Source: a virus. Taken from it: a stretch of 64,000 nucleotides of DNA. A program made the translations under genes and the position numbers. A model generated the notes under the pieces. The model was not told the DNA's origin. It made no database searches and saw only the letters and a program-made list of their open reading frames with translations. Positions 1-64,000 of the stretch are shown here, piece after piece (position 1 is the stretch's first letter; each line of letters begins with the position of its first letter). The stretch covers positions 215 through 64,214 of IMG/VR virus record IMGVR_UViG_3300047160_015936; one strand, written 5' to 3'.

Positions 1-267
1 GCCGGATGGGGCGGGGGCGGACCGGAAGAAAGTCGTGTGATTCGTTACGCGCCGCTTGAGGACGATCCGGTAGAGGTTGTCAAGGAACGGCTAGGCATAT
101 CGTCTCTTTGGTGGTTCGGGTTCGATTGTGCGCATAGTGGTGATTTGTGTCCGCGCATGACGAGAGTATATCAACAAACTGGGGTGTATCGTACGTTTGC
201 CTATGTCGTTGACGAAGTGACGATACTGGCGAAGCAGGTGAAGAACAATGCCAAAATGTCAACATAA
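1..267 (+). CDS. C-terminal part of a conserved phage hypothetical protein (WWFGFDCAH family); 5'-truncated by window edge
   Basis: Frame open from nt 1; motif WWFGFDCAHSGD...YRTFAYV..E...LA.Q; N-terminal half apparently at 63527-64000. Confidence 0.75.
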   Translation, partial: AGWGGGGPEESRVIRYAPLEDDPVEVVKERLGISSLWWFGFDCAHSGDLCPRMTRVYQQTGVYRTFAYVVDEVTILAKQVKNNAKMST

Positions 268-460
268 TCACGTTGAGAGATTAGATGATAGCCGCTTCGC
301 TACGGAATCATTTTTGTGCCCCACTTGCCAAATGTCGTGGTTTGCTTGGAATTATTGTCTTGATTGTTTTGTGTCGATATGTTTTTATTGTGAGACTCCT
401 CAACCGCATTTGTTCGCAGAGCATAACTTGTTACGCGTGAAAAGACGTTTAGGGGTGTGA
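248..460 (+). CDS. Small Cys-rich Zn-finger protein ending in RLGV
   Basis: CxH..CPxC..CxxCx4CxxC; C-terminus RVKRRLGV. Confidence 0.7.
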   Translation: MPKCQHNHVERLDDSRFATESFLCPTCQMSWFAWNYCLDCFVSICFYCETPQPHLFAEHNLLRVKRRLGV

Positions 461-464
461 GAGT

Positions 465-1004
465 ATGACTCAATGTCTCCGGCATAGTTACTCGAACGGA
501 ATCTGCGTCACTTGTGGCGAGCGACGCCAATACAAGACTCACACCGAGTCTTGTCAGACGTGGCGGGAGAACGTAAGACGCGACGCCTTGGCGAAGATCG
601 GCGAATTCTGCGTCATGTGCGAGCATGACGTGAGCGAGAATTTGTTGATTGTGAACGTTGACGGAACGCCGTTGCGGCTGTCGGACGGAAAGAAGTATCA
701 GTTATACGGTTGGCTACGTGCGGGCAAGGTCTCACGAGACGATTACACGCTGGTGTGCCGGAACTGTCAGAGACTCTGGGAGAGACAGGAGACACGTGAT
801 CTTGCGACGCTGGAGACACGAGCGATTGAGCGTTATATGAGTGTCTCGCCGGACGAGGCGGAGACGCTGAGGCTCGTGAACACCGACGGGAGCGAGTTAT
901 CGTTGTCTCATGTGCTTTTGCGGACGTTGATCGTACGCGCGATGGAGGAGAGACAAAAGAGACGTTACGGAGTAACGGAAAAGGAGAATACTCATGGGGT
1001 GTGA
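465..1004 (+). CDS. Degenerate HNH-like Zn-binding protein
   Basis: CVMC...LLIVNVDG...YQLYGWL...YTLVCRNC parallels HNH ORFs at 40389 and 48596 but lacks the catalytic DH. Confidence 0.55.
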   Translation: MTQCLRHSYSNGICVTCGERRQYKTHTESCQTWRENVRRDALAKIGEFCVMCEHDVSENLLIVNVDGTPLRLSDGKKYQLYGWLRAGKVSRDDYTLVCRNCQRLWERQETRDLATLETRAIERYMSVSPDEAETLRLVNTDGSELSLSHVLLRTLIVRAMEERQKRRYGVTEKENTHGV

Positions 1005-1102
1005 TATTCATATGTATGTGGAGTATCGGCAGGAAGGCACAAAAGACTGGCGAGACTTCGGGGGGAGCCGTCGATAACTGAGACCAGCAAGGGAGTAGAA
1101 TA

Positions 1103-1300
1103 ATGCTAATGTCTCCGTTGACGCCACACGAGATCGTCTCCCGGCTCGAACGTTACGAGTTCGGGACGCTTCCGCCGGAAGACTTCATGGAATTGATGCA
1201 GACGATTATTGATAACGGTTATGTGTGGACGTTGGACGGGGAGATTCAGGCGTTGGCGCGGGCGTTGATAGGATCGGGACAGTGTAGGGCGGCGAATTAG
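1103..1300 (+). CDS. Hypothetical protein
   Basis: SD GGGAG, 65 aa, co-oriented. Confidence 0.65.
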   Translation: MLMSPLTPHEIVSRLERYEFGTLPPEDFMELMQTIIDNGYVWTLDGEIQALARALIGSGQCRAAN

Positions 1301-1315
1301 CGAAGGAGAAAGTCA

Positions 1316-1636
1316 ATGGCGAGAAATATCTCGAAACGAAAAGCGCACGAACGAAAGCAAGCGGAGGCAGTCGCGCAAGTGCTTAGCCGTTTCGGTTTGG
1401 GCGAGGAACAAGCAGTGACAGTCGTACTGACAGGTTCTTATCGTGAGTTTGCGGCTTTTCTTGCGGGGACGGTTTACTCGAATCCGTTATTGTATAAAAA
1501 TGTTTCTTGTCTCGCCGACGTTGATCGTATCCGTGGATGCAGAGTACGGGATTGGTTACGTATTGGCACGTTTGGGAACGTGCCGGAACAGCAGGAAATA
1601 ATGGATTATGTGATTGCGATGATGGGGAGAAGATGA
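1316..1636 (+). CDS. Hypothetical protein
   Basis: SD AAGGAG; ATGA overlap with next gene. Confidence 0.7.
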   Translation: MARNISKRKAHERKQAEAVAQVLSRFGLGEEQAVTVVLTGSYREFAAFLAGTVYSNPLLYKNVSCLADVDRIRGCRVRDWLRIGTFGNVPEQQEIMDYVIAMMGRR

Positions 1637-2088
1637 TGATAAACACTCGTTGGGCCGTTGAGGCCGCATTGGAGCGTTTAGGGGTAACGTCAGAGACGAC
1701 GCGTGTGTATGAGATGTACAGGTTAGAGAATACGGGTAGTGTCGTCGCGACGCGGAAGGCCAAAGAAAAAGGCTTGACGGTTGTGTTTCCCGAAGAGAAC
1801 GAGTTGTTCATTGACATTGATGACGATTCGAGTATGCGGATGTATGTGAAAAATTCTCCTCTTATATGGAGACATTTAGGGGTCGAAAAAGAGACCATCC
1901 GAGCGTCGAAGTCGCCGAAGCATGAGCATGTTGTGATGAAGTTGTCGCAGAAAGTCTCACCGTTAGAGCGGCTGGTGCTGCAAGCGTGTCTCGGGAGCGA
2001 CAGAACACGAGAACTGTTTTCATACCTGCATTACCTCGACGGCGACCCGAACCCGTTTTTGTTTTTCGAGAAGGAGGAGGAGAAGTAA
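1633..2088 (+). CDS. Hypothetical protein, possible minimal AEP/primase-like fold
   Basis: Start moved to ATG 1633; ELFIDIDD, SKSPKHEH, LQACLGSD..RE. Confidence 0.6.
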   Translation: MMINTRWAVEAALERLGVTSETTRVYEMYRLENTGSVVATRKAKEKGLTVVFPEENELFIDIDDDSSMRMYVKNSPLIWRHLGVEKETIRASKSPKHEHVVMKLSQKVSPLERLVLQACLGSDRTRELFSYLHYLDGDPNPFLFFEKEEEK

Positions 2089-2519
2089 TGGCTTGCTCTT
2101 GGCGAGACGAGATAACGACACTTCTGCGCGAGCGCGGAGCGAAGATCGTTCGCACGACTCGTCACGAGGTTTGGCGTCTACCGGACGGTCGTGCGTGGAC
2201 CGTGCCAACGACGCCGAAGAACGAAGTACACTGGAAGACGAACCTATGTGACCTTAAACGGTTTCTGGGGATCAGCAAGGCCGCGCACAGAACAGGAGCG
2301 AATAGAGAGAAGCGCGGGCAACGACGTAAGACGATTCCGGGAACGTATGCCAGAAACGTTGTAATGCCGAAGACGTTTCAGGAGAAACTCGTAGACGCTT
2401 TGGCGGAACGCGCGATAGTGAATGGTGTGAAAGAGCGTTTAGGTGTTTTGCCGCGACTGTCGGAAATCGATTGGGCATGGGACGAAGCGTATGGGTTGAC
2501 GAACGAGAGGAACGGATGA
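2088..2519 (+). CDS. HicA-like domain protein with C-terminal extension
   Basis: Start ATG 2088 after GGAGG; EITTLLRERG..VRT.RHEVWRLPDGRAWTVP. Confidence 0.55.
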   Translation: MACSWRDEITTLLRERGAKIVRTTRHEVWRLPDGRAWTVPTTPKNEVHWKTNLCDLKRFLGISKAAHRTGANREKRGQRRKTIPGTYARNVVMPKTFQEKLVDALAERAIVNGVKERLGVLPRLSEIDWAWDEAYGLTNERNG

Positions 2520-2938
2520 GGGAAGACGACAGCGAAATTTGGAGACCTGACCCTTTCTTTCGTCCCGAGCAGCAACACGTTGATATGTGGAACGAAATTG
2601 CGAGGTTGTATTATGCGGAGGAGACAAGACGGAGGCAGGAGGAGAGAAGGAGCAAACGTATGTCTCTCCAACGTTGTTGCCGGTGCACGAGAACGGATAG
2701 TCTTCACGCAAGGACGATCAACGGACAAACGTCGTTGTATTGTCCCTTGCACGATCACGAAGTCATGACGATACTTGTTCAGCACTTTCAGGGGGCGCAG
2801 AAGCTTGCGTCAACGGCGACGAAAAAGGCATTACCGGAGAAACCGATTTCGCTTGACGCCGACGAGGCCGACGTGATACGGTTACGTGGAATGGGCGTGG
2901 CGTGGGAGAGCGAGTCTCCGAAGGAGTCCAAAAAATGA
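2516..2938 (+). CDS. Hypothetical protein with CxxC/CxxH motif
   Basis: ATGA overlap; CCRC...YCPLH; ends RLRGMGV. Confidence 0.65.
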   Translation: MREDDSEIWRPDPFFRPEQQHVDMWNEIARLYYAEETRRRQEERRSKRMSLQRCCRCTRTDSLHARTINGQTSLYCPLHDHEVMTILVQHFQGAQKLASTATKKALPEKPISLDADEADVIRLRGMGVAWESESPKESKK

Positions 2939-3471
2939 ATTTAGCATTAACGACTTTGTTGTTATTTTCGCTCACAGCGGCAAAGACCGCAGAGAAGCCT
3001 CACGTCGCCGACGCTCCTCGTCTCGATGACTCTCATGTGAGGTTTCTGACTTCCGGCGAGACCGAGTGTTGTCTCAATGAACATCAGTTCGTACAAGCGT
3101 ACGTGTGGATGAGCGAAGAGACGAAAGACGCTCCGGTGACGCCGCCGCAAGTGCTCGTCATTCACGCAAACGACTTCTTTCGCGAGTTCGCCGGGAGGGT
3201 CACGAGAGACGTTCAGGGAAACCCTTACGGAGTGAAGGTCAATCGTCTGTCCGACGAAGACGATCAGGGACACGTGACGTATATTGTTTGGGTGTTCGGA
3301 GCTGGAGACGCGAGTCTTTACGTTCATGCTCTTTCAGCGGTGTGGCAGGACGCATATGCGATGACGCCGGACGAGGCACAAGCGAAGGCGGAACGGGTGT
3401 ACGAGAAGATGTTGCGAGAGTTTCCGCAAACCGCGAGTCCGACGCTGGACGTAAGACAGAAGCAAAAATAA
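2935..3471 (+). CDS. Exported hypothetical protein
   Basis: Signal-peptide-like MNLALTTLLLFSLTAA. Confidence 0.65.
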   Translation: MNLALTTLLLFSLTAAKTAEKPHVADAPRLDDSHVRFLTSGETECCLNEHQFVQAYVWMSEETKDAPVTPPQVLVIHANDFFREFAGRVTRDVQGNPYGVKVNRLSDEDDQGHVTYIVWVFGAGDASLYVHALSAVWQDAYAMTPDEAQAKAERVYEKMLREFPQTASPTLDVRQKQK

Positions 3472-3508
3472 AAGACAAGGGGAGACGCTTATGTGTCAAG
3501 GGAGACAG

Positions 3509-3682
3509 ATGTGGCAGTGTCAGGAGTGCCGGAGGGAACGCGCGTGGGGCGAGGGGAAACCGGAGACGCCGAAGAGGCTTGTGATGATCCGGTGTGAGGG
3601 GTGTGAGAGGCTGACGTCACATGAGTATCTATATTTGGACACGTATTCGAGGGAATTTTTTGACTTACTGGAGGCGGTATGA
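3509..3682 (+). CDS. Zn-ribbon protein
   Basis: CQEC...CEGC. Confidence 0.6.
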   Translation: MWQCQECRRERAWGEGKPETPKRLVMIRCEGCERLTSHEYLYLDTYSREFFDLLEAV

Positions 3683-3897
3683 GCAAGCGTTTTTCGTGGA
3701 CAAGACCTTGGCACGGGGTACAGCATCTCTTAGGTGTGCCGAAACCATATCAGGTCTCGGTGACGGATTACGGTTCTTTCGCCGATGCGATAGTTATTAA
3801 TTTGCATCACAATCCGTTTACGACAGGAAAAGAATTCGCCGCAAGAGACGCGGTGGAAGCGCGTCGATGGGCCGAGAAGCAGGCAGAGAAATTATGA
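3679..3897 (+). CDS. Hypothetical protein
   Basis: SD GGAGG, ATGA overlap. Confidence 0.65.
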   Translation: MSKRFSWTRPWHGVQHLLGVPKPYQVSVTDYGSFADAIVINLHHNPFTTGKEFAARDAVEARRWAEKQAEKL

Positions 3898-4097
3898 AAA
3901 CCTCACACGAGATCACAGAACGTATACGTTCTCTCGTTTCTGAGCAACACGGTGCGATGCCGGAAGTGGTGAGACAAGCATATCTCTCGGCGCGGCAGCA
4001 GACGTTGGCGTCATTGGAAATCGCGTTACAAATTGCGCTTCTGCGCGAGACTTTCGAAAAGTATCAGAAAATCGACAGGGGGACGATTGACATATGA
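3894..4097 (+). CDS. Hypothetical protein
   Basis: ATGA overlaps on both sides. Confidence 0.55.
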   Translation: MKTSHEITERIRSLVSEQHGAMPEVVRQAYLSARQQTLASLEIALQIALLRETFEKYQKIDRGTIDI

Positions 4098-4239
4098 GCG
4101 AGCGAAGGCTTTCCGAGCACGACCGCAGTACGTATACCGAATACTACGTCACTCACTCGACAGGTTCGTGGACGATCATCAGAGTCACAAAACCGGGTTT
4201 TGTTGAGTGGCGCGAGATGAAGACGACGAGGGTGAGGGT

Positions 4240-4740
4240 ATGACTGATAAGGAAGTAAAGAAACCGAGAAGGGTGATGCAACTCCTACATAGCGGCAGGC
4301 GTTTGCACTGGGAAGATAAAGATTGTGCTGCAGCTCCGCCTTGCACCCCCGTCGCCCTCGAAATCCTACCCTCTTCCGCACGTCCCAAGATCGTTTGTCT
4401 TTGTGGGTCAACGCGATTCTATCCACAATTTCAGCAGGCGAACTATGAGGAAACAATGGCGGGCCACATCGTGCTCTCAGTAGGATTTTACCCCCATGCC
4501 GACATAGGCGTACACCATTCTGAGAATGTCGGCTGCACGTCGGAGCAGAAAATCGCGCTCGATGAACTGCACAAGCGCAAGATTGATCTGGCTGACGAGA
4601 TTCTGGTGCTGAATGTTGGCGGGTATATCGGAGACAGCACACGGTCGGAAATTGAGCACGCCATCAAAACGGGCAAGCCGGTTCGGTATCTAGAATCGCC
4701 AGACCAAGTTTCGACTGCTGTAGGGAATCCGCGGCATTAG
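4240..4740 (+). CDS. DUF4406-like / nucleoside deoxyribosyltransferase-fold protein
   Basis: IVCLCGSTRF...HKRKIDLADEILVLNVGGYIGDSTRSEIEHA. Confidence 0.75.
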   Translation: MTDKEVKKPRRVMQLLHSGRRLHWEDKDCAAAPPCTPVALEILPSSARPKIVCLCGSTRFYPQFQQANYEETMAGHIVLSVGFYPHADIGVHHSENVGCTSEQKIALDELHKRKIDLADEILVLNVGGYIGDSTRSEIEHAIKTGKPVRYLESPDQVSTAVGNPRH

Positions 4741-5906
4741 AAACAAAACCGTAACGTCTCCGCAAAATCTTCCCTCACATGAAACTCCTCATCGGTCATC
4801 GGTGAGGAGTTTTTTGTCAAGACTCCCAAGGCTTCCAAGTCTTCGCAGATACGCCTCGTCGTTGTCGCCGGGATCGAAGTTCGCCGGGAAAGTTCGGAGA
4901 CAGTGAGAGCCTGTCCGCCAGAGAAACATTTCGTCACGAGTTCACGCGAAAACGGTACGGAGTCCCAAGCGACACGTTTCGCAAGACGCAGATCGGCGTC
5001 TTCAGGGTCACGTGAGTACAAGGACGCATAGGCAGAGACGATCAACTCAAACGTTTTGTTCAGTCGTGTCGGTTCTTCGATAGACGGGATGTCGATGATT
5101 TCGTTACGGCCACGAGAGTCGCGAGAGACGTTCGCGCGGAGAGTCGCCGTCATCTGTGCGTATCTGGCGGTGACTTCTCCGAGAGCGTCGGGAAGAGGCG
5201 CGAGTTGTTTAGAAGGACGAGACGCGAAGTCTTTTCCTAGCCGTTGCGTCGTCGCCAGAATGACAGCTTCATTGCCGCGTTGTCGTGCCGCATATCTTGC
5301 CAGTTCAATGCTTCCGTTTCTCGGCCAGCGGACGTTGACAAAACGCTCCCCGAGGTCTCGCTTGAGTCCCCAAGCACGTTCCAACGCGGGCGTACACGCG
5401 GCGATGACGGTGATTTTGCCTTCCCAAGACGGCTTGTCGGCGGTGCCGGTGTAGCGAACGAGTTTGCCGTCGTAGATTTCGCGGAGCTGTGCGATGACTT
5501 CCGCGCGGTCGTCTTCGCGTTTCGAGAGAAGCGTTGTGAGGTCTTTGAAGAGCAAGAGACCGGATTTGCCAATCTGTGAGAGGAGTCCCGGACCGGTTTT
5601 GCCTTGAAAGTGCGAGATAAACGTCCGAGGGGTGAGGTCGCTGATGACGCGGGTGTTGGGGAGTCCGGAGAGAGATTGAATCATAGTGCTCGTCTTGGCG
5701 CTTCCTGAAACACCCGTAATTGTCAGCCATACCGGATCGGCGTCGATAGCGTAGTGAGCGTGAGCAGCAGCTAACGTAATTTCGAGCGCTTCGTAGTCGA
5801 GTGCGTAATACCACTGATCGAGATGCGCGCGGAGGTAGTTCCAACGAGCTTGCGGAGAAGGTGACGGAATAGTTATCGAAGCTGCAACGGCGGCAGGATC
5901 ACTCAC
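4737..5906 (-). CDS. AAA+ P-loop ATPase (MCM-like, putative replicative helicase) with C-terminal wHTH
   Basis: Walker A GVSGSAKT, LLLFKD, LREIYDG, IAACT, LGERF; C-terminal LTVSELSRRTSIP; GTG start after GGGAG. Confidence 0.7.
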   Translation of the reverse strand: MSDPAAVAASITIPSPSPQARWNYLRAHLDQWYYALDYEALEITLAAAHAHYAIDADPVWLTITGVSGSAKTSTMIQSLSGLPNTRVISDLTPRTFISHFQGKTGPGLLSQIGKSGLLLFKDLTTLLSKREDDRAEVIAQLREIYDGKLVRYTGTADKPSWEGKITVIAACTPALERAWGLKRDLGERFVNVRWPRNGSIELARYAARQRGNEAVILATTQRLGKDFASRPSKQLAPLPDALGEVTARYAQMTATLRANVSRDSRGRNEIIDIPSIEEPTRLNKTFELIVSAYASLYSRDPEDADLRLAKRVAWDSVPFSRELVTKCFSGGQALTVSELSRRTSIPATTTRRICEDLEALGVLTKNSSPMTDEEFHVREDFAETLRFCF

Positions 5907-5992
5907 GAAGAACGCTCCCGAAGAGATATTTTTCGCGCTTGTGAGAAGGTGGGAAGATGAACGTTGGGCCGGTGAGGTTTTGGACTTTTTCG

Positions 5993-6020
5993 AGTATAAC
6001 ACAGTTGACAACGGATGCAA
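5993..6020 (-). promoter_or_regulatory. Extended -10 sigma70-type promoter for the helicase
   Basis: TGTGTTATACT with TTGCAT 16 bp upstream. Confidence 0.55.
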
Positions 6021-6033
6021 ACGAGGTTATATT
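6005..6033 (+). promoter_or_regulatory. sigma70 promoter, leaderless transcript
   Basis: TTGACA-17bp-TATATT, ATG 7 nt downstream (6040), no SD. Confidence 0.75.
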
Positions 6034-6039
6034 TTGGGA

Positions 6040-6414
6040 ATGGCAGAGATCAAAGACTTAATCGGGAAGACGGTGACGAGGATAGGAAACTCACCGGAGT
6101 ATGTGAATTTCATCACCGAAGACGGGAAGACGTTTTCGTTGTGCCACGAACAGGAGTGTTGCGAGAACGTTACGGTGGAAGACATTTGTGGAGAACTTGA
6201 CGATCTTGTCGGTTCGCCGATTGTGTCTGCGAGCGAAGAGACGAGCAAGGATGTCGATCCTGAAGGTGTGAAAGCGCCGGAGGGTTATCATGAGTCGTTT
6301 ACGTGGACATTTTATCGTCTCGCGACGAATAAAGGCACCGTTGTCATTCGTTGGTACGGTTCGTCGAACGGTTACTACAGCGAGTCGGTGAGTTTCATCG
6401 AAGTTGGTGAGTAG
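6040..6414 (+). CDS. Conserved phage hypothetical protein
   Basis: HEQECCENV.VEDI.G...TWTFY.L.T.KG.V.IRWYG.SNGYYSE. Confidence 0.8.
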   Translation: MAEIKDLIGKTVTRIGNSPEYVNFITEDGKTFSLCHEQECCENVTVEDICGELDDLVGSPIVSASEETSKDVDPEGVKAPEGYHESFTWTFYRLATNKGTVVIRWYGSSNGYYSESVSFIEVGE

Positions 6415-6675
6415 ATGTCACGCAAACACTTCACGGTCGGCAGCGAGCCGGGGCTACAGAAACGCAAAAGCGGCTACTGGCGCGACACCAATTGGCGCAA
6501 AGGAAACCGTAAGGGGTATCATTGTCCCTTGTGTCCAGAGTCGTTCGGAAAAGACGAAGACTTCAAAGCGCATTGGAAGGAACGGCATAATAACGATGTT
6601 GATCGAGCACGGGCGCATAGGAATGTTGTTTATGCACTCCGAAGTTTGCGTCTTCCGAGGAAGCCGAAATCATGA
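6415..6675 (+). CDS. Basic C2H2 Zn-finger protein
   Basis: YHCPLC..SF....DFKAHWKERH. Confidence 0.7.
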   Translation: MSRKHFTVGSEPGLQKRKSGYWRDTNWRKGNRKGYHCPLCPESFGKDEDFKAHWKERHNNDVDRARAHRNVVYALRSLRLPRKPKS

Positions 6676-6843
6676 AATGGCAAATACGTAAAATCGGTTC
6701 TTTCTGGTGGATCACCCCGCCGGGATACTCGGGACTATGTAAGTTTCACAGGTACGATAACTTCGACGACGTGTTGTGGCAGTGTACGATGATAAGTCGC
6801 GAAGTTACGAGAGTGACGAAAGCATGACCGGGAGGAACGTCTT

Positions 6844-7764
6844 ATTTTAGACTTCGACAAAATCACGGAAGCGATTCTTGCGTGTCCAGTGTCTCCGGCG
6901 GCAAAAGAAGAAGGCGCGAGGCTGGTTCAGGAATGGATTGACGCGAGGATGACAAGGGACGCGCGGGACAAGACTTTCGCCGTGGAGTTGGGTTTTCACG
7001 TGTGGTTGGACGAGCAGACACTCGTCATTGGCGTCCAAGACCGTATCGCCGAAGACAAAGACGGCTATTACGGCTGCGAGTGGAAGACCGCGAAAGAGCC
7101 GAAGAAAAACCGTAACGGCGAAGACTCGGCGTGGTGGAACGAGCGGGTGTGGGAGAACGAACTCACGAATGGACCGCAATTGGCTATCTATGCATTGGCA
7201 CAAAACCGTGGCACGTTTTTTCGTCGTGACGGAACGGCGTTTCATCTGGGTGTCTCCTCGCCGCGAATTTATGTTCGTGCAGTTGTCAAGAGTGTCCCTT
7301 GCGTCTTCTGGGGCGACAAGATGGTCAGTTTCTCCGAAGCGCAGTTAGAGAATACCGTTCAAGGGCTTTTGACAAAAGCCGAGACGATCCGTCGTCTGCG
7401 TCGTTATTCTCACGTTCCTTGGCAACTTCCCGGAAAACAATGTTTCGCGTTCAACCGTGAGTGCGGGTTGTTCGAGAAGTGGTGCGGGAAGGGGTTACAT
7501 CCGACGACGGTGACTTCGGTGAGGTTCGATCCCGGAGACCCCGCAGCGACACTGGCGTTGCCGCATCTGCCTGCTAGTGTGTGGACGCGAGAAGACTTGG
7601 TGATTCTGTCGGCAAGCAGTTATACGACCGCAAGTGACTGTCTGGAGAAGTACCGGATTATTTCGGGAGCCTTGACAGGCGGGGGAAAAGATAGTAGCTT
7701 AGAACTCGACACGGGGACGGTGTTGCACGCGGGAGTCGCCGAGGCTTATCGTCAACTCATGTGA
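6844..7764 (+). CDS. PD-(D/E)XK Cas4/AddB-like nuclease, circularly permuted
   Basis: VE..F, GVQDRI, CEWKT, QLAIY, Cys cluster; usual N-terminal LSASS..C..Y / GTVLH segment lies at the C-terminus; start ATT 6844 or GTG 6889. Confidence 0.8.
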   Translation: MLDFDKITEAILACPVSPAAKEEGARLVQEWIDARMTRDARDKTFAVELGFHVWLDEQTLVIGVQDRIAEDKDGYYGCEWKTAKEPKKNRNGEDSAWWNERVWENELTNGPQLAIYALAQNRGTFFRRDGTAFHLGVSSPRIYVRAVVKSVPCVFWGDKMVSFSEAQLENTVQGLLTKAETIRRLRRYSHVPWQLPGKQCFAFNRECGLFEKWCGKGLHPTTVTSVRFDPGDPAATLALPHLPASVWTREDLVILSASSYTTASDCLEKYRIISGALTGGGKDSSLELDTGTVLHAGVAEAYRQLM

Positions 7765-7773
7765 GGGGGACAC

Positions 7774-8280
7774 GTGGACAAAACAAAGTTTACCGAAGAG
7801 TATCAACCGTATCTGAAAGGCATCGCGTCGTTACGAATGATTGAAAGGTCTTTGGAGATGTTGGGACTGTTTGATACCGAAAAAGGCGGTGCGGCGGTGG
7901 AGCACAGTTATTATATTCTTTCACACTACGAAGACTCTCCCCGGATTGATTTTTACTTCAAAAACTACGGCGACGACCGGACGGCGGAGAAGCGTTTGAC
8001 GACGGCTTTGGAATATCTTCTTCCAAAAGTGACGAACATACGCAAAGACTTTGACGCTCAAAAAAAGATGAACATTTCCATGACGCATGGAGAAGTGGTG
8101 TTGAGACTTTTGAGTGAGGCACCGGATACGGTCAGGTTTATCGAAAACAAAATCGAAACCACGTTTCCGGGAGAAAAGGGTGTACGGCTGGAGTACGTCG
8201 TTGATGGAACAACAGGCGAGGAGTGTGAGCCACACTTGCCGACGCTGCTCGCGAAGACAAGATTAGGAGTGAAAGAATGA
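7774..8280 (+). CDS. Hypothetical protein ending KTRLGVKE
   Basis: SD GAGGGG, 168 aa. Confidence 0.7.
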   Translation: MDKTKFTEEYQPYLKGIASLRMIERSLEMLGLFDTEKGGAAVEHSYYILSHYEDSPRIDFYFKNYGDDRTAEKRLTTALEYLLPKVTNIRKDFDAQKKMNISMTHGEVVLRLLSEAPDTVRFIENKIETTFPGEKGVRLEYVVDGTTGEECEPHLPTLLAKTRLGVKE

Positions 8281-8735
8281 AAACATTTTTTATCGTCGTT
8301 GGTGTGATTGCTTTGCTTGTGACTCTCTGCGTCGTCGGTGGAGTGTTGAACGTCGCGGGATGGTTTGTCAATGACAGCAAAAATGGCGCAATTGTCGTCG
8401 CGCAGGAACAACTGAACGCGCGAGCATTGCTGCAAAAATATGAGTGGTTCAAGAACGCTTCGGCGACACTCGACGCGCGACAAGCCGATATTCACATCTA
8501 CGACGTTAAATGTGCAAAGATGGAAGCGAGAAAGAACCTTGACCGCACCGACCGTGAGCAGCTTCTCGTGTGGGAACAGGAAGTCGCGGGGATGAAAGCG
8601 TCGTACAATTCTCTCGCAGCAGAATATAATGCGCAGATGAGCAAGGTTAATTATCGTTTCACGAACATCGGCGACTTGCCACAAGGGGCTTCGACGCTTC
8701 TTCCGCGTGAGTATAAACCGTATCAGGAATTCTGA
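8277..8735 (+). CDS. Membrane-anchored coiled-coil protein
   Basis: N-terminal TM helix; YNSLAAEYNAQM. Confidence 0.75.
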   Translation: MKTFFIVVGVIALLVTLCVVGGVLNVAGWFVNDSKNGAIVVAQEQLNARALLQKYEWFKNASATLDARQADIHIYDVKCAKMEARKNLDRTDREQLLVWEQEVAGMKASYNSLAAEYNAQMSKVNYRFTNIGDLPQGASTLLPREYKPYQEF

Positions 8736-8745
8736 AGAGGAGAAA

Positions 8746-9300
8746 ATGAAAAGATTATTTTTGTGTCTTTGTCTGGTTTGTTTTGGTCTGATCGGTTGCG
8801 ATGAGCAATCACAACAAGCACAATCGGCTTCGGGAGTGACAAAGGCGAACGTGACCGTAACTCCGGGATCGGATGGATTGACGGTAGAGCAACGTAACGT
8901 TCGGGACCGTCTTGTCGAAGATAACAAACCGGGAGCGATTAAGCATTTGTATGTGATTTCGCCGTACAGCGGACAGGTCATTCTTTATTCGACCGTACGG
9001 GGGAAAGTCACAAGCGGTGGTAAACGATTGACTCCAACACAGGCGAGTAGTTTTTTCAACCAGCAGGACAGAGAAGTCGTAGGCGGTTTTCGGGTAAATA
9101 TGCAGAACGGTCAGGCGATTACGAATGAGGTTCTGCAAGACGACGGGACGTACGGGACGAGCGGGGATTATCTGTACTGGTGGGACGTGCGTGGGATTTA
9201 TCACCAGCATTACCTCACCGGGGGGCAGATTGTTCATGTATCGTCTCAGCCGATTCCGGTCAAGAGTGTGATTATCAATATCGAAGCGGGGCAGCAATGA
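8746..9300 (+). CDS. Lipoprotein
   Basis: Lipobox LIGC after signal peptide; GKVTS..KRLTP, DDGTYG. Confidence 0.75.
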   Translation: MKRLFLCLCLVCFGLIGCDEQSQQAQSASGVTKANVTVTPGSDGLTVEQRNVRDRLVEDNKPGAIKHLYVISPYSGQVILYSTVRGKVTSGGKRLTPTQASSFFNQQDREVVGGFRVNMQNGQAITNEVLQDDGTYGTSGDYLYWWDVRGIYHQHYLTGGQIVHVSSQPIPVKSVIINIEAGQQ

Positions 9301-10205
9301 GCGAAAACAGCACAAACGTCACTGGAACCGTTATGACGACGAACGGGCCGACTAACGTATCGCCGAACCCTGCGCCGTCGTTGACCCAAGCTGTCAACGC
9401 CGCTGTTGGGAAGTCTCTGCCAAAACCTCGCGGGTTGGAGACGAAGAACACGAAAGACTTGAGTCTGGAGTATTTTCATGGACTCATCTATGCCGAGACT
9501 TCTGCGTGGAAGACAACAACGGCGGCGCATTTCGGCAAACCCGAAGATGTAAGGATTATTCTCACGCGGAGCGAAGAACAGTTGAAGCCGATCAAAGACG
9601 AGGGGTATCAGTATACGCCGATTATGAAAGCGGCTGACCCGGCGGCGGCGTTCCTCTTCGCGTGGCAGTATCCGGAGCAGTTGTGGCCGGATTGGGCACA
9701 GAGACCGAACCGGACTCTCGTCATCGACGACCTCACCAAAGGCATTCAGATTCTTCTTGACGCCGATGACAGCAAGGACATTCGAAAGTCTTACGGGAAT
9801 GTCGCCGATTCGGTTTCGCCGGTGTTTAACACGTCTCTGGCGAAACCGCAGAATCTCGTTCTCATCGCGCTGGCAAAGGTGAAAGAGAATCCGATTACCG
9901 ACGTGGAGAGAGTCGGTCCGGACCTTCCGCCGTCGATGCTGAACAGCGTCTTTCTTCCTGATCTTGAATTTGTTTTCTATATTGACCCGCAGACGCACAA
10001 GATGAGGACGGACCGGGATTTTATCACGGCGAAGAAGATTGACGAGAAGGGCCGTGAGGTTACGTATCGGAGGGAGATTTTTGCCAAGAACAAGATCGAG
10101 CTGACCGGAGCCGGGAGGGGCGTGATTCGACCTTTGGAAGACCCGAATCTGGGCGTGTTGTGGGAACGGGTGAAAGCGGCGGGAAGGCTTGGGGCAATAA
10201 AATGA
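9297..10205 (+). CDS. AAA_24 / Sak4-like ssDNA-annealing ATPase
   Basis: LIYAETSAWKTT (Walker A variant), TLVIDDLT, FAKN. Confidence 0.7.
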   Translation: MSENSTNVTGTVMTTNGPTNVSPNPAPSLTQAVNAAVGKSLPKPRGLETKNTKDLSLEYFHGLIYAETSAWKTTTAAHFGKPEDVRIILTRSEEQLKPIKDEGYQYTPIMKAADPAAAFLFAWQYPEQLWPDWAQRPNRTLVIDDLTKGIQILLDADDSKDIRKSYGNVADSVSPVFNTSLAKPQNLVLIALAKVKENPITDVERVGPDLPPSMLNSVFLPDLEFVFYIDPQTHKMRTDRDFITAKKIDEKGREVTYRREIFAKNKIELTGAGRGVIRPLEDPNLGVLWERVKAAGRLGAIK

Positions 10206-10384
10206 CTACTTTTTGCACCGTACTGAGCGTGATACTAGTAGCTTTCTTGGTTGCATCTCCAGTTCTTCTTCACGCCTTTAGTATTATGGCGTTTGGCGGG
10301 AAAGGCGGACACGAGGATGACCAAACTGACGAACAGAAATATATGAAGTATCTTGAACGGCAGAGAAAGGGAATGCCGAAGTAG
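10202..10384 (+). CDS. Small membrane protein
   Basis: Single TM helix. Confidence 0.5.
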   Translation: MTTFCTVLSVILVAFLVASPVLLHAFSIMAFGGKGGHEDDQTDEQKYMKYLERQRKGMPK

Positions 10385-10439
10385 TCTTTGCGCCATTAAG
10401 TATTGCAGACAGCTTGGTAAGTAACTGCTGAACAGGCAG

Positions 10440-10625
10440 GCAGAAAAGATAGTTCGGATAAACGAGTAGGACCACCGAAAGTCCCGAATGATTCGAAGTA
10501 TCCGGCTTGGTGAACAAAAACGACACCCGAAAGGAGTGGTGAGTAGCTTCGGCCCAACGATCACTCCTTTTTGTAAAGACTTTGAGAGACCACAGTCTCT
10601 CTGGCACGGGGGAAAGTCCCCGAAA
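10440..10625 (+). ncRNA. Candidate structured intergenic RNA
   Basis: Several nested hairpins in a ~260-nt gap. Confidence 0.35.
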
Positions 10626-10646
10626 ACGTTAACGTAGAGGAGTAAC

Positions 10647-11255
10647 ATGAGTACTCATGAAGGAGCAACAACAATGACAGAAGAAGTGAATGGAGTCACA
10701 GAAGTTGACGGCTTGGACACGCCGGAGCTGGTTGTCCCGCCGCCGGAACAAGACGCTCACCGGGGACGGATCAACGGTGTCGAAGTCGAGAAGTACGACA
10801 CCGGTTCTTCGGCGATTGTCATCTCATTGCAGTCCATCGACGCCGGGTTTGAGGAGAAGATGAAGATTTTCCCTCCGAAGTCGTTTGTCGAAGACGTGAA
10901 TGTTGACCCGAACACGCTGGACGACGTGCCAGCGGCGGGCAAGAAACAGAGTGAACGTCAACGGTACGCGCAGGTTGTCAGCAACAGCGACAAAAACGCC
11001 GAGCTGCAGCGTCTCCGCAGCATCGCGACGGGACAGGGACGGCGTTATTCCGGTCCTCGTCCGAGCACGTTCGCGGAGTACGTCGCCGCGTTGAACAGCG
11101 TGCTTTTGGGCTGTTCGGTCGTTTTCACCCGTCAACCGGACACGAAAGCCGAGGGGACGTTCAAGAATCGGCTTCGGGTGAATGGCGTTTATGACGAAAG
11201 CACGATCATCAACGATCCAAAGGCGTTGAAGAAGTATCGGAAGGCGTGGCAATAA
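10647..11255 (+). CDS. Putative OB-fold ssDNA-binding protein
   Basis: Follows the Sak4-like gene; beta-rich; SD GAGGAG. Confidence 0.55.
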   Translation: MSTHEGATTMTEEVNGVTEVDGLDTPELVVPPPEQDAHRGRINGVEVEKYDTGSSAIVISLQSIDAGFEEKMKIFPPKSFVEDVNVDPNTLDDVPAAGKKQSERQRYAQVVSNSDKNAELQRLRSIATGQGRRYSGPRPSTFAEYVAALNSVLLGCSVVFTRQPDTKAEGTFKNRLRVNGVYDESTIINDPKALKKYRKAWQ

Positions 11256-11299
11256 ACGCTACGCCGTAACTTTGTCTCCGTAGAAACTGACGGAGACAA

Positions 11300-11345
11300 G
11301 AAGAGACGTAACACGCTTGGCGGTGGGTTGCGTCTCTTGCTTTTG
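11300..11345 (+). terminator. Rho-independent terminator-like hairpin
   Basis: aagagacgtaac...gttgcgtctctt followed by T-tract. Confidence 0.45.
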
Positions 11346-11621
11346 CGACAGGAACGCGCAGTCTCCCCTTCCCTAACCTGTCGCCGAGCGCCGGAGAGGA
11401 TCGTTATTCGTCCTTTCAGTTCTCTCCGGCGTTTTTGAGAGGTTAGGAGAGAGACAAGATGAAAGTTGCCATAGTCTTAGCGGAAGATGTTCCGGTTGTG
11501 GTTTGTTCAACGCGAGAAACAGCGAAGTTGTGGGTAAAGGCAAGGCAGGACAAGGCAAGACGAAAACGCAAACCATGTCCGTTTTATGAGATCGAAGAAT
11601 TCACGTTTTGGGAGGGAAGCC

Positions 11622-11948
11622 ATGAGTGGGAGTGAGAAGGTGGTGTTGTCGGTTTTGATTCTGCTGACGTTTCTTGCCGGATTCGCCAGCGGAGTTTGGT
11701 GCGCGCCGAGCCCACCGAAGTCTTTCGTCCTGCCGTTGACGTCGCGTGAAGTCTCTCCGGCAAAAGCCGCGTGCGGCGACGCCGATGAGTTACGGTTTTA
11801 TTCCTTCGCGTTTGACTTGCAGAATCGTCCGGACGAGGCGACAGCGAAGCCAATTCAGTTGCTCGTGTCGTGCAAGGTTATTCAGGACATGACAGCAAGT
11901 ACGGCTACGGAGTTTCGTTTCTCCGTTCCTCATTATGAGGAAAAGTAG
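11622..11948 (+). CDS. Membrane/exported protein
   Basis: N-terminal hydrophobic helix. Confidence 0.6.
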   Translation: MSGSEKVVLSVLILLTFLAGFASGVWCAPSPPKSFVLPLTSREVSPAKAACGDADELRFYSFAFDLQNRPDEATAKPIQLLVSCKVIQDMTASTATEFRFSVPHYEEK

Positions 11949-12121
11949 TGGAAAAGGGTTGTACGTACGTTGTATGTACGTCTCCGGGGTGCACACGGGA
12001 GATCGTAGACGAAAACCTCGCGTTTACGTGTCTCTCGTGCGGAGACATCGGACTATGTGAGTATTGCTTCTGGCGTCACGAAGAGAAACATCAGGAAGAG
12101 GGAGAAAACGACGATGAGTAA
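11948..12121 (+). CDS. Small Zn-finger protein (57 aa, not in ORF track)
   Basis: MEKGCTYVVCTSPGC...CLSC....LCEYCFWRH...H. Confidence 0.55.
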   Translation: MEKGCTYVVCTSPGCTREIVDENLAFTCLSCGDIGLCEYCFWRHEEKHQEEGENDDE

Positions 12122-12698
12122 AAAAATTCAGGAGCGGAAGTTGATCCGCGCGGCGGCAGACGGGGACGAAAACGCCTTCGCGAAGTTGCACCAAACGTTC
12201 CTTCCGCAAGTGCAGAAACGCGTCCGGTATTTGCTTTCGTCTCATCCGTCGGCACATGAAGACGTCGTGCAGAATGTCTTCCTCGCCGTTTTTCGTAATT
12301 TGAAACACTTCCGTGGCGACTCGTCGTTTTCGACGTGGCTCTACCGGGTGACGTTTAACGAATCGATGATGTTTTTGCGCAAGAACGTTCAGGGGAAACC
12401 GGCAGTGTGGTCGTTGGATTCGATTCTCGAAGACTATGCCACGGGAGAGCAGCACATTACCAAGACGCTGCCGAAAGCGTTAGCCAAACGCGACCCATCG
12501 TTGTCGTCCGTTCCCGACCGTCTCTCGGTTCTCGATGCGGTTTCACATCTCGCGCCGTGTTATCGGCGGGTTGTGACGCTGATCGACCTTGAAGGAGACA
12601 TGCACAAAGACGCAGCGGAGAAGTTGGGGATCACCGTGGGGTGTGTGAAGGGGTATCGTTACCGCGCTATGAAAACGTTAAGGGAGAGGCTGTCATGA
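12114..12698 (+). CDS. ECF-type sigma-70 factor
   Basis: GDENAFAKL, EDVVQNVFL, FRGDSSFSTWLYRV, region 4 HTH AAEKLGITVGCVK. Confidence 0.92.
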   Translation: MSKKIQERKLIRAAADGDENAFAKLHQTFLPQVQKRVRYLLSSHPSAHEDVVQNVFLAVFRNLKHFRGDSSFSTWLYRVTFNESMMFLRKNVQGKPAVWSLDSILEDYATGEQHITKTLPKALAKRDPSLSSVPDRLSVLDAVSHLAPCYRRVVTLIDLEGDMHKDAAEKLGITVGCVKGYRYRAMKTLRERLS

Positions 12699-12910
12699 CG
12701 ACGGCTTCGGAGTTTCACAAGATGCTGGTGCCGGAGATGAGAATACGAGCCGAGACGAGTTTCTGTCCCGAGTGCGCCGAGCCGCAGGAGTGGAAGATTG
12801 GGGAGAAGATTCAGACGTTTCGGTGTAGCGCGTGTGGGTTTGGGTTTGTCGCCGTGAGGGCCGGAAACACCGTTTGGGGGAAAGCCAGTGACAAAGAGAC
12901 AACAGCCTGA
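12695..12910 (+). CDS. Zn-ribbon protein
   Basis: CPEC...CSACG. Confidence 0.6.
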   Translation: MTTASEFHKMLVPEMRIRAETSFCPECAEPQEWKIGEKIQTFRCSACGFGFVAVRAGNTVWGKASDKETTA

Positions 12911-13868
12911 TCGTTGTTTCGAAGCGCACTGCCCTCTCGCCGGAGTCGCTCATGGGTTTTGTCTTGGCGCAGGAGACCCCAAGACGGCGTTAATCACGAC
13001 GATTCTGGAAGCACCGGGAAAAGACGAAATCGCGTTTACGATCAAACCGAGTGACCAGAGAAGTTTTTTGAGAACGAAACAGGAATGTGATGAGGAGATC
13101 GAGAGACGCCGGAAGGCATATCCGGACTTGCCGGAAGAGTTTCTCACACGTGGGGTTCCCATCGTCGGTCGCACGGGTTCGGTGACAATGCAATGGATTC
13201 TGCCGAAGTCCGGGCTGACACGGGAGCAGATGTTCATAGACAATACGATTCGGTGTCTTGCGCCGAAGAATAAGCAGGGACAGAATTACCCTATCGGCGA
13301 CACGCGTAAGCAGGCAGAGTATCATTGTCGAATGTGGGACCGCGTAGAAGAGTTTCGTCCGAAGTCTCTTGTGATGTCGCTCCACCCCGCCGCACTTATG
13401 AGAGAAGTAACACCGTTGTCGTTGGTTGTCGAAGACTTCAAGAAGACCCGAGACTTCGTGACGCAAGACGCAAGACCAGTGTTACTCTTGGGTGGTAAGT
13501 CCGCGCATGTCTTTGCCGGGTTTGGGGAGAACATTACGAAACACCGGGGGGCGTATGTGGCTCTGGCGGAAGACTGGCGGGAGAAGTTACTCGAACGGCT
13601 TCGGCGACGTGCGGAGACGAAGAAAAAGAAACGCGAAAAGCCAGACGTGCTGGAACCGCAAGTGAAAAAGGAGAAAAAGGTGAAGATTACGAAGACAATT
13701 ACCGGGGGACGAAAGAAAGCGGCAAAGCAACTTAAGGTCAAAATCGAATATTCGAACATTGCGTCGGAAGAGGATATTAACGAAATTGTCCTCAACGGCA
13801 TGATCGAAGAGATTGTCAAAGCCGTTTTCTCCCCTCACTTCTACGAAAACGAGATTAAAATCAAATGA
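12888..13868 (+). CDS. Uracil-DNA glycosylase family 4-like protein (rearranged) with Lys-rich tail
   Basis: LEAPGKDE, PIVGRTG, NTIRC, HPAALMR, LLLGG, ITKHRG. Confidence 0.8.
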   Translation: MTKRQQPDRCFEAHCPLAGVAHGFCLGAGDPKTALITTILEAPGKDEIAFTIKPSDQRSFLRTKQECDEEIERRRKAYPDLPEEFLTRGVPIVGRTGSVTMQWILPKSGLTREQMFIDNTIRCLAPKNKQGQNYPIGDTRKQAEYHCRMWDRVEEFRPKSLVMSLHPAALMREVTPLSLVVEDFKKTRDFVTQDARPVLLLGGKSAHVFAGFGENITKHRGAYVALAEDWREKLLERLRRRAETKKKKREKPDVLEPQVKKEKKVKITKTITGGRKKAAKQLKVKIEYSNIASEEDINEIVLNGMIEEIVKAVFSPHFYENEIKIK

Positions 13869-14149
13869 CAAAACGTCTCGACGAACTCAAACACGATCCG
13901 GAAGACCCCGCGTCGGCGACATTACAGGACGACGTTTTGGTGTTTCTGGCGAGCGTGGCGAAGTTCAACATGCGGGCGGTGATTGTGCTTGCCGGAGAGC
14001 CGCTCGGGGATAATAAATTCAAAGTCGCCGGGCACGTCAACAACCGGGAACACTTACGCGAGATTTGTTACCGGCTTTGGCGAGAGTTGGGGAAACGCGA
14101 CACCAAGGCGACGGAAGAGTTTCGCGTACCAGCGAAGGAGCAGGCATGA
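13865..14149 (+). CDS. Hypothetical protein
   Basis: ATGA overlaps. Confidence 0.6.
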   Translation: MTKRLDELKHDPEDPASATLQDDVLVFLASVAKFNMRAVIVLAGEPLGDNKFKVAGHVNNREHLREICYRLWRELGKRDTKATEEFRVPAKEQA

Positions 14150-14565
14150 GAGAAGAGACAAAGACACAAGAAGTCTGGACCGGGGGAGAAGAGAGACTGA
14201 AGCGTATCAACACTCATCTGGAAGACGAACTTACGATTCCGGGACTGCAACGAGCGTGTCTTGCCGACGCCGAGGCGTTGGGCTGGACGACAGAGGATAT
14301 TGACTTTCCCGAGCAGTGTGCGTTGCTACACAGCGAAGTCAGCGAAGCGTTGGAGAGTTATCGTAAACGCGAGCCTTACTTGTGGCACGATCCAACATCG
14401 TCTCCTCCGAACAAGCCTTGCGGCATTGCATCAGAGTACGCAGACTTGGCGATTCGGCTTTTTCATTATTGCGAGAAAATGGGAATCGATCTTGCGGCGG
14501 CGATTGCGACAAAGCGTCGTTACAATCTCACACGAGGATATCGTCACGGAGGAAAACGGATATGA
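14146..14565 (+). CDS. MazG-like NTP pyrophosphohydrolase
   Basis: ALLHSEVSEALE...EYADLAIR...K..YN..R.YRHGGK. Confidence 0.85.
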   Translation: MREETKTQEVWTGGEERLKRINTHLEDELTIPGLQRACLADAEALGWTTEDIDFPEQCALLHSEVSEALESYRKREPYLWHDPTSSPPNKPCGIASEYADLAIRLFHYCEKMGIDLAAAIATKRRYNLTRGYRHGGKRI

Positions 14566-14819
14566 AGAAAGTTACAATTGTGCAAGCCGAAACAATGGCG
14601 TGCCGAGAAGTTTCGACGTTAACGGCAATTTACGTCGATAACAAGCGCATTGATAATCAGAACACTATCAATGCGTTTTGTTCTTGCGACGGCTGCATGA
14701 GAGATTCCTTGGCTGCATTATGTAAAGCGCTTGATGTTGAGTGTGAAATTCAGGAAAAAGGCGAAGTAGCGACTGTGGAAGAAGCTTTTCCAGAAACTTT
14801 GCATTCAACGGTGAATTAA
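14562..14819 (+). CDS. Hypothetical protein
   Basis: SD GGAGG, ATGA overlap. Confidence 0.6.
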   Translation: MKKVTIVQAETMACREVSTLTAIYVDNKRIDNQNTINAFCSCDGCMRDSLAALCKALDVECEIQEKGEVATVEEAFPETLHSTVN

Positions 14820-14837
14820 AAAGAAAGGAATAGCGTC

Positions 14838-15110
14838 ATGGCGGAAAGAGAATCTGAAAGTGTCATCGAAGAAGCAATTAACAACGATGGTGGGCTTTGG
14901 CGCAAGCTTCTCGCGATATTCATGCAGAAGCAGGGACAAAAGAAGTTCAACATCTCCGTCGAGGAGATGAGAAAGTTTCACGAAGCCCTTCCTGATGCTT
15001 GTGTCGTCGCGCATTGGCACGCGGAGTCGGTGGATATTATGCTGGTGACGATGGAAGAAGCGTTACGTCTCCAGCGTGAGCACAACACGCGTAATGTGAG
15101 GTTTCAATGA
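14838..15110 (+). CDS. Hypothetical protein
   Basis: SD AAGGA. Confidence 0.6.
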   Translation: MAERESESVIEEAINNDGGLWRKLLAIFMQKQGQKKFNISVEEMRKFHEALPDACVVAHWHAESVDIMLVTMEEALRLQREHNTRNVRFQ

Positions 15111-15334
15111 TCTACCGTGGGTTGGCGTCGAACCCGGATTGGTACGCGGATTGTAAGCGTTGGCGCGGAGAACCGCTGATCGGACACTACTCTCATTGGT
15201 GTTTCGAATGGGACGGGTTGCCGGTGGACGAGACCACGCCGGAGTTTATGTGTTGTCATTGTTTTCCCAAGACGCTCCGGCTCGTCGTTACGAAATTTCT
15301 CACAAGGTGTTATTGGCGGATCAAAGGGTTCTAA
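15107..15334 (+). CDS. Small Cys/Trp-rich protein
   Basis: HWCFEWDGLPVDET.PEF.CC.C. Confidence 0.65.
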   Translation: MIYRGLASNPDWYADCKRWRGEPLIGHYSHWCFEWDGLPVDETTPEFMCCHCFPKTLRLVVTKFLTRCYWRIKGF

Positions 15335-18313
15335 TTGAATCGTTACGTCTTCTCCCCTGATTGGCCGACCGTCTCGCGTAATCCCGCCGACATGCTCGCG
15401 TATGCGTCCGCGCCGGTGATCGGGTTGGACACCGAATTTGACTCGAACGAGACCCCGACGATTCTTGGCGTGTCCGACGGAATCTCAGCCGTTTGTGACA
15501 CTTGGGAGAACGCTCGACCCTACCTCATCGAACTTCTCCGCCGTAACCCTAACGTTCGCATCGTCGGTCACGCAATCATCTCCTCGGACCTTTTCGTGAT
15601 GGAAAAAGCCGGGATTGTGCTTCCGTTAACGTCAATCGACGACACAATGTTGCGGTGGTGGTTGTCGAATGCTCATCTTTGTAAGGCGAGTGGAAAATCT
15701 TCCCTTGAGGAAGACGAAGGCGAGAGACGCGGTCGTGGATTCATGAATCTCGGAAGCATGTGCTCCGTCACGACTTCGTTATCGTTTTGGAAGCAATGTC
15801 GGGGCGAGACTTGTGACGACAACGTTCCTTGTCCGAAGCATAACATCTTCAGTTATTGCGGCATGGACGCATTAGGAGCCGCACAGGCACACACCGAAGT
15901 CTCCCGCCTCTGTCGGTTTCGTAATGTCGAAAAACTCTATCCGATGCACCGGGAGCTGGCTTTTCAGCTCGCCGAGATGTCGCGTCATGGAGTGACTGTG
16001 GACGTTCCTTACCTAACTCAAATGCGAACCGAGTTCGAACAAGATAAACGTCTTCTAGAGAAACAGTGTAACACTCTTGGTTTTAATCCTGATTCTCCAA
16101 AACAGGTGAAAGAGTTCTTTGCGCAGCAGAAAATTATTCTGTCGGACGCGCAAGAAGAGACGATTCGAAACGCCGTTGAGGAGTATCCGGAAAACGATGA
16201 CTTAGGACTTCTGCTGGATTACAAGGAACTTGGAAACGGGCCGGATCGGTGGTTCAAGGAACGTTACCGGGACGAAAAAGGCTGGTGGAAGGGATTTTTG
16301 ACGCCGGAAGGGAAAGTCCATTGTAGAATTGGTTTTTTCACTTCTTCGGGGCGGCTCAACGCAGTTGACCCAAATCTCCAGAACACACCGCGCAGAAGGC
16401 TCGACCGCACGTGGTGTGATTGTTCTCACGAAGTCAGTCATCATCAGGACAGACGGGGACGTTGTTCCGAATGTGAGTGTGTTCAGTTCAAGGGACAAAG
16501 TGTCGGTAAGAAAGTCCGGCGGGCGATTATCGCCCCGGAAGGTCACTATCTCCTGAAAGCCGACTACCAAAACGGCGAGAACCGAGTCTACCTTCACCTC
16601 GCCGGTTACCGCGACATTCCTCCAGGGTTGGATTTCCACACATGGATGGCGGATAATATCGGACTTGATCCGAACGAAGAGTTCTCGGTAAAAATGGGCG
16701 GAAGAAGAGAAGCGGCGAAATCGACTACTCACGGATGCCTGACAGGAGATCATGAAGTTCTCACAAGACAAGGTTGGATACCAATTGCCGACGCCAAAGA
16801 CAAGGAAATCGCCCAATGGAGCACCGACGGGATCGTTAGTTTTGTAATGCCGACGAAATTTCATCAGTATTCTTACTCCGGAGAGATGCTGGAAATTTCT
16901 GGCAGAGGACTCAAGACACACGTTACGAAAGATCATCTCTTTCCCGCGTATAGTCTTGGTCACTGGCGAGACAAACAGTATCAGAATTATTACAAAGTTC
17001 CTTTTGAGGAAATCAAAACCAGTTATCGTATTCCTGTTTGTGGACAATTACATTTCGAAGAAGCAGAATCTCTATCTGACTTGGAAATCCGACAAGGAGT
17101 GGCAATTCAAGCCGACGCGTCAAGAGTTTGCCAGCGAGCTGAATTTCACCTTGTACGGGAAAGAAAAAAGAAAAGAATTGAGGAGTTGTTTGGCGTTGAA
17201 GGGAGACCGTGCGGATGTCACCCGACCGGGAAGCGTTACAAGGTAACGGTGAACTCAAGAATCATCGGTGACGGAAGCAAAAAAGGGAAAAGTTTTAACG
17301 AAAATGTTCTTAAGATGTCGCAACGGCAACGAGAGATATTCCTTCAGGAGATTTTGTTGTGGGACGGGAGTCAGGGAAAGCATAACATTAAAGTTTATTC
17401 CAACACGGATAGAACTTCTCTTCTGTGGGCGCAAACGATTGCGCATCTGTCGTCTCGGCAGGCGCTCATGCGGTTAGAAAAACATAACAGCGGTTTTTCG
17501 CAACACGCCAAGCCGATATGGAGACTTTCGTTCAACCGCAGACGATTTGCCGCGCGAGAGTGTCTGACGTATGAGAGAAAAAATTACGTCGGAATGGATG
17601 TGTATTGTTTCACCGTCCCTTCGGGTTACTTTCTTGTTCGTTGTCAGGATACGATTTCGGTTACCGGAAACAGCGATTATCTTGAGGGTCTTCAACTCAA
17701 ATCCGACACCGAACTTCGCAAGCCGAGACTAAAAGCCGAGATCGACGCGGGAGCGAGACTGGTGTTTCCGGAGTGGAAGTTCAACAGACAAACGGTGACG
17801 TTTACCGGAGCGAATCTCGCAAGACGCGCTTTCGGCGACGCGTCATGGGAGTCGCGTAAACGCGCGTTAGGCGTGGTTTCGCGTTACTTTGACAGTTATC
17901 CGGGGATACGTGATCTTCAGCGGAGAATCACGGAACAATGTGAACGAGACAAAGCTGTGATTACTCCGTTGGGGTATTATTTGTTAAGCTATGGTCCGGA
18001 CGAAGACCGGATGAAACAAGCTGCTGCGGTGTGGGGCAGTTTGCCGATTGCTCACCTGACGAAGCTGGCGTTAATTGGCGCGAAGAAACACGAGTTGTAT
18101 ACTTCCGGGAGGTGGTTTCCGATTTTGCAAATACACGACGAGCTGCTTGTGGAAGTGAGAAATGACGTACCGCCGGAAGAAGCCGCGAGAGCATTACGTC
18201 AATGCATGGAACAGACACTCGAAGACCTCGATGGTTTCTGGAACCCGGTGGAGGTTTCGTTCGGACCGAATTGGCGCGACATGAAGAAGATTACACGAGA
18301 GGAGACAAAATGA
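15335..18313 (+). CDS. Family A DNA polymerase (3'-5' exonuclease + polymerase), intein-containing
   Basis: ExoI LDTE, ExoIII YCGMD, SGRL...PNLQN, motif A ADYQNGE, motif B R..AKSTTHG-SDY, motif C QIHDELL. Confidence 0.95.
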   Translation: MNRYVFSPDWPTVSRNPADMLAYASAPVIGLDTEFDSNETPTILGVSDGISAVCDTWENARPYLIELLRRNPNVRIVGHAIISSDLFVMEKAGIVLPLTSIDDTMLRWWLSNAHLCKASGKSSLEEDEGERRGRGFMNLGSMCSVTTSLSFWKQCRGETCDDNVPCPKHNIFSYCGMDALGAAQAHTEVSRLCRFRNVEKLYPMHRELAFQLAEMSRHGVTVDVPYLTQMRTEFEQDKRLLEKQCNTLGFNPDSPKQVKEFFAQQKIILSDAQEETIRNAVEEYPENDDLGLLLDYKELGNGPDRWFKERYRDEKGWWKGFLTPEGKVHCRIGFFTSSGRLNAVDPNLQNTPRRRLDRTWCDCSHEVSHHQDRRGRCSECECVQFKGQSVGKKVRRAIIAPEGHYLLKADYQNGENRVYLHLAGYRDIPPGLDFHTWMADNIGLDPNEEFSVKMGGRREAAKSTTHGCLTGDHEVLTRQGWIPIADAKDKEIAQWSTDGIVSFVMPTKFHQYSYSGEMLEISGRGLKTHVTKDHLFPAYSLGHWRDKQYQNYYKVPFEEIKTSYRIPVCGQLHFEEAESLSDLEIRQGVAIQADASRVCQRAEFHLVRERKKKRIEELFGVEGRPCGCHPTGKRYKVTVNSRIIGDGSKKGKSFNENVLKMSQRQREIFLQEILLWDGSQGKHNIKVYSNTDRTSLLWAQTIAHLSSRQALMRLEKHNSGFSQHAKPIWRLSFNRRRFAARECLTYERKNYVGMDVYCFTVPSGYFLVRCQDTISVTGNSDYLEGLQLKSDTELRKPRLKAEIDAGARLVFPEWKFNRQTVTFTGANLARRAFGDASWESRKRALGVVSRYFDSYPGIRDLQRRITEQCERDKAVITPLGYYLLSYGPDEDRMKQAAAVWGSLPIAHLTKLALIGAKKHELYTSGRWFPILQIHDELLVEVRNDVPPEEAARALRQCMEQTLEDLDGFWNPVEVSFGPNWRDMKKITREETK
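16736..17671 (+). mobile_element. Intein (312 aa) with probable LAGLIDADG endonuclease, in PolA motif B
   Basis: G|CLTGDHEVLTRQGW, block B VTKDH, VYCFTVPSG...VTGN|S; AIQADAS and LLWDGS motifs. Confidence 0.93.
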
Positions 18314-18522
18314 TTCTACGTAACGCGATTGAGTGTCGCAAGTGTGGAGACACGATTGAATCTCGGTCGGTTCATGATTTTAAGTTCTGCTCTTGTGGAG
18401 CAGTTTTTGTCGATGGCGGACGAGAGTATCTCCGCTGGGGAGGCAGTCTCGACGACATCATCGACCGTTCGGAAGTCATTGAAATGAAAGAAGATACTCA
18501 GAAAGACCCAAAAAAGGTATAA
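18310..18522 (+). CDS. Conserved phage Zn-ribbon protein
   Basis: NAIECRKCGDTIES...HDF..CSCGAV.VDGG. Confidence 0.8.
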   Translation: MILRNAIECRKCGDTIESRSVHDFKFCSCGAVFVDGGREYLRWGGSLDDIIDRSEVIEMKEDTQKDPKKV

Positions 18523-18615
18523 TCAGAGTGAGGCAGTTATGCTCTGGTGGTTGGGAATTTGCGACTATCGGGACGTGGAAGCGATGGACGAGGCGACGGC
18601 TCCACAGGAGGCAGG

Positions 18616-19737
18616 ATGGCTAAGAAGAAGAAACGGAAAGACGTTCTCGAACAGGTACGGAAACTTTCACAGGAGCAGGTTACTTTAACTGCATCGGATC
18701 GTGAGCAATTTCTCCGCGCCGAAGTGGCACGGCTTCGGAATGAGCTGTCGCAGACACACAAGTTAAAGGGCTACTACGAAGTTCTCTCGGAAGAAATTTC
18801 CGGTGCGATTGAGGCGTTAGAACCGCTGAAAGCCAAACCATATGTCTCGTCTGGGCGTCTCGCCGAATCAGAAATGTCCGCAGTGATTAAGTTGTCGGAT
18901 TGGCATATCGGGGCAGTGTCGAAGTCGCAGGAGACGGAAGGGTTTGGAGAGTTCAATTGGTCTTTGGCGCAGGAACGGACGCAGTACATCGCGCAGAAGT
19001 TTCTGGGATGGGTGGAGAGTCATCGGAGATCGTTTAAGATTCCTCGACTCTATGTGCTCTCCGAAGGCGACATGGTGTCGGGGAACATTCACTACGAACT
19101 CGACGTGACGAACGAGTTTCCGGTGCCGGTACAAGCGGTAAAAGCCGGGGGGCTTCTGGCACAGACCATCGCAACGTTCGCACCGCACTTTCCTGAGATT
19201 CATCTCTCCGAAATCAACATTGACAATCATTCGCGGTTGACGAAAAAGTTACAATTTGCGCAGGGCGGGGAGAATTCGTGGGGGTATGTTGTTCACGCCG
19301 TCGCAAATGCGCTGCTGGAGAAGCATAAGAACGTCAATCTCATCGAGCATAAAGGTATCCGGGGTGTTGTGAATATTAACGGCGTTCCGGTGCTCACCGA
19401 GCACGGGCATACGGTAAAGGCGTGGAACGGAATTCCATGGTACGGCATCGAGCGTCTTCGCGGTAAGGAAGCGTCGAAGCGAATGACGGCGTTTTTGGAA
19501 CAGGCGAAACGAGAACACAAGACTCTGCAAAATGAAATCGGGTTTCGGTATATGTCGAACGGGCATTGGCATGTGGGGAGTTGGACGAGCGGGAATATTT
19601 TGACGAACGGATGTTTGCCGGGAACGACGGAATACGATCATGCGGCGGGGCGTTACGCTCCTCCGGGGCAGATGTCGTTTCTGATGCACCCCCGGCACGG
19701 GATTTTCGATCTTACGGTGTGGGGAGTGAAGCGGTGA
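18616..19737 (+). CDS. Calcineurin-like metallophosphoesterase
   Basis: SDWHIG, GDMV, DNH, EHGH, GHWH. Confidence 0.85.
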   Translation: MAKKKKRKDVLEQVRKLSQEQVTLTASDREQFLRAEVARLRNELSQTHKLKGYYEVLSEEISGAIEALEPLKAKPYVSSGRLAESEMSAVIKLSDWHIGAVSKSQETEGFGEFNWSLAQERTQYIAQKFLGWVESHRRSFKIPRLYVLSEGDMVSGNIHYELDVTNEFPVPVQAVKAGGLLAQTIATFAPHFPEIHLSEINIDNHSRLTKKLQFAQGGENSWGYVVHAVANALLEKHKNVNLIEHKGIRGVVNINGVPVLTEHGHTVKAWNGIPWYGIERLRGKEASKRMTAFLEQAKREHKTLQNEIGFRYMSNGHWHVGSWTSGNILTNGCLPGTTEYDHAAGRYAPPGQMSFLMHPRHGIFDLTVWGVKR

Positions 19738-20342
19738 AGAGGCTGGTGTATCTTCGTCACACGAAAACCGCGTTTAACGCTGAACCGATGAGACTACGTG
19801 GAGGGTTGAACGTGCCGTTGAGTGACGACGGCTTGGCGCAGATACCCAGCGTCGTCAGGAGAGTGAAAACGGCTTACCCGGACGTGAAAAGGATTTTCTC
19901 CTCGCCGCTCGACCGTGCGAGCATTCTGGCGACGACGGTCGCGAGTGAGTATGGGTTGACCGTGACGGAGCTGCCGGAGCTGCGGAGTCTCGATTATGGG
20001 ATTTTCAACGGACGAGTCGTTTCGGAAGTGATGGATATGCTGAAGACGCTGACGTCGCTGCCGGGAAGAGACCTTTCTCCGCGTGACGGCGAGAGTATGG
20101 GAGATTTTCTTGAACGGATAGCTGCGGGGGTGAAACATGTAACTGCGGAGGCTCCGGAAGAGGGGTGTGTTATTATCGTCACACACTTACAGAATATTAT
20201 GATTTCCCGCGCGTATCTGCGAGCGGGTATGCCGGACGACGTGAGACGAATGCCGTATGAGTATCGCGAGACGAATGAAGTCGAACCGGGGACGTGGGTA
20301 GACCTAAGACGTGAGTGGGTGGAGAATGGAGACAAGGTATGA
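19734..20342 (+). CDS. Histidine phosphatase (PGM superfamily)
   Basis: YLRHTKT, PLS, SSPLDRA, GES, IVTH. Confidence 0.88.
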   Translation: MKRLVYLRHTKTAFNAEPMRLRGGLNVPLSDDGLAQIPSVVRRVKTAYPDVKRIFSSPLDRASILATTVASEYGLTVTELPELRSLDYGIFNGRVVSEVMDMLKTLTSLPGRDLSPRDGESMGDFLERIAAGVKHVTAEAPEEGCVIIVTHLQNIMISRAYLRAGMPDDVRRMPYEYRETNEVEPGTWVDLRREWVENGDKV

Positions 20343-20839
20343 AGAAAGCCGAATTGCAGCAATGTAGACGGATCGTTCAGGACTACGACGAGAAATTACA
20401 GTTTTTAGATCATGAAGAGTTTTGGGTAATCGTTAAGAAACAAGATGTTCCGGAAGAAACGATAAAACTGCTTCGATCTGCGTATCATCGTGTGGCAGCA
20501 TGGAAAGAAGACGGGAAAATTCCAAGATCGACATTCCTTATGCGAAAAGAAACTCTGCGTCTTGCGGAAAACGGTTACATCCCGATTATCTTTTCGTTTA
20601 TCGATATTCCAAGTCACAGAATCCGAGAAATTTTGGTCGCGTCGGAAGAAGGCGAGCAGTACCGGTCTTTTTATTTCCGAAAACCGAATCCAATTGAACA
20701 AGCGCATAAACTGGCTTGGGAGGTTTTTCAGTACTACGATCTGGAGAATAGCGAAACGGCTAAGGAACGGCAATATAAGAATGAATTAGCTCAGGACCAA
20801 TCACGAGAAACACGAAGACTTTTTGGAGAAAAAGCATGA
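20339..20839 (+). CDS. Hypothetical protein
   Basis: ATGA overlaps; AT-richer. Confidence 0.65.
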   Translation: MKKAELQQCRRIVQDYDEKLQFLDHEEFWVIVKKQDVPEETIKLLRSAYHRVAAWKEDGKIPRSTFLMRKETLRLAENGYIPIIFSFIDIPSHRIREILVASEEGEQYRSFYFRKPNPIEQAHKLAWEVFQYYDLENSETAKERQYKNELAQDQSRETRRLFGEKA

Positions 20840-21057
20840 ATGGACAGAAGACGTATGAAGTGTACGATTTGCGAACGAATGTCATTATGCAAATGCTCAA
20901 CGCGGATTACTTTGATGTTTTTGCGCCGTATACAGGGGTAGGAATGGCGTCATTTTATCGTTTCTTTTATAACGACCCAAACGATGCGACGAAGTCGATT
21001 TTGGGTACGGCGATCCCGGCGCTCGGCGACACAAGTGTAAGAGAGAAAACCGTGTGA
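20836..21057 (+). CDS. Hypothetical protein
   Basis: SD GGAG, overlaps. Confidence 0.55.
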   Translation: MNGQKTYEVYDLRTNVIMQMLNADYFDVFAPYTGVGMASFYRFFYNDPNDATKSILGTAIPALGDTSVREKTV

Positions 21058-21656
21058 GTAAACCGATTGTGTTATATTTTCTCCGGCACGCGCATACCCG
21101 TGCGAATGACTCCGACGAGGAGAAGATTCGTGGACAGATGGAGTGTCCGGCGACGGCGTCAGGACTCGCCGAGGTACGCAAGACGGCGGAGAGACTCAAG
21201 AAAAAGAACATCGTCTTCGATGCAATATTCACGTCGCCGCTGGGACGTTCGCGTAAGTCCGCGAAAGAAGTCAGCGACGTTTACGGCGGTGTGCACACGC
21301 TTGTCGTGAAAGGACTGGCGTCGTGGAATCAGGGAGACTTGCAGGGAAAGCCGGTGACGTCGTACGGCGCGCGCGAGGAGTGGTACGTGGAGCATCCAAC
21401 GGTGCGTGTTCCGAACGGCGATAGTTACGAGACCTTCCTGCGCGAGTGGGGAAATTCGTTAAAAAGCATCATTCGCTATGCCGAAGCGAACCCTGACTCG
21501 ACAATTCTCGTTGTGACTCACTCGAAGAACCTCAAGAGTCTCCGGAGACTATTGACAAATCAATCCGGGAAGAGTGATAATGATGTTGTCGTCCCGGACA
21601 ACGCCGGAGTGTGGCGGGTGAGCGTCGGGGACAAAGTCGTGATTACGGAGTTGTAA
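21054..21656 (+). CDS. Second histidine phosphatase (PGM superfamily)
   Basis: FLRHAHT, TSPLGRS, PNGDS, VVTH. Confidence 0.88.
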   Translation: MSKPIVLYFLRHAHTRANDSDEEKIRGQMECPATASGLAEVRKTAERLKKKNIVFDAIFTSPLGRSRKSAKEVSDVYGGVHTLVVKGLASWNQGDLQGKPVTSYGAREEWYVEHPTVRVPNGDSYETFLREWGNSLKSIIRYAEANPDSTILVVTHSKNLKSLRRLLTNQSGKSDNDVVVPDNAGVWRVSVGDKVVITEL

Positions 21657-22105
21657 TGCCTCCTCTTAAGGTCTACATCGCCGCGCCGTTTTCGTGGAAG
21701 AATACGACGGCTTTGGAAGTGAATGACAGGATTAACGAAGCCGGTCATATCGTCACATCGTCGTGGCTGGCCGAAACCCTGAACCCAAACGCGACTTTGG
21801 AAGACGCGGGAGAGAGTTACTGGCGTCAGGTGTCACAACAAGACCTTGACGACATCGACGCGGCTGATGTCTTCGTCCTCATGACGATCCCGCCGGATCA
21901 GGCAAAGCCTCGCGGGGGACGACATGTCGAATTCGGCTACGCGATGGCGAAGAAGAAATTTCTCCTCATTCTCGGTCCGCGTGAGAATATCTTTCATTAC
22001 CTTCCTCGGGTGTGTGTTTGTGAAGACATTCGGGACGTTGTCACGAACCTGAACGCAATCGCGACGGCGCAAAATCTTCTGGGGATGTATTGTGAAAAAG
22101 ATTAA
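21656..22105 (+). CDS. Nucleoside 2-deoxyribosyltransferase-like protein
   Basis: KVYIAAPF, DLDDIDAAD, GGRHVEFGYA. Confidence 0.82.
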   Translation: MPPLKVYIAAPFSWKNTTALEVNDRINEAGHIVTSSWLAETLNPNATLEDAGESYWRQVSQQDLDDIDAADVFVLMTIPPDQAKPRGGRHVEFGYAMAKKKFLLILGPRENIFHYLPRVCVCEDIRDVVTNLNAIATAQNLLGMYCEKD

Positions 22106-22358
22106 AAACTACTCCGCGCGGAGAAAACACGTTTGGGAGCGAGTGAATATCGTCGAGGGACGCGTGAGGCAAGACCGGATCGACAACGATCCGAGCGTTT
22201 TCACCACGAGAGAGTTCGCCGAAAAGTTCGGATTGTCCGACAGGACGGCAAGAGCACGCTTGCAGGTTCTTCTGGAAGCCGGGAAGCTGGAAACGACACG
22301 GGCGGTTCGCAGAACCGTTCGCGGCGTCGCCGCAGTAATCGCTTATAAGTTAGCGTAA
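22092..22358 (+). CDS. Winged-helix DNA-binding protein
   Basis: FTTREFAEKFGLSDRTARARLQ.L...G.L. Confidence 0.75.
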   Translation: MKKIKNYSARRKHVWERVNIVEGRVRQDRIDNDPSVFTTREFAEKFGLSDRTARARLQVLLEAGKLETTRAVRRTVRGVAAVIAYKLA

Positions 22359-22400
22359 GACGTTTTCGTTTTTCTCGGAGGAGAGAAACGGACAGGATGA

Positions 22401-22649
22401 GTGGACACGGAATCGGGACAGAACGAGCATAAACTTTGGCTTCACGTAATCCTGCGAGCGGTGCAAGATGCCGAGGGGAACGTCACCTATGCGGAAGACG
22501 CGAGAGACGCGAAGAGACTTCAGTCACGGGCGCGGAAATGGTTGACGCGGGATAGCAAGAGTTACCGCAAGGTGTGTCTCTGGGCCGGATTGACGCAGGA
22601 ACAGTCAACGTTGTTACAAGAAGAGTGGAGGAAAAGAAGACGTGTTTAA
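22401..22649 (+). CDS. Conserved phage hypothetical protein
   Basis: LW..VI.RA..DA...AR.WL...VC..AGL. Confidence 0.7.
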   Translation: MDTESGQNEHKLWLHVILRAVQDAEGNVTYAEDARDAKRLQSRARKWLTRDSKSYRKVCLWAGLTQEQSTLLQEEWRKRRRV

Positions 22650-23184
22650 AGACTTCTTGGTGAGAAAAGCGAACGACGAGACCCGAGACTCACGAGACTC
22701 GCTTGTCGATGCTCCTCGAGCGATTTGGCCGTTACATGCGAACGAAGACGAGAATGGACAGGCTGATGGGTTTGCGGGAATTGACGAAAACATTCACGAT
22801 CATCTTCTTGCATGTGCAGCGATCACGGCGACTTCGCGGCCTGACCCGAAAATTGGTATCGGTGGAGCGCCAACACGAAACACGACGTTACCGACCGACG
22901 GCAAGGAGCGCAAGAAGTATCCGATGTTCAGTGGATTGCTCGCGTACTTCCCGGACGCGCTTGCCGCCGTTGCCCATGTGTCTTGGGTCGGAAACGAACA
23001 ACACAATCCCGGCAAGCCGTTACATTGGGACAGGAGCAAAAGCGGTGACGAGTGGGATACACTGACGAGGCATTTGTCGCAAGCCGGAACACGAGACTCC
23101 GACGGCACGCGTCACTCGGCGAAGATTGCTTGGAGAGCCCTCGCGGCTTTACAAAAAGAAATCGAAGAAGAGGAGAAATTCTGA
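22642..23184 (+). CDS. dATP/dGTP diphosphohydrolase-like (DUF5664-type) protein
   Basis: YFPDALAAVAHVS..GNEQHNPG..LHWDR.KS.D...RHL...H.AK.AWRALA. Confidence 0.78.
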   Translation: MFKDFLVRKANDETRDSRDSLVDAPRAIWPLHANEDENGQADGFAGIDENIHDHLLACAAITATSRPDPKIGIGGAPTRNTTLPTDGKERKKYPMFSGLLAYFPDALAAVAHVSWVGNEQHNPGKPLHWDRSKSGDEWDTLTRHLSQAGTRDSDGTRHSAKIAWRALAALQKEIEEEEKF

Positions 23185-23438
23185 TGAACAGTTCCATGGT
23201 TCCGAAAATCGCCGCTGGACAGGCACAGGCACGGATGACTGAACTATATCCGGAAGACCTTCAGAGGACATTTTCTATTCTGGAGTCGTTGAAAAACCGT
23301 CGCGAGGTATTGACTCAACAGCTCGCGGATATCGAAAAAGTTATCCTCGCAATTGAAACGCATGAAGTTGTTTCGGAGACGCTGGAGACGCTGGAACGTC
23401 TTCGGAGTCATGCCTACACCAAACCCGAAAGATTCTGA
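23184..23438 (+). CDS. Coiled-coil hypothetical protein
   Basis: SD GAGGAG. Confidence 0.6.
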   Translation: MNSSMVPKIAAGQAQARMTELYPEDLQRTFSILESLKNRREVLTQQLADIEKVILAIETHEVVSETLETLERLRSHAYTKPERF

Positions 23439-23455
23439 AGGAGACGTAAACGTTT

Positions 23456-23830
23456 ATGACTTTTCTCAAACAAATCGGTTTGTGGCTGGCGAAAGCCGTG
23501 CCACGGGCCATCGAGTTCTTTCCTCTTTTCGGCGGGTTTCTTCATCCGAAGACATCGACGACAATCGGGAATGATCTGGTGACGTTACAACAGATTGTGA
23601 CAACCGTTGAGGCTATCTTTGCCGCAACGCATGATCCTAACCTGAAGACCGGTCCCGAAAAATTCGCTGCGGCTCGTCCGCTTGTGAAGACACTGATTCA
23701 ACACTCCGAAGCCTTGGCCGGAAAGAACATCAAGGACACCGCGTTGTTCGATAAAGCCGTGGATGAGTATTTGCAGGCGACTGTGGACTTGCTGAACTCG
23801 GTTGATCCACCGACAGACCCTAAGAGCTAA
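23456..23830 (+). CDS. Hypothetical protein (possibly holin-like)
   Basis: Amphipathic N-terminus; G.EKF.AA motif. Confidence 0.65.
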   Translation: MTFLKQIGLWLAKAVPRAIEFFPLFGGFLHPKTSTTIGNDLVTLQQIVTTVEAIFAATHDPNLKTGPEKFAAARPLVKTLIQHSEALAGKNIKDTALFDKAVDEYLQATVDLLNSVDPPTDPKS

Positions 23831-23850
23831 GAAAAACACAAGAAACGACT

Positions 23851-23882
23851 AACCCCCGAGAGAGTCTTGGGGGTTTATTTTT
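23851..23882 (+). terminator. Rho-independent terminator ending the plus-strand arm
   Basis: aacccccgaga/tcttgggggtt stem + TATTTTT. Confidence 0.75.
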
Positions 23883-23892
23883 GGAGCCGCAA

Positions 23893-24132
23893 GTGAGAAA
23901 CAGTTTTCATCTCTACCCTGCTTGGTCATGCTGGAACTGGATAATCTTCACCGTCGTGACGCTGGTGTGGTTCAGCGTTTTGGAGTACCTTGGTCTCCGG
24001 CGCTGGCATGGCGCGATACCGTATTCATGGCTTCTCCGCGATGCGATTCCCCGGCTCGTCAGAGTCGCGTTAGTCGTCTGGTTACTTTACCACTTTGGCT
24101 TCTTGGGAAACGAATCTCAACCGTTACGCTGA
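23893..24132 (+). CDS. Small two-TM membrane protein
   Basis: GGAG + GTG; two hydrophobic helices. Confidence 0.5.
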   Translation: MRNSFHLYPAWSCWNWIIFTVVTLVWFSVLEYLGLRRWHGAIPYSWLLRDAIPRLVRVALVVWLLYHFGFLGNESQPLR

Positions 24133-24384
24133 TGGAGACACCGGCGAGGACGGAGACCCTGAAGGTGCTGCCGGGGGACTCGGAGGTTGTTTGTTCCCTC
24201 GCAGGAACAGAAGAAGCGCTCCGGAGACGGTCGAGTACGACGCCAGCGCCCAATCGATGAGTTTGTCGTTTGTGGGATCATTCGCCGCGCCGTGGTGAAA
24301 CAGATGCAGGATTAGGAATGTCAACGCGCCCACCCACGTCGCGAGCATTAACGCAGTCCAGTTTTCTTTGAACCATTCGGTCAT
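24124..24384 (-). CDS. Holin-like protein
   Basis: Two TM helices, directly after the endolysin. Confidence 0.65.
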   Translation of the reverse strand: MTEWFKENWTALMLATWVGALTFLILHLFHHGAANDPTNDKLIDWALASYSTVSGALLLFLRGNKQPPSPPAAPSGSPSSPVSPSA

Positions 24385-24394
24385 GAAATTCTCC

Positions 24395-24877
24395 TTATCC
24401 TACGGCGCGACGCATCCAGCCAAGGACGAAGACCGCGTTCGCCGGACGACGTAGGATTGTCAAAGCATAAAACGCCGCTACACGAGCGGAGAGTTCTTTC
24501 GCAAGGGCGTCCTCGTCAACAATCGACACCAAAGTCTCCGTTTGCTTTCCCCAAATACCGTCGCACGTGACGTCTTTGCCGGTGACGTAAGCGAGCGAGC
24601 GTTGCAGCAGAGTCACGGCTTCGGCGACTCCGACGTTGACGGAGAGAGAAAGAAGCTTGTTCGCGAGCGGCTGCGACGCGACGTTGTCGTAATGCCAGAA
24701 GTCTCGCCGGTAGATGTCTTCGGCTTGTTCGCGCGTAAGAGACCCGACGTCAACGTTGGGATAGCTTCTCTTGCTGATTCCGAACTTTGTCTCTCCGCCG
24801 ATATCGGCGACGTTGTCACTCTCTCCGCCTTCCCAGACGTCAATGAGTTCCCGAACGGCTTGGGTGAAGTCGGCCAT
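24395..24877 (-). CDS. Endolysin, glycoside hydrolase family 108 with peptidoglycan-binding domain
   Basis: WEGG...D.GGETKFGIS...YRRDFW; DGIWG; F..GW.RR. Confidence 0.92.
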   Translation of the reverse strand: MADFTQAVRELIDVWEGGESDNVADIGGETKFGISKRSYPNVDVGSLTREQAEDIYRRDFWHYDNVASQPLANKLLSLSVNVGVAEAVTLLQRSLAYVTGKDVTCDGIWGKQTETLVSIVDEDALAKELSARVAAFYALTILRRPANAVFVLGWMRRAVG

Positions 24878-26622
24878 TAGAAGAGAGCGCAGTAACTATC
24901 ACGGGCAATGACGATAACGTTCGCTGCCGTGCCGTTCGTGACGTAAAACTGTAATGTTGTCGCTGTCGTTCCAGCGGTCTCGATTGAGCCGTCAATCTCG
25001 ACTTCTTTGACACCAGTGCCGACCGGAGTGAACGTCACAATAGCAGTCGGTGTCGTATTGGTGATGTTCCCGGAGTCGCCAGTCGTCTGCACTGCTGCTG
25101 CGCCTTCCGTAGTGACCACGTGTGCCCACGCGTGGAGATTCGTCGGCGAAGTCGTCAACGACGCGACGCCGAACTGGTCACTCGCCGACGGCGTCGCTTG
25201 AGAATACGTCCAACTGCAATGAAAACTCCAGTTCCGCGCGACAGTGCCGAGAGCATAGGACAAGCCGGTGATGACCTGTAACCCGCCAGCGTTCGCGTCC
25301 GTGAAGGGCGAGTTGAGAAAGACTTTGTTGCCGCTGGCGATGAAACCAGACGAGTTACCAACGGTGCCGTTGCCAACACCGACGGTATTCGTTCCCACAC
25401 GGGAGAAGTTGACATCGCGTGCTCCGGTGGAACTTGCGCTGGTACTGAATGCAATGTCTCCGCTAGTTGAAACCTCAAGATGAGGATTGAACATAGCGAC
25501 ATCAGCACCAGTTTGTAATACTCCAGTTTGAAATGTTGCACTAGCATCACCGATAGCATTACCTAAAATAACCGTTGTACTTGGTTTACTGAATACATAG
25601 TTTCCACCGATAGATATGTTCGAATGAGAAGAATCACCAATAATTATCGAATTATCCGCTGCGGGAGAAGTTGCATTCGCTCCGAGAACAATCGCACCAT
25701 TACGCGCAGCCGTGTCGATGTTCGAATTGTAACCAAGAATGACGTTTCCAGTTCCGGTGACACCACTTGTGTGTCCCGCCAGAGAACCAACGAAAGTATT
25801 TTGATTACCTGTTACAACAGCAGGAGTATTTCCTGCTGCTTGAAAGCCAACAAATGTGTTATCTGATAGTGCACCAGAGCCATTACAGCCTGACCCCTGG
25901 CCGATAAACGTATTATCTGTGCCAGTTATGCTTGTAGTTGATCCCGCAGAACATCCTGGCCCACCAAGCCCAACGGCAGCATCTTGCCCTATAAATGTAT
26001 TGAAAGAACCAGTTGTTACACCATTACCAGCATCTTTTCCAACAGCTGTATTCGCATGACCACTGGTTTCGTTAACGAGAGCTTGATGCCCAACAGCAGT
26101 ATTATCTGTACACTGAGGAGCACCTGCTGTACACGCTGCGGCAAAGGCATTAGCGCCAACTGCGGTGTTGTCAGAGCCGTTCGTCAGTGCACCGGCTTGC
26201 CAGCCGAAGAAACTGTTCAATGACGTAGTGCTGATTGTCGCTCCGGCAGAGTCGCCCACAACTGTATCTGCCTGTCCACTCGTTAATCCCGCTCCTGCTG
26301 CGTGACCGTAACACGAATCGCTCGATCCGCCGTTCGCGGCAATCGTCGCAGTGTTACAAGCGGCAATTCCGGCAGAAAGGTTGTTACTCCCACCCGCTGT
26401 TAATGTTAACCCGTTCGTTCCCGAAATGAGATTGTTCCACGTTCCTGACGGGTTACAAAAATACACCCCAATCGCGGTCGCGGTGCGGAAGTACACTTGT
26501 CCGATGTTGCACGTCGCGGGGAGAGACGCTCCTTGGTCGATTTGATTCCCAACGACGGAGGTTTGCGCCAGAGCCGGGAGGAACAACAACAGTAACAGAA
26601 GCGGAAGAAGAAGTTTTCTCAT
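24877..26622 (-). CDS. Tail fibre / adhesin-like protein with Sec signal peptide
   Basis: Start ATG 26622 MRKLLLPLLLLLLFLPALA|Q; LPATC..G..YF; many NTAVG/NTFVG repeats. Confidence 0.8.
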   Translation of the reverse strand: MRKLLLPLLLLLLFLPALAQTSVVGNQIDQGASLPATCNIGQVYFRTATAIGVYFCNPSGTWNNLISGTNGLTLTAGGSNNLSAGIAACNTATIAANGGSSDSCYGHAAGAGLTSGQADTVVGDSAGATISTTSLNSFFGWQAGALTNGSDNTAVGANAFAAACTAGAPQCTDNTAVGHQALVNETSGHANTAVGKDAGNGVTTGSFNTFIGQDAAVGLGGPGCSAGSTTSITGTDNTFIGQGSGCNGSGALSDNTFVGFQAAGNTPAVVTGNQNTFVGSLAGHTSGVTGTGNVILGYNSNIDTAARNGAIVLGANATSPAADNSIIIGDSSHSNISIGGNYVFSKPSTTVILGNAIGDASATFQTGVLQTGADVAMFNPHLEVSTSGDIAFSTSASSTGARDVNFSRVGTNTVGVGNGTVGNSSGFIASGNKVFLNSPFTDANAGGLQVITGLSYALGTVARNWSFHCSWTYSQATPSASDQFGVASLTTSPTNLHAWAHVVTTEGAAAVQTTGDSGNITNTTPTAIVTFTPVGTGVKEVEIDGSIETAGTTATTLQFYVTNGTAANVIVIARDSYCALF

Positions 26623-27014
26623 ACCAAAATCTTTCCCGTGATGGTCGGTGAGCCGGAGTTGACGACAGCGGCGGAGACGTTGAGACGATAGTAACGAAAG
26701 GGTTTGTTGACGACGGAACGGGCTTCGCCGGAAACGTTTGTCGAAGTGTCCAACGTGTACCAATTGACGGTGTCGTTCGAACCTTCGAGGTTGATTGTGA
26801 ATGACGTGTATGAGCCGGTTCCACCGATGAGAACTTCCCACGTCAAATTTGGGTTAATGCGGAAAGTCGCAAAATCCGCAAGAACACCTACGGCGTCTCC
26901 CGGACCAGTCGTCGCGCCGGAGCCGTTATTTCCCGGTACTTGTCCGAAGTCGCCTAACGCGCCGATAGAGATAAACGCGCGTCCTCGTTCGTTGCCATAA
27001 ATTCTAAAAGCCAT
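26619..27014 (-). CDS. Beta-sandwich virion protein
   Basis: LEGSND..NW...FRYYRL. Confidence 0.65.
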   Translation of the reverse strand: MAFRIYGNERGRAFISIGALGDFGQVPGNNGSGATTGPGDAVGVLADFATFRINPNLTWEVLIGGTGSYTSFTINLEGSNDTVNWYTLDTSTNVSGEARSVVNKPFRYYRLNVSAAVVNSGSPTITGKILV

Positions 27015-27029
27015 AATGATTTTCTCCTA

Positions 27030-27230
27030 CTACGGTCTCTTCGCGTGAATGAGCCACGCAATCCCGGCGGTCCACAACGCCGACAACACCGCCATGACTC
27101 CTTTGCCGATGTTAAAGTGTTTTTCGTGCCGTGAGACCAGCTTCGCCAATGGGAACAAAACGTTCTTTTGCTGTGTCTCGATTCGGGTGAGGCGTTCAAT
27201 GACTTCGCGTTCAAATCCCGGAGTGGACAT
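27030..27230 (-). CDS. Coiled-coil plus C-terminal TM protein
   Basis: ERLTRIETQ...; single TM helix. Confidence 0.65.
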   Translation of the reverse strand: MSTPGFEREVIERLTRIETQQKNVLFPLAKLVSRHEKHFNIGKGVMAVLSALWTAGIAWLIHAKRP

Positions 27231-27234
27231 AAGA

Positions 27235-28929
27235 TTAATTACTCGGCATCAAGGTAAAAACCATCGTTGGCAGAAACGTTGCGCTGGTGTTCGTTATCTG
27301 CACGCTATCGGCCCCATTCGAGGTCTTATATTGCAGGTTGATAGTGTGCGAGGCTCCGTCCCCGGCAACCACCCAATTTAAAGCAAAGAACTGGGTGACC
27401 CCGGCGGCTTGGGGCAGAAAGTTGCCCTCCACGAGAATTCCAGAGTTGTCTGAGGTTCCATCTGCCAGTGCCACGTTAGCGGCGATTGCTGCGGTAAGTG
27501 TCGTGATGTTACCGGAAGCAGTGACAGCCAGCTTCCATCCGGTCGGGACCGTAACCGTAAAAGCTAAATTTGTCGAGTCTACACGAACATAGGTGGTTGA
27601 GGCTGAGGAGTAATTGACTCCGCCGGAACCTTTCTTCAACGTCAATCCCATGAATGCGGTCGGACTGGGGAACTTATCAGAGATGTTTGTGGTGCCCCCT
27701 GCTAATGCAATCTGAGTGTTACTCATTATGAGCGGAACTTGCGATGTCACCTTTGTCGGATTCATGGTGAATGAGTTTCCGCCAGAACCCACAATGATAA
27801 ATGCACTATCTGACGCCGTATCAAGTGTCCATTCGAATATTCCGTGTGCACCGACCGCTGCGCTGATAAGACTATTTGCAGAACTGGCATTGAGAACGAT
27901 GTTGCCGCCGTTAGTTGCAATTGTTGTGTTGCCAGAACCAATAATGACTCCAGCAGAGCCGCCAACCGTTACCACATCATTTCCCCCGCCGATGCTGAGA
28001 CCATTCACGTCAAGAGTGTTTAGATTATTTCGAAAGTTGAAGGCATCAGGGTGTGCAAGCCGGATAGCACCGGCAGAAGCAGGATTGGCGGTGTTGGAGA
28101 TGAGAGGGGTGCCTGTGCCGGTCGAAGTGCAATTGCTCCAAAACGGGGCTCCGCCGTTGGTGGAGCAAAGGGCAAGTGTACCACCGCCGCCTGTGGTTGT
28201 GGTTGTCATCACCGAGCCGGTGGAGTAGGCAACTCCGTTTGTATTCGCCGAGGTGCTTGTGAGAATAGTTCCGTTGGAGTAAATCGGAGCGCCGACGACG
28301 TAATTGTTTGTATTTCCGGTTCCGCCGTTGCCAAGTCCTAATACACCGGTGAAGGTCGTTGTGTTAAGGTTGAAGCCGTTTCCGCCAGTGACGTTCAGCG
28401 ATGTGCCTGCTTGCTGAACGATGGTTTGGTTCACTCCCGCGCCAGGATTCATCGCGACGAAGAAGTTGATGGGAGAAGGGACAGGGGGAGATGCTAGCGG
28501 GGTGGCGGTGTTGAAGTTGAACGAGCCTCCGACCGGAGCACCACAAGTACTTGGCGTGCCGCAGATTTGAAAATTCTGGCTGGTCTGCATTTTTCCGTTG
28601 GTCCAGAATTCCAAAGTGTAATATGTGTTCGCCGGGGAGATGACGTCGTTGCCGCACAGCGTCGTTGAAATCGCGCCGGAGCCGTTCGGAGAGACGTCTT
28701 TTTGCGTCGAGACAAAGACAGTCCCGGCACAGACACCGGAACCAGCGCCGTTTGTTCGAGGCGCAAAGCCGGAAAAGTTACGAAGCCGAAAGCGGACGAA
28801 CGCGGTGGAGTTTGTCGGGGTAAGGTTCCCGCCGAGGATGTCTTCAACATTCCCCGTCACTGTTGTCTGCGCGAAAACCGGAAGAGACGACAGGAATAGC
28901 GTTGTAGCTATGATTAGTTTTTTCATCAT
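27235..28929 (-). CDS. Tail/receptor-binding protein with Sec signal peptide
   Basis: MMKKLIIATTLFLSSLPVFA|Q; Ig-like N-domain with ND.ISP.NTYY; Gly/Thr/Asn-rich. Confidence 0.75.
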   Translation of the reverse strand: MMKKLIIATTLFLSSLPVFAQTTVTGNVEDILGGNLTPTNSTAFVRFRLRNFSGFAPRTNGAGSGVCAGTVFVSTQKDVSPNGSGAISTTLCGNDVISPANTYYTLEFWTNGKMQTSQNFQICGTPSTCGAPVGGSFNFNTATPLASPPVPSPINFFVAMNPGAGVNQTIVQQAGTSLNVTGGNGFNLNTTTFTGVLGLGNGGTGNTNNYVVGAPIYSNGTILTSTSANTNGVAYSTGSVMTTTTTGGGGTLALCSTNGGAPFWSNCTSTGTGTPLISNTANPASAGAIRLAHPDAFNFRNNLNTLDVNGLSIGGGNDVVTVGGSAGVIIGSGNTTIATNGGNIVLNASSANSLISAAVGAHGIFEWTLDTASDSAFIIVGSGGNSFTMNPTKVTSQVPLIMSNTQIALAGGTTNISDKFPSPTAFMGLTLKKGSGGVNYSSASTTYVRVDSTNLAFTVTVPTGWKLAVTASGNITTLTAAIAANVALADGTSDNSGILVEGNFLPQAAGVTQFFALNWVVAGDGASHTINLQYKTSNGADSVQITNTSATFLPTMVFTLMPSN

Positions 28930-28954
28930 ATCTCTCTGCAAAGTCTATTTTAAC

Positions 28955-29548
28955 TCATTCGGAGAGGTCGTTGCCACGAGGGGAACGTGAGGACGTGAGA
29001 GAAGGGAAAGGAGTCTCATTTCCGAGCGGCTGGATAGTCTGGTCTCCATATAAGAACACGATTCCGGGAGACTTTTCGGAGAAGTATCCGTCGTAACCGA
29101 TGTCGCGGACGGTGTGTTCGGTTTCGTTAATCGCCGCACGAGCGTCTCCGGAATATTGTTCCATCGCGGCTTCGAACGTGCGTTGCCAGATTGGCGACTC
29201 GACGGCGAGCAGAGACTTGTCTCCGACGACGCGGTATTCGTTCTTTCGTGACGCTATTTGTGGTTCGGCGACGGAGCCTTCACGGTAGACGTACACTCCC
29301 GGCGCGGCTCCACGACCGGCGTTAAACCGAGCGGCTTCTGCACCGACGCCGGAAGCGCCCCGGCGGGTTCCGGAGAGCACTCCGGAGGTTATTTTGGCGT
29401 CGGAAAAGTGTCTCCCGGCGAAGGGTTGTTTCTCCAGAGGGTCTCCGGAACCGATGGGCGGTAAGGCATCGACCTGAAACCCTTGAGGTTCCATTTCTTC
29501 CTGAAAACCCTGTGGTTGTGTCTCGGGAGATTCTGTCGGCGTTGCCAT
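28955..29548 (-). CDS. Hypothetical protein, possibly ADP-ribosyltransferase-like polyvalent domain
   Basis: GRHFS...GVGAEAAR...VYVY....EP...GYDGY. Confidence 0.55.
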   Translation of the reverse strand: MATPTESPETQPQGFQEEMEPQGFQVDALPPIGSGDPLEKQPFAGRHFSDAKITSGVLSGTRRGASGVGAEAARFNAGRGAAPGVYVYREGSVAEPQIASRKNEYRVVGDKSLLAVESPIWQRTFEAAMEQYSGDARAAINETEHTVRDIGYDGYFSEKSPGIVFLYGDQTIQPLGNETPFPSLTSSRSPRGNDLSE

Positions 29549-32142
29549 TATTTTACATCTCCCAGAATCTCCGCAACAGACGCGTGAGTCATTTGCGAAC
29601 GTGGGACTTGCCCGACACGTCCGTCACGCAGCCGCACCCTCACCATCTTCTCCGGCGTCGCGACGGCTTTTTGAATCGCCGACGGGACAGTCGAGGTCGG
29701 TGCTGGCGTATGTGGCTGTGCCTGTTTCGCGAGAGAATAATCAAACACGGCATCTCCGCCTGTGCCTGAACCGGCTTTACGTGCCCGCGCGTAACCTTCT
29801 TCGGCAACGGATTGCGGGACGGAGAGTTTATACACTTTCCCGCCCGGTCCGGCATAGCTCTGCGCGCGGTCGGGTTTGTCGCTGAAGAATGTCGGGTCTT
29901 GACCGCCGCCGCCGGGAGCGCCTTCACCGCGATAGAAATCTTTCATCGGTTCCGCCGGAGGAGAAGAAGGCGGAGGAACTTGAACTTGATTCGGTCCAAG
30001 AGTAGTTTGAGCTGGAGATTCTGTCGCGAACGTCGCTCCGGGAGTCGTACGATTAACACCAGCATTTACGGCGGCTTGGATTTGTGACGGCACCGCCGAG
30101 GGAGTCGCCGGAGGTTGCGGCAAAAGCCCCTCGCTGCCGAACGGGATTGCCGGAGCCGGAGGAGACACCACGGCGGGGCGACCGGACGAGGGCATCTCGC
30201 CGCCCAGAGGCGCGGGCGTCGGCGTTTGTGGTAACGGTTGGGTTAATGATGCTTGTGACGGAGGACCGCCGTAGGGCGGCATCGACGGCGGTGTCGCGGC
30301 TTCTGGAGCTGTTCCGGTGCCGGGCCGGAGCGCCGAAGGAGATGCTGTCGGAGTCGGCGGGACAAGCGACTCCAGCGTCTCCGGCGGAACAGCAGGAGCC
30401 GGGGATTTCGTCGCGGGATCGACCGGACGCGCGGAATAAGGATCAACCGATGGGGTTTCGCCGCCAAACGACGGCATAGGCGGGATATTCGCGATATCTT
30501 CCGGTGACATCCCCAGACGCCGGGAGGCAATTTTAAACGACGCGGTATCGTTTCCCAAACCCTTAAACGCGGTTTCGATCCTCTCCGCCAGTCCCGGACG
30601 TCCAAGAACATTCTTCATCCCGGCACGGAAAGGCGACGTCGCAAGATCAACGCCTTGACCGACTTTTGCGCCAACCTGCCGCATCGGCGTACTCCCGGCG
30701 GCAAGATCACTTTGTGCTCGAATATTTCGGGGGGTTTTGCTGAGCTTCCCGGAGTCTTCTAAAAGGTCTCCGTGGATGGATTTCATCTGACGGATTTCTG
30801 ACGGTTTGATGTCATGGGCTTCGGCGAGAGAGTCATAAAACGAATTCCTCACCTGTTTGCCCCATTTTTGCAAAGCAGTCTTCTCGGGACTCGAATACGT
30901 GGTGTCTTCGTAGAGACGGTTTAGCTCGCCACGGATAGAGTCAACGTCACCAACCGTTGTGGTGTTATCTCGAATTCGTTTCGCCATTCCGGGATCGGAA
31001 TTGTCCCATGCGCTTGCGATTTTCTCTCGCATTCCCGGAGCAAGATCAGGAGTTTTCAATGGCTGCTGCCGGACAGGATCGACAAGACCGTTATGCTGCG
31101 TTTGTAGATTCTTCTTCGCCGCATCGACGACTTTGTCAACGTTTCCAGCGGCTTCGGGGTTATTGCGTGAGAAATCAGCATCGGAGAGTCCCATCTCCTT
31201 TGCTGTTCCGCGCATATGCGCGACGGTTTCGTTCGTCATCGAACTTCCGGGAAATGCCGACCTCATCGCGGCGTTTGTATCTGCCGCTCGCGGAAGGACT
31301 TTCATGACTCCACCAGTGACGACGCGAACCGGTGCGCCTAACGGTCGAAGTGCGCTTCCCTTGGGTAATCCCGACGCGAGTAACGACACGTTCGTCGCAC
31401 CGCCAGCGATGGCTTCGGCGTTGTTGCCTTTCTCGGCGGCTTCGCGTGATTGTTGCGCCATCGGACCAGCCACGGGAACACCTTCCGAAGCGCGTTGGAT
31501 GATTTCCGGGATAGACTTTCCCTGTTCGGCGGCTTCCTTAGCGTTGGCATATCCTTGTGCGATAGGATCATATGTTAACGCTTTCCCGGCGGTGATTCCC
31601 GACACGGATTTGCCAATATCTAATCCTTCACGTTTGGAGATATCTTGTAACTGTTTTTGCTTTTCGTCCCACGAAAGATTCCGATCTGTCAAAGTTTTGT
31701 ACCCTTCCGCCGTACCTTCCACGACGGGCTTCACCGGAGACAACGCGTATGCTGCTTTGGGAATACCCAAAAGTGTCTTTCCGACTCCTTTTGCCGCGTT
31801 CACCGGAGTGTTCCAATCCGGGGTGAATTGTTCAATCATCGCGTCGGTTTGGGTTCGGGGGGAGACGGGTTTTGCTCCGGCGGGAGGACGAAATGCCGGT
31901 CCCACGTCGGCAGGATCATACGAAAGAGACGCACGAGGGGAAGGAGACGACGAAGACGCTGTCCCGGTGATTCTTGTAGAAAAAGTCCGTAAATCCTCGT
32001 CGGAGAGAGAGGAGAATCTCGTGTCGCCGGTTACGCGAGCGAGTGCCTCACGTTTATCGCTTGGCGACAACGAGGTAAATTGAGGATCGGTGAGGAGTCC
32101 TTTAAGATCGGGTTTACGGGTTTGTGCCTTGGCCGCCGCCAT
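29548..32142 (-). CDS. Large internal virion / DNA ejection protein
   Basis: 864 aa, Ala/Gly/Pro-rich, third gene of the ejection cluster. Confidence 0.7.
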   Translation of the reverse strand: MAAAKAQTRKPDLKGLLTDPQFTSLSPSDKREALARVTGDTRFSSLSDEDLRTFSTRITGTASSSSPSPRASLSYDPADVGPAFRPPAGAKPVSPRTQTDAMIEQFTPDWNTPVNAAKGVGKTLLGIPKAAYALSPVKPVVEGTAEGYKTLTDRNLSWDEKQKQLQDISKREGLDIGKSVSGITAGKALTYDPIAQGYANAKEAAEQGKSIPEIIQRASEGVPVAGPMAQQSREAAEKGNNAEAIAGGATNVSLLASGLPKGSALRPLGAPVRVVTGGVMKVLPRAADTNAAMRSAFPGSSMTNETVAHMRGTAKEMGLSDADFSRNNPEAAGNVDKVVDAAKKNLQTQHNGLVDPVRQQPLKTPDLAPGMREKIASAWDNSDPGMAKRIRDNTTTVGDVDSIRGELNRLYEDTTYSSPEKTALQKWGKQVRNSFYDSLAEAHDIKPSEIRQMKSIHGDLLEDSGKLSKTPRNIRAQSDLAAGSTPMRQVGAKVGQGVDLATSPFRAGMKNVLGRPGLAERIETAFKGLGNDTASFKIASRRLGMSPEDIANIPPMPSFGGETPSVDPYSARPVDPATKSPAPAVPPETLESLVPPTPTASPSALRPGTGTAPEAATPPSMPPYGGPPSQASLTQPLPQTPTPAPLGGEMPSSGRPAVVSPPAPAIPFGSEGLLPQPPATPSAVPSQIQAAVNAGVNRTTPGATFATESPAQTTLGPNQVQVPPPSSPPAEPMKDFYRGEGAPGGGGQDPTFFSDKPDRAQSYAGPGGKVYKLSVPQSVAEEGYARARKAGSGTGGDAVFDYSLAKQAQPHTPAPTSTVPSAIQKAVATPEKMVRVRLRDGRVGQVPRSQMTHASVAEILGDVK

Positions 32143-33628
32143 GTTTTTTCACGAGATCGTCGATAAGTGAGTTACCGGAAGAAGCCGGAGAGGATTTCTG
32201 ACGTTTATCCGGAACGACACCACGTCCTTGGCCTTGTCCCGGCATGGCTCCGGCTTTGCGCATCACCTCAACCGCATCGGAGTCGGCGTCGATTCCCGCG
32301 AGAAGCGCGTTGACGTTACGTCCAAAAGCCGAGCCGCCGGAGAGAATCTTCTGAAAATGCTGCGAGGCGTTATAAGAACGGAACTGGTGAACTCCGGCGT
32401 TAGCCGCCGCCGATGAACCCAGATACGTTTCGAATGCCGCCGCATCAGGGCCAAGAGTTCCGATGAAGTCTTCCAACGACGTAATCTGCCCGGCTCCGGG
32501 ACCGAACAGCTCGGGGTGCTTCTGAACAATCGCTTTCATCGCCGCGTTGGAGTTTTGCACCATCGACGCAAGATCGGAACGGGTACGCTGAGTCCCCGTA
32601 GGCTTATACGCCTGAATCATCTTCATTCCCATCGGGTCGTTCGGGTCCACACCGGGAAGAGACGTCCCTTGCGCGTCAACGCCAAAATAATCCCCGAGAT
32701 ATTTGTTCATGTCTACGTTCGCGATTTGCGACAACGCTCCCGCGCGAGACATCGCGGCACGAGCGTTTGTGTGAGCGTCTTGGAGTTTGCCCCAAGCGGC
32801 ACGGCCAGCCGGGGTTGCGACGTCGGCGTTGAGCGCGTCGAGACGGGCTTTGTTGAGACCTTGTTGAATTTGCAAAAGCTGCGCTTTGTACTGAGACGGA
32901 ATGCTCAAAGACTCCAACGGTAATGGCTTTCCGTTCGGGCCGTAACCTGCTCGTAAATTCTGCGCGCCAATCTGCTCCTCGGTCTTCTTAAGTCCCACGT
33001 CGGTCGCGTAGCGCCTGTTCTCATTCGCGCGTTCCTGATTCTGTAACTGTCCCTGACGCCAAGTTTCGTTCGCCTCGATTTGTGCCTTACGCAACTCTGT
33101 CTCCGCCGCCATACGCGGACCGAATTCGCTTCGTTGCTCCGCAAGCTGTTGCTGCTCCGGCGTACCCGCAGCACCCGCCAGAGCATTCCCAACCCCGCCG
33201 ATGAGACGCAAAAACGATCCCACACGGTCTTTCGCCGTCGGTTGAGGCTGTGCAAGATTCTCGGGAATCATCTCTCCGGGTTTGATCTGGCCGGGAGCAG
33301 GACGAGGAGACGTGAAGCCAAGGGCGTCAGTGAGTCCCCGAAGGACGCCGGGGACGTGAGAAGTCGGCGCGGCATACGCGGGCATTGACGGCGAAGACGT
33401 ATTCAACGCCGCTGTGACTTGGTCAGACTGCGCCTTGGCGGCGTCGGGAGCCGAAGTCGCTTCCGGGGTTGGGGGACCGGGAGGGACTGTCGGCGCGGTC
33501 GGCATTGACGTTTGTCCCGGTTGCGGGATAATCGCCGGAGGTTTCGCGATGTCCGGCGAGGGAACTTGCATCGGTGCCGGAGTTGCTGCTACCGGAGTCT
33601 TCGAAGTCTTTGTCGTCTTAGAAGCCAA
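32114..33628 (-). CDS. Internal virion / ejection protein
   Basis: 504 aa, Ala/Gln-rich helical. Confidence 0.7.
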   Translation of the reverse strand: MASKTTKTSKTPVAATPAPMQVPSPDIAKPPAIIPQPGQTSMPTAPTVPPGPPTPEATSAPDAAKAQSDQVTAALNTSSPSMPAYAAPTSHVPGVLRGLTDALGFTSPRPAPGQIKPGEMIPENLAQPQPTAKDRVGSFLRLIGGVGNALAGAAGTPEQQQLAEQRSEFGPRMAAETELRKAQIEANETWRQGQLQNQERANENRRYATDVGLKKTEEQIGAQNLRAGYGPNGKPLPLESLSIPSQYKAQLLQIQQGLNKARLDALNADVATPAGRAAWGKLQDAHTNARAAMSRAGALSQIANVDMNKYLGDYFGVDAQGTSLPGVDPNDPMGMKMIQAYKPTGTQRTRSDLASMVQNSNAAMKAIVQKHPELFGPGAGQITSLEDFIGTLGPDAAAFETYLGSSAAANAGVHQFRSYNASQHFQKILSGGSAFGRNVNALLAGIDADSDAVEVMRKAGAMPGQGQGRGVVPDKRQKSSPASSGNSLIDDLVKKHGGGQGTNP

Positions 33629-34466
33629 AACTCACCTCGCGGACCGCACGAGAGAAGAGATATTCGAAAAGAGGCCGGAAAGGCGCAGAGAAGTGCATCG
33701 CGACGCGTTCACCGAAACGGCGGTAGAGCCGCATCGCCCAAGTGTCGCCATACTCGCGATTCAACCACGCGCGAAGAAGGTTCGTTTTGAGACTGTGCTC
33801 GCCAAAGAGACTCGCGGCAATCCAGCAAGCCATGTATTTCGCTTGTGCCGCTGCGTTACCAATCATCCCAAGTCCGGTTCCGACGTCGCCGAGCGTGCTC
33901 CCGAGTCCCCGTTGCACTCCAGCAATATTTGAAGTCCCGAGATTCGCGCGGGTAGGATCGTAAACTCCTTCTTGTCCCATCGCGAGGTTCGCCGCCGCAA
34001 GTTGCCGCTGATAATCCTGCGCCATTGCATTAGCATAAGCATCGCTTTCGTCTCTTGCCTGTCCAACGTTAAGCGCGTTCTGTCCCACGAGTCCAAACCC
34101 GCTCGGCGCAGAAGTCCATCCACGAAGACCGATTTGTTTGTTCGCAACGTTACGCAAAGCGCCGTACGTGTCTCCAATGTTACGAATATTCGCCCCGTAA
34201 GTTGCCTCGCTGTACGGAGACAGTTTTCCCGGCGCTTGTCCAAGTTGGCTTTTGACAAATGGGTTGATGATGTTGTACTGTTCATCCTGCCGCGCCTTGG
34301 CGTCTTTTGCAACCTGTAACTGCGCATTCAACGCCGCTTGATTCTCCCCACGGCCTTTTTTCAGCTCCATCACCGGTCCGTCGTACACGTAACCCTGAGA
34401 CGCGAAAACGCCTTCGCAAAAGTCGTCAATCGTTGACGTAATCCGGGTGTAAATGTACGTAGTCAT
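33618..34466 (-). CDS. Ejection/pilot protein with CFI-box-CTERM-like tail
   Basis: N-terminal IYTR...Y.YDGPV.ELKKG; C-terminal CWIAASLFG...LR.WL...LY..FGE. Confidence 0.7.
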   Translation of the reverse strand: MTTYIYTRITSTIDDFCEGVFASQGYVYDGPVMELKKGRGENQAALNAQLQVAKDAKARQDEQYNIINPFVKSQLGQAPGKLSPYSEATYGANIRNIGDTYGALRNVANKQIGLRGWTSAPSGFGLVGQNALNVGQARDESDAYANAMAQDYQRQLAAANLAMGQEGVYDPTRANLGTSNIAGVQRGLGSTLGDVGTGLGMIGNAAAQAKYMACWIAASLFGEHSLKTNLLRAWLNREYGDTWAMRLYRRFGERVAMHFSAPFRPLFEYLFSRAVREVSFGF

Positions 34467-34496
34467 GTCGTTTTCTCTCTTTTTCTATTATATCTT

Positions 34497-34952
34497 TTAG
34501 CTAACCTGCTTGTCTTCCGGGTTACCTTCCGGCAAAAGCGGACGACGAAAGACGGTGCAATTTTCCGCCGTGATGACATACCCGCAACGCCGGACAATGC
34601 TTTGATACTCTGTCATATGATTTGGAACGGCGATATACGCCTCGACCGCGCCTTGCGTCTGGCCAATGTACGAAAGCAGAGCCTCTAGTTTAAAAAGTCC
34701 TTGTAATACTTCCTGCGGGTTAGCATCTGGCGCGATAAGTAATGGATCGAGAGAAATAACATACCTTGCGGTGAGGGAACACACGTCTTTACCTGCGTTC
34801 GTCGCAATCGCGGTTTCGGTGTTGAGATTGCGGTAACCGTGAGGCGTTTCCAGAGAAATTCCTTCTCTCTCCTCGTGTTTCTTCTTCCACTCATCCAACC
34901 GCTGACGGTCTTGCCGTCCCGGATCATACGGACGTACTCTCACGTCTTTCAT
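34497..34952 (-). CDS. GNAT-fold acetyltransferase-like protein
   Basis: VRVRPY...GA.EAY...IVRRCGY; position before the pilot protein. Confidence 0.55.
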   Translation of the reverse strand: MKDVRVRPYDPGRQDRQRLDEWKKKHEEREGISLETPHGYRNLNTETAIATNAGKDVCSLTARYVISLDPLLIAPDANPQEVLQGLFKLEALLSYIGQTQGAVEAYIAVPNHMTEYQSIVRRCGYVITAENCTVFRRPLLPEGNPEDKQVS

Positions 34953-34953
34953 C

Positions 34954-35685
34954 TTATGTCTCTCCAAAAGTCTTATAATTCCCGCGTTGGGTTTTCGTTT
35001 GACTCTTATCCGTCGTTGTCGTGTCGAATGTTGTTGCGGGGTTGGTCGCACCATCAGCGGGATCGAGAGGGTAACCGGAAATTGTCCCGGTTTCTAAACC
35101 AGTGACGGAGTTTGGCGCGTTCGTCGTCCCGGCAAGAGAACGAATCTGATAAAAAAACGTCGGTAAGGCTTGACCATTATTGCTCATCGCATTCGCGCCG
35201 GTTTGGTTATACGTAAACGTCCCTCCGGATATTCCGGTAATCGCAAATTGACCGTCAAAAGAAGAGTCATTCACATTGATGATATTCACAAACTTGCCAA
35301 CATCGTACTGATCCGGCTGGGTCGAAGATGTGTTTAACGTCACTGTCACCACGTTCGCCGCTCGCGCGATCGTCACAATACTGGTAATAAAAACCGCGAC
35401 GTTGTCTAAAAAAGTCGTTTGTTTCGGATCGGTAATCGTATACTTCACCGCCGATACGTTCGCAAAGTCCGGCGTCGGGTTTCGGAGAATCTGGTACCCG
35501 TCAGCTTCTTTCACCGAAGACCACGTCAGTTGCACATGTCCCCGTGTGGGTTTGCTGGCAAAGTTAAACGGTATCCGCGCGGTAGGAGCGCCTTTGATCG
35601 TACGTTTCAACCCCGCACGCCAGACTTGCATGTAGTTGACAAGCTGCTGGTAATTCGCGATTGTCGGGATAGTTTTCAATGCCAT
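34954..35685 (-). CDS. Virion protein with fibronectin-III-like domain
   Basis: LTWSSV..ADGYQILR...TTFLD...FYQIRS. Confidence 0.7.
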   Translation of the reverse strand: MALKTIPTIANYQQLVNYMQVWRAGLKRTIKGAPTARIPFNFASKPTRGHVQLTWSSVKEADGYQILRNPTPDFANVSAVKYTITDPKQTTFLDNVAVFITSIVTIARAANVVTVTLNTSSTQPDQYDVGKFVNIINVNDSSFDGQFAITGISGGTFTYNQTGANAMSNNGQALPTFFYQIRSLAGTTNAPNSVTGLETGTISGYPLDPADGATNPATTFDTTTTDKSQTKTQRGNYKTFGET

Positions 35686-37871
35686 TAGATAAGTCCTGCT
35701 GCGGGGTCGGCGATGACGTGAAGGCCACGGATGGCTCCGGAATTCGTGTCCGACGCGACGCTGATTTCGATCATGAGACGACGGCATAGCGTCCCACCGT
35801 CATTGTCATCCGGAAAGCCGCGAAAGAGATTGCTCCCTACGTCCACCGGAAGCATGTTGATCTTTTTTGGAATCCCCGGAGAGTCGGCGTTGATTGGATC
35901 AAGATAGTAATTGACGGTGATGCTGTTCGCCAACGCCGCCGAATCGACTTCGAATTCAATCGCGCGAAAGACGTGATAAATTTCGGGTTTTTTAAAATCA
36001 ATCAACGCCGTGCGCATGAGCGCCGAGGGAAGATTCGCGTTCGACGTAAACGTCCCGGTAAGATCGTCGATCACCCAAGTATTCCCGCTGCTGTCTCCTC
36101 CGACGAGAACCTTATTCCCGGCGGAGACTTCGAAGACGGCAGTAGAAGAGAACCCTCGTTGAAGTTCGAACCAAACCTTGATTTCGAAGTCGTAGACGTA
36201 AGTGCGAAACCCCGGAGCGCCAGACGTGCTGTTGACTTTATCGAAGTAACTGAGGACTAACCAGTTCCGGCGACCGTAGTTGTAAAACGTCACCGTCGAA
36301 AAGTCCAACTGCGTCGGGTCGAGGTTTTCGAGATTCTTCCGGTTACTGATGCCGATTTCAATGAGCTGCGACGTTACGTTGACGTCTTTCGGCACGTACG
36401 CCCAAGGGTAGTTAGCCGTTGGATAAAGGTACAATTTCCGGTCGTAGGAAAGAAACGCCAGTCCATGAGGCGTCGTTACCATTGTGTTTCTCCCGGCGAT
36501 GCCAACGCTGAATGCGGTGATTTGCGAGATTGCGAAATCGTCGATAGAGTCGCCGTAGAGAGGAAGACATGTCGTCTCGGTGCCTATCCATAACGCGTCT
36601 CCATGCGACGCCATTGCGCGGATACGGTTACTCTGCACCGGGTAGCTGCTCTCGTCGAGGGTGTCGCTGAACGTGTTCGCGTCTACACCGGGACAAGACT
36701 CGCTCGCCGCACCATTCGTCCCCGAAGTGACTTCTTCATTCGCGGTGAAATTGAAGAAGTTCGGTTTCTTCTCGCGTCTCCGCCAGAGACGGAATTTATG
36801 CGTGGTGATAATAGCGGAACCCACCGGAGGGTCATTCCTTATCGGACGGTCAATTTGCAGAAACAAACTCCCGCCGAGACCGAGAAACGCGGAGTTATCC
36901 GTGTACACCGTCGCCGGAAGCACGACCGTCGCAAGGTACTTCCCGACTTTGCTGTTCTCAGCTTCCGAAGCATACACATGCCAATTCGTCGCGCGTGAGG
37001 GAAGAATAGCAAATCCGGTCAACGACGTCGAAGTTTGATTGCTCGGAGCTGGGGTGACGAGAGTAAGATGCGTGTCATCGGTTACCGAAGCGATTGTGCC
37101 AAAATCAAGCCCGTTGACGTAGAGTTTGTATGTGTATCCGCCGCCGTTCGCAGGATGTCCATTCGATCCTCCGGCGTCCGTGACTGCTTTCGTAAAAAGC
37201 GTATTTGTCCCCACGACTGCCGTCGAGGTAATCGTACACTGAATCGTCCCCGGTTGTGGAGTCACGGCGGTTTGTTTCGTCGTAATCGCACCGGTTCCGG
37301 CAGAAATCGGCGACGTCGAGGACTCGTGCACTCTTCCGGCGGTTTCGTCCGCTGTCGTCACCCAGTAGTAACGATTCGTCTGAATAACGAGTGAACCTCC
37401 GGCGCTCACATCAATCTGAGGCGCATTCTGCGGGATCGGAAACCCTGTGCGAAACCACGTCGTTCCGTCGTACGACCAGTTATTCACCCCGTCACATAAG
37501 TGAAGCAAGTTGTCTTTGCTTTGCGCTTGTATGGGACCGTTGAGGGTGCCGACGGCGGAGACGCTCGCCCATGCTCCCGCACCGTTGTTCCGGTATAACG
37601 TTGTCGCGGTCGCGGCAAAGTACTCCCGAATGACGTTCCCGCTCGCGTCGTTGTGATCGAATTCAAATAACGCAACTACGGCTGAGCCGAGATTTGTCGC
37701 AAGATACGCGGGTTCGGGGAGTTCGCGCACGAGGTCACCCGCGCCGGAGGGGATGAGCGAGAGCAAACGTCTTACGGCGTTCGGAGAACCTGTTTGAGCA
37801 TTCTGGCTAGAATACGTATCTTCAGATAATAGTAAATTGAACCTCGAAATTTCCTCTCGTTTTTTGGGCAT
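35685..37871 (-). CDS. Tail nozzle / DNA stabilisation protein
   Basis: 728 aa beta-propeller-like, follows the adaptor. Confidence 0.7.
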   Translation of the reverse strand: MPKKREEISRFNLLLSEDTYSSQNAQTGSPNAVRRLLSLIPSGAGDLVRELPEPAYLATNLGSAVVALFEFDHNDASGNVIREYFAATATTLYRNNGAGAWASVSAVGTLNGPIQAQSKDNLLHLCDGVNNWSYDGTTWFRTGFPIPQNAPQIDVSAGGSLVIQTNRYYWVTTADETAGRVHESSTSPISAGTGAITTKQTAVTPQPGTIQCTITSTAVVGTNTLFTKAVTDAGGSNGHPANGGGYTYKLYVNGLDFGTIASVTDDTHLTLVTPAPSNQTSTSLTGFAILPSRATNWHVYASEAENSKVGKYLATVVLPATVYTDNSAFLGLGGSLFLQIDRPIRNDPPVGSAIITTHKFRLWRRREKKPNFFNFTANEEVTSGTNGAASESCPGVDANTFSDTLDESSYPVQSNRIRAMASHGDALWIGTETTCLPLYGDSIDDFAISQITAFSVGIAGRNTMVTTPHGLAFLSYDRKLYLYPTANYPWAYVPKDVNVTSQLIEIGISNRKNLENLDPTQLDFSTVTFYNYGRRNWLVLSYFDKVNSTSGAPGFRTYVYDFEIKVWFELQRGFSSTAVFEVSAGNKVLVGGDSSGNTWVIDDLTGTFTSNANLPSALMRTALIDFKKPEIYHVFRAIEFEVDSAALANSITVNYYLDPINADSPGIPKKINMLPVDVGSNLFRGFPDDNDGGTLCRRLMIEISVASDTNSGAIRGLHVIADPAAGLI

Positions 37872-37883
37872 ACGTGTTCCCGT

Positions 37884-38450
37884 TTAGGGAAGATAATGAG
37901 CTTCGTTGAGGTACTGAACGGCAGAAAAAAGCAATGTCACATCGTCTCGAAAACGACCTAATCCGGTATTACACATATCGCAAAGCAAACCGCGAACTTT
38001 CTTGGTAGTGTGACAATGATCGACATGCAAACGTCGTTTGAATTCGCTCTTATGACGACGGCAAATTTTACAGCGATGTTGCTGCCGTTCGAGCATTGCA
38101 TCGTAATCTGCTTGAGTAATTCCGTAATTCTTTAAATAAGGCTGTCGCATAAAAATTCGAAGGTTGTTTTTGGCTTTCCTTTCAGGAGTATCGTATTGTT
38201 TCCATCCACATTTCTTTAGAGAGCGAGCAACAATGCTCTTGCGCTCGGCTTTGTGTTCTTTGTTCCATTTTGCCGCTTGCGCAATTTTCTTTTCTTTATT
38301 TTCGAGGTACTTTTCTCGCGAACATTGCTTGCACTGACGACCGCTCGGATATATTGCGGTATTCTCAACGGTGTATTCATGTCCACGAGGACAGAATCGA
38401 ATCGCTCTACGACGATGCGAGATATGGGATTCTGTCATGTGAAATGGCAT
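37884..38450 (-). CDS. Endonuclease VII-type homing endonuclease
   Basis: CPRGHEY; YGIT..DY...Q..C.IC; LHVDHCH.T..VRGLLC..CN..LG.F.D. Confidence 0.9.
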   Translation of the reverse strand: MPFHMTESHISHRRRAIRFCPRGHEYTVENTAIYPSGRQCKQCSREKYLENKEKKIAQAAKWNKEHKAERKSIVARSLKKCGWKQYDTPERKAKNNLRIFMRQPYLKNYGITQADYDAMLERQQHRCKICRRHKSEFKRRLHVDHCHTTKKVRGLLCDMCNTGLGRFRDDVTLLFSAVQYLNEAHYLP

Positions 38451-38474
38451 AAGATATTGAAAATAAAGGACTTA
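38450..38474. promoter_or_regulatory. IHF-like imperfect palindrome
   Basis: TAAGATATTGAAAATAAAGGACTTA; reverse complement resembles WATCAANNNNTTR. Confidence 0.45.
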
Positions 38475-39188
38475 ACCAAGGAAGTCTTGGGCGTACTGAG
38501 GATCGCCGCTCATGCGTAATCCAGCAGAATTATTAATCTCAAGAATATCGTCCTTCCACTCCTTCTGCCACGCTTCCCATTGGGTTGGGTCTTGCAAAGA
38601 CAAGGAGATTTTCTTCGCAGCATAGTCAGCCAGCTTCTTACTATACGGCAACATGACTTCGTTGAGATCGTCTCCGGTGTCGATGTCTTGAATCCAACGG
38701 ACGTAGTATAACGTCAGGGCGAAGTTGGCTTCGGGGAACTGTGCCATGATGAATTGGTCTTTGCCGAAGATTGTGTAGTAGTATGTCGTGAAGGGAAACA
38801 AAGTCCGGTCAACGTTAGAAGTCTTCCGCGCGTCCTGAAACGTCGGATGAGAAATCTCGCGATATTCGAACTTTGTCTGCTCGAATCCGCTCGTCGTGCA
38901 TTCGACGAAACGAAGCTCATGAAAGTCTACGGGGAGAGAGTAACTGCGAGTGTTCGTCGCCAACGCGGCGAAGTAATTCGCTTGTGTGGCATCGCTTCCC
39001 TGAGACGTCTGTCCGAAGTAGTCTTGTTCGAGATTCTTTAGGATTGCCCACACCGCGTCTTTGGCTTCGTTAATGAAACCTATTTTCTTCTTCGGACTCG
39101 CCGCGTTCTGATAACCCGCGAGACGGTCATCGACAAGGTCGATAAGTCCCTGACCGGTGATGCCACGAATACCGATGTCTGAAGGCAT
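38472..39188 (-). CDS. Head-tail adaptor protein
   Basis: FINEA, YSLP.DF, YYTIFG; position. Confidence 0.7.
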   Translation of the reverse strand: MPSDIGIRGITGQGLIDLVDDRLAGYQNAASPKKKIGFINEAKDAVWAILKNLEQDYFGQTSQGSDATQANYFAALATNTRSYSLPVDFHELRFVECTTSGFEQTKFEYREISHPTFQDARKTSNVDRTLFPFTTYYYTIFGKDQFIMAQFPEANFALTLYYVRWIQDIDTGDDLNEVMLPYSKKLADYAAKKISLSLQDPTQWEAWQKEWKDDILEINNSAGLRMSGDPQYAQDFLG

Positions 39189-39215
39189 GAGAGGAGAGTC
39201 CTTTCGAGGAGATAT

Positions 39216-39291
39216 TGGAGCCGCTCCGAGGAGTTGAACCCCGACAAGACTGTTTACAAAACAGCAGCACTGCCAGTTATGCTAGAGCGGC
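39216..39291 (-). tRNA. tRNA-Thr(UGU)
   Basis: Acceptor GCCGCTC/GAGCGGC, D-arm GCAT/GTGC, anticodon loop TT-TGT-AA, T-loop TTCAACT, encoded CCA. Confidence 0.9.
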
Positions 39292-39298
39292 AAAAACG

Positions 39299-39844
39299 TT
39301 AACGATGATGACCCGGAGACGGCGCATGGAGAAGTTTTTTCATGTTTCTCTCGCCGGAGAGAAGTTCCGTCTCGCGTTTACGCCAGAGAAACCCAAGCTG
39401 GTCAAATGTCTCCCGGTTAAGTTCTTCTCTTTCGTTACTATGACGTTTTTCCATCGCGTCGGCGTCGCGCGAGTCTTGCTTGTCCATCTCGTCGGCGTAA
39501 CGCGAGTATCCACCGTAACGTTGAATGTCACCGAGACACAAGGAGTCAAAGACGCGTGAGTCGAGCGTCTCGGCAAAAAGAACGACGCGTTTTCCGTCTT
39601 GTGCCGACGCGAGTTCTTCGCTCACGCCGACAAACGTCTTCACCGTCACAGGACGCAACGGCGACTCCGTTTTCATGATTCTCGCCGTGCGGTCACGACG
39701 GCGTCGAAGAAACGCAAGCTCGTCTTGCGGAATAAACGCCTTACGTTCGATAATCCATGACCGTGAGACGTCACCATATCGCACCGAGAGTAACGGGTCG
39801 AACGCGTGTAACGACGTGACGAAACCAGCGAGAGGAGTGGACAT
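39299..39844 (-). CDS. Hypothetical head-module protein
   Basis: 181 aa, TAATG coupling. Confidence 0.7.
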   Translation of the reverse strand: MSTPLAGFVTSLHAFDPLLSVRYGDVSRSWIIERKAFIPQDELAFLRRRRDRTARIMKTESPLRPVTVKTFVGVSEELASAQDGKRVVLFAETLDSRVFDSLCLGDIQRYGGYSRYADEMDKQDSRDADAMEKRHSNEREELNRETFDQLGFLWRKRETELLSGERNMKKLLHAPSPGHHR

Positions 39845-40311
39845 TACCGTGTGACCGAGGGGACACGAACGACCGGAGCGGTTCGTACCGGAGTCGCGGC
39901 GACAACGTCTGCGTCCGCGTCTTCCGGAACGGCTTTTTCCGCATTCTGGAATGCCTTCGCGGCTTTGCGCAAGTCGTCAATGCTCATCCCGAATTCTTCG
40001 GCAACGTTTGGCGTCTTCGACTCCATCAGCTCGTTGATGTCATACGCGCCGAGATCGTCCAGCATCGGAACCTGCTCGCCGTCGATGTGCTCGCCAATGA
40101 TAATCCCAGACTCTCTCCGAAGACTCTGGCCGATGCTTTCGTTGACGGTGACAACCCGTCCCGGACGGAACTCAAAAACCTGCGCGTCGAACTGCAACTT
40201 CAAAACCTCTCCGTGATCGTCTTTCTTGAGTGAGCGGCAACGACGTGCTTGCGCAAGAATGTTCTCGTCCGACGTCAACCTCAACTTCATCTGTCTCATT
40301 TCCAATGACAT
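39844..40311 (-). CDS. Hypothetical head-module protein
   Basis: SD AGGAG. Confidence 0.7.
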   Translation of the reverse strand: MSLEMRQMKLRLTSDENILAQARRCRSLKKDDHGEVLKLQFDAQVFEFRPGRVVTVNESIGQSLRRESGIIIGEHIDGEQVPMLDDLGAYDINELMESKTPNVAEEFGMSIDDLRKAAKAFQNAEKAVPEDADADVVAATPVRTAPVVRVPSVTR

Positions 40312-40388
40312 AAATGTTTCTCCTGTAGAGTAGCTACGAACGGCGAAGACGCACGAGCGTCCTTTTGCTGTTCATCTATTATTTTACG

Positions 40389-40940
40389 TTACTTCACGGG
40401 GACGAGTAAACGTTGCCGTTCCTTTGGACACAACCCATCGCTTCCAAGGCGACCGCGAGATGTATTGCAATTCGCGCAAAGCACACGATACCCTGCAGGG
40501 AAATTGTTTTTCATCAACCAACGGTAGATTTGATTCGTGCGAATTTCTTTGCGATGTCTTACTCCTCCGCCGTTAATATGATCGATATGCAAATATTCGG
40601 GTTCCGTCACATCGCAACCACACGGGCAAGCGCATTTGTACCCGCCATAGGCCGCAAACACCATGTCTTTAATCTCAGCGTTGCGCCGTTTGTCCGAAAG
40701 ATATTGTTTCTGAACACATTCGGAACACTTTTGTGTTTTATTGTCACGTGGTTTTCCGCACAACCAACAAATTCCGGCTGCGGCTTTTTCTTTCCGTCGA
40801 TCTTTACGCTCAGAAGATGTACATGTTTTACAAACTGCAAACAACCAAGGCTCTCCGCGTTTATTTTTCCGGCTTTCGTGAGCGAAAAATTCACTACGCG
40901 GTTTCGGTTCCTTACATGTCCGGCATTTTTTGAGTAACAT
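40389..40940 (-). CDS. HNH homing endonuclease
   Basis: AYGG..C.C.C...LHIDHINGGG...YRVLCANCN. Confidence 0.9.
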   Translation of the reverse strand: MLLKKCRTCKEPKPRSEFFAHESRKNKRGEPWLFAVCKTCTSSERKDRRKEKAAAGICWLCGKPRDNKTQKCSECVQKQYLSDKRRNAEIKDMVFAAYGGYKCACPCGCDVTEPEYLHIDHINGGGVRHRKEIRTNQIYRWLMKNNFPAGYRVLCANCNTSRGRLGSDGLCPKERQRLLVPVK

Positions 40941-40963
40941 CTGTGTTTCTCCTTTTCAAAACA

Positions 40964-40993
40964 AGAATAACACAAATGTCTTTCGATTGTCAA
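40964..40993 (-). promoter_or_regulatory. sigma70-type promoter of the HNH gene
   Basis: TTGACA-18-TATTCT with TG extension. Confidence 0.6.
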
Positions 40994-40994
40994 T

Positions 40995-41023
40995 AAAAAC
41001 GGGCCACTTTTGAGGTGGCCCGT
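40995..41023 (-). terminator. Terminator after the major capsid gene
   Basis: acgggccac/gtggcccgt stem + T-tract. Confidence 0.8.
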
Positions 41024-41052
41024 AAGGGTGGAAAGTATTGAAAGTAAAGGAC

Positions 41053-42345
41053 TTAGATGGCAAACACGCCGCTGGTGACAGTGGCAGTTACGCCGTCGAA
41101 GCGTACGTGACTTGAACCCTTGTCCGACAAGTAGTTCTCAAACACGCGATAGCGAGCCTCGTAATTGTCCTTGTTCTGAACACGAAACAACACCGTGCCG
41201 TCTTCATCTGCCCACTCGCCTTCGACTTCAGGAATCCAGAAGAGGTGAGATTTGTTCACGCCCATGAGGGTTCCGTAAGCGAAATCCTTGTCGATTTTGA
41301 TCGGGATGTTCGCGAACGCGAGTTCGGCTTTGAACTGCCCCGCAGCGGTGCCGGGGTCGGGTTTCATCAAGTACTGTTGGGTGTACCGGCGGTCGGCCTC
41401 GGTCAGTTTCAGCACTTCACGGCGAACGCTCGCGTGAGCAAGGAACTGATCGATGACTTCTCCGGAGACTTCCTCAGCGTTATCGATACCACGCTGAATG
41501 AGGTCGGTGGAGAGGGTTCCGACGGAGGAGAGAATGTTGCTGCGGAAGAACGCGTTCGCGGCCTGCGAGCGGTCCAATCCGTGAATCGAAGACACAAACG
41601 TGGTGCTGTCAACGATCCCCAAAATCCCCATCGGTTCCAGTTGGAATGAAGACTCGCCGGGAGATGCAGCGTTCGAACCGAACGTCAGCAAGTCACTCGT
41701 GGCGAGACTTGTCACCGTAGTGTCGAGCTGAATATTCGGCTCGTTCACAACAGTCACAGTCGCAACCACACGCAGCGTCGCACCCGTCGAGTCCGTAATC
41801 GCGACCACGTCTCCGACTTTCACAAACCGGGTGACGTTGACGGTTCCGGTAACTCCGCCGGGATTGCTGAGCTGAATGTTGTTGTTAGCGTTGATGGTTC
41901 CGGTCGAGACGAAATTCGCCAGCGTGCCGACGCCGAAATACGCCAGCATACGGTTACGCTGACGGGTGAGGTCTTCGACGAGACCCTTCTGCTCACTGTC
42001 CATCGCGCGGGCGAAGGAACCTTTGTCGGAACGCGAGGCTTTCATCACCTGAGTCGTCAACTCGATCCGGCCTTCGATAAACCGCATCGGGACTTTCAGG
42101 TTGGCATAACCCTGTTTTCCGGCGACGGGAAGCAGCCCGCCTTCTGCCGTGGCTTTCACGCCACTGTTACGAGACTTACGGAGCGAGAAGACGACTTGGC
42201 GTCCTTCCCATTCCATCTGCTCGACGTCGCCTTTGGTGAAGAGGTCAAGGAGACGGGTTTTTTCGTTGAGCTGATCGCGGATCGGGCCTGCGTAGACGTC
42301 TTTAAGCGAGGCGTCGAAGCCCGAAGTAGTGGTATCTTGAGGCAT
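41053..42345 (-). CDS. Major capsid protein
   Basis: 430 aa; LKDVY.GPI.DQLN, EGG.LP.AG; follows scaffold and is followed by a terminator. Confidence 0.9.
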   Translation of the reverse strand: MPQDTTTSGFDASLKDVYAGPIRDQLNEKTRLLDLFTKGDVEQMEWEGRQVVFSLRKSRNSGVKATAEGGLLPVAGKQGYANLKVPMRFIEGRIELTTQVMKASRSDKGSFARAMDSEQKGLVEDLTRQRNRMLAYFGVGTLANFVSTGTINANNNIQLSNPGGVTGTVNVTRFVKVGDVVAITDSTGATLRVVATVTVVNEPNIQLDTTVTSLATSDLLTFGSNAASPGESSFQLEPMGILGIVDSTTFVSSIHGLDRSQAANAFFRSNILSSVGTLSTDLIQRGIDNAEEVSGEVIDQFLAHASVRREVLKLTEADRRYTQQYLMKPDPGTAAGQFKAELAFANIPIKIDKDFAYGTLMGVNKSHLFWIPEVEGEWADEDGTVLFRVQNKDNYEARYRVFENYLSDKGSSHVRFDGVTATVTSGVFAI

Positions 42346-42547
42346 TTGTTAACTCCAAAGAGAATTTTTCGCTCCCAGAACGGGAACGGTTGGGGAGACA
42401 CTTAGTCTCAGTTCTCTCGCCGCTTCTGCGCTCTGGGGGAGTGACGCCTCAGGTATGAGGAAGGGAGGGATTAGGGGAAACGTCACAAGACGTTTCGTTA
42501 GTCTCTCGCGTCTTGCGGTAGTGTGCCGCGAAACACGAGCAAAGATT

Positions 42548-42577
42548 AGGATAACACGGGAGAAAGAGACGTGTCTA
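42548..42577 (-). promoter_or_regulatory. Candidate promoter upstream of the capsid gene
   Basis: TAGACA-18-TATCCT with TG extension. Confidence 0.45.
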
Positions 42578-42595
42578 CTTTATCGACACGTCTCT
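42565..42595 (-). terminator. 11-bp hairpin, terminator-like
   Basis: agagacgtgtc/gacacgtctct. Confidence 0.5.
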
Positions 42596-42601
42596 CGGGT
42601 T

Positions 42602-42760
42602 TTATTTCTTGCCGCGTTTGCCGCGACGTTTACTCGCGGGATTGTGGCGATTGCCGTTGGAATTATGGTAATGTCCCTGCTTGGGACGATTAGCGCAAAA
42701 GATACACCCGGACTTACACGGTGTACTGCGTGGACGATTGCGATGGGCGTTGCCGCTCAT
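42602..42760 (-). CDS. 52-aa basic Cys/His peptide (not in ORF track)
   Basis: SD AAGGAGGT; MSGNAHRNRPRSTPCKSGCIFC...SKRRGKRGKK. Confidence 0.6.
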   Translation of the reverse strand: MSGNAHRNRPRSTPCKSGCIFCANRPKQGHYHNSNGNRHNPASKRRGKRGKK

Positions 42761-42811
42761 GATTGACCTCCTTCTAGTGGTCAGTCATAAGCACCTCCTA
42801 AGAGAAAATTT

Positions 42812-43105
42812 GTCGTCGGACAGGATGAGCATCAACCTGCGCGAATACTCTGTCATTGTTGGGACACGGACGATGGGTTATTCCGGCCTCAAGCTACCAT
42901 TACTTACACCGTGTCGAAAGCCTACGCTTCCCCGGAACCTTCTGACATTTCACCGCTTCGAAGAGTATTAGTCACCAGACCTACCGCATGGCTGGCTACT
43001 CCTCTTCGCATCTCTAGAGCGACTTTTCGGTTCGCCCGCCCCAAACTGGCTGGCGGGTACTTCGGCTAGTCGTCCAACCGGTACGTACGCTTTTCGTCCG
43101 ACAGA
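42812..43105 (-). ncRNA. Candidate large structured RNA
   Basis: Closing helix GTCGGAC/GTCCGAC, multiple internal stems, possible pseudoknot TTCCGG/CCGGAA. Confidence 0.55.
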
Positions 43106-43119
43106 AGAAGACTATCACA

Positions 43120-44007
43120 TTACTCCTGCGTCTGTCCACCCCACGCACGCTGTGCCGCTTCCCACGCACGATTATGAATGTCGCTCTGTGAGAGTTTCTC
43201 TTTTGTCGGAGCCGCGTTACCCTTACCCGCGCCGGGTTTCGGCAGCGGCGACGGCGTACGTTTAATCGCTGCTTGTTTTTGCTGCGTGTAGTTACTCGTG
43301 CGGGACTGGTCATAAAGACCCAAACCAGTTTTCACCCTTGCGAGTCCTTCTTTGATAACCTGCTTCAACGCCTCGCCGCCAGCGAAGAACGCATTCGTAC
43401 GTCGTTCGTCAGCGTTGATATACGACGCAAGACTGTCTTCGATCATCGACGCGAAGTCACCGTCTGCGGGAAGTTTCATTTCTTTCAACTCAGCGGCAAG
43501 GAGCGTCCGGCCCTGTTCCATCCTCGTCGCGCGAAGTTGCTGAAACTGTTCCTGTTTCGACTCTTCCGCACCACCACGAAGGTCTTCAATCTGCTTCCGC
43601 ATTTCTTCGAGATCGGACGCTTTTACGTAACCGGCTTTGACGCCATTCTTCTCCAACCACTTACGCGCGTTCTTCTCTTCTTGCGAAAGTTCTTCGTCGT
43701 CGGCGGGAGCGGCAGCGGCCTTCGGCGCGGCCTGCGCCTGTCGTTGCATTTCTTCAATTCGTTCGATGAGCTGATTACGCTCTTCCAAAAAGTCAGCAAT
43801 CTGTTCAGGATCAGAAATCCCGTACTCTTGCGCGACGCGTTCATACGGCGCGAGTTGAGAGATTCTCTCACCGGCTTGTCCGAAAGCCTCTACGGCTTCT
43901 TCTTGAGTCTTGTACCTTGTGCGGTCATTGACGGTGAGGAAAAAGTCGTCGGAAGGAGTTGGGGAAGTTTCCGAAGGGGTAGATTGTGGATCGATTTCTT
44001 CAGGCAT
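43120..44007 (-). CDS. Capsid scaffolding protein
   Basis: Acidic coiled coil upstream of the capsid gene. Confidence 0.75.
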   Translation of the reverse strand: MPEEIDPQSTPSETSPTPSDDFFLTVNDRTRYKTQEEAVEAFGQAGERISQLAPYERVAQEYGISDPEQIADFLEERNQLIERIEEMQRQAQAAPKAAAAPADDEELSQEEKNARKWLEKNGVKAGYVKASDLEEMRKQIEDLRGGAEESKQEQFQQLRATRMEQGRTLLAAELKEMKLPADGDFASMIEDSLASYINADERRTNAFFAGGEALKQVIKEGLARVKTGLGLYDQSRTSNYTQQKQAAIKRTPSPLPKPGAGKGNAAPTKEKLSQSDIHNRAWEAAQRAWGGQTQE

Positions 44008-44087
44008 GACAGGCTCCAGTAGGGAGAAAATGTCTCGGTACTTCGGGAGAAGTAACGAGTTTTTGTTACATTCTTACTCCCCACTCT

Positions 44088-44115
44088 CAAAAAGGATACG
44101 AGCGAGCGTATCCTT
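44088..44115 (-). terminator. Rho-independent terminator
   Basis: aaggatacg/cgtatcctt stem + T-tract. Confidence 0.6.
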
Positions 44116-44145
44116 GATGAGAGCAGGTACATCTGAAAAGTCTTT

Positions 44146-44583
44146 CTAGGCGTTCTCGGCTTCCACGCCGACAGTATCCGTAACCATCTGCGCGACAATC
44201 CCGCTCGCGCGAGGCTTCTGCAAAACCATCTGAATCGCCGTGTCCACAGCGGCAGAACCACTGTGAATGCTGATGACGTTCGTGGTGATGATGTCGCCTT
44301 TGGTGAATTTTGTCGGGTTGGCCGACAACGTTCCATATGTTGGAGTCGTCGAGCCGGACGCAAAATCAATCCTCGACGTAGTCGAAAAAATCGTTGTCCC
44401 GTTCTTCTGCACGTCGATGCTCATCGTACCGGTGACCCCGGCGGTGCGCACACGCGCGAAAAGAGCCTTGAGGACACAGTCATACGGGACAAGATATGTG
44501 TTCTTCGCACCGGTGGTAGCGTTACCCGCGAGACCGGTAAAATCAACTAATTCCTCTGCGCGGTGTTTCAGTTTGATAGACAT
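44146..44583 (-). CDS. Putative capsid decoration / minor virion protein
   Basis: Beta-rich; IDVQKNGTTIFST. Confidence 0.65.
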   Translation of the reverse strand: MSIKLKHRAEELVDFTGLAGNATTGAKNTYLVPYDCVLKALFARVRTAGVTGTMSIDVQKNGTTIFSTTSRIDFASGSTTPTYGTLSANPTKFTKGDIITTNVISIHSGSAAVDTAIQMVLQKPRASGIVAQMVTDTVGVEAENA

Positions 44584-44661
44584 TGATGTTACTCTCTTTC
44601 AATGGTGTTACCCCTGCCACGACAGGATACCGGAAAGTCTCTTGCTTCTCGTGGGAAAACG

Positions 44662-44844
44662 TTAGTAAGCGATTGTCTTTGCGGTTTTCGCCGTCACTTT
44701 TACGGCTTTTACTGACGCCTTCGCCGAAGGCTTCACAACGTAATGATACGTCCCTTTCGTCGCGGCTTTGGCCGCACGATAGATTCCGGCATGAGCCGAA
44801 ACGGCAAAGACCAACACGGCGGTGACAATAAAAATCTTCTTCAT
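44662..44844 (-). CDS. Small secreted basic peptide
   Basis: MKKIFIVTAVLVFAVSAHA| then Lys/Ala/Val amphipathic helix. Confidence 0.6.
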   Translation of the reverse strand: MKKIFIVTAVLVFAVSAHAGIYRAAKAATKGTYHYVVKPSAKASVKAVKVTAKTAKTIAY

Positions 44845-44856
44845 CTTCCTTTTCTC

Positions 44857-45222
44857 CTAAACGTGGTCAGTTAATTGCGAATCTGACGGATACGCACGCA
44901 TGTACCTTCCGCCTTTGCTTCCGCGAGACGACGCTCCGGACTTCCCGCCAAACTGTTGCTTGTCCTTGTTCATCTTCGTCGTGTAACCGGAGTTGGGCGC
45001 GGCGTACTCCCCGCTGCCAATGCTCTTGGTGATGCTCGCGGCGTTACGCGGAAACGTCGAAGTCGCAACTTTCCTCGCGACCTTCTTGGCGACACTTCCG
45101 GCGTGTCCGCGCGAGAAACTCTCCGACGCTTTATTGAACTTTCGGGGAGCAAGTAACCCGAACCCGGTGTTACTCCGTGACTGCGCTTTTGGAGTAGTCT
45201 TACTCTTCGATGCAAGAGCCAT
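44857..45222 (-). CDS. Basic low-complexity protein
   Basis: K/R/S/G-rich, SD GAGGA. Confidence 0.6.
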   Translation of the reverse strand: MALASKSKTTPKAQSRSNTGFGLLAPRKFNKASESFSRGHAGSVAKKVARKVATSTFPRNAASITKSIGSGEYAAPNSGYTTKMNKDKQQFGGKSGASSRGSKGGRYMRAYPSDSQLTDHV

Positions 45223-45227
45223 AAAAT

Positions 45228-45434
45228 CTAATCCTCGTCTTCTTCTTTCGAGCCTACCTGCGCGAAACCGTTACGCGGTTTTCGTTTCGTCAGAGACGAC
45301 CGTCTCGTTGACGCAAAATCGTGCAAAGTGCTCTTAGATAAGTCTAGCAGACGGCGATTCTTGGAGTATAGTCGCTTGGGGCTGTAAAGCGCGGTAGCGA
45401 ATAAACGTCTTTGGGATTCTGAATTGGCAGGCAT
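45228..45434 (-). CDS. DUF3008-like small basic protein
   Basis: MPA.S..Q.R....AL...L.DFAST. Confidence 0.65.
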   Translation of the reverse strand: MPANSESQRRLFATALYSPKRLYSKNRRLLDLSKSTLHDFASTRRSSLTKRKPRNGFAQVGSKEEDED

Positions 45435-46045
45435 AAAGTATTTTGGAGATGATTCGCAATGCGACGGATATGCGCCACAAAAGCATAAGCAGAATGCCGC
45501 ATTTTCAAACGATTACAAACATGGCAGCACGAAACACAGTTGTTAACAACGTAACCTTTTGAGCTATCAAGGCGGTCAATGCCATTTACTCGAACTGTTT
45601 CATATTTTGTATGGACTTCCCGGCTGTTCTCAATTCCACAATACGAACATTGTTTCGTTACTAATTCCTTGAATTGTTCAAAAGATAAGTCAAATTCGAT
45701 TCCGCGAGCATAAGCGCCGGAACGATATGCTGCAAAATCTTTATGTAACGCTGGTTCGGAAATTCGATGAGGATCAGACATTTTTCGAATAACTTCTTCG
45801 GTGTATGTTGAACATCCACAACTAGTTGTTGTGCGACTATTTAACGCGGCAGCGGTACGCGCAACTTGTCTACCGCAATCGCATTGACATAGCCAAACGA
45901 TAGATTTCTTTTTTGTATGGTTTTGTCTTCGTGCTTCTAAGACAATAAGCTTGCCAAACCTTTTCCCAAGATTATTTTTCAATCCACGATGAAAAGTTTT
46001 TGGATCAACGGGTAGTGTTTGTGGTATTGCAATGTGTTTGGGCAT
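45344..46045 (-). CDS. HNH-type homing endonuclease
   Basis: GKRFGKL.V, WLCQCDCG, SCGC, CSYCG, NGIDRLDS..GY...NCVSCC..CN..K. Confidence 0.88.
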   Translation of the reverse strand: MPKHIAIPQTLPVDPKTFHRGLKNNLGKRFGKLIVLEARRQNHTKKKSIVWLCQCDCGRQVARTAAALNSRTTTSCGCSTYTEEVIRKMSDPHRISEPALHKDFAAYRSGAYARGIEFDLSFEQFKELVTKQCSYCGIENSREVHTKYETVRVNGIDRLDSSKGYVVNNCVSCCHVCNRLKMRHSAYAFVAHIRRIANHLQNTLCLPIQNPKDVYSLPRFTAPSDYTPRIAVC

Positions 46046-46050
46046 AAACG

Positions 46051-46323
46051 TTACTTCTTAATCGTCGAAAGAAAGGACTTCGATTCTTCTTTCTTGTCCA
46101 GCGACTTAGTCTGGCGGACGTAAGCGCAACAACCTCTTTCGACATTGACTCTCACGAGACCGTCTTTTGTACGACGGGCTTTTAACGCGGGGTCGGCCAA
46201 TACCGCCGGATGCTCGCACAAATCCACCCCGGTCAGGTGGCGACAATCGGCGCAGTGGTAAGGACCGTTTTCTGAGTACCCACTCACCGCCGTTCCTTCT
46301 TCGGCATAAAGAGAATCTGTCAT
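46051..46323 (-). CDS. Small Cys-rich protein
   Basis: Start ATG 46323 overlapping portal stop; CADC..C..GCC. Confidence 0.6.
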   Translation of the reverse strand: MTDSLYAEEGTAVSGYSENGPYHCADCRHLTGVDLCEHPAVLADPALKARRTKDGLVRVNVERGCCAYVRQTKSLDKKEESKSFLSTIKK

Positions 46324-48612
46324 TGTGGCGGTGCCTGTGCTTGAGGAATATTCAGGTTTGGCGCAGCGATGTCCGGAGTCTGGGCATTCTTGAACTTTCC
46401 GTCCGTGCCTAGCCGTTGATCCGGCGCTTCGGCACCGTCCGGCATCTGTCCGCCCATCGACGTCGGCGTCTGCGTGAGGTTCTGCTTCACCCCGGCAGCG
46501 ATTTGCGCCTCCGCCGAAGACATCTCCGTCATCATCGGCTCGTTCGGGTCCACGCCGAGACTTTGGAAAGCCACTTGTCTCGCGACAATATCCGCAACGG
46601 TCGCCTTGATGTGATCGTACCAAATCTGCTTCTGGTCAATAGGCAACGTCTTGAACTCGTCTGTCTTCGCAAAGTCCGTGTGTTGAATCAGGTGTACCTG
46701 ACTGTTTTGGACTAACGGAACCAGCTCCGGCGGAGCACCCGAAGTGAGAAACGCATCGGCTTCTTTTACGGCTTCGCGAACGTCGAGATCGACTGAGCCT
46801 TTGATCTTGGTCTCGCCGAAGATTTCCAAAATCCGCCAATTCTGTTCCGGATCGGCGGGGTTGATAACCCCAAACTGCGCGAGCTGCGCCAGCGTCGCCC
46901 GTTCCGTCGCCTGACTCTTCGGGAAGAGTGAGTTGTAGTCGATGACGACGTTCACCGCTCCCTGAAGGTCACTCTTCATAAACTTCATCGTCTCCCATTG
47001 TTTGTTCCGTCCGGCCATGACACGAATCCGCGTATCGTCCCAATTCGCCCGCGCAAGTTCGAGTTGCTGCTCTTCGAAGCACTTCCAACCCTTCGCCCAA
47101 GCTTGCACGAACGGCGAGAGCGCCTTTTGGCCCTTTTCACCGAGGAAGGCAAGAGCTGACGCTGCGGTTACGCCGGGAGGCGCTTGACCAGACTCAAGAT
47201 AAAACGTCCCCGCAAGCCGCTCCATCTGATCGTCGAGCATTTTAATGAGAATCAGCATCGGTTGGACGTTACTCAGCTCCGCCGGAATACGTTCGGGTTT
47301 CGCGAACGACGTTCCGCCAAGCGAAACCGGGTTATACTTTACAACCTGTCCCGGCTCACCGGTGAGCGCGTCAACACCGGAACCCTTGGGGTCTAACCAA
47401 ATCGCATTGCCCATACGCTGAGCCGTCAGACGCAAATTCGCCTCAACGGTGTTACGAAACATCTGCGGAGCAATGAGGTCGTCCATGCGCGTCTTGCGCC
47501 AGAACCGTCCCGGAACGACGTCAAACCCGAATTGATTCAACGGGAGAAACTTCTGTCCTTTGCGTACTCCGGAACCATACTCCGTCGGCAGCTCATCGGC
47601 CTCAACGACATTCATCGTTCCTTGCCCGAGACGGACCGCGCGAAGACCGTCCGGGAAGTCCTCCGAGGGAAGTTCGTAGAACTCATAAACGGTAACTTTG
47701 GGGTTCTTCGGTGAGAACGGCGCTCCGCCGATGAAGCCCCCGGAGGCCGAAAAAGACCCTGTCACGTGAGCAAGAACGTCAAGATAATATTGACTGAGAT
47801 CGTTCCCGAAATCCGCCGTGATGCTGTCGGCGTAATCCGGCCAAGTCTCCTTGGCATAATCAAGATCATACCGACGGAGCCGGACAAACCGATGCTGTTC
47901 TTCCCACGTCCGAATCCGGTGATCTAACCGAATCTCAAATGGCGAGCAAACGTCGGTGTTCAGTGAGCCGATTGGTAACTCCTGCGTTCCCGGCGTCACC
48001 GGTCCTTGCTGGCACACCGGACAGCCCCCGAGGAGACGTGCTTGCGCCTGCATCTCCGGCTGAGTGATGAACTCGCCGCAGTTTTGACACGAGAGTCCTT
48101 CAACCGTCACAGTTCCGTAACGTTTGTCAAAGTCGTAGTAGTTAATGAGAAAGGCGTTCCCGGTGAGGACTAACCACGACGCGAGTTCTTCTTCTTTCGA
48201 CTCTACCCGGCATTCTTCATAGAAGACTTCACGGACACGCTCACATATCTCTGCCGTAGACTGAGACGCGGGGTCATCATTCGCCGGACGGTAATTAATC
48301 GCGCGGTTCGTCTGCAACAACGCCGTCTTGAGGTCGTTGGCGACTTTCTGAAACGTGTTCGTCTGGGCGCGCGGGAACCACGCCGGGAGAATACGATTCC
48401 TCCAGCGGCCACGTTCAAATATGATCCACTGTTGCCCTACTGCGAACAAAATATTACGAAACCAATCTTTCCCTTTCAAAGAGCGCCCTTTGATAACGAT
48501 CCGTACTCAAGCAACGATCAATACGGCTCGAAATCGCAAGACGATCCTCGAAAGGGTCATCGGTTTTTGGTTTCACTTCGTAATTCAAAAGTTCATTATA
48601 TGACGGTTCCAT
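46320..48612 (-). CDS. Portal protein (apparent +1 frameshift near 48470)
   Basis: W.RNI.F..GQQW, TGNAF, SPFEI, Gln/Pro-rich tail; SD-bearing 52-codon ORF 48612-48454 supplies the N-terminus. Confidence 0.85.
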
Positions 48613-49063
48613 GTGAAACTACTTCCTCCTCTCCCTCGCTTTTAATCGAGAGATTCGGCAAAAGGCCGCAGAAATTTTTAGCTTCAACTTCATGAGGACA
48701 GTAACCAAGTCTGCCCTTCGCAAAATTACAATTCAGACAAAGAATCTCGATTGACTCGGGAAAGGAATTGTCAATGATCCAACGATAGGTTCCCTCACCG
48801 CCAAGACGATGCGGAGTTCCGTGCATATTCCGCCAACCATGTTTATGTTCAATGGTTAGAAAAATCTCACGAGTCTCACCACAACATTTACAAATCCAAC
48901 CATAGTGGTCGTAAACTTGCTTTTTATATGCGACTAGCTTTTCAGCGTGAACTTGTTTCTGTCGCTCGCGACATTTTGCACAGCAAGTTCTATCGGTTCG
49001 ATCTTTCGATTCTCCACATTCGATACAAAGACCGGCTTGTCTTCGATTGATTTTGAATGGCAT
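48596..49063 (-). CDS. HNH homing endonuclease
   Basis: CIECG; YG..CKCCGE....LTIEH...ILCLNCN. Confidence 0.85.
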   Translation of the reverse strand: MPFKINRRQAGLCIECGESKDRTDRTCCAKCRERQKQVHAEKLVAYKKQVYDHYGWICKCCGETREIFLTIEHKHGWRNMHGTPHRLGGEGTYRWIIDNSFPESIEILCLNCNFAKGRLGYCPHEVEAKNFCGLLPNLSIKSEGEEEVVSHGTVI

Positions 49064-49088
49064 TTGCGAAATGACGCGTCGGTTGACT

Positions 49089-49379
49089 TTAGGTTTCTTT
49101 GCCAGCAATTTCGGGTTCCTCTTTTGGTGATAGGGTTTCCTCACTCGCCTCAGAATAAATTTCCCAAACCTGTCGTTGCTGTTTCTCGAACGCGTCTTTC
49201 GCTTCCGCAAAAGCGTCACGTTCTTTCTTTACCGCATTGTCGGAGATTGGCGACGCGCCGAGATAGGCGATAAGCGAATCTGCGGCTCGGTCGGCGCGTT
49301 CGCGTTCGGTCTCCGCCTTCGCACGATAAAACGCCAATTCTCGCTGAAGATACTCGTATTCTCGTTTATTAATCCACAC
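49089..49379 (-). CDS. Coiled-coil hypothetical protein
   Basis: Between TerL and portal. Confidence 0.65.
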   Translation of the reverse strand: MWINKREYEYLQRELAFYRAKAETERERADRAADSLIAYLGASPISDNAVKKERDAFAEAKDAFEKQQRQVWEIYSEASEETLSPKEEPEIAGKET

Positions 49380-49385
49380 GAAGAG

Positions 49386-49568
49386 TCACAGGTTTCGCAG
49401 AAAATCCACAAGCAGAATGCCGAAGACAAACACGCTGAACGAAAACCACACTTGCAATCCCGTTCTTTGCCAGAACGAGTAATCGAGGTCGCAAAGTGAG
49501 AGCACAACCAGAGACCAAAGAGACCCCAAGAAAAGCAAAAACACGGCAAGGAGGATCAAAAAAGGCAT
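49386..49568 (-). CDS. Small two-TM membrane protein
   Basis: Hydrophobic 60 aa. Confidence 0.5.
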   Translation of the reverse strand: MPFLILLAVFLLFLGSLWSLVVLSLCDLDYSFWQRTGLQVWFSFSVFVFGILLVDFLRNL

Positions 49569-49571
49569 CGT

Positions 49572-52082
49572 CTATCCTTCCCACTCAATTCTACCACCGA
49601 CGAAGACACTATCGCTACCCGGATCGTCATCGACGAAGTCTTGCAGAGACTCGCGGAGAAGCTGACCCCCCTGCTTCTTCTGCTGACGTTGCTCGATACG
49701 TCTGTCGAGGTCTGCGTAAGCTTTCGCCGAGAGAGGATCGACTGCTTGAAGATGCGCGAGACGCGCATTCGTTTTTGGTAGCTCGCTCACACGCGGACGT
49801 GCGAAAACACCATAACGAATCGACTCCATGATGTCGTATCTCTCGTCTTTCGTCTTCTTCCACGTGTTGACTTTGTTTTCGTCCCACGTGAGACTTTTGT
49901 ATTCTTCTTTTAAATCCGTTAAGTCGTCGAAGATGAACAGTCGCGGAGACGGTTTTGGTTTCCCTTCGGCGTCTACCCCGAACTTCCCCCACCACTCCGG
50001 GGACTGCGTGTCTTTTACCCATGACGGCAAAGCGTTGCTCGGCGCGACGTGTAAGTATTCGCCTAACTGAATCGTCCCCGGCACGAGTGCCTTACGCGCA
50101 GGCTGACAATGAATGCCTTGTTCCGAAAGTTCCAACATCGCCAGCTTGTTCTCAGGATCAATCACGAACGTCGTCCGGGCATAGTCATTCCACGGAGTGT
50201 TCTCTTTCAACCACCGTACAATCGTCGAACTATTCACTCCGGGTTCCTTATACGTATTCACGACGACAAGGTAACCCTTCTCGTCCACGGCCATATCGCT
50301 GATCCCCCACGGACACTCACCGCCGACATCGATAGTGACGATCCTGTTCCAATGATTCGGAATCGCGAAGCGTTTGATGTTATGCACGCTCCACGGGGTG
50401 AGTTCTTTGAAGATACGTCCGGAGAAGTCGTCGAACGAACCGTAAATGTAACGTCTCACCCAATCCGGCGGGGACTGACGGATGATCGTGTCGAAGTAAT
50501 CGTCGGCGACAAACCCGCCCTTGCTCTCCCGATTAGCTTCTGAGCTGACCATCATGCTCATGATTTCGCCCCGGCGCTGCACGCGTTGTATCTCCCCGGC
50601 GTCGAGATCGCGGCAATCCGGGAAGAACTGTTTTTGTAACCAGTCATGCCCGTTCGGGTTCATCGCAGCGAAACCGAACTTTCTCGCCGCGCGCGGGTTA
50701 CGTAACCGTCCGACCATCGTCATCCAATGCGGTTCTTCCATTTCCTCAACTTGGTCGAGAAAGAACCAGCCGAGGTTCGCGCCGACGCGCCGTGACTTCG
50801 TCCCGGCTTTGCTGTCATGAATATGCCGGAAGAAAATCATCGAACCGTTTGTCAACGTCACAACCTGAGTCTTCTTCGCGTAACTGCGTATCCAGTTACT
50901 CGGACAGGTTTCAAAAAACACCGGAATTGTCGAGTCGAGAAGGTCGCTCGCATGGTAACGTCCGACGATGCCTTGATTGCCGGGATAAGCGGCGGAGAGA
51001 ACGAGTCCTTTGATAATCCCGGCTTTGCTCTTACCGCTATTGTGATGGTACAACCCTTGCGCGGAATAATGCTCAGCAAAAGGCACGGAAAGATCGTAAA
51101 AGTCTCCATTCTCAACGTAAGTAATTTCTGAAATGATGTCCCAAAATGTGTTAGAATAATTAAATGCGTCGTTACTCTGTTTCTCGTTTGAAACCCATTC
51201 CGAAAGAGCAGCTTTTAGCCGCGTTGGAAACTTGCACAACTGCTGGACAAATCGGCGAACGCTTAGGCTTTGTTCGGGAAACGATTGTAAAACACTTGAA
51301 ATATCATGGCATTCCCATTCCTCGCTTTGAGAGTTGGTACGACACATTACCTGTGGAGGAAATTGCTTCTCGTTACCTTGCAGGAGAAGATTGTGGGCAA
51401 ATCGCCGAAAGCTACAAGGATTTAATTCCCAAAGGTATAAAAAAACCTCAAGAAGCCATTCGCGTTGTTTTAAAACGCAGGGGAATTCAGCGTCGGCGAT
51501 ATTCTGCCATCGCGGTTGGCGAAAAGAATTATCAATGGAAAGGTGGGAACCGAATAACACCCATGCACTATCATCGCAGACAGTCCTACGAAGTTGCAGC
51601 AATTTGTCTTGGAAAGCCACTTCCGTCGGGTGCGGTAATTCATCATCTCGACGAGAATCCGTACAACAATAACCCCGAAAATCTGATCGTTTTCCCCACG
51701 CAAAAGAACCACGCTCGTTATCATCAGCAGCTATTGGTGATCCGACGGAAAGGTCTCGAAGTTTCGACCATCCGGTTAGCGTTAGAAAACGGTGGTCAAG
51801 AGTTACATCGACCTGACGGCCTGAAAGGGTGCGAACTCTATACAAATCCGCCCGACCTTTCAGATAAGGATTTGAGGGGCGGCAGAGGCCGAAAAGAGTG
51901 GAGAGTTCCTCCTGCCGACGTTCCGCAATCGGAATCCCGCCAATAAGAGTTTCTCCGGCAACACAACCCCACCCGCTACTGACGACGCTAAGCTTCTCCG
52001 GCGAGAAAATCCAATCCTTCTGCCAAGGCAAAAGCTTAATGGTGAGGTCTGCGACGTTCACGTTATTCTGCGGTAACGTCAT
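49572..52082 (-). CDS. terL: Terminase large subunit, intein-containing
   Basis: PWQ, Walker A GWG|SGKS split by the intein, FFLDQVEE, MNP, TIDVG, YDIMESIRY. Confidence 0.93.
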   Translation of the reverse strand: MTLPQNNVNVADLTIKLLPWQKDWIFSPEKLSVVSSGWGCVAGETLIGGIPIAERRQEELSTLFGLCRPSNPYLKGRADLYRVRTLSGRQVDVTLDHRFLTLTGWSKLRDLSVGSPIAADDNERGSFAWGKRSDFRGYCCTDSRRDDELPHPTEVAFQDKLLQLRRTVCDDSAWVLFGSHLSIDNSFRQPRWQNIADAEFPCVLKQREWLLEVFLYLWELNPCSFRRFAHNLLLQGNEKQFPPQVMCRTNSQSEEWECHDISSVLQSFPEQSLSVRRFVQQLCKFPTRLKAALSEWVSNEKQSNDAFNYSNTFWDIISEITYVENGDFYDLSVPFAEHYSAQGLYHHNSGKSKAGIIKGLVLSAAYPGNQGIVGRYHASDLLDSTIPVFFETCPSNWIRSYAKKTQVVTLTNGSMIFFRHIHDSKAGTKSRRVGANLGWFFLDQVEEMEEPHWMTMVGRLRNPRAARKFGFAAMNPNGHDWLQKQFFPDCRDLDAGEIQRVQRRGEIMSMMVSSEANRESKGGFVADDYFDTIIRQSPPDWVRRYIYGSFDDFSGRIFKELTPWSVHNIKRFAIPNHWNRIVTIDVGGECPWGISDMAVDEKGYLVVVNTYKEPGVNSSTIVRWLKENTPWNDYARTTFVIDPENKLAMLELSEQGIHCQPARKALVPGTIQLGEYLHVAPSNALPSWVKDTQSPEWWGKFGVDAEGKPKPSPRLFIFDDLTDLKEEYKSLTWDENKVNTWKKTKDERYDIMESIRYGVFARPRVSELPKTNARLAHLQAVDPLSAKAYADLDRRIEQRQQKKQGGQLLRESLQDFVDDDPGSDSVFVGGRIEWEG
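51147..51157 (+). promoter_or_regulatory. Extended -10 promoter for the antisense HNH (leaderless)
   Basis: TGTGTTAGAAT, ATG 7 nt downstream at 51164. Confidence 0.65.
51164..51946 (+). CDS. HNH homing endonuclease encoded antisense inside the TerL intein
   Basis: Two HTH units, GEKNYQWKGG, LGKPL....VIHHLDENPYNNNPENL.VF..Q..HARYH. Confidence 0.88.
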   Translation: MRRYSVSRLKPIPKEQLLAALETCTTAGQIGERLGFVRETIVKHLKYHGIPIPRFESWYDTLPVEEIASRYLAGEDCGQIAESYKDLIPKGIKKPQEAIRVVLKRRGIQRRRYSAIAVGEKNYQWKGGNRITPMHYHRRQSYEVAAICLGKPLPSGAVIHHLDENPYNNNPENLIVFPTQKNHARYHQQLLVIRRKGLEVSTIRLALENGGQELHRPDGLKGCELYTNPPDLSDKDLRGGRGRKEWRVPPADVPQSESRQ

Positions 52083-52233
52083 GATAATGTCTTCGGTGTC
52101 TCAGGAGGTCGGCGAGAGCACAGTGGAGGAGGACCATGCTCTCGCCGTTCTTGCGGGAGGAGGGAGGAGGAGATGAGCGAGAAGGGTAAGAGCGGATGCT
52201 CGGGCGCAACGCCTTCTCACTCGGAAGAAAAAC

Positions 52234-53172
52234 CTAAAACGGGTTGCTTTGAAAGTGACAATACCCACCGGGGGATTGCACGATCTGCGCAGCCGCAGCG
52301 GATTGGGCATACACTTGCTGGTACAAAATCACTTTATTATCGGTATTGAAAATAACCGGAGTGTTCAGGGCGATATTCTCACTGAAAAACGCACCGGCGG
52401 TTGTCGTGCCCAGATTTGCCGAACCAACCACGGGAGTTACCGTAACCGCACCGAGAGATGCGGGGGTAACCGTTGAGGGTGTCTCACTCGTTCCGGGGGC
52501 CGGGAGAGTAATCGTATTCAACGTCGGAGCACCCAGAGACGTCAACGCAGTCGTCTGAATTCCGTACAAAATCGTGCAGTCGTTCAAGGTTGAGCCTTTG
52601 CCGGTCGTCAGACGTGACGGCACCGGAATCCAACACGTAAGGGTGTCGTTTGTCGCGCCCGCGCCGCTTGTCTGCGCCTGCACAGTGGGAACGAAACTCG
52701 CTCCGGTCGCCGTGAGACCATTCGTACCGGTCGGCGTCCCTGAAGCGTTCCACGCGCACGCCCCGGCGGGAAAGTACAGCAAGTTATCCGTCGCAGCAGC
52801 CGTGGCGTTACTTGTCGGGTTAGCATCTGGCGGAACGATGATGTTTTGTGTAAACGCGCCGAGAGCGTTGTTCGCCGTCACGGTGCTCCATTGAATCTGA
52901 TAAATCCCCGGAGCGGCGAAAAAACTTACGCTTGATTGTAAACCAATCGCGACGGGTTGAGAGATCGTGGTGTTTCCGGCTTTGTCCGAAGTGATCGTGA
53001 TCGTCGGCGAGATCGGGTTACCCGAAGCCGCTGCCGTACCGACGCGGAACTGTGACGGGTAGTTCAAATATGCTGTTGGAACCTGTACGGTGACAAACCC
53101 TTGCTGCGCGAACGCCGAAAGACCACACAACGTGATCATCGCGGCGATCAGTGTCTTGATAAAATTTTTCAT
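52234..53172 (-). CDS. Beta-rich virion-like protein with Sec signal peptide
   Basis: MKNFIKTLIAAMITLCGLSAFA|QQ; Thr/Ala/Gly-rich. Confidence 0.75.
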   Translation of the reverse strand: MKNFIKTLIAAMITLCGLSAFAQQGFVTVQVPTAYLNYPSQFRVGTAAASGNPISPTITITSDKAGNTTISQPVAIGLQSSVSFFAAPGIYQIQWSTVTANNALGAFTQNIIVPPDANPTSNATAAATDNLLYFPAGACAWNASGTPTGTNGLTATGASFVPTVQAQTSGAGATNDTLTCWIPVPSRLTTGKGSTLNDCTILYGIQTTALTSLGAPTLNTITLPAPGTSETPSTVTPASLGAVTVTPVVGSANLGTTTAGAFFSENIALNTPVIFNTDNKVILYQQVYAQSAAAAQIVQSPGGYCHFQSNPF

Positions 53173-53249
53173 TGTCTTCTCTTCTTCTCCTGTGACAGCG
53201 TCACAGAGATAATTATAATGAACTTCTCTGGTCTTGGTATAGCCGAGAG

Positions 53250-53549
53250 CTAATACAACCCGGCGTTGTGCGAAAGTCCGATACTCCCGAAACCCTTCCC
53301 CGCGCGTCTTTTCGTGTCCGAAGTTTGGAAGAGGCTTGGTGCGCCTCCCTTAAACGGAGCCATCGGAGCGGCGGTGAGGGGTTTTAACGGTTCGCCCAGA
53401 GACGAGAGACTTCCGACATCGGCGGTCGCACGAGGCATCGACTCTCCGGCGTCTTCGGGCATTTTCACCCTCGGAGGACCGATGACAGGACCAGCGGGTT
53501 TCGGGACCGCTTGTCCGAGTCTGGTGAAACGATTCTGATAAGAAGGCAT
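53250..53549 (-). CDS. Hypothetical protein
   Basis: SD AGGAG. Confidence 0.55.
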   Translation of the reverse strand: MPSYQNRFTRLGQAVPKPAGPVIGPPRVKMPEDAGESMPRATADVGSLSSLGEPLKPLTAAPMAPFKGGAPSLFQTSDTKRRAGKGFGSIGLSHNAGLY

Positions 53550-53561
53550 AAACGGTTACTC

Positions 53562-53795
53562 CTAATACGGTGAACTTGTCCAGAAAGAATTCTGCGGACG
53601 TTTCGGCAGCGTTCGTGAGCGTCGCGAGAGATCAGTATACGCCATTTGCTGCTTCGCGATTGGCGAGTCCGCTGACGCGAAACCCACTTGTGGGTCTCCG
53701 TTAGACATTCTGTCGCCGTCTTGGCGGTTATCGTCTGTGTCACCGATTTGCGCGAACCCACGACGTTGCCGCGCGAGCTGACGTTGGGGGAACAC
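53562..53795 (-). CDS. Hypothetical protein
   Basis: Abuts the upstream gene. Confidence 0.5.
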   Translation of the reverse strand: MFPQRQLARQRRGFAQIGDTDDNRQDGDRMSNGDPQVGFASADSPIAKQQMAYTDLSRRSRTLPKRPQNSFWTSSPY

Positions 53796-54092
53796 TTACT
53801 GCACCGTTCCGTCGGGCGACTCCGGAGACTCCGACGACTTTACGCCCATCTTCTTGAGTCCCTCGTCAAGCCCGTCAATCTGCAACGGTTTTGGCTGTTC
53901 CGCCGCGCGGTCTTCTTGAGCCAGAAACGCCTTACCGAGAAGTAACGCCGCAGCTCTGGCGCGGTCTTTGTCGCCGTGGTTAACCCAATCCCACATGGTT
54001 CGCCAGAAGCGGTTACGCGAAGACGCGTCGAGACCAAACGTCGTCGTCATCTCACGCACCTGTTCCAACGTCTCTTGACGAAGACTCTTCAT
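53796..54092 (-). CDS. Possible terminase small subunit
   Basis: First gene of the late arm; helical RARAAALLLGK. Confidence 0.45.
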   Translation of the reverse strand: MKSLRQETLEQVREMTTTFGLDASSRNRFWRTMWDWVNHGDKDRARAAALLLGKAFLAQEDRAAEQPKPLQIDGLDEGLKKMGVKSSESPESPDGTVQ

Positions 54093-54182
54093 GTAATTAT
54101 GTTAGCAAACTTTGCGGAGGGAGGTATAGCTGGGAGTTAAAAAGACTCTTTGGTGTGGTATCCTTAAACTCAAGAGTCTCAC

Positions 54183-54656
54183 ATGTCCTACACAAAGTCA
54201 AGCCTGCTTCGTCTCGTCGTCATCGTCACAATTGTCTTCACGTTTTTCTTTTTGACAAAAAGTTGCCACACCGCCTCAGCGGCGACTCCGGAGCATCTCT
54301 CTCCTCCTTCGCGTCTCCTGATCCGTCACCGCTTCTGGCAAGTCGTCGTCCTGCCTGTGTTGCCGTCCGACGAAACCGGAGACGAGCTGGTCGGGTTGAC
54401 GCTGTTTGACGAACACGTCATCGTGATTTCGCGTCACGAATCCGACGCCGATATGTGTGAGACCTTGCATCACGAGATCATGCACGCCGTCAGCAACACC
54501 GACTCGACGGTTATTCAGACGAATCATCAATTCATTTACGACGAGTCACCAGAACTCGTCAAGGTGTACTTTCGTGACAATCCCGCACTTTTGCGATATA
54601 CTGTCTCTGCTTGTCGTGACTATGCTGACGATCACGACACGCCGGTGAGGCCGTAA
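54183..54656 (+). CDS. Membrane-anchored zincin-like metallopeptidase
   Basis: N-terminal TM helix; GLT...I.I...ETLHHEIMHA. Confidence 0.75.
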   Translation: MSYTKSSLLRLVVIVTIVFTFFFLTKSCHTASAATPEHLSPPSRLLIRHRFWQVVVLPVLPSDETGDELVGLTLFDEHVIVISRHESDADMCETLHHEIMHAVSNTDSTVIQTNHQFIYDESPELVKVYFRDNPALLRYTVSACRDYADDHDTPVRP

Positions 54657-54678
54657 CGACACCGGTAAGGAGAATCGA

Positions 54679-55026
54679 ATGTCAAAAGACCAAATAGGAA
54701 AAACAAGCCCATACGCACAGGCGGTGTCGCAACCCGGACAGCTTTGGCAAAACGATAACAATTGGCAAGGCGATTTACGTTCGAAATACGACTATCAGAC
54801 TTGGCCAGAAGCAATTCGCAATAAAGAAGCCGAAATAGAAGCCGTAAAGAACCACGACCGTCAGACTAACAAAATTCTCACAGCGTTAACCGCTTTACAG
54901 AACGACGGTAGCGTCACCAAATTGCTTGACCGTTTCCTCGATCAGTTCTGTCCCGCTGTCGCTCGTGACTCTGCCCGCGCGGAGTTAATCGCGATTCTTG
55001 TCGCGCAGAGACTCACCGGAGGGTAA
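54679..55026 (+). CDS. Hypothetical protein
   Basis: SD AAGGAG. Confidence 0.65.
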   Translation: MSKDQIGKTSPYAQAVSQPGQLWQNDNNWQGDLRSKYDYQTWPEAIRNKEAEIEAVKNHDRQTNKILTALTALQNDGSVTKLLDRFLDQFCPAVARDSARAELIAILVAQRLTGG

Positions 55027-55028
55027 CG

Positions 55029-55277
55029 ATGCCGCCGCACCCACAAGACAATCAAGGGACGCGTGTCATCGACAATCCCGTCGCCGTTTACGAAGAATTC
55101 CGTCATCTGCGTACGGTCTTCACTGCGACGGAGTTCGACAAGCGTATCGATGACTTTCTCGCCCGACACTGTCCCGAACCAAATTGTAACCACGACATTC
55201 ATATTTGTCTCCGCTGTCTCGCGATGCGTGACGAAATCATCGCATTGTTCGTTCTCGAAAGACTTTTGGTGAGATAA
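55029..55277 (+). CDS. Hypothetical Zn-binding protein
   Basis: C....C.H...CLRC. Confidence 0.6.
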   Translation: MPPHPQDNQGTRVIDNPVAVYEEFRHLRTVFTATEFDKRIDDFLARHCPEPNCNHDIHICLRCLAMRDEIIALFVLERLLVR

Positions 55278-55465
55278 TGGCGTTGATTCCTCCACATGAA
55301 CGTTTCGTCATCGTCTCCACAAACTCCGAAGGTTCCCTCCTCAACGACGTCCACGCATTTCTCTCCCGCCACTGCCGTGACTTCTCCCAGAATCGTCTCG
55401 ACGCGATGACGGAAGAGCTGCTCGCGCTTATCGTCGCCAGAGTCTTGCGTAACGACATCGAGTAA
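55277..55465 (+). CDS. Hypothetical protein
   Basis: TAATG coupling; resembles the preceding two ORFs (FL.R.C...LI.ARVL). Confidence 0.55.
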   Translation: MALIPPHERFVIVSTNSEGSLLNDVHAFLSRHCRDFSQNRLDAMTEELLALIVARVLRNDIE

Positions 55466-55748
55466 CTCCCGCCGTTTCAGTAACTTAGTCATACTCTCCC
55501 GTAAGTCCTTTAGAATCAACATCTTCTGAATTTCAATTCTTGCTCCAGAGACGTTCGACTCTCAAAACCCCCTAGGGGTCTTACTGGGCCTACCGGGACA
55601 CCGAGTCCGCGTCTACGGCTAGTCCGACGACACGAGAACGTCTGACAAGATACGGTCACGCGAAAGCGTCTCTGGCGTCTCCGGCGTCGCCGTCGTCTCA
55701 CATTGTGGTAAAAATGTCATGCGATTCTGCCGGTCACGCTGCCGCCAG

Positions 55749-56017
55749 TCTCACCCGAAGCATAGATATCTCGTCTCCGCTTGATCCAGTTTTCCCGCAT
55801 ACAGGCCTTAGGTTTTTCCTTATAAGACTAAGATTCTAATACACTTACGTGTAAGTACATTTAAAATCAGTCACTTACCTTTTCTTCTCCTAACCACTTA
55901 GTAACCTCCCTTGCTAAGTCCTTTAAAATCAAAAGCTAATTATGTCGTGTGATAGTAACTAAAACGTTACCCCCTAAGGCCACTACGCGGGAAACTTGGA
56001 TCAAGTTTCGGGTGAGA
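55749..56017. repeat. Imperfect inverted repeat flanking an AT-rich spacer with IHF-like sites (candidate origin or packaging site)
   Basis: 55780-55812 vs 55973-56005 match 28/33; extra arm tctcacccgaa/ttcgggtgaga. Confidence 0.7.
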
Positions 56018-56555
56018 GATTTTGCAACTAATTAATTAGTTTTAGAAGTGTCTCAAAATGAGACAAAAAAGTGACAGGAAACTTAACAAAGACATTATCA
56101 AGAAACCTGAGTGTAAGTGACTAAGATTTAGACCAGCGTGAGAGAAAAGCGTAGCCGCAAAAGTCTTCAGAGACACAAGAGAGAAGAGTGTCGGCGAGCT
56201 GCTTGTGTGTGAGTTTGTTTTCTCGGGCAAGGCGGACAAGAGCGAGGTCGAAGTACTTTGAGTAACCGGGAACGCAACACACGAGAAAGCCTTTGCGGTT
56301 TGGCTCAGCGGTTTCGACGGCAACGCGGATTTTTGCAGGGACAGAGTCCCAGACGAACGGGTTAGTCACAGTCATAGTCATTTAGATGACGAAAGACGAG
56401 AGAAATGTGTGTGTGTAATTTCTACTCGAATCGCTATGTAGAAATTACCGAAGAACGTAAAAATTACTCTGTGGAAAAGCAAGAAGAGTCAACGTTATGT
56501 GAGAGATACGTTTGGACGTGAACGTGCAAGAGAGACATTGGGAGGAAAGAACAAG

Positions 56556-56789
56556 ATGACAAACTTCAAAAGATTCTGTCAGATAGGCACTTGTGGACAC
56601 GCAACGTCGAAAGCCTACGCAAGAGCGCATAACGATATGTGCAAGGCTTGTAATGAAGGAACGGCTTATCGTGGTCCGAAGTGTCCGGACTGTGATGGTC
56701 CGATAGACGCTTGGAAGCTTGCGAAAGGGTATCATTGCGACGGTTGCACGAGACGCGTTGAGATGACAGGGGGTGGCTATGGCTATTGA
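56556..56789 (+). CDS. Zn-finger protein
   Basis: SD GGAGG; four Cys pairs. Confidence 0.7.
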   Translation: MTNFKRFCQIGTCGHATSKAYARAHNDMCKACNEGTAYRGPKCPDCDGPIDAWKLAKGYHCDGCTRRVEMTGGGYGY

Positions 56790-56799
56790 GAGACACATC

Positions 56800-56982
56800 A
56801 TGACACAAGAGGAACTGGAAGCGTTGCCCGAACTCGCGTTCGAGAGTTCGCCGAAGTACGCAGCTAGTTTCGACGTGGCCGCCCTGGCGTCATTGTTACA
56901 TGGTTCGGAAGATGAGACCATCACGGCAATGGCGAAAGCAGCTCACGCGCTGGACGTTACCCGAGGACGTTGTGACGCTTAA
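56800..56982 (+). CDS. Hypothetical protein
   Basis: Co-oriented small ORF. Confidence 0.5.
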   Translation: MTQEELEALPELAFESSPKYAASFDVAALASLLHGSEDETITAMAKAAHALDVTRGRCDA

Positions 56983-57060
56983 CGTCGCCAACGTCGCCTT
57001 TCAACGTTTCCTAACCGAATGGCGTGAGAAGATACGCCAATCACAGAAAAGGAAGAGACA

Positions 57061-57441
57061 ATGACAAGAATAGAGGAGCGCATAGAGATGACCAACCAAA
57101 AATCAATCGTAACTGTACCATCCATTCTCGAACAAAAGATAATGGGAACTCCCATTACAACAGAGACGCGCATCTCAAGGGCAGAATTGCGCACGTTGTT
57201 CTACGTTGGACGCAAGCTGGAGTTGATTGCGTGTCTCATGGGACCAACACTGCAAGCACGCACCGTCAAGGCCCCTCGGTCGTATGGATACGATATGGAA
57301 AAGCCCGATGGCAATGTGAGCAATCTCAGATTTGAGTCTGGACAATGGATTACAGCGGTCTCGCCTGCTGGTAATGGATACACCGAGGTCAAGGTGTTCA
57401 CGGCGGAGGGGGAATTGGCCGCACATTATCGACTCCTCTAG
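57061..57441 (+). CDS. Hypothetical protein
   Basis: 126 aa. Confidence 0.65.
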   Translation: MTRIEERIEMTNQKSIVTVPSILEQKIMGTPITTETRISRAELRTLFYVGRKLELIACLMGPTLQARTVKAPRSYGYDMEKPDGNVSNLRFESGQWITAVSPAGNGYTEVKVFTAEGELAAHYRLL

Positions 57442-57503
57442 ACGCTGAGCCCACACTCCTCTGAGGTGCGGTTAAGACATTAAGTAGACAAATTGCTCTA
57501 TGA

Positions 57504-57568
57504 GACTGCCTGATGAGGGCTAATTGCTCGAAACGCGAGAGAGAGAGAAAGACTCTCGCGTCGCAGTC
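57504..57568 (+). ncRNA. Type I hammerhead ribozyme
   Basis: Stem I gactgc/gcagtc, CUGAUGA, stem II gggc/gctc, GAAA, stem III cgcgag/ctcgcg, GUC cleavage triplet (cut after 57562). Confidence 0.9.
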
Positions 57569-57592
57569 AAACGACTGAAAGGAGAGAGACAA

Positions 57593-58576
57593 ATGAGTAC
57601 AGCATTGAAGCCTAGCGCGTTAAGACAAGCGTTAGAGGTGTGTGTGAAAGCGAAACGTCCTGCGTGTGTCTGGGGCAGTCCTGGCATAGGCAAAAGTGAC
57701 ACCATGAAACAGATGGCCGAAGAACTGTCACGGCAGTTGATTGACCTTCGAGCCGTCCTGCTTGATCCTGTAGACCTACGTGGTCTGCCAACGGTGAAGG
57801 ACGGTTTGTCGAAATGGGCGATTCCGTCATTTTTGCCACGTGAGGGTACGGGGATTCTGTTTCTAGATGAACTAAACCGCGCGCCCGCGTTGGTACAGAA
57901 TGCCTGCTTTCAGCTAGTCCTCGACAGAAAGCTTGGCGAGTACGTGCTGCCGGAAGACTGGACAATTGTCGCTGCGTGTAACCCGACAGGGACAGGGACA
58001 ACGAAGATGAGCGATGCGCTGGCGTCACGGTTCGTTCACTTCGATATGGAACCCGACCTTACCGATTGGTGCAATTGGGCAGTCAGTCGCAACATCGAAC
58101 CAATCGTGATTGCGTTCTTGCGGTTCCGTCCCGAGTTGCTGCATCAATATGACGTGAAATTGCGTTCGTTCCCATGTCCTCGCACATGGGAGTTTGTCTC
58201 GCAGATTACCGCGAGCTCGCCAGCACGTGAGATTGAACACGCGTTGTATGTGGGTGCGGTTGGTGAGGGTGCTGCGGTTGAGTATTCGGCGTTCATGAAA
58301 CTGTTTCGCGAGTTGCCGTCGATTGATGCGATTCTGCTTGACCCTGTCAAGTCTCCGGTACCGTCTCAACCGTCAACGTTGTTCGCCATAGCTTCTGCTT
58401 TGGCGAGACGGGTAAACGATGGTAACTTCGGACGCGCAGTCACGTATCTCAACCGTCTTCCGGCGGAATACATGGTCATGAGTATCAAAGACGCCGTGAC
58501 ACGAGACAAGACGTTGTGTTCCACTCCGGAGTTCACGAAATGGGCAACGGCAAATCAGGAGTTTTTCGCCAAGTAA
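57593..58576 (+). CDS. MoxR-like AAA+ ATPase
   Basis: GSPGIGKS, DLRGLP, LFLDELNRA, AACN, ALASRF, PRTWE. Confidence 0.9.
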   Translation: MSTALKPSALRQALEVCVKAKRPACVWGSPGIGKSDTMKQMAEELSRQLIDLRAVLLDPVDLRGLPTVKDGLSKWAIPSFLPREGTGILFLDELNRAPALVQNACFQLVLDRKLGEYVLPEDWTIVAACNPTGTGTTKMSDALASRFVHFDMEPDLTDWCNWAVSRNIEPIVIAFLRFRPELLHQYDVKLRSFPCPRTWEFVSQITASSPAREIEHALYVGAVGEGAAVEYSAFMKLFRELPSIDAILLDPVKSPVPSQPSTLFAIASALARRVNDGNFGRAVTYLNRLPAEYMVMSIKDAVTRDKTLCSTPEFTKWATANQEFFAK

Positions 58577-58669
58577 GGGAACGGCAATTGCGTTAGCTTC
58601 GAGACTACGCTCACGTGACAGGTGAGCGTCACTGGAAGCTAAACCAAAACGGGAAAAGGAGACAAGAGT

Positions 58670-59530
58670 ATGAACCTAAGTAGCAAAGCAATGCTTGCGA
58701 GTCTGACGATACGGCAATGGACAGCTCGCAAGTACGACAAGAAAGTAAGCAGAGACGTTGCCAACGCGCATGGCAGCGACATTCACATGGGACGGTATAA
58801 CAAAAGCCTACTCGCGAAAACGGCGTTGGAAGAGATACAACGGGTAGCGTCACAGGCACGGGCAGATTTCTACGCTCACACACTACCGTGGCAAGATGAC
58901 GGCGCGAGGGTGTTAACGTCATCGGGTTATTTCGATCTGGCACAGAAGATGCGCGGACATGAGGGTAACTGGCAACCGGCGACGGAGAGACTATTTGATA
59001 ACTACGACACGTATACGAACGATGCTCGTGTGTCGTTGAATGGTCTCTGGAAGGCGGAAGACTATCCGACGCTGGGAGAGCTGCGCGGAAAGTTTGGCCT
59101 TGACTTTCGTGTGAGACCGTTACCGGAAGCGGAAGATTTTCGCGTGAATCTGTCATCGGAGGACGTGAGACTCATTCAGAATCAGATTACGCGGAGCAAC
59201 GATGCTGCGGTGAAGACTGCGATGACGGACGTATTTGAGCGAATCCGTGACGTTGTTTCGGCCATGGCGGGCAAGCTGAAGACGTACAAGGTTACGGAGG
59301 ACGGGGTAGAAGGCATCTTTCGCGATACGCTCGTGACGAACGTCAAGGATTTGCTTGACGTGTTACCGTCACTGAATCTGACCGATGACGCGAGAGTGAC
59401 AACGTTCGCGCAAGAGATGCGCAAGCTGGTACAGTACGATGCCGAGACGTTACGAGAGTCCGAGCACACGCGGATTCAGGTAGCGGCAAGCGCAGACTCG
59501 ATTCTGGCGACTATGTCGGGGATAATTTAG
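58670..59530 (+). CDS. Conserved phage protein (DUF3150-like)
   Basis: L.I..WTARK.DK, GRYNK.LL, TLPW.D.GAR.L, DYP. Confidence 0.65.
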   Translation: MNLSSKAMLASLTIRQWTARKYDKKVSRDVANAHGSDIHMGRYNKSLLAKTALEEIQRVASQARADFYAHTLPWQDDGARVLTSSGYFDLAQKMRGHEGNWQPATERLFDNYDTYTNDARVSLNGLWKAEDYPTLGELRGKFGLDFRVRPLPEAEDFRVNLSSEDVRLIQNQITRSNDAAVKTAMTDVFERIRDVVSAMAGKLKTYKVTEDGVEGIFRDTLVTNVKDLLDVLPSLNLTDDARVTTFAQEMRKLVQYDAETLRESEHTRIQVAASADSILATMSGII

Positions 59531-59724
59531 CTCTTGCGATGAGACACTAGACAGGGTATTCTTTCTAGTGTCTTTCGGAGGAACTAAGTTATGCAACTAA
59601 GCATCGAAGCACAACGTTTTGAACATGCGAAAGAGATAGCGATTTTGCTGCGTGCACATATGCTTCGTTTGAACGCATATCTCTTGTGGGAAGCTATGGA
59701 ACGGGCGTTGAAAGAGGGTCAACG

Positions 59725-60912
59725 ATGACAATCGAAAAGAGAATTAGCAAAGCACGCGCAGACCTACTCTTAGACTTTCCTTGGTTCGGCGCACTCGCGA
59801 TGCATCTTGCGATTGTGCCGGAGGAGAGCATAGACACGTTCGACGTTGACGGAACCACGATGCGGTATAACCCGAAGTTCGCGGAGACACTGACGAACAA
59901 GGAACTCCAAGGCGTCATCGCGCACGAAGTCATGCACTGTGCGTTTCTGCATATGTTCCGGCGGGAACACCGTGACCATATGCTTTGGAACGTCGCTTGT
60001 GACTACGCGATTAACGGCGAGATTCTGAAGACGCTGGACAGAAACGGAATTCCAATGACGTTGCCCAAGGGTTGCTTGCATGATAAGAAATATGACGGTT
60101 TGGCTTCGGAAACTATTTACGCTCAGTTACAGAAAGAAGGTAAGGGAAAGGGGAAGCAGTCTCCACAACCGACAGGGACAGTGTTAGACGCACCGAAGGG
60201 ACAATCGGACGGAGACTCACAGAGTCAACAGGGACAAGCGGGACAGTCTCAGCAGAAGACTCCGGTAACGTCACAGCCGCAAACGATGACAGAAGATGAC
60301 TGGAAGATCGCCGCTGAACAAGCGAACAAGGTTGCGCAGAAAGCGGGGAATATGCCGGGACACGTCGCCAGGGCGCTTGGGAAGCTACGGGAAGCGAAAG
60401 TGAATTGGAGACAGGAATTGAGAGAATTTCTCGCGGCAACGGTGCCGTCTGACTACTCTTGGCAAAACCCGAATCGCCGGTTCATTCATCTGGGAGTATA
60501 TCTTCCTGGTGTTGTGAAAGAGAATTTCGGCCACTTGGCGATAGCGATAGATACGTCTGGGAGTATCACGCAAGAGATGCTGGATACGTTTGCGAGTGAA
60601 GTCAACACAATTGCGTCTGAGTTGAAGCCGGAAAGAGTTACGGTCATCTACTGTGACGCGAGAGTCAATCATGTAGACACGTTCGAAAGTGAAGACGTGA
60701 CGTTCAAGATGCACGGCGGGGGAGGAACGCAATTCTCACCCGTCTTTGATCTAGTGAACGATTGGGAGGAACGTCCAGTTGCTCTCCTCTACTTCACTGA
60801 CCTTGCGTGTTACGACAAGCCGACAGAACCAGGTTATCCTTGTCTCTGGGTGACGCAAGAGTGTGTGACGCTGGACGGGCCGTTTGGGCGCACGATTAGG
60901 ATTACGGAGTAG
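59725..60912 (+). CDS. DUF2201 metallopeptidase plus VWA-like domain protein
   Basis: HEVMH, WNVACDYAIN, DTSGS (MIDAS), GGGGT.F, YFTD. Confidence 0.9.
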   Translation: MTIEKRISKARADLLLDFPWFGALAMHLAIVPEESIDTFDVDGTTMRYNPKFAETLTNKELQGVIAHEVMHCAFLHMFRREHRDHMLWNVACDYAINGEILKTLDRNGIPMTLPKGCLHDKKYDGLASETIYAQLQKEGKGKGKQSPQPTGTVLDAPKGQSDGDSQSQQGQAGQSQQKTPVTSQPQTMTEDDWKIAAEQANKVAQKAGNMPGHVARALGKLREAKVNWRQELREFLAATVPSDYSWQNPNRRFIHLGVYLPGVVKENFGHLAIAIDTSGSITQEMLDTFASEVNTIASELKPERVTVIYCDARVNHVDTFESEDVTFKMHGGGGTQFSPVFDLVNDWEERPVALLYFTDLACYDKPTEPGYPCLWVTQECVTLDGPFGRTIRITE

Positions 60913-60919
60913 ACGAAAC

Positions 60920-61141
60920 GTGAACGACATTCAGTTATATGAATACGAATTGCGGCATGAGGAGACGGGCGAGATTCGGTCAAGTCACCTTTACTGTGCG
61001 ATGCTTACCGAAAAAGAAGCATTCGATCTGAATCGGGAACGTCGTAACGATGGTACGCCATGGCTTTGGGTTCGGCGCGAAGACTTTCGTGAGATGGTGA
61101 GAAAGGCGATGAGAGAGGAGCGAAGGAATGATGACGTGTAG
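60920..61141 (+). CDS. Hypothetical protein
   Basis: GGAG + GTG. Confidence 0.55.
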   Translation: MNDIQLYEYELRHEETGEIRSSHLYCAMLTEKEAFDLNRERRNDGTPWLWVRREDFREMVRKAMREERRNDDV

Positions 61142-61355
61142 CCACCCCTGCCCCGCAAGGAGTCACATACCACTTCGTCACAAGTTCCCGAACTATCCGC
61201 ATTTTTGGCATTGCGAGAAGTGTCGAGAGAAACGGTGGTTTCATCTGTGCCGGTTTTGTTGTGAATTGTATTGCTACCAATGTAAAACCATAACGGCGCA
61301 AGAATCTCAGATATTGCTGGTATACCAAACGATGAGAGGATTAGGAGTCATATGA
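61128..61355 (+). CDS. Zn-finger paralogue ending RGLGVI
   Basis: CSH..CEKC..CRFCx4CYQC. Confidence 0.7.
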   Translation: MMTCSHPCPARSHIPLRHKFPNYPHFWHCEKCREKRWFHLCRFCCELYCYQCKTITAQESQILLVYQTMRGLGVI

Positions 61356-61481
61356 TCGGAACCATGATGTTTCTTTTAGGAAATTTCTTCGGCGCGTTCG
61401 TTGTTCTCGCGTTGTGGGAGAGATGGGCAAAACGTCTCATGCGCGGTCAGCGCGAGACGCTTAGGCTAGTCCGGAGTCTTT

Positions 61482-61667
61482 ATGAGTGACACACACTGGC
61501 GAACGTTGGAAGTGAAAATACGGGTGAGAGTGGAAGTAGACTCGCTCGAAGATATCAACGGCATTCGTGAGTCTCTCGCGGAGGACGTGACGAACGCCGT
61601 CGGAGACTCACTGGCGAATTCCTGCTTGGACTATCAAGTAGGTGAGTGTTTGGTGAGGGTGCCGTGA
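61482..61667 (+). CDS. Hypothetical protein
   Basis: SD GGAG. Confidence 0.55.
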   Translation: MSDTHWRTLEVKIRVRVEVDSLEDINGIRESLAEDVTNAVGDSLANSCLDYQVGECLVRVP

Positions 61668-61870
61668 CAAAACAAGAAAAATCTCTTGCAAAGACGTTGC
61701 GAGAGCTGCATGATGAGACCAGCAAACCGCGTGCGATTTGGCAAGGCCGAACGTATGCACAAACGGTTATTTTCGACGACGTGTTGGAATACGTCGCGGA
61801 GTGGTTAGTGAAAGAGAATCCGAAGTTTGATAAACAGAAATGGTTTGATTACGTGAGGAGAATACGATGA
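61664..61870 (+). CDS. Hypothetical protein
   Basis: ENPKFD..KW. Confidence 0.6.
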   Translation: MTKQEKSLAKTLRELHDETSKPRAIWQGRTYAQTVIFDDVLEYVAEWLVKENPKFDKQKWFDYVRRIR

Positions 61871-62745
61871 CGAAACATTTGTGTAAGAATTTTGATTGTC
61901 CAGATTACGCTGATGACGCTCAGATTTTTTGTCTCGCGTGTCGTCATGTGCATTACGTCACTGTCTCGCGGTTGCTAGGCCCAGCCGCAGCGGAGTTTTC
62001 CGACCCTCCGTTTTTGCCCAAACCTCCGAAGATATACAAAGGCGTGGCGTGGGTTGCGTTGCCGAGACCAGGGCAGAGACCGTTTGTCATATCGCTGGCG
62101 AGTTATCGTGTGGCGCGAAAGGGCAAGAATCTCGTTGCGACGTGGCAAAAGACTGACAGCAGCGACGAGACGAATCTCGTTTTGATGTTCGTGAGTAACG
62201 GCAAACCGTGTATGCTTGTGTTGTCAGACATGCCCAGAACACGTGAGTTTCCGAAACGCGACAAGGTAAAACCTCTTGCGTCGCGTCTTCCGATTCCGAA
62301 AGACAAGACAAGACTCGAAGCCGCGATTAAGAAGCTAGAAGGGCGGTTAACGGGAAGGTGTATTGACTCACAAATGTTGCCTCAACCGCAAAGACCGCGT
62401 TTGGCGAAAGCCACGAGCGCGTCTTCGAAACGCGAGACGGTTCTCGCGTGGTATCAGGAGAAAGAACAGAGACGGAAGATTCGTAGTGTGATGAAAAAGT
62501 GGGATACTTACTATGGCAACTACGTCTTACGCGGACTCGGGTTGACTTCAGCGCCGGATTTGGGTTACACGAAACCGAAGACACAAGAAGAGACAGTCAC
62601 GATGTTAGTCTCGTTCGAGCAGGAGAAGATCGATTACGTTCTTGCGTTACGCGCGAGACGCAAGGGGGAGAGAGACCTTAGGAAGTTACAAGAGCGGCTG
62701 GAACAGCTTACGGCGGTGACGAATGGACAGACGCGAGAAGAGTGA
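61867..62745 (+). CDS. Basic hypothetical protein with N-terminal Zn motif
   Basis: 292 aa, SD GAGGAG. Confidence 0.7.
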   Translation: MTKHLCKNFDCPDYADDAQIFCLACRHVHYVTVSRLLGPAAAEFSDPPFLPKPPKIYKGVAWVALPRPGQRPFVISLASYRVARKGKNLVATWQKTDSSDETNLVLMFVSNGKPCMLVLSDMPRTREFPKRDKVKPLASRLPIPKDKTRLEAAIKKLEGRLTGRCIDSQMLPQPQRPRLAKATSASSKRETVLAWYQEKEQRRKIRSVMKKWDTYYGNYVLRGLGLTSAPDLGYTKPKTQEETVTMLVSFEQEKIDYVLALRARRKGERDLRKLQERLEQLTAVTNGQTREE

Positions 62746-63025
62746 CGTTTGCTGGCACGCGGGGAAGCCGGAAGAGACGGATTCTTTTTACGATCACATG
62801 CGATGTCCGCGCATTGCGTGCTGTTTCGTTTATACGTCGCCGCATGTTGCGACAGGGAACGGTTTTCATCGTTATTTTTATTGTCCTGCTTGTGACCACA
62901 CATTGAGTCATTATATGTGTGACAGGTGTGGGGTAGTCTTTTGTCGCGACTGTCGTCTAACGAACGCGGCAGAGACGGCGAAAGAACGTCTAGGCGTCAA
63001 CAACGTTGTCGAGGAGCCGTTTTGA
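62723..63025 (+). CDS. Zn-finger paralogue with KERLGV
   Basis: CWH..CPAC..CDRCGVVFCRDC. Confidence 0.7.
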   Translation: MDRREKSDVCWHAGKPEETDSFYDHMRCPRIACCFVYTSPHVATGNGFHRYFYCPACDHTLSHYMCDRCGVVFCRDCRLTNAAETAKERLGVNNVVEEPF

Positions 63026-63303
63026 CAGAGACAGAGACAAAGACGTGTGTTCACGCGGCACAGCGACATTACGTCCTCGCGTTGCATTGTCCGAAGTGTT
63101 TCCCCTTACGTAACGATCTTGCCGCGAAGCATAGCACGTGCGTACACTGCGGCGTGGTCTTTTGTCTTCAGTGCCGGAGAGAGCATCGCCGAGCGACAGA
63201 AGCGATGAACGTTAAGAGAGTGACGGCGCGCATGGGTGTGAGAGTCTCGGTCAAGAAACCGTTTTATGACGTTGGAGACGCGGAGAAGGATGAGAATGTA
63301 TGA
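63022..63303 (+). CDS. Zn-finger paralogue with ARMGV
   Basis: TTG start after GAGGAG; CVH..CPKC..CVHCGVVFCLQC. Confidence 0.7.
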   Translation: MTETETKTCVHAAQRHYVLALHCPKCFPLRNDLAAKHSTCVHCGVVFCLQCRREHRRATEAMNVKRVTARMGVRVSVKKPFYDVGDAEKDENV

Positions 63304-63530
63304 CGGAAACGTATACGTGTAAACACATCCACACCGAAATTCCACAAGTATGTGACGTAAGCGATTGTCCGTACTGTCTCTTCGAGTCTTGTCACAATTT
63401 TTGTCTTGACTGCAGGAAGATGGTTTGTCTAAAATGTTTCCGAAGTGACGACGTGTTGACGGAGAGGCGGGCGAAGATTCTGGTGATGATGCGGCTGGGG
63501 GTGTTGACGGAGAACGAGGTACTCGATTGA
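63300..63530 (+). CDS. Zn-finger paralogue with MRLGV
   Basis: CKH..CPYC..CLDCRKMVCLKC. Confidence 0.7.
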   Translation: MTETYTCKHIHTEIPQVCDVSDCPYCLFESCHNFCLDCRKMVCLKCFRSDDVLTERRAKILVMMRLGVLTENEVLD

Positions 63531-64000
63531 GCGACAAACGTTACCGCACGTGTGAGCACACGACGAAAGTTCGCTGGCGTCTCTATCGTTGTCAACGATG
63601 CGACAAGCGTAAGCGTCACGTCGCGTGTGAGGATTGTCATGGAGTCTTTTGCGAAACGTGTGGGAGACCGAACAAACGCGGGAAGAAAGAAAGACTCAGT
63701 GAAGTTGCGAAGATCGTCGCGGAGGCGAAGCATCGGTTGGGAGTGGATTGTGGGTGTGATGAGTGTCTACAGAAACGTTTCCCAGTGGCGATGGATCAGA
63801 TAATCAAAGACGCTTACGCTCTGGCGAAGCTTCGCCACTCTGCTTGGCAGAGCGCGCTTTGCGTCCCAGGCCATCGAAGCCCGCCCAGCTGGTCGAGGTA
63901 TTCGTGGACGCGAGACAAAAGCGACTTGCCCGAGGGGGAGTGGATGCGGGAAGTCGATAAAGCGCAATGGCGAGACGCCGAGACAGGACTGGCATGTCTC
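63527..64000 (+). CDS. Zn-finger paralogue fused to the N-terminus of the WWFGFDCAH-family protein; runs off the window
   Basis: 158 stop-free codons; CEH..CQRC..CEDCHGVFCETC, KHRLGV, GEWMREVDKAQW.D.ETGL.CL. Confidence 0.75.
   Translation, partial: MSDKRYRTCEHTTKVRWRLYRCQRCDKRKRHVACEDCHGVFCETCGRPNKRGKKERLSEVAKIVAEAKHRLGVDCGCDECLQKRFPVAMDQIIKDAYALAKLRHSAWQSALCVPGHRSPPSWSRYSWTRDKSDLPEGEWMREVDKAQWRDAETGLACL

Follow-up and report, generated by a model that had tools for sequence, protein, structure and literature searches.

The small-gene arm of this phage carries 12 copies of a short peptide motif, RLG[VI] or a close variant, on 11 small early proteins, one of which (285 aa) has two copies (Table 1). 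The window, meaning the whole stretch of DNA analysed here, comprises 64,000 nucleotides, bases 215-64214 of a source record that is 64,214 bp long and has a terminal repeat of 97 bp. All 12 peptides listed in the initial annotation are present, in frame and in plus-strand open reading frames where it had placed them, but three of them (RRYGV, RGMGV and RGLGV) match RLG[VI] only loosely. As it had also proposed, the copies are mostly terminal: 9/12 end no more than 23 residues from the C-terminus, where random placement gives 2.5, and 3/12 end 0 to 2 residues before the end of the protein. Among the copies outside the zinc-finger family, 4/6 are C-terminal (P 0.007).

Table 1. Motif copies, their carrier genes and neighbouring features, in window coordinates
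Feature	Coordinates	Strand	First base of R (or first listed residue)	Motif or match
Fusion gene, 3' part, phrog_2164 domain	1..267	+		PHROG match E 1.1e-28
10-residue insertion VEVVKERLGI	70-99	+	88	in conserved loop of phrog_2164 domain
Zn-finger paralogue, 70 aa	248..460	+	446	VKRRLGV then stop (437-457)
Cys-rich protein, 179 aa	465..1004	+	960	loose QKRRYGV (954-974), 9 residues before end
151-aa protein	1633..2088	+	1675	N-terminal ALERLGV (1666-1686), then helix-turn-helix-like TSETTRVYEMYR
HicA-like protein, 143 aa	2088..2519	+	2436	VKERLGV (2427-2447) on C-terminal extension
140-aa protein	2516..2938	+	2885	loose RLRGMGV (2879-2899), 12 residues before end
168-aa protein	7774..8280	+	8260	AKTRLGVKE then stop (8251-8271)
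AAA_5 gene	57524..58576			MoxR-like AAA ATPase
DUF2201_N + VWA-like domain gene	59686..60912			metallopeptidase-VWA protein
Zn-finger paralogue, 75 aa	61128..61355	+	61335	MRGLGVI then stop (61335-61352)
Zn-finger paralogue, 100 aa	62723..63025	+	62987	AKERLGV (62978-62998)
Zn-finger paralogue, 93 aa	63022..63303	+	63226	VTARMGV (63220-63240)
Zn-finger paralogue, 76 aa	63300..63530	+	63492	MMRLGV (63486-63503)
Fusion gene, 5' part, B-box-like Zn finger	63527..64000	+	63734	AKHRLGV (63725-63745)

A zinc-finger family and carriers outside it

Half of the copies (6/12) sit in one B-box-like zinc-finger paralogue family that has expanded in tandem. The six paralogues can be aligned over their full length and share an invariant H and six invariant C, followed by G-V; the family profile recovers its own members at E 1e-21 to 1e-27. 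The motif here is the end of the C-terminal helix, and it follows the last Cys by 18 residues in 4/6 paralogues, by 11 residues in the 62723 protein and by 24 residues (counted to the motif R) in the 5' part of the fusion gene. In the AlphaFold2 model of the 63300 protein, the helix spans residues 51-65 and stops at R65, with pLDDT values of 90 (51-60) and 88 (61-70) that make it as confident as the core; a short second helix (71-74) lies past the turn. Within the family, the motif is a conserved C-terminal helix end, inherited by duplication, and the fixed spacing of this helix end therefore suggests that the motif may be a built-in part of the domain. A single foreign full-length relative, P0028, was recovered; it retains R-F-G-L with the 18-residue spacing unchanged, and behind another Cys cluster it carries a second copy, ERLGV.

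The motif is also carried by at least four proteins without detectable kinship to this family: it lies in a loop of the phrog_2164 domain, on the tails of the HicA-like protein and the 7774 protein, and at the N-terminus of the 1633 protein. The initial description of the carriers as otherwise unrelated thus holds for these and fails for the six paralogues. The family profile reaches E 0.041 with the 2088 protein and E 1.8 to 8 with the other non-family carriers, and no similarity upstream of the motif connects non-family with family tails (best-match P 0.30 to 0.60). The 465 protein has no Pfam or PHROG family match above cut-off, the 1633 protein (which also contains HLGV at 1873-1884) has no Pfam family, and the 7774 protein has no Pfam, PHROG or viral-contig relative. 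The protein earlier labelled HicA-like has a PHROG match (toxin, E 5.7e-5) and falls short in Pfam (HicA_toxin, 20.2 bits; cut-off 27), and the carrier labels "AEP-like" and "dead HNH" have no Pfam or PHROG support.

The segments at the two ends of the window, 63527..64000 and 1..267, are one gene, as had been surmised: the frame is open across the 117 missing bases and encodes 285 aa. Its counterpart in other contigs is two genes, of 128 aa and 168/187 aa. This gene provides a clear case of the portability claimed for the motif, in the form of the 10-residue loop insertion. When homologues were checked for the segment, 0/104 aligned phrog_2164 homologues had residues at the insertion positions 95-103, and 111/112 foreign homologues with both anchor motifs were without any such motif at the insertion site. 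The insertion adjoins three lost near-invariant Cys/Cys/His positions of the domain. It is modelled as a helix (95-102) with pLDDT below 50, on an otherwise confident fold, and leads straight into a core beta strand.

Recurrence and conservation of the peptide

RLG[VI] occurs 8 times in the 3,516 aa of the 29 small plus-strand arm proteins, where 2000 per-protein shuffles give a mean of 0.16 and a maximum of 3. It occurs 0 times in the 54 other proteins of the phage (13,841 aa). This frequency is not that of a generic background, and the motif is found in the small-gene arm only. Among the tetrapeptides of the 29 proteins RLGV is the most frequent, with 7 copies against a shuffled maximum of 5 or less, and the longer form [VA]K.RLG[VI] is observed 6 times against 0.0008 expected. 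With the paralogue family collapsed, RLG[VI] is still found 5 times against 0.14 expected, a count that 0/2000 shuffles reach; by the SLiM criterion, the motif recurs above chance in proteins without other kinship. Once paralogy is removed, about five independent events are left, and in a motif-blind test with the family collapsed a count of 4 is attained by 44/2000 shuffles; both figures, like the looseness of the two copies RRYGV and RGMGV, count against a common handle.

The comparison with related phages suggested by the initial annotation gave no motif enrichment: in two complete relatives, loose copies number 1 in the 19,825 aa of G001 and 2 in the 16,908 aa of G002. No orthologous early regions were found in the collections searched, and strain variants are near-identical.

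Codons vary among the copies, as had been noted. Among the six copies of the form [VA]-K-x-R-L-G-[VI], 55/79 pairwise identical residues differ in codon, and selection therefore acts on the peptide. The loop copy and the 2088 copy have V-K-E-R-L-G in common, with 6/6 codons different.

A putative contact handle and its alternatives

The motif came half by duplication and half on unrelated proteins, and may therefore be a common handle. The element would be a 7- to 10-residue amphipathic helix that terminates in [VA]-K-x-R-L-G-[VI]; Gly is its likely C-cap, hydrophobic residues are placed at about -8, -5, -1 and +1 from Gly, and Lys/Arg are on the opposite side. It seems specific to this phage lineage and is of compound origin, and three copies double as the ribosome-binding site of the next gene. 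The peptide may be retained as a shared contact surface: a docking or oligomerisation handle through which small early proteins would contact a single partner shared by all of them, or would contact one another. For the zinc-finger array, this would mean a constant part, the conserved tail, and a specific part, the variable finger. This reading of the portable, Gly-capped amphipathic helix as a shared contact handle is offered tentatively, at a little under even confidence.

A possible but doubtful extension is a lineage-specific address tag, in which one helical K-x-R-L-G-V handle on 11/29 small early proteins would be recognized by a single putative reader. Duplication and tail fusion would have spread such a tag, as would its insertion into a loop of the enzyme-like phrog_2164 domain, which has lost three near-invariant Cys/Cys/His residues. 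If this is true, one reader, of phage or host, could gather, place or time a panel of host-takeover proteins.

The element could instead be structural and have no shared reader: a stable Gly-capped helix end whose flanking hydrophobic residues pack back on the carrier, multiplied as one family duplicated and as small genes in a recombining array fused or underwent deletions. The 6/12 paralogous copies favour this explanation, and the 18-residue spacing together with the confidently modelled helix fits a purely structural cap, which counts against a handle. The region does make fusions, as the 285-aa gene illustrates; the DNA of the copies at 437-457 and 2427-2447 is identical at 16/21 bases; and a B-box-like open reading frame at 11948 exists without the tail. 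However, Gly and its hydrophobic neighbours are enough for a cap, which has no need of the conserved Lys and Arg. Nor does a cap fit with the retention of V-K-E-R-L-G through a change of every codon, with non-family and family tails that are alike in the motif only, with an insertion that takes the place of a conserved site in a fold formed by 104 homologues that lack it, or with the lack of copies in the rest of the phage. The structural cap is a serious contender that is nevertheless rather unlikely.

Helix-turn-helix remnants, that is, the second helix and turn of small DNA-binding early proteins, some of them truncated, are an improbable source of the motif. The common turn of this class reads ...A-x-x-L-G-V-S/T..., to which ALERLGVTSETTRVYEMYR in the 1633 protein and AMERLGVPTDKVKENLRKY in P0028 can be compared; LKRFLGISKAAH is found in the HicA-like protein as well, and the model of the 63300 protein has its short second helix beyond the turn. 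Against this, three copies stop 0 to 2 residues past the motif and therefore leave no recognition helix, Ser or Thr comes next in only 2/12, and the loop copy runs into a core beta strand. The helix-turn-helix rule places a small residue four positions before Gly, where the motif has Lys, and no helix-turn-helix family matched any of 10 carriers at E up to 1. Judged by a second helix and a family match, the copies do not form this motif, and only the 1633 protein and P0028 have a plausible version of it.

It is very improbable that the selected element is an RNA or DNA word, YTAGGNGT, with the peptide as its by-product. Such a word could act in ribosome binding or as a standby site, be recognized by an RNA-binding protein (for example, a zinc finger), or be another cis element. 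Three of the 12 copies (446, 8260 and 61335) are true ribosome-binding sites, by the criterion of a purine-rich GGNG word located 3 to 10 nt upstream of a start codon, and lie 3 to 8 nt before the start of the next gene: GGGGTG at the end of the 248..460 gene is 8 nt before the ATG at 465, TTAGGAGTG in 7774..8280 serves the ATG at 8277, and TTAGGAGTC in 61128..61355 serves the ATG at 61352. The remaining nine are at least 24 nt from a start, or the start has a separate site of its own; Shine-Dalgarno overlap accounts for three copies only, in keeping with the two or three first estimated. The word CGNYTRGGNRT has 11 matches against 2.76 expected (0/100 shuffles reach 11), and TTAGG is enriched on the plus strand of the arm (11/23 window copies). 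The Leu codon of the motif is TTA/CTA in 7/9 copies against 17.6% elsewhere (P 1.4e-4), a bias that hints at a nucleic-acid constraint and that the contact-handle reading leaves unaccounted for.

However, 9/9 TAGGNGT and 12/14 YTAGG occurrences keep to a single reading frame, there is free variation at the third codon positions of Arg, Gly and Val, and conservation of the DNA is limited to -12..+4. An anti-SD probe does not favour the real codons over synonymous ones (32% of 1000 recodings bind as strongly), and no common RNA fold is found (z from -2.1 to +1.2). Promoter and terminator boxes are absent from the sites, with a hairpin at 963-977 as the exception; the DNA at the motif copy in 465..1004 forms a 6-bp hairpin.

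Hardly likely at all is a tag whose reader would be two of the phage's proteins, the MoxR-like AAA ATPase and the DUF2201 metallopeptidase-VWA protein. The initial annotation had named an AAA/VWA machine among the possible partners, and the genes of the pair are directly upstream of the tagged cluster. The motif is helical and basic, whereas the peptide bound by a MIDAS site is extended and acidic. The two complete relatives keep VWA (46% and 38% identity) and AAA (58% and 36%); the zinc-finger family and shared tails are absent from them, and their loose motif copies are limited to the 1 and 2 given above.

Most small early phage proteins lack an assigned function, and the usual practice is to study them one at a time. 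If the shared contact handle is real, one pull-down with a tag peptide would name the hub used by the whole panel, and the variable zinc fingers would be exchangeable adaptors. Natural examples of a short motif inserted into a conserved fold, as in the loop here, are rare. If the element is only a helix cap spread by duplication and fusion, it would still be useful as a warning that short words can recur in a phage gene array without having a common reader.

Comparison with known systems

The zinc-finger family resembles the B-box (PF00643) in its Cys spacing, C-x2-C-x8-13-C-x2-C-x4-C-x2-C. The B-box is the best Pfam match of two paralogues, and eukaryotic B-box repeat proteins are among the profile matches. 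Unlike a B-box, these two paralogues score 15.5 and 16.8 bits, below the 24.1 cut-off, and the other four have no B-box match. The helix-RLGV tail is outside the matches because the PDB matches stop before profile position 60.

A precedent for a AAA/VWA reader is peptide capture by vWA-MoxR systems: Kaur, Burroughs, Iyer and Aravind (2020, eLife, PMC7159879) describe a proposal in which peptides are captured at vWA MIDAS sites and MoxR remodels the protein bound there, and the paper has 0 occurrences of DUF2201. The likeness is that MoxR-like AAA and VWA genes adjoin the tagged cluster; the difference is that relatives retain the pair without the tag.

Gly helix C-caps are of the Schellman/alpha-L type, and LG[VI] is common in helix-turn-helix turns. 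As in these, the helix ends at a Gly between hydrophobic residues. Unlike these, the motif has a far lower background rate, of 0 to 2 copies per ~14,000 to 20,000 aa (rest of the phage and relatives), its Lys and Arg are conserved, and a second helix is often missing.

The signals recognized by ClpX, reportedly described by Flynn et al. in 2003, are said to include a MuA-like C-terminal class with basic residues followed by a hydrophobic end. Three copies (RRLGV, RLGVKE and GLGVI) are similarly basic and then hydrophobic at the extreme C-terminus; unlike that class, 9/12 copies are away from the very end.

Docking motifs that many clients of one hub have in common include the bacterial beta-clamp-binding motif, the acidic tail of SSB and the gp45-binding tails of T4. 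The present motif differs from these in sequence, in having some internal copies and in being half paralogous. Like these motifs, it is a short, mostly terminal peptide on otherwise unrelated carriers, with conservation at the protein level.

Distribution of the motif along the gene arm

The virus record is 64,214 bp long with a direct terminal repeat of 97 bp, and therefore represents a 64,117-bp circular genome; the window covers its bases 215-64214. Genes on the + strand span from ~56,900 across the junction to ~24,300, and the structural genes in between lie on the - strand. Because + strand genes continue across the junction, the ranges 61128-63760 and 1-8280 form a single unbroken arm. 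This arm consists of tightly tiled small genes (29 genes on the + strand, 3,516 aa, in the gene tiling made in this analysis) and lies directly downstream of genes for an AAA_5 (MoxR-like) ATPase and a DUF2201_N metallopeptidase/VWA-like protein. The label "early" for the arm genes is putative and comes from the initial annotation. The arm also holds an inverted gene for a P-loop protein, whose homologue in the relative L003 (17018-18274) has the same orientation as the VWA gene.

Coordinates of the features discussed (window positions)
Feature	Coordinates	Remark
AAA_5 (MoxR-like) ATPase gene	57524..58576	
DUF2201_N metallopeptidase (HExxH) plus VWA-like gene	59686..60912	
Block of AAA_5/MoxR-like ATPase, 286-aa protein without family and DUF2201_N/VWA-like protein	57524-60912	kept in the complete relative genomes G001 and G002
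427-aa P-loop protein, C-terminal IclR/MarR-type HTH	4737-6020	minus strand, inverted within + strand arm
57-aa B-box-like Cys/His finger ORF	11948-12121	outside cluster, without RLGV tail
VVEEPF, then stop	62999-63022	finger paralogue
VKKPFYD	63241-63300	adjacent finger paralogue
RRYGV copy	960-974	coded by perfect 6-bp hairpin, 3-nt loop (z -2.1, 61-nt window)
ALERLGV copy	1675	12/15 bases identical to RRYGV copy
Copies forming the ribosome-binding site of the next gene	446, 8260, 61335	3 to 8 nt before next start

All 12 motif peptides originally listed are present, each in frame. With 7 copies, RLGV is the top tetrapeptide of the arm, KERL and ERLG come next (4 each, at the same sites), and LGV is the top tripeptide (11 copies); throughout 2000 per-protein shuffles of the 29 arm genes, the top tetrapeptide count is 5 or fewer. 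RLG[VI] occurs 8 times in the arm against a shuffle mean of 0.16, and the expected enrichment over the remainder of the phage is confirmed by 0 copies in its 54 other proteins (13,841 aa). For R[LMY]G[VI] the counts are 10 versus 1, and for [VA]K.RLG[VI] they are 6 versus 0.0008 (5000 shuffles), with 0 elsewhere. A six-frame scan of the window locates 13 more RLG[VI], all in non-coding frames or antisense relative to the gene tiling. Both the per-protein shuffles and the motif-blind test on the top tetrapeptide rule out a chance origin. The motif is also biased toward C-termini: 9 of the 12 copies end 23 residues or fewer from the C-terminus, versus 2.5 by random placement.

Inheritance within the zinc-finger family

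The motif has been passed down within one expanded zinc-finger family. The B-box-like proteins 248, 61128, 62723, 63022 and 63300 (named by the start coordinate of the ORF) and the N-terminus of 63527 can be aligned over their full length, with one His, six Cys and the final G-V invariant. The Cys are spaced as C-x2-C and, 8 to 13 residues further on, C-x2-C-x4-C-x2-C. From the last Cys to the Arg/Gly of the motif there are exactly 18 residues in four of the six paralogues, and 11 and 24 in the remaining two. An AlphaFold2 model of the 63300 protein (9-row alignment; mean pLDDT 80) contains three short strands and a helix, residues 51-65, ending at R65; pLDDT is 90 and 88 for blocks 51-60 and 61-70. 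Within this family, the motif is thus part of an inherited domain. The proposal that the carriers are otherwise unrelated fails for these six; the rest are not joined to them by the family profile or the upstream tails.

Searches suggest that the family is nearly unique to this phage. Its Pfam B-box scores fall under the cut-off, and a word-index search with the family profile returns the phage's own proteins only. An exhaustive profile search gives 51 matches, 4 of them the phage's own; among 9 examined of the 47 foreign ones, two (P0028 and P0035) resemble true relatives, whereas the remaining 7 lack the tail and belong to Cys-rich repeat proteins of the B-box type. Judged by sequence, P0028 (174 aa) appears a convincing full-length relative, the only foreign one among the matches examined, and P0035 looks like a truncated one. 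In P0028, a helix ending in ERLGV or DRFGL comes after each of two Cys clusters: the R-F-G-L of the latter stands at the family's 18-residue spacing, and the second copy, AMERLGV, lies behind the other cluster.

Sequence search of the PDB yields nothing beyond weak Cys-pattern matches. Pro-Phe after the motif is common to two adjacent finger paralogues; the VVEEPF end resembles an acidic Pro-Phe tail as in single-strand-binding proteins. A further B-box-like finger ORF is located outside the cluster.

Copies outside the family

At least four proteins outside the zinc-finger family carry the motif, once as a clean insertion. That instance lies in the gene running off one end of the window (63527..64000) and onto the other (1..267). 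As anticipated, this is a single gene: reading through 117 bases absent from the window gives a 285-aa frame with two motif copies, AKHRLGV and VVKERLGI. The fusion is strain-specific, since other contigs encode its halves as two genes: P0004 (a 128-aa finger protein with a different C-terminus) and P0053 and P0174 (168 and 187 aa, phrog_2164). Strain variants are near-identical. The C-terminal domain of the fusion matches phrog_2164 (E 1.1e-28) and, in a separate search, a family with 2,137 protein members.

Within this 159-aa domain, VEVVKERLGI (residues 95-104) is an insertion in the alignment with 104 of the 120 homologues listed. The expectation that homologues lack the segment is borne out: columns 95-103 are blank in 104/104 aligned homologues, and column 104 is occupied in one. 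When the 120 listed rows are surveyed by regex (7 without an anchor dropped and one being the phage's own), the loop motif is absent from 111 of 112 foreign homologues; the exception, P0144, reads AAERYGLS. Adjoining the insertion, the phage copy has replaced residues 75 (C to G; Cys in 99/104), 86 (C to R; 102/104) and 87 (H to Y; 100/104), probably reflecting loss of a metal or active site. In the model of the domain (mean pLDDT 85.5), the insertion forms a helix, residues 95-102, ending at Gly103 with pLDDT below 50, and the remaining fold is confident. Neither this model nor that of the 63300 protein finds a PDB match by fold search (E up to 0.001), and the ESM Atlas gives no match at 0.9 or above.

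Pure paralogy does not account for the set. When the family is collapsed to one member, 5 RLG[VI] are left against 0.14 expected, a count reached in 0/2000 shuffles; the motif-blind test on the collapsed set is weaker, its top count of 4 being matched in 44/2000. The family profile scores the 2088 protein (HicA-like) at E 0.041 and the other non-family carriers at E 1.8 to 8.2, so that these are not detected. Over the 18 positions that precede the motif in these carriers, likeness to family tails is no better than shuffled (best-match P 0.30 to 0.60). Four of the six copies outside the family end 23 residues or fewer from the C-terminus (P 0.007). Searches of viral contigs provide no relatives of proteins 7774 and 6889.

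We rank a shared contact handle highest, as a tentative reading, because Lys and Arg persist alongside the cap residues in unrelated contexts, with every codon changed. Second comes a structural cap multiplied by duplication and fusion, which is possible at less than even odds; family inheritance and the fusion gene agree with it. Derivation from helix-turn-helix remnants is unlikely.

Peptide-level selection and comparison with relatives

The K-x-R-L-G-[VI] helix end is lineage-specific and under selection on the peptide. Conservation had been placed at the protein level, and indeed, when the six [VA]K.RLG[VI] copies are compared in pairs, 55 of the 79 identical residues differ in codon; V-K-E-R-L-G, common to the loop and 2088 copies, differs in 6/6 codons. 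Every motif copy is in one and the same reading frame, and DNA conservation around the motif is confined to -12..+4. Shine-Dalgarno overlap, foreseen for only 2-3 copies, serves three; at the others the motif is not the ribosome-binding site or the start has its own. Anti-SD probe binding by the real codons is no stronger than by synonymous recodings. Together, these two results exclude Shine-Dalgarno function as the general cause. The copies show no extended DNA motif, no common RNA fold and no promoter or terminator boxes. The motif Leu codon is TTA/CTA in 7 of 9 copies (R-L-G-[VI] plus G-L-G-V) versus 17.6% of other arm Leu codons (P 1.4e-4, post hoc). Other LG[VI] in the arm lean the same way, also at 1876 and 3730, and TTAGGNGT occurs in frame 7 times within the arm. 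This lean is not accounted for by resemblance to a ribosome-binding site, by RNA folding or by promoter boxes, and the phage encodes no tRNA-Leu. A nucleic-acid signal, to which the Leu codon lean could be attributed, is very unlikely given the changed codons. Two copies, RRYGV and ALERLGV, are similar in DNA, and the former is coded by a hairpin.

A search with the VWA protein finds only three loci, all distant (46, 38 and 32% identity), two of them in G001 and G002, where the AAA gene is retained as well (58% and 36%). The zinc-finger family, motif and shared tails are absent from all three loci, and the zinc-finger profile has no match in either genome. The comparison with related phages gives a low background: when genes are called by the same crude procedure, there is one R[LMY]G[VI] in G001 (19,825 aa) and two in G002 (16,908 aa), and neither has shared C-terminal tails. 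Megablast of 1-8300 against phage records yields no match. G001 does contain a minor instance of tail sharing of a different type (9490-9846 and 9843-10271, equivalent to L003 11611-12392): two tandem paralogues ending in a common LT[ED][DE]QIALL helix. Because relatives keep the AAA/VWA pair without the motif set, the motif is lineage-specific and does not travel with the pair. The suggested phage AAA/VWA machine as motif reader, a special case of the contact handle, is thus the least probable reading.

Among the titles and abstracts surveyed, none describes a motif set of this sort or phage B-box arrays, and "short linear motif" is absent from the listed papers on phage early proteins and host takeover. 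According to Kaur et al. 2020 (PMC7159879), extended peptides are bound by vWA MIDAS sites, with MoxR remodelling the bound protein; DUF2201 does not appear in that paper. Returning to the contact handle, what is found in this arm, a short word recurrent above chance in proteins without other kinship, is one of the features by which short linear interaction motifs are recognized.

Follow-up and report, generated by a model that had tools for sequence, protein, structure and literature searches.

An intein in a phage terminase gene that carries an HNH endonuclease gene on its opposite strand: a probable two-strand selfish element

The gene terL for the large terminase subunit occupies positions 49572..52082 on the minus strand of the window, that is, the whole stretch of 64,000 nt of viral DNA analysed here, and encodes in a single open reading frame a precursor of 836 aa, intein included, assigned as terminase large subunit by PHROGs and by a Terminase_3 match in Pfam (E 1.6e-5, 25.0 bits versus a cutoff of 23.2). 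According to a by-eye alignment to the intein-less homologues P0062 and P0063, the N-extein (aa 1-39; 51966..52082, minus strand) ends with the first half of the Walker A motif (..SSGWG), while the C-extein (49572..51038, minus strand, stop codon included) resumes with SGKS and comprises the ATPase and nuclease domains with 33-52% identity to 98 TerL homologues. Most of these homologues (91/98) have the length of an intein-less protein, 475-562 aa; P0124, P0146 and P0152 are long. As P0062 and P0063 read GGFASGKT and GGFGSGKT, respectively, and are both uninterrupted at the insertion site, the insertion is precise and in frame, and the predicted spliced product, a TerL of about 527 aa that would read ..SSGWG-SGKS.. 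at the junction, would restore the Walker A motif in alignment with the GGFASGKT of P0062. The GC content is 46.6% in the intein versus 53.6% in the exteins.

The intein itself (51039..51965, minus strand) consists of 309 aa, from C40 to N348 of the precursor, with S349 of SGKS as the +1 residue, and is recognized by the Pfam profile Intein_splicing PF14890 (aa 75-348, E 3.4e-9, 37.1 bits versus a cutoff of 35.8). The motifs CVAGET, TLDH, FYDLSVP, HHN|S and GWG|SGKS, which the earlier note on this DNA had listed as intact splicing blocks and a split Walker A motif, are all found in the intein and extein sequence. The N-terminal splicing domain (intein aa 1-85; 51711..51965, minus strand), with block A CVAGET and block B TLDH at 51792-51803, is modelled by AF2 with a pLDDT of 93-98 (residues 1-80) and shows 40-67% identity to 14 relatives, and the C-terminal splicing domain (intein aa 271-309, FYDLSVP to HHN; 51039..51155, minus strand) is modelled with a pLDDT of 92-98 and shows 53-68% identity to relatives. 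Across 23 aligned inteins, C1 and H58, the histidine of block B (TxxH, here TLDH), are invariant, as are H308 and N309 in the C-terminal ...GLYHHN|SGKS; of 28 distinct relatives, 27 have conserved intein ends, and the remaining one is located on a cut contig. The nucleophile, block B, the terminal His-Asn followed by the +1 Ser, the profile match and the beta-rich halves of the AF2 model identify a predicted class-1 (HINT) intein. As the catalytic residues are intact and TerL has an essential function, protein splicing is likely.

Between the splicing domains, an in-frame linker of about 185 aa (intein aa 86-270; 51156..51710, minus strand) is free of stop codons, has no predicted fold (AF2 pLDDT 34-64) and, with 4-31% identity to 14 relatives, is not conserved. 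Its characterization as motif-less agrees with a Pfam search of the linker alone (51204-51707, minus strand), in which no known in-frame domain was matched above cutoff, the sole match being DUF5546 (E 0.025, 15 bits versus 29.4).

The opposite strand of the same DNA harbours the predicted HNH homing endonuclease gene (51164..51946, plus strand), the clean open reading frame of 260 aa described before, which is borne out by the ORF list, Pfam and PHROGs and encodes two HTH modules followed by an HNH_3 domain (PF13392, aa 150-183, E 9.6e-9, 35.2 bits versus a cutoff of 24.8; phrog_7545, HNH endonuclease, E 3.9e-11). The catalytic core (aa 150-187, HH..DENP.NN.PENL...H..YH; 51611..51724, plus strand) is 50-66% identical to 14 relatives, and H161, E164, N173, H183 and H187 are invariant in 27 HNH sequences, the window's protein included. 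For the whole protein, 61 homologues with 37-60% identity were retrieved; a viral contig scan with the single protein gave no relative, alignment-based scans did find relatives, and no HNH paralogue was found elsewhere in the window. Unlike the intein linker, the HNH protein is modelled confidently (AF2, mean pLDDT 83). In a Foldseek search of the PDB, no structure matched this model at E <=0.001, the weak top rows being bipartite HTH domains, and a PDB profile search with the protein gave the tandem-HTH protein 2lvs (E 0.0018) and, not significantly, I-HmuI (1u3e, E 0.56), so that the model is not tied to any solved homing endonuclease. We nevertheless presume that the protein resembles the free-standing or intron-encoded HNH_3 homing endonucleases of phages, of the I-HmuI type, with which it shares the Pfam family HNH_3 and the arrangement of DNA-binding modules beside a small HNH core, while those genes reside in introns or intergenic space and the one in the window lies in antisense orientation within a protein-coding intein.

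Both strands are open over about 780 nt, as had been claimed, with 0 stop codons in the intein frame along the 260 codons of the HNH ORF. That GC-rich DNA can have open antisense frames is a general fact, and nothing else speaks for attributing the overlap to chance or to an artefact of assembly or annotation. When the HNH ORF was subjected to 2000 synonymous-codon shuffles, a mean of 10.9 stops arose in the intein frame and none of the 2000 shuffled sequences was free of stops, which shows that the open intein frame is not due to chance, the more so as the intein has a GC content of less than half; in 27 other distinct loci examined in the same way, the intein frame stayed open in 0 to 9 of 300 shuffles. 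Contigs of several soil runs carry sequence near-identical to the window, no RNA run being among the sequencing runs listed for it, and the layout is shared by dozens of independent loci. A chance frame or artefact, to which practically no probability can be given, is thus already refuted by the shuffle test and by the recurrence of the layout.

This recurrence was addressed from both components of the element, and the search beyond the window for stop-free inteins with antisense HNH ORFs, as proposed at the outset, was successful in either direction. A search with the HNH alignment yielded 185 loci. We defined a locus as embedded if its HNH ORF is contained in a stop-free ORF of 1200 nt or more on the other strand, which applies to 35 of these loci and to the window (28 distinct), all in one codon phase. 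Pfam Intein_splicing matches 18 of 20 such antisense ORFs at E <=0.01 (6/20 above the curated cutoff), and matches to terminase or SNF2/helicase families are also found in the antisense ORFs around HNH. The more distant members of the HNH family are not embedded and show 1-11 stops in the corresponding antisense frame. Conversely, an intein-seeded search of IMG/VR, for which an 11-sequence subset of the 23-sequence intein alignment was used, yielded 80 loci, among them 54 with an uninterrupted antisense ORF containing the HNH core. The phase is identical in these 54, of which 51 have a stop-free intein frame and the other 3 were not assessable. Exteins and insertion sites vary, and most elements are inserted at G|[SCT]GK[ST] in the P-loops of TerL and of helicases. 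With 54 of the 80 relatives found by their splicing domain, the intein nuclease as a separate antisense gene represents a common and stable design in environmental phages.

In the fixed relative phase of the two genes, codon position 1 lies opposite position 1, so that wobble positions pair with second positions of the opposite frame, and position 2 of the intein codon in the linker is thereby position 3 of the HNH codon. In this phase, any mutation that alters a catalytic residue of HNH would alter the intein linker residue as well. Among 10 close pairs of relatives, used because L001, the relative closest to the window, shares just 55% identity with it in HNH, the linker accumulated 261, 642 and 176 substitutions at intein codon positions 1, 2 and 3, respectively, while the two intein-only coding regions of the same pairs showed 33/22/98 and 24/15/64; the same codon-position bias is displayed by all seven of the seven pairs without a shared element. 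As changes in the linker concentrate at HNH third positions, it is the HNH frame that is selected, with the intein linker merely kept open. The frame under protein selection switches along the element and can be read from the codon-position bias.

These data also bear on the view that the window's HNH ORF is an inactive relic in an intein that is inherited vertically, with terL function alone keeping the minus frame open. Such a view could draw on mini-inteins that retain a mere remnant of the HNH tail (3 of the 80 intein-seeded loci), and on the fact that an intein-less allele of the same phage was unseen in the Logan contigs of four soil runs, which are short and none of which spans the intein joint. 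An antisense relic should, however, collect stops fast, yet the plus-strand ORF is whole at 260 codons and has kept all family-invariant columns, the HNH histidines and the asparagine included, and the -10 box described below together with its 6-base spacing; furthermore, the relatives show the third-position bias in the HNH frame. Altogether, we regard a relic as very improbable.

The earlier note had placed the HNH gene antisense to a junk linker, a view that holds for the motif-less linker, but needs to be amended as the overlap also takes in the N-terminal splicing domain with block B. Indeed, the HNH ORF covers about 235 bases (51711-51946) of the about 255 bases of this domain. One stretch (51768..51803), as delimited by the map and the relatives, is conserved on both strands, block B (TLDHRFLTLTGW) being encoded by the minus strand and IRLALENGGQ, a conserved motif of the HNH protein, by the plus strand, each with 40-60% identity to relatives. 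The overlap between N-terminal splicing domain and HNH tail also has the lowest substitution of the element (93 changes at 1652 sites). Taken together, sequence comparison supports the conclusion that both frames are kept open by selection, which makes the element a clear example from nature of coding on both strands over a long distance, about 780 bases.

An own promoter of the HNH gene had equally been put forward, and as a putative promoter this idea is supported by comparison with the relatives. A promoter scan identified CTGAAA-18-TAGAAT with TG directly before the spacer base of TAGAAT, giving an extended -10 promoter-like box TG-T-TAGAAT (51149..51157, plus strand) followed by 6 bases and the ATG at 51164. 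In 11 of 15 close relatives, a TGnTATAAT-like box is found at an unchanged distance from the intein end; as a rule, 6 bases separate it from the start codon, and in the remaining cases it is followed by a Shine-Dalgarno leader. As the window's box is one of 2 matches in the region and shuffles give 1.3, it is the comparison with relatives that carries the weight of this assignment. The conservation of the box could be due in part to the intein peptide encoded by the same DNA (Y-S-T-F-W-D), which is itself partly conserved. Upstream of the HNH start in the window, an in-frame ATG-TGT-TA. had been considered as an old start codon (M-C-Y-N in relatives) broken by stops, a reading that was dropped because L087 and L003 possess stops and a Shine-Dalgarno leader after the box, and because the box persists where the minus-strand peptide differs. 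The distance between box and ATG fits a putative leaderless HNH mRNA.

That intein endonucleases are normally in-frame parts of the intein had been the starting point for considering this locus exceptional. While the antisense HNH gene stands, the arrangement as such is not unprecedented, as antisense LAGLIDADG or VSR-like endonucleases have been described in inteins of actinobacteriophages, some of them in terminase (Gosselin, Arsenault and Gogarten, bioRxiv 10.1101/2025.01.02.630785), and antisense LAGLIDADG endonucleases in Synechocystis DnaX and a Chloroflexus SpoVR-like protein (Gorbalenya 1998; Gogarten 2002; as cited by bioRxiv 10.1101/2025.01.02.630785). The common layout, as described in the main text of the former work, consists of an undivided intein that presumably splices and is often found in TerL, with an opposite-strand endonuclease as a nested ORF between the splicing blocks and an open in-frame linker without recognizable fold. 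The nuclease here differs from those LAGLIDADG and VSR-like enzymes in being an HNH_3 protein with two HTH modules, and the hosts are uncultured soil and environmental phages rather than actinophages. In the main text of Gosselin et al. (bioRxiv 10.1101/2025.01.02.630785), HNH is listed as an in-frame type only and the word promoter does not occur; full-text literature searches did not return any report of an intein with an antisense HNH gene, although further types might be listed in the supplements of Gosselin et al. By its sequence features, the element is an HNH version of the published antisense-endonuclease arrangement. Fractured genes, in which a free-standing endonuclease gene lies between the halves of a split intein that splices in trans (Dassa et al., 2009, PMC2677866), are, as described there, comparable in that a homing gene of free-standing type with its own expression signals occupies, in phage-like DNA, the site of an intein at which endonucleases are inserted; those genes comprise three ORFs on the same strand and a split intein, as opposed to an antisense gene within a single 836-aa ORF. 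A further comparison is offered by L241, a helicase intein with in-frame HNH_3 found via the intein alignment, which shares the splicing-domain family and the Pfam nuclease family, but contains the nuclease within a shorter intein polypeptide (about 200 aa) and has no second gene.

The core reading as a composite selfish element, an intact cis-splicing intein combined with an opposite-strand HNH gene, is supported by the anatomy, the shuffles, the recurrence and the codon-position bias, and we consider it highly probable that the terminase gene harbours such a two-strand element of splicing intein and antisense HNH homing gene. In the proposed mechanism, the intein between G and SGKS of the Walker A motif would be translated within TerL and excise itself to restore the P-loop, with the linker that joins the two splicing halves needing only to stay stop-free, while the plus strand of the same DNA would serve as the real coding sequence of the HTH-HTH-HNH_3 endonuclease. 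Upon co-infection, the endonuclease may cut or nick intein-less terL at or near the P-loop codons, and repair would then copy the intein together with the HNH gene into the cut alleles. The putative extended -10 promoter would start transcription at or beside the HNH ATG to give a leaderless mRNA and, if active, lead to expression of HNH apart from terL. As proposed in the earlier note, such expression could be independent of the late genes, and the antisense transcript could dampen terL.

Alternatively, the HNH gene might be a separate free-standing homing gene with a target other than intein-less terL, which uses the intein as a safe harbour, where its insertion would spare terL, so that the two are co-travellers rather than one unit. 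The gene has its own promoter-like box, the family belongs among ordinary free-standing phage HNH_3 genes with its distant members not embedded, and the invasion of inteins by free-standing endonuclease genes has been proposed as the origin of antisense-endonuclease inteins (bioRxiv 10.1101/2025.01.02.630785). On the other hand, in 27 of the 27 loci that have both intein ends the HNH gene lies wholly within the intein, its stop codon 16-253 nt inside, and always in one phase, and this nesting holds across different exteins and insertion sites. Moreover, HNH identity tracks that of the splicing domain (r 0.49, 0.39) more than that of the extein (r 0.19) over 105 pairs. Full nesting, single phase and identity tracking fit HNH and intein moving as one unit, and we consider separate co-travellers unlikely. 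Mobility of the two-strand element by homing is indirectly suggested by the 91 TerL homologues of intein-less length and by L002 and L004, whose exteins are 82% identical but whose insertions, of different family members, lie 26 aa apart, with neither site occupied in the other locus.

A broader reading, offered as a tentative whole and somewhat more doubtful than not, is that antisense-HNH inteins constitute one old and successful lineage rather than rare accidents, in which the two strands carry promoter, nuclease gene and splicing domain in an interleaved arrangement of constant codon phase. The leaderless nuclease transcript might in such a lineage follow its own schedule, for example before the late genes, during replication, and convergent transcription across the intein might also tune terL. 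The lineage might further have jumped between terminase and helicase P-loops and have given rise to the in-frame and the same-strand out-of-frame HNH versions.

Gene callers and intein surveys will class such inteins as decayed or overlook the nuclease, with the consequence that the mobility of phage inteins has probably been underestimated. Should the promoter be active as predicted, the timing of homing would be separate from that of the host gene, which bears on the sparing of late functions, and the element could yield compact, predicted HNH nickases with known P-loop-coding targets. In the named phage collection, tblastn with the HNH protein gave 3 partial matches, and with TerL 19 records, which are distant, cover the C-extein part only and are all below 60% identity.

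The gene terL (49572-52082, minus strand, an ORF of 836 aa) is interrupted by an intein of 309 aa that extends from C40 to N348 (51039-51965, minus strand), with S349 as the +1 residue. Its product matches Intein_splicing (aa 75-348, E 3.4e-9, 37.1 bits with a cutoff of 35.8) and Terminase_3 (aa 398-494, E 1.6e-5) in Pfam and terminase large subunit families in PHROGs, and the intein divides the Walker A loop (..SSGWG | SGKS..), which aligns with an uninterrupted GGFASGKT or GGFGSGKT in the intein-less homologues P0062 and P0063. Entirely within the intein, on the plus strand, lies an ORF of 260 aa (51164-51946), the product of which matches HNH_3 (aa 150-183, E 9.6e-9, 35.2 bits with a cutoff of 24.8) and, in PHROGs, HNH endonuclease families. 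The layout of a terminase intein with an antisense HNH gene, which an earlier note had read from the sequence alone, is borne out by the ORFs, Pfam, PHROGs and the intein-less homologues; all motifs listed in that note are found, and the observation of a composite antisense-HNH intein is confirmed with its core interpretation standing. With a GC content of 46.6%, the intein lies below the terL exteins (53.6%) and the whole window (52.4%), which fits acquisition from elsewhere.

The plus-strand HNH protein is genuine. A large protein collection (718 candidates) holds 61 homologues at E 0.001 or better with 37-60% identity, most of them carrying precomputed HTH families and PF13392, and in an alignment of 27 HNH sequences the columns H161, E164, P171, N173, H183 and H187 are invariant. 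The AlphaFold2 model built from this alignment has a mean pLDDT of 83, exceeding 90 in two helical HTH modules (approximately aa 10-50 and 60-110) and in the HNH core with the helices that follow (approximately aa 140-220), while the tail from about aa 225 is of low pLDDT. A Foldseek search of the model against the PDB gave no match at E 0.001 or better, the weak top rows being bipartite HTH DNA-binding domains, and a PDB profile search retrieved a protein with tandem HTH (E 0.0018), but I-HmuI with no better than E 0.56; it is thus the Pfam family, rather than structure, that supports a likeness to I-HmuI-type enzymes.

The intein linker, on the other strand, is not a domain, in agreement with its description as motif-less in the earlier note. 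Searched alone against Pfam, it has no match above cutoff, the sole match being DUF5546 at 15 bits (cutoff 29.4). In the AlphaFold2 model of the intein from 23 aligned inteins, residues 86-270 have a pLDDT of 34-64, whereas residues 1-80 reach 93-98 and residues 271-309 reach 92-98. Against 14 close relatives, identity in the minus frame is 40-67% at 51714-51965 and 53-68% at 51039-51128, but just 4-14% at 51174-51533, and in the plus frame it is 43-66% at 51534-51668.

That the intein frame is free of stops opposite the HNH ORF is not due to chance. As calculated from the ORF coordinates, HNH codon positions 1, 2 and 3 face intein positions 1, 3 and 2, respectively, and across the 260 HNH codons the intein frame has 0 stops, whereas the two remaining antisense frames have 18 and 10. 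Shuffling synonymous codons within the HNH ORF introduced a mean of 10.9 stops and shuffling codon order a mean of 12.6, with 0 of 2000 stop-free in either case; at 27 other distinct loci, the frame stayed open in 0 to 9 of 300 synonymous shuffles.

As HNH codon position 3 is intein position 2, the position of a substitution reveals which protein is protected. Summed over 10 pairs of close relatives (76-98% identical; the window is absent from the pairs because its nearest relative, locus L001, is only 55% identical in HNH), the region of linker and HNH core holds 261, 642 and 176 substitutions at intein positions 1, 2 and 3, an excess at position 2 which means that most changes are silent for HNH and always alter a linker residue. 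This bias recurs in 7 of 7 pairs without a shared element. The parts that code for the intein only favour intein position 3 (33/22/98 N-terminal, 24/15/64 C-terminal), so that selection, followed through codon positions in both frames, favours HNH in the linker and the intein in the flanks. Where the HNH tail overlaps the N-terminal splicing domain, changes are few, 93 in 1652 sites versus 1079 in 6210 in the core, and lean to intein position 3 (22/29/42).

This overlap qualifies the earlier view that the HNH gene lies opposite a junk linker: although the linker indeed has no recognised domain, the last approximately 80 codons of the HNH ORF traverse the N-terminal splicing domain including block B, and its stop lies 19 bases from the first codon of the intein. 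At 51768-51803 both strands are conserved, the minus strand encoding block B and its strand (TLDHRFLTLTGW) and the plus strand the HNH-family motif IRLALENGGQ, with 40-60% identity to relatives in each of the two frames.

The layout is not confined to the window. Scans with the HNH alignment gave 113 relatives in metagenome contigs (80 kept), 150 in IMG/VR (80 kept) and 25 in genome contigs, in total 185 loci; 35 of these, like the window, have the HNH ORF embedded in an antisense ORF that runs without a stop for at least 1200 nt, in one codon phase throughout, which leaves 28 distinct embedded loci, the window counted, after removal of duplicates. Every locus above 64 bits is embedded save L164 and L009, and distant HNH_3 matches, with 1-11 stops in the corresponding antisense frame over the matched part, provide a natural control. 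Among 20 antisense ORFs compared with Pfam, 18 match Intein_splicing at E 0.01 or better (6 pass the curated cutoff) and two (L170, L155) have weak Hint-type matches. The exteins belong to terminase families, and in L165 to a SNF2-type helicase. Both intein ends are visible in 27 of the 28 loci (the contig of L093 is cut), and each of these 27 has the HNH stop at 16-253 nt inside the intein. Since HNH-seeded searches presuppose an HNH, IMG/VR was also searched with an intein-only alignment, using patterns from block B and block G. In 54 of the 80 loci retained, the antisense strand has an uninterrupted ORF with a match to the HNH profile over the catalytic core, always in the one phase, and the intein frame is stop-free in 51, the remaining 3 being without one terminal match to judge by; three other loci are mini-inteins with an antisense tail remnant only, seven have a same-strand HNH match (in the intein frame in 3, displaced by one base in 4), and 16 have no HNH match. 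Both searches together yield 69 elements with both ends, in 55 clusters at 95% nucleotide identity, a few of which are of the same-strand type.

An extended -10 element had also been proposed ahead of the HNH ORF. The promoter scan finds CTGAAA-18-TAGAAT on the plus strand, with TG preceding the second hexamer and its end at 51157, a hit which alone carries little weight, as the region has 2 hits versus 1.3 in shuffles. The claim gains from the relatives: a -10-like hexamer (TATAAT, TACAAT, TATTAT, TATGAT or TAGAAT) is present on the HNH strand in 11 of 15 close relatives at the same offset, 113 nt from the intein C-terminal end (119 nt in L004 and L008). The hexamer is followed after exactly 6 bases by ATG or GTG in eight (window, L081, L082, L162, L083, L086, L008, L004) and by a leader of 9-24 nt with a GGAGG-like box in three (L002, L087, L003); by eye, the homologous position reads TACTAT-6-GTG in L001 and TATAAT ahead of a longer leader in L085, and L163 and L005 have no box. 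TGnTAnnnT is present in 14 of 27 inteins within their first 260 nt, versus 80 of 953 control stretches. The box is kept despite differing minus-strand peptides (Y-S-T-F-W-D, Y-C-T-A-W-W-D, H-H-T-T-K-V-K-W, H-Y-T-P-H-F), which argues against a mere by-product of intein coding. Judged from sequence, the box is somewhat more likely than not a real promoter, which would give a leaderless or near-leaderless transcript.

The C-extein matches 98 TerL homologues, 91 of intein-less length (475-562 aa) and 7 of 807-895 aa; several long homologues carry LAGLIDADG inteins at other sites. The usual insertion site is the P-loop G|[SCT]GK[ST], with a few elements at ..GLM|SPNLPH or preceding CFDE or SFLVFEE motifs. 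The C-exteins of L002 and L004 are 82% identical over 154 aa; the element of L002 occupies the P-loop, whereas that of L004, a different family member whose HNH is 34% identical, lies 26 residues further downstream, and the site occupied in one is empty in the other. Near-identical terminases (L002 versus L004/L008; also L204 and L214) are thus invaded at two sites 26 residues apart, G|SGKT in the P-loop and ..GLM|SPNLPH, each taken by a different member of the antisense-HNH intein family. In 105 pairs of close elements, HNH identity correlates with splicing-domain identity (N-terminal half, r 0.49; C-terminal half, r 0.39) and more weakly with extein identity (r 0.19). Two or three inteins in single terminase ORFs are seen in L170 (a cyanobacterial chromosome record), L003 and L031/L109, L170 combining a LAGLIDADG intein with an antisense-HNH intein preceding a CFDE motif.

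The window element belongs to a kind of intein that is published but little known, and represents an HNH_3 variant of it. Gosselin, Arsenault and Gogarten (bioRxiv 10.1101/2025.01.02.630785) survey approximately 784 actinobacteriophage inteins, describe antisense LAGLIDADG and VSR-like endonucleases in such inteins, with terminase among the hosts, cite the antisense LAGLIDADG of Synechocystis DnaX (Gorbalenya, 1998; Gogarten, 2002), find no recognisable structure in the in-frame linker opposite an antisense endonuclease and caution that inteins of this sort may be common yet overlooked; a promoter is absent from the main text. The systems of Dassa et al. (2009; PMC2677866) are split inteins with the endonuclease gene on the same strand, whereas the window has a one-piece intein and an antisense nuclease. 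Full-text literature searches turned up no publication that describes an antisense HNH inside an intein. Relative to the literature covered, the nuclease type, the family size and fixed codon phase, the codon-position evidence for selection, the block B overlap and the conserved leaderless-type promoter box are new.

One-base-shifted HNH on the same strand is a third layout beside the in-frame and antisense ones: L235, L247, L239 and L242 have an HTH and HNH_3 ORF on the intein strand, that of L235 (1652-2266 of the locus, plus strand) encoding 205 aa within an intein of 260 aa (HNH_3 E 3.3e-9). The helicase (ResIII/DEAD) of L241 (850-3147 of the locus, plus strand) has an intein of the same splicing family with HNH_3 in frame (aa 349-378), so that in-frame and antisense versions coexist within one intein family. 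In the mini-inteins L207, L218 and L219 (125-150 aa match), the opposite strand matches only the HNH profile tail (positions approximately 168-237), which is the part overlapping block B and may therefore be a by-product of intein coding rather than a relic. The TerL homologues P0124 (848 aa) and P0152 (856 aa) carry an intein close to the C-terminus (..RFD.|CF..T ... VKN|C) with motif-less, low-complexity linkers of approximately 250 aa, which may conceal further antisense or out-of-frame nuclease genes.

Just downstream of terL, a minus-strand ORF of 207 aa (48596-49219), rich in CxxC pairs and basic residues, has no Pfam match at E 0.1 or better; its position beside terL resembles that of terminase-associated zinc-binding nucleases. 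Near-identical pieces of 50600-52300 are found in the Logan contigs of numerous soil metagenome runs, with half or more of the sampled words present in 9 runs, which suggests that the phage is widespread in soil.
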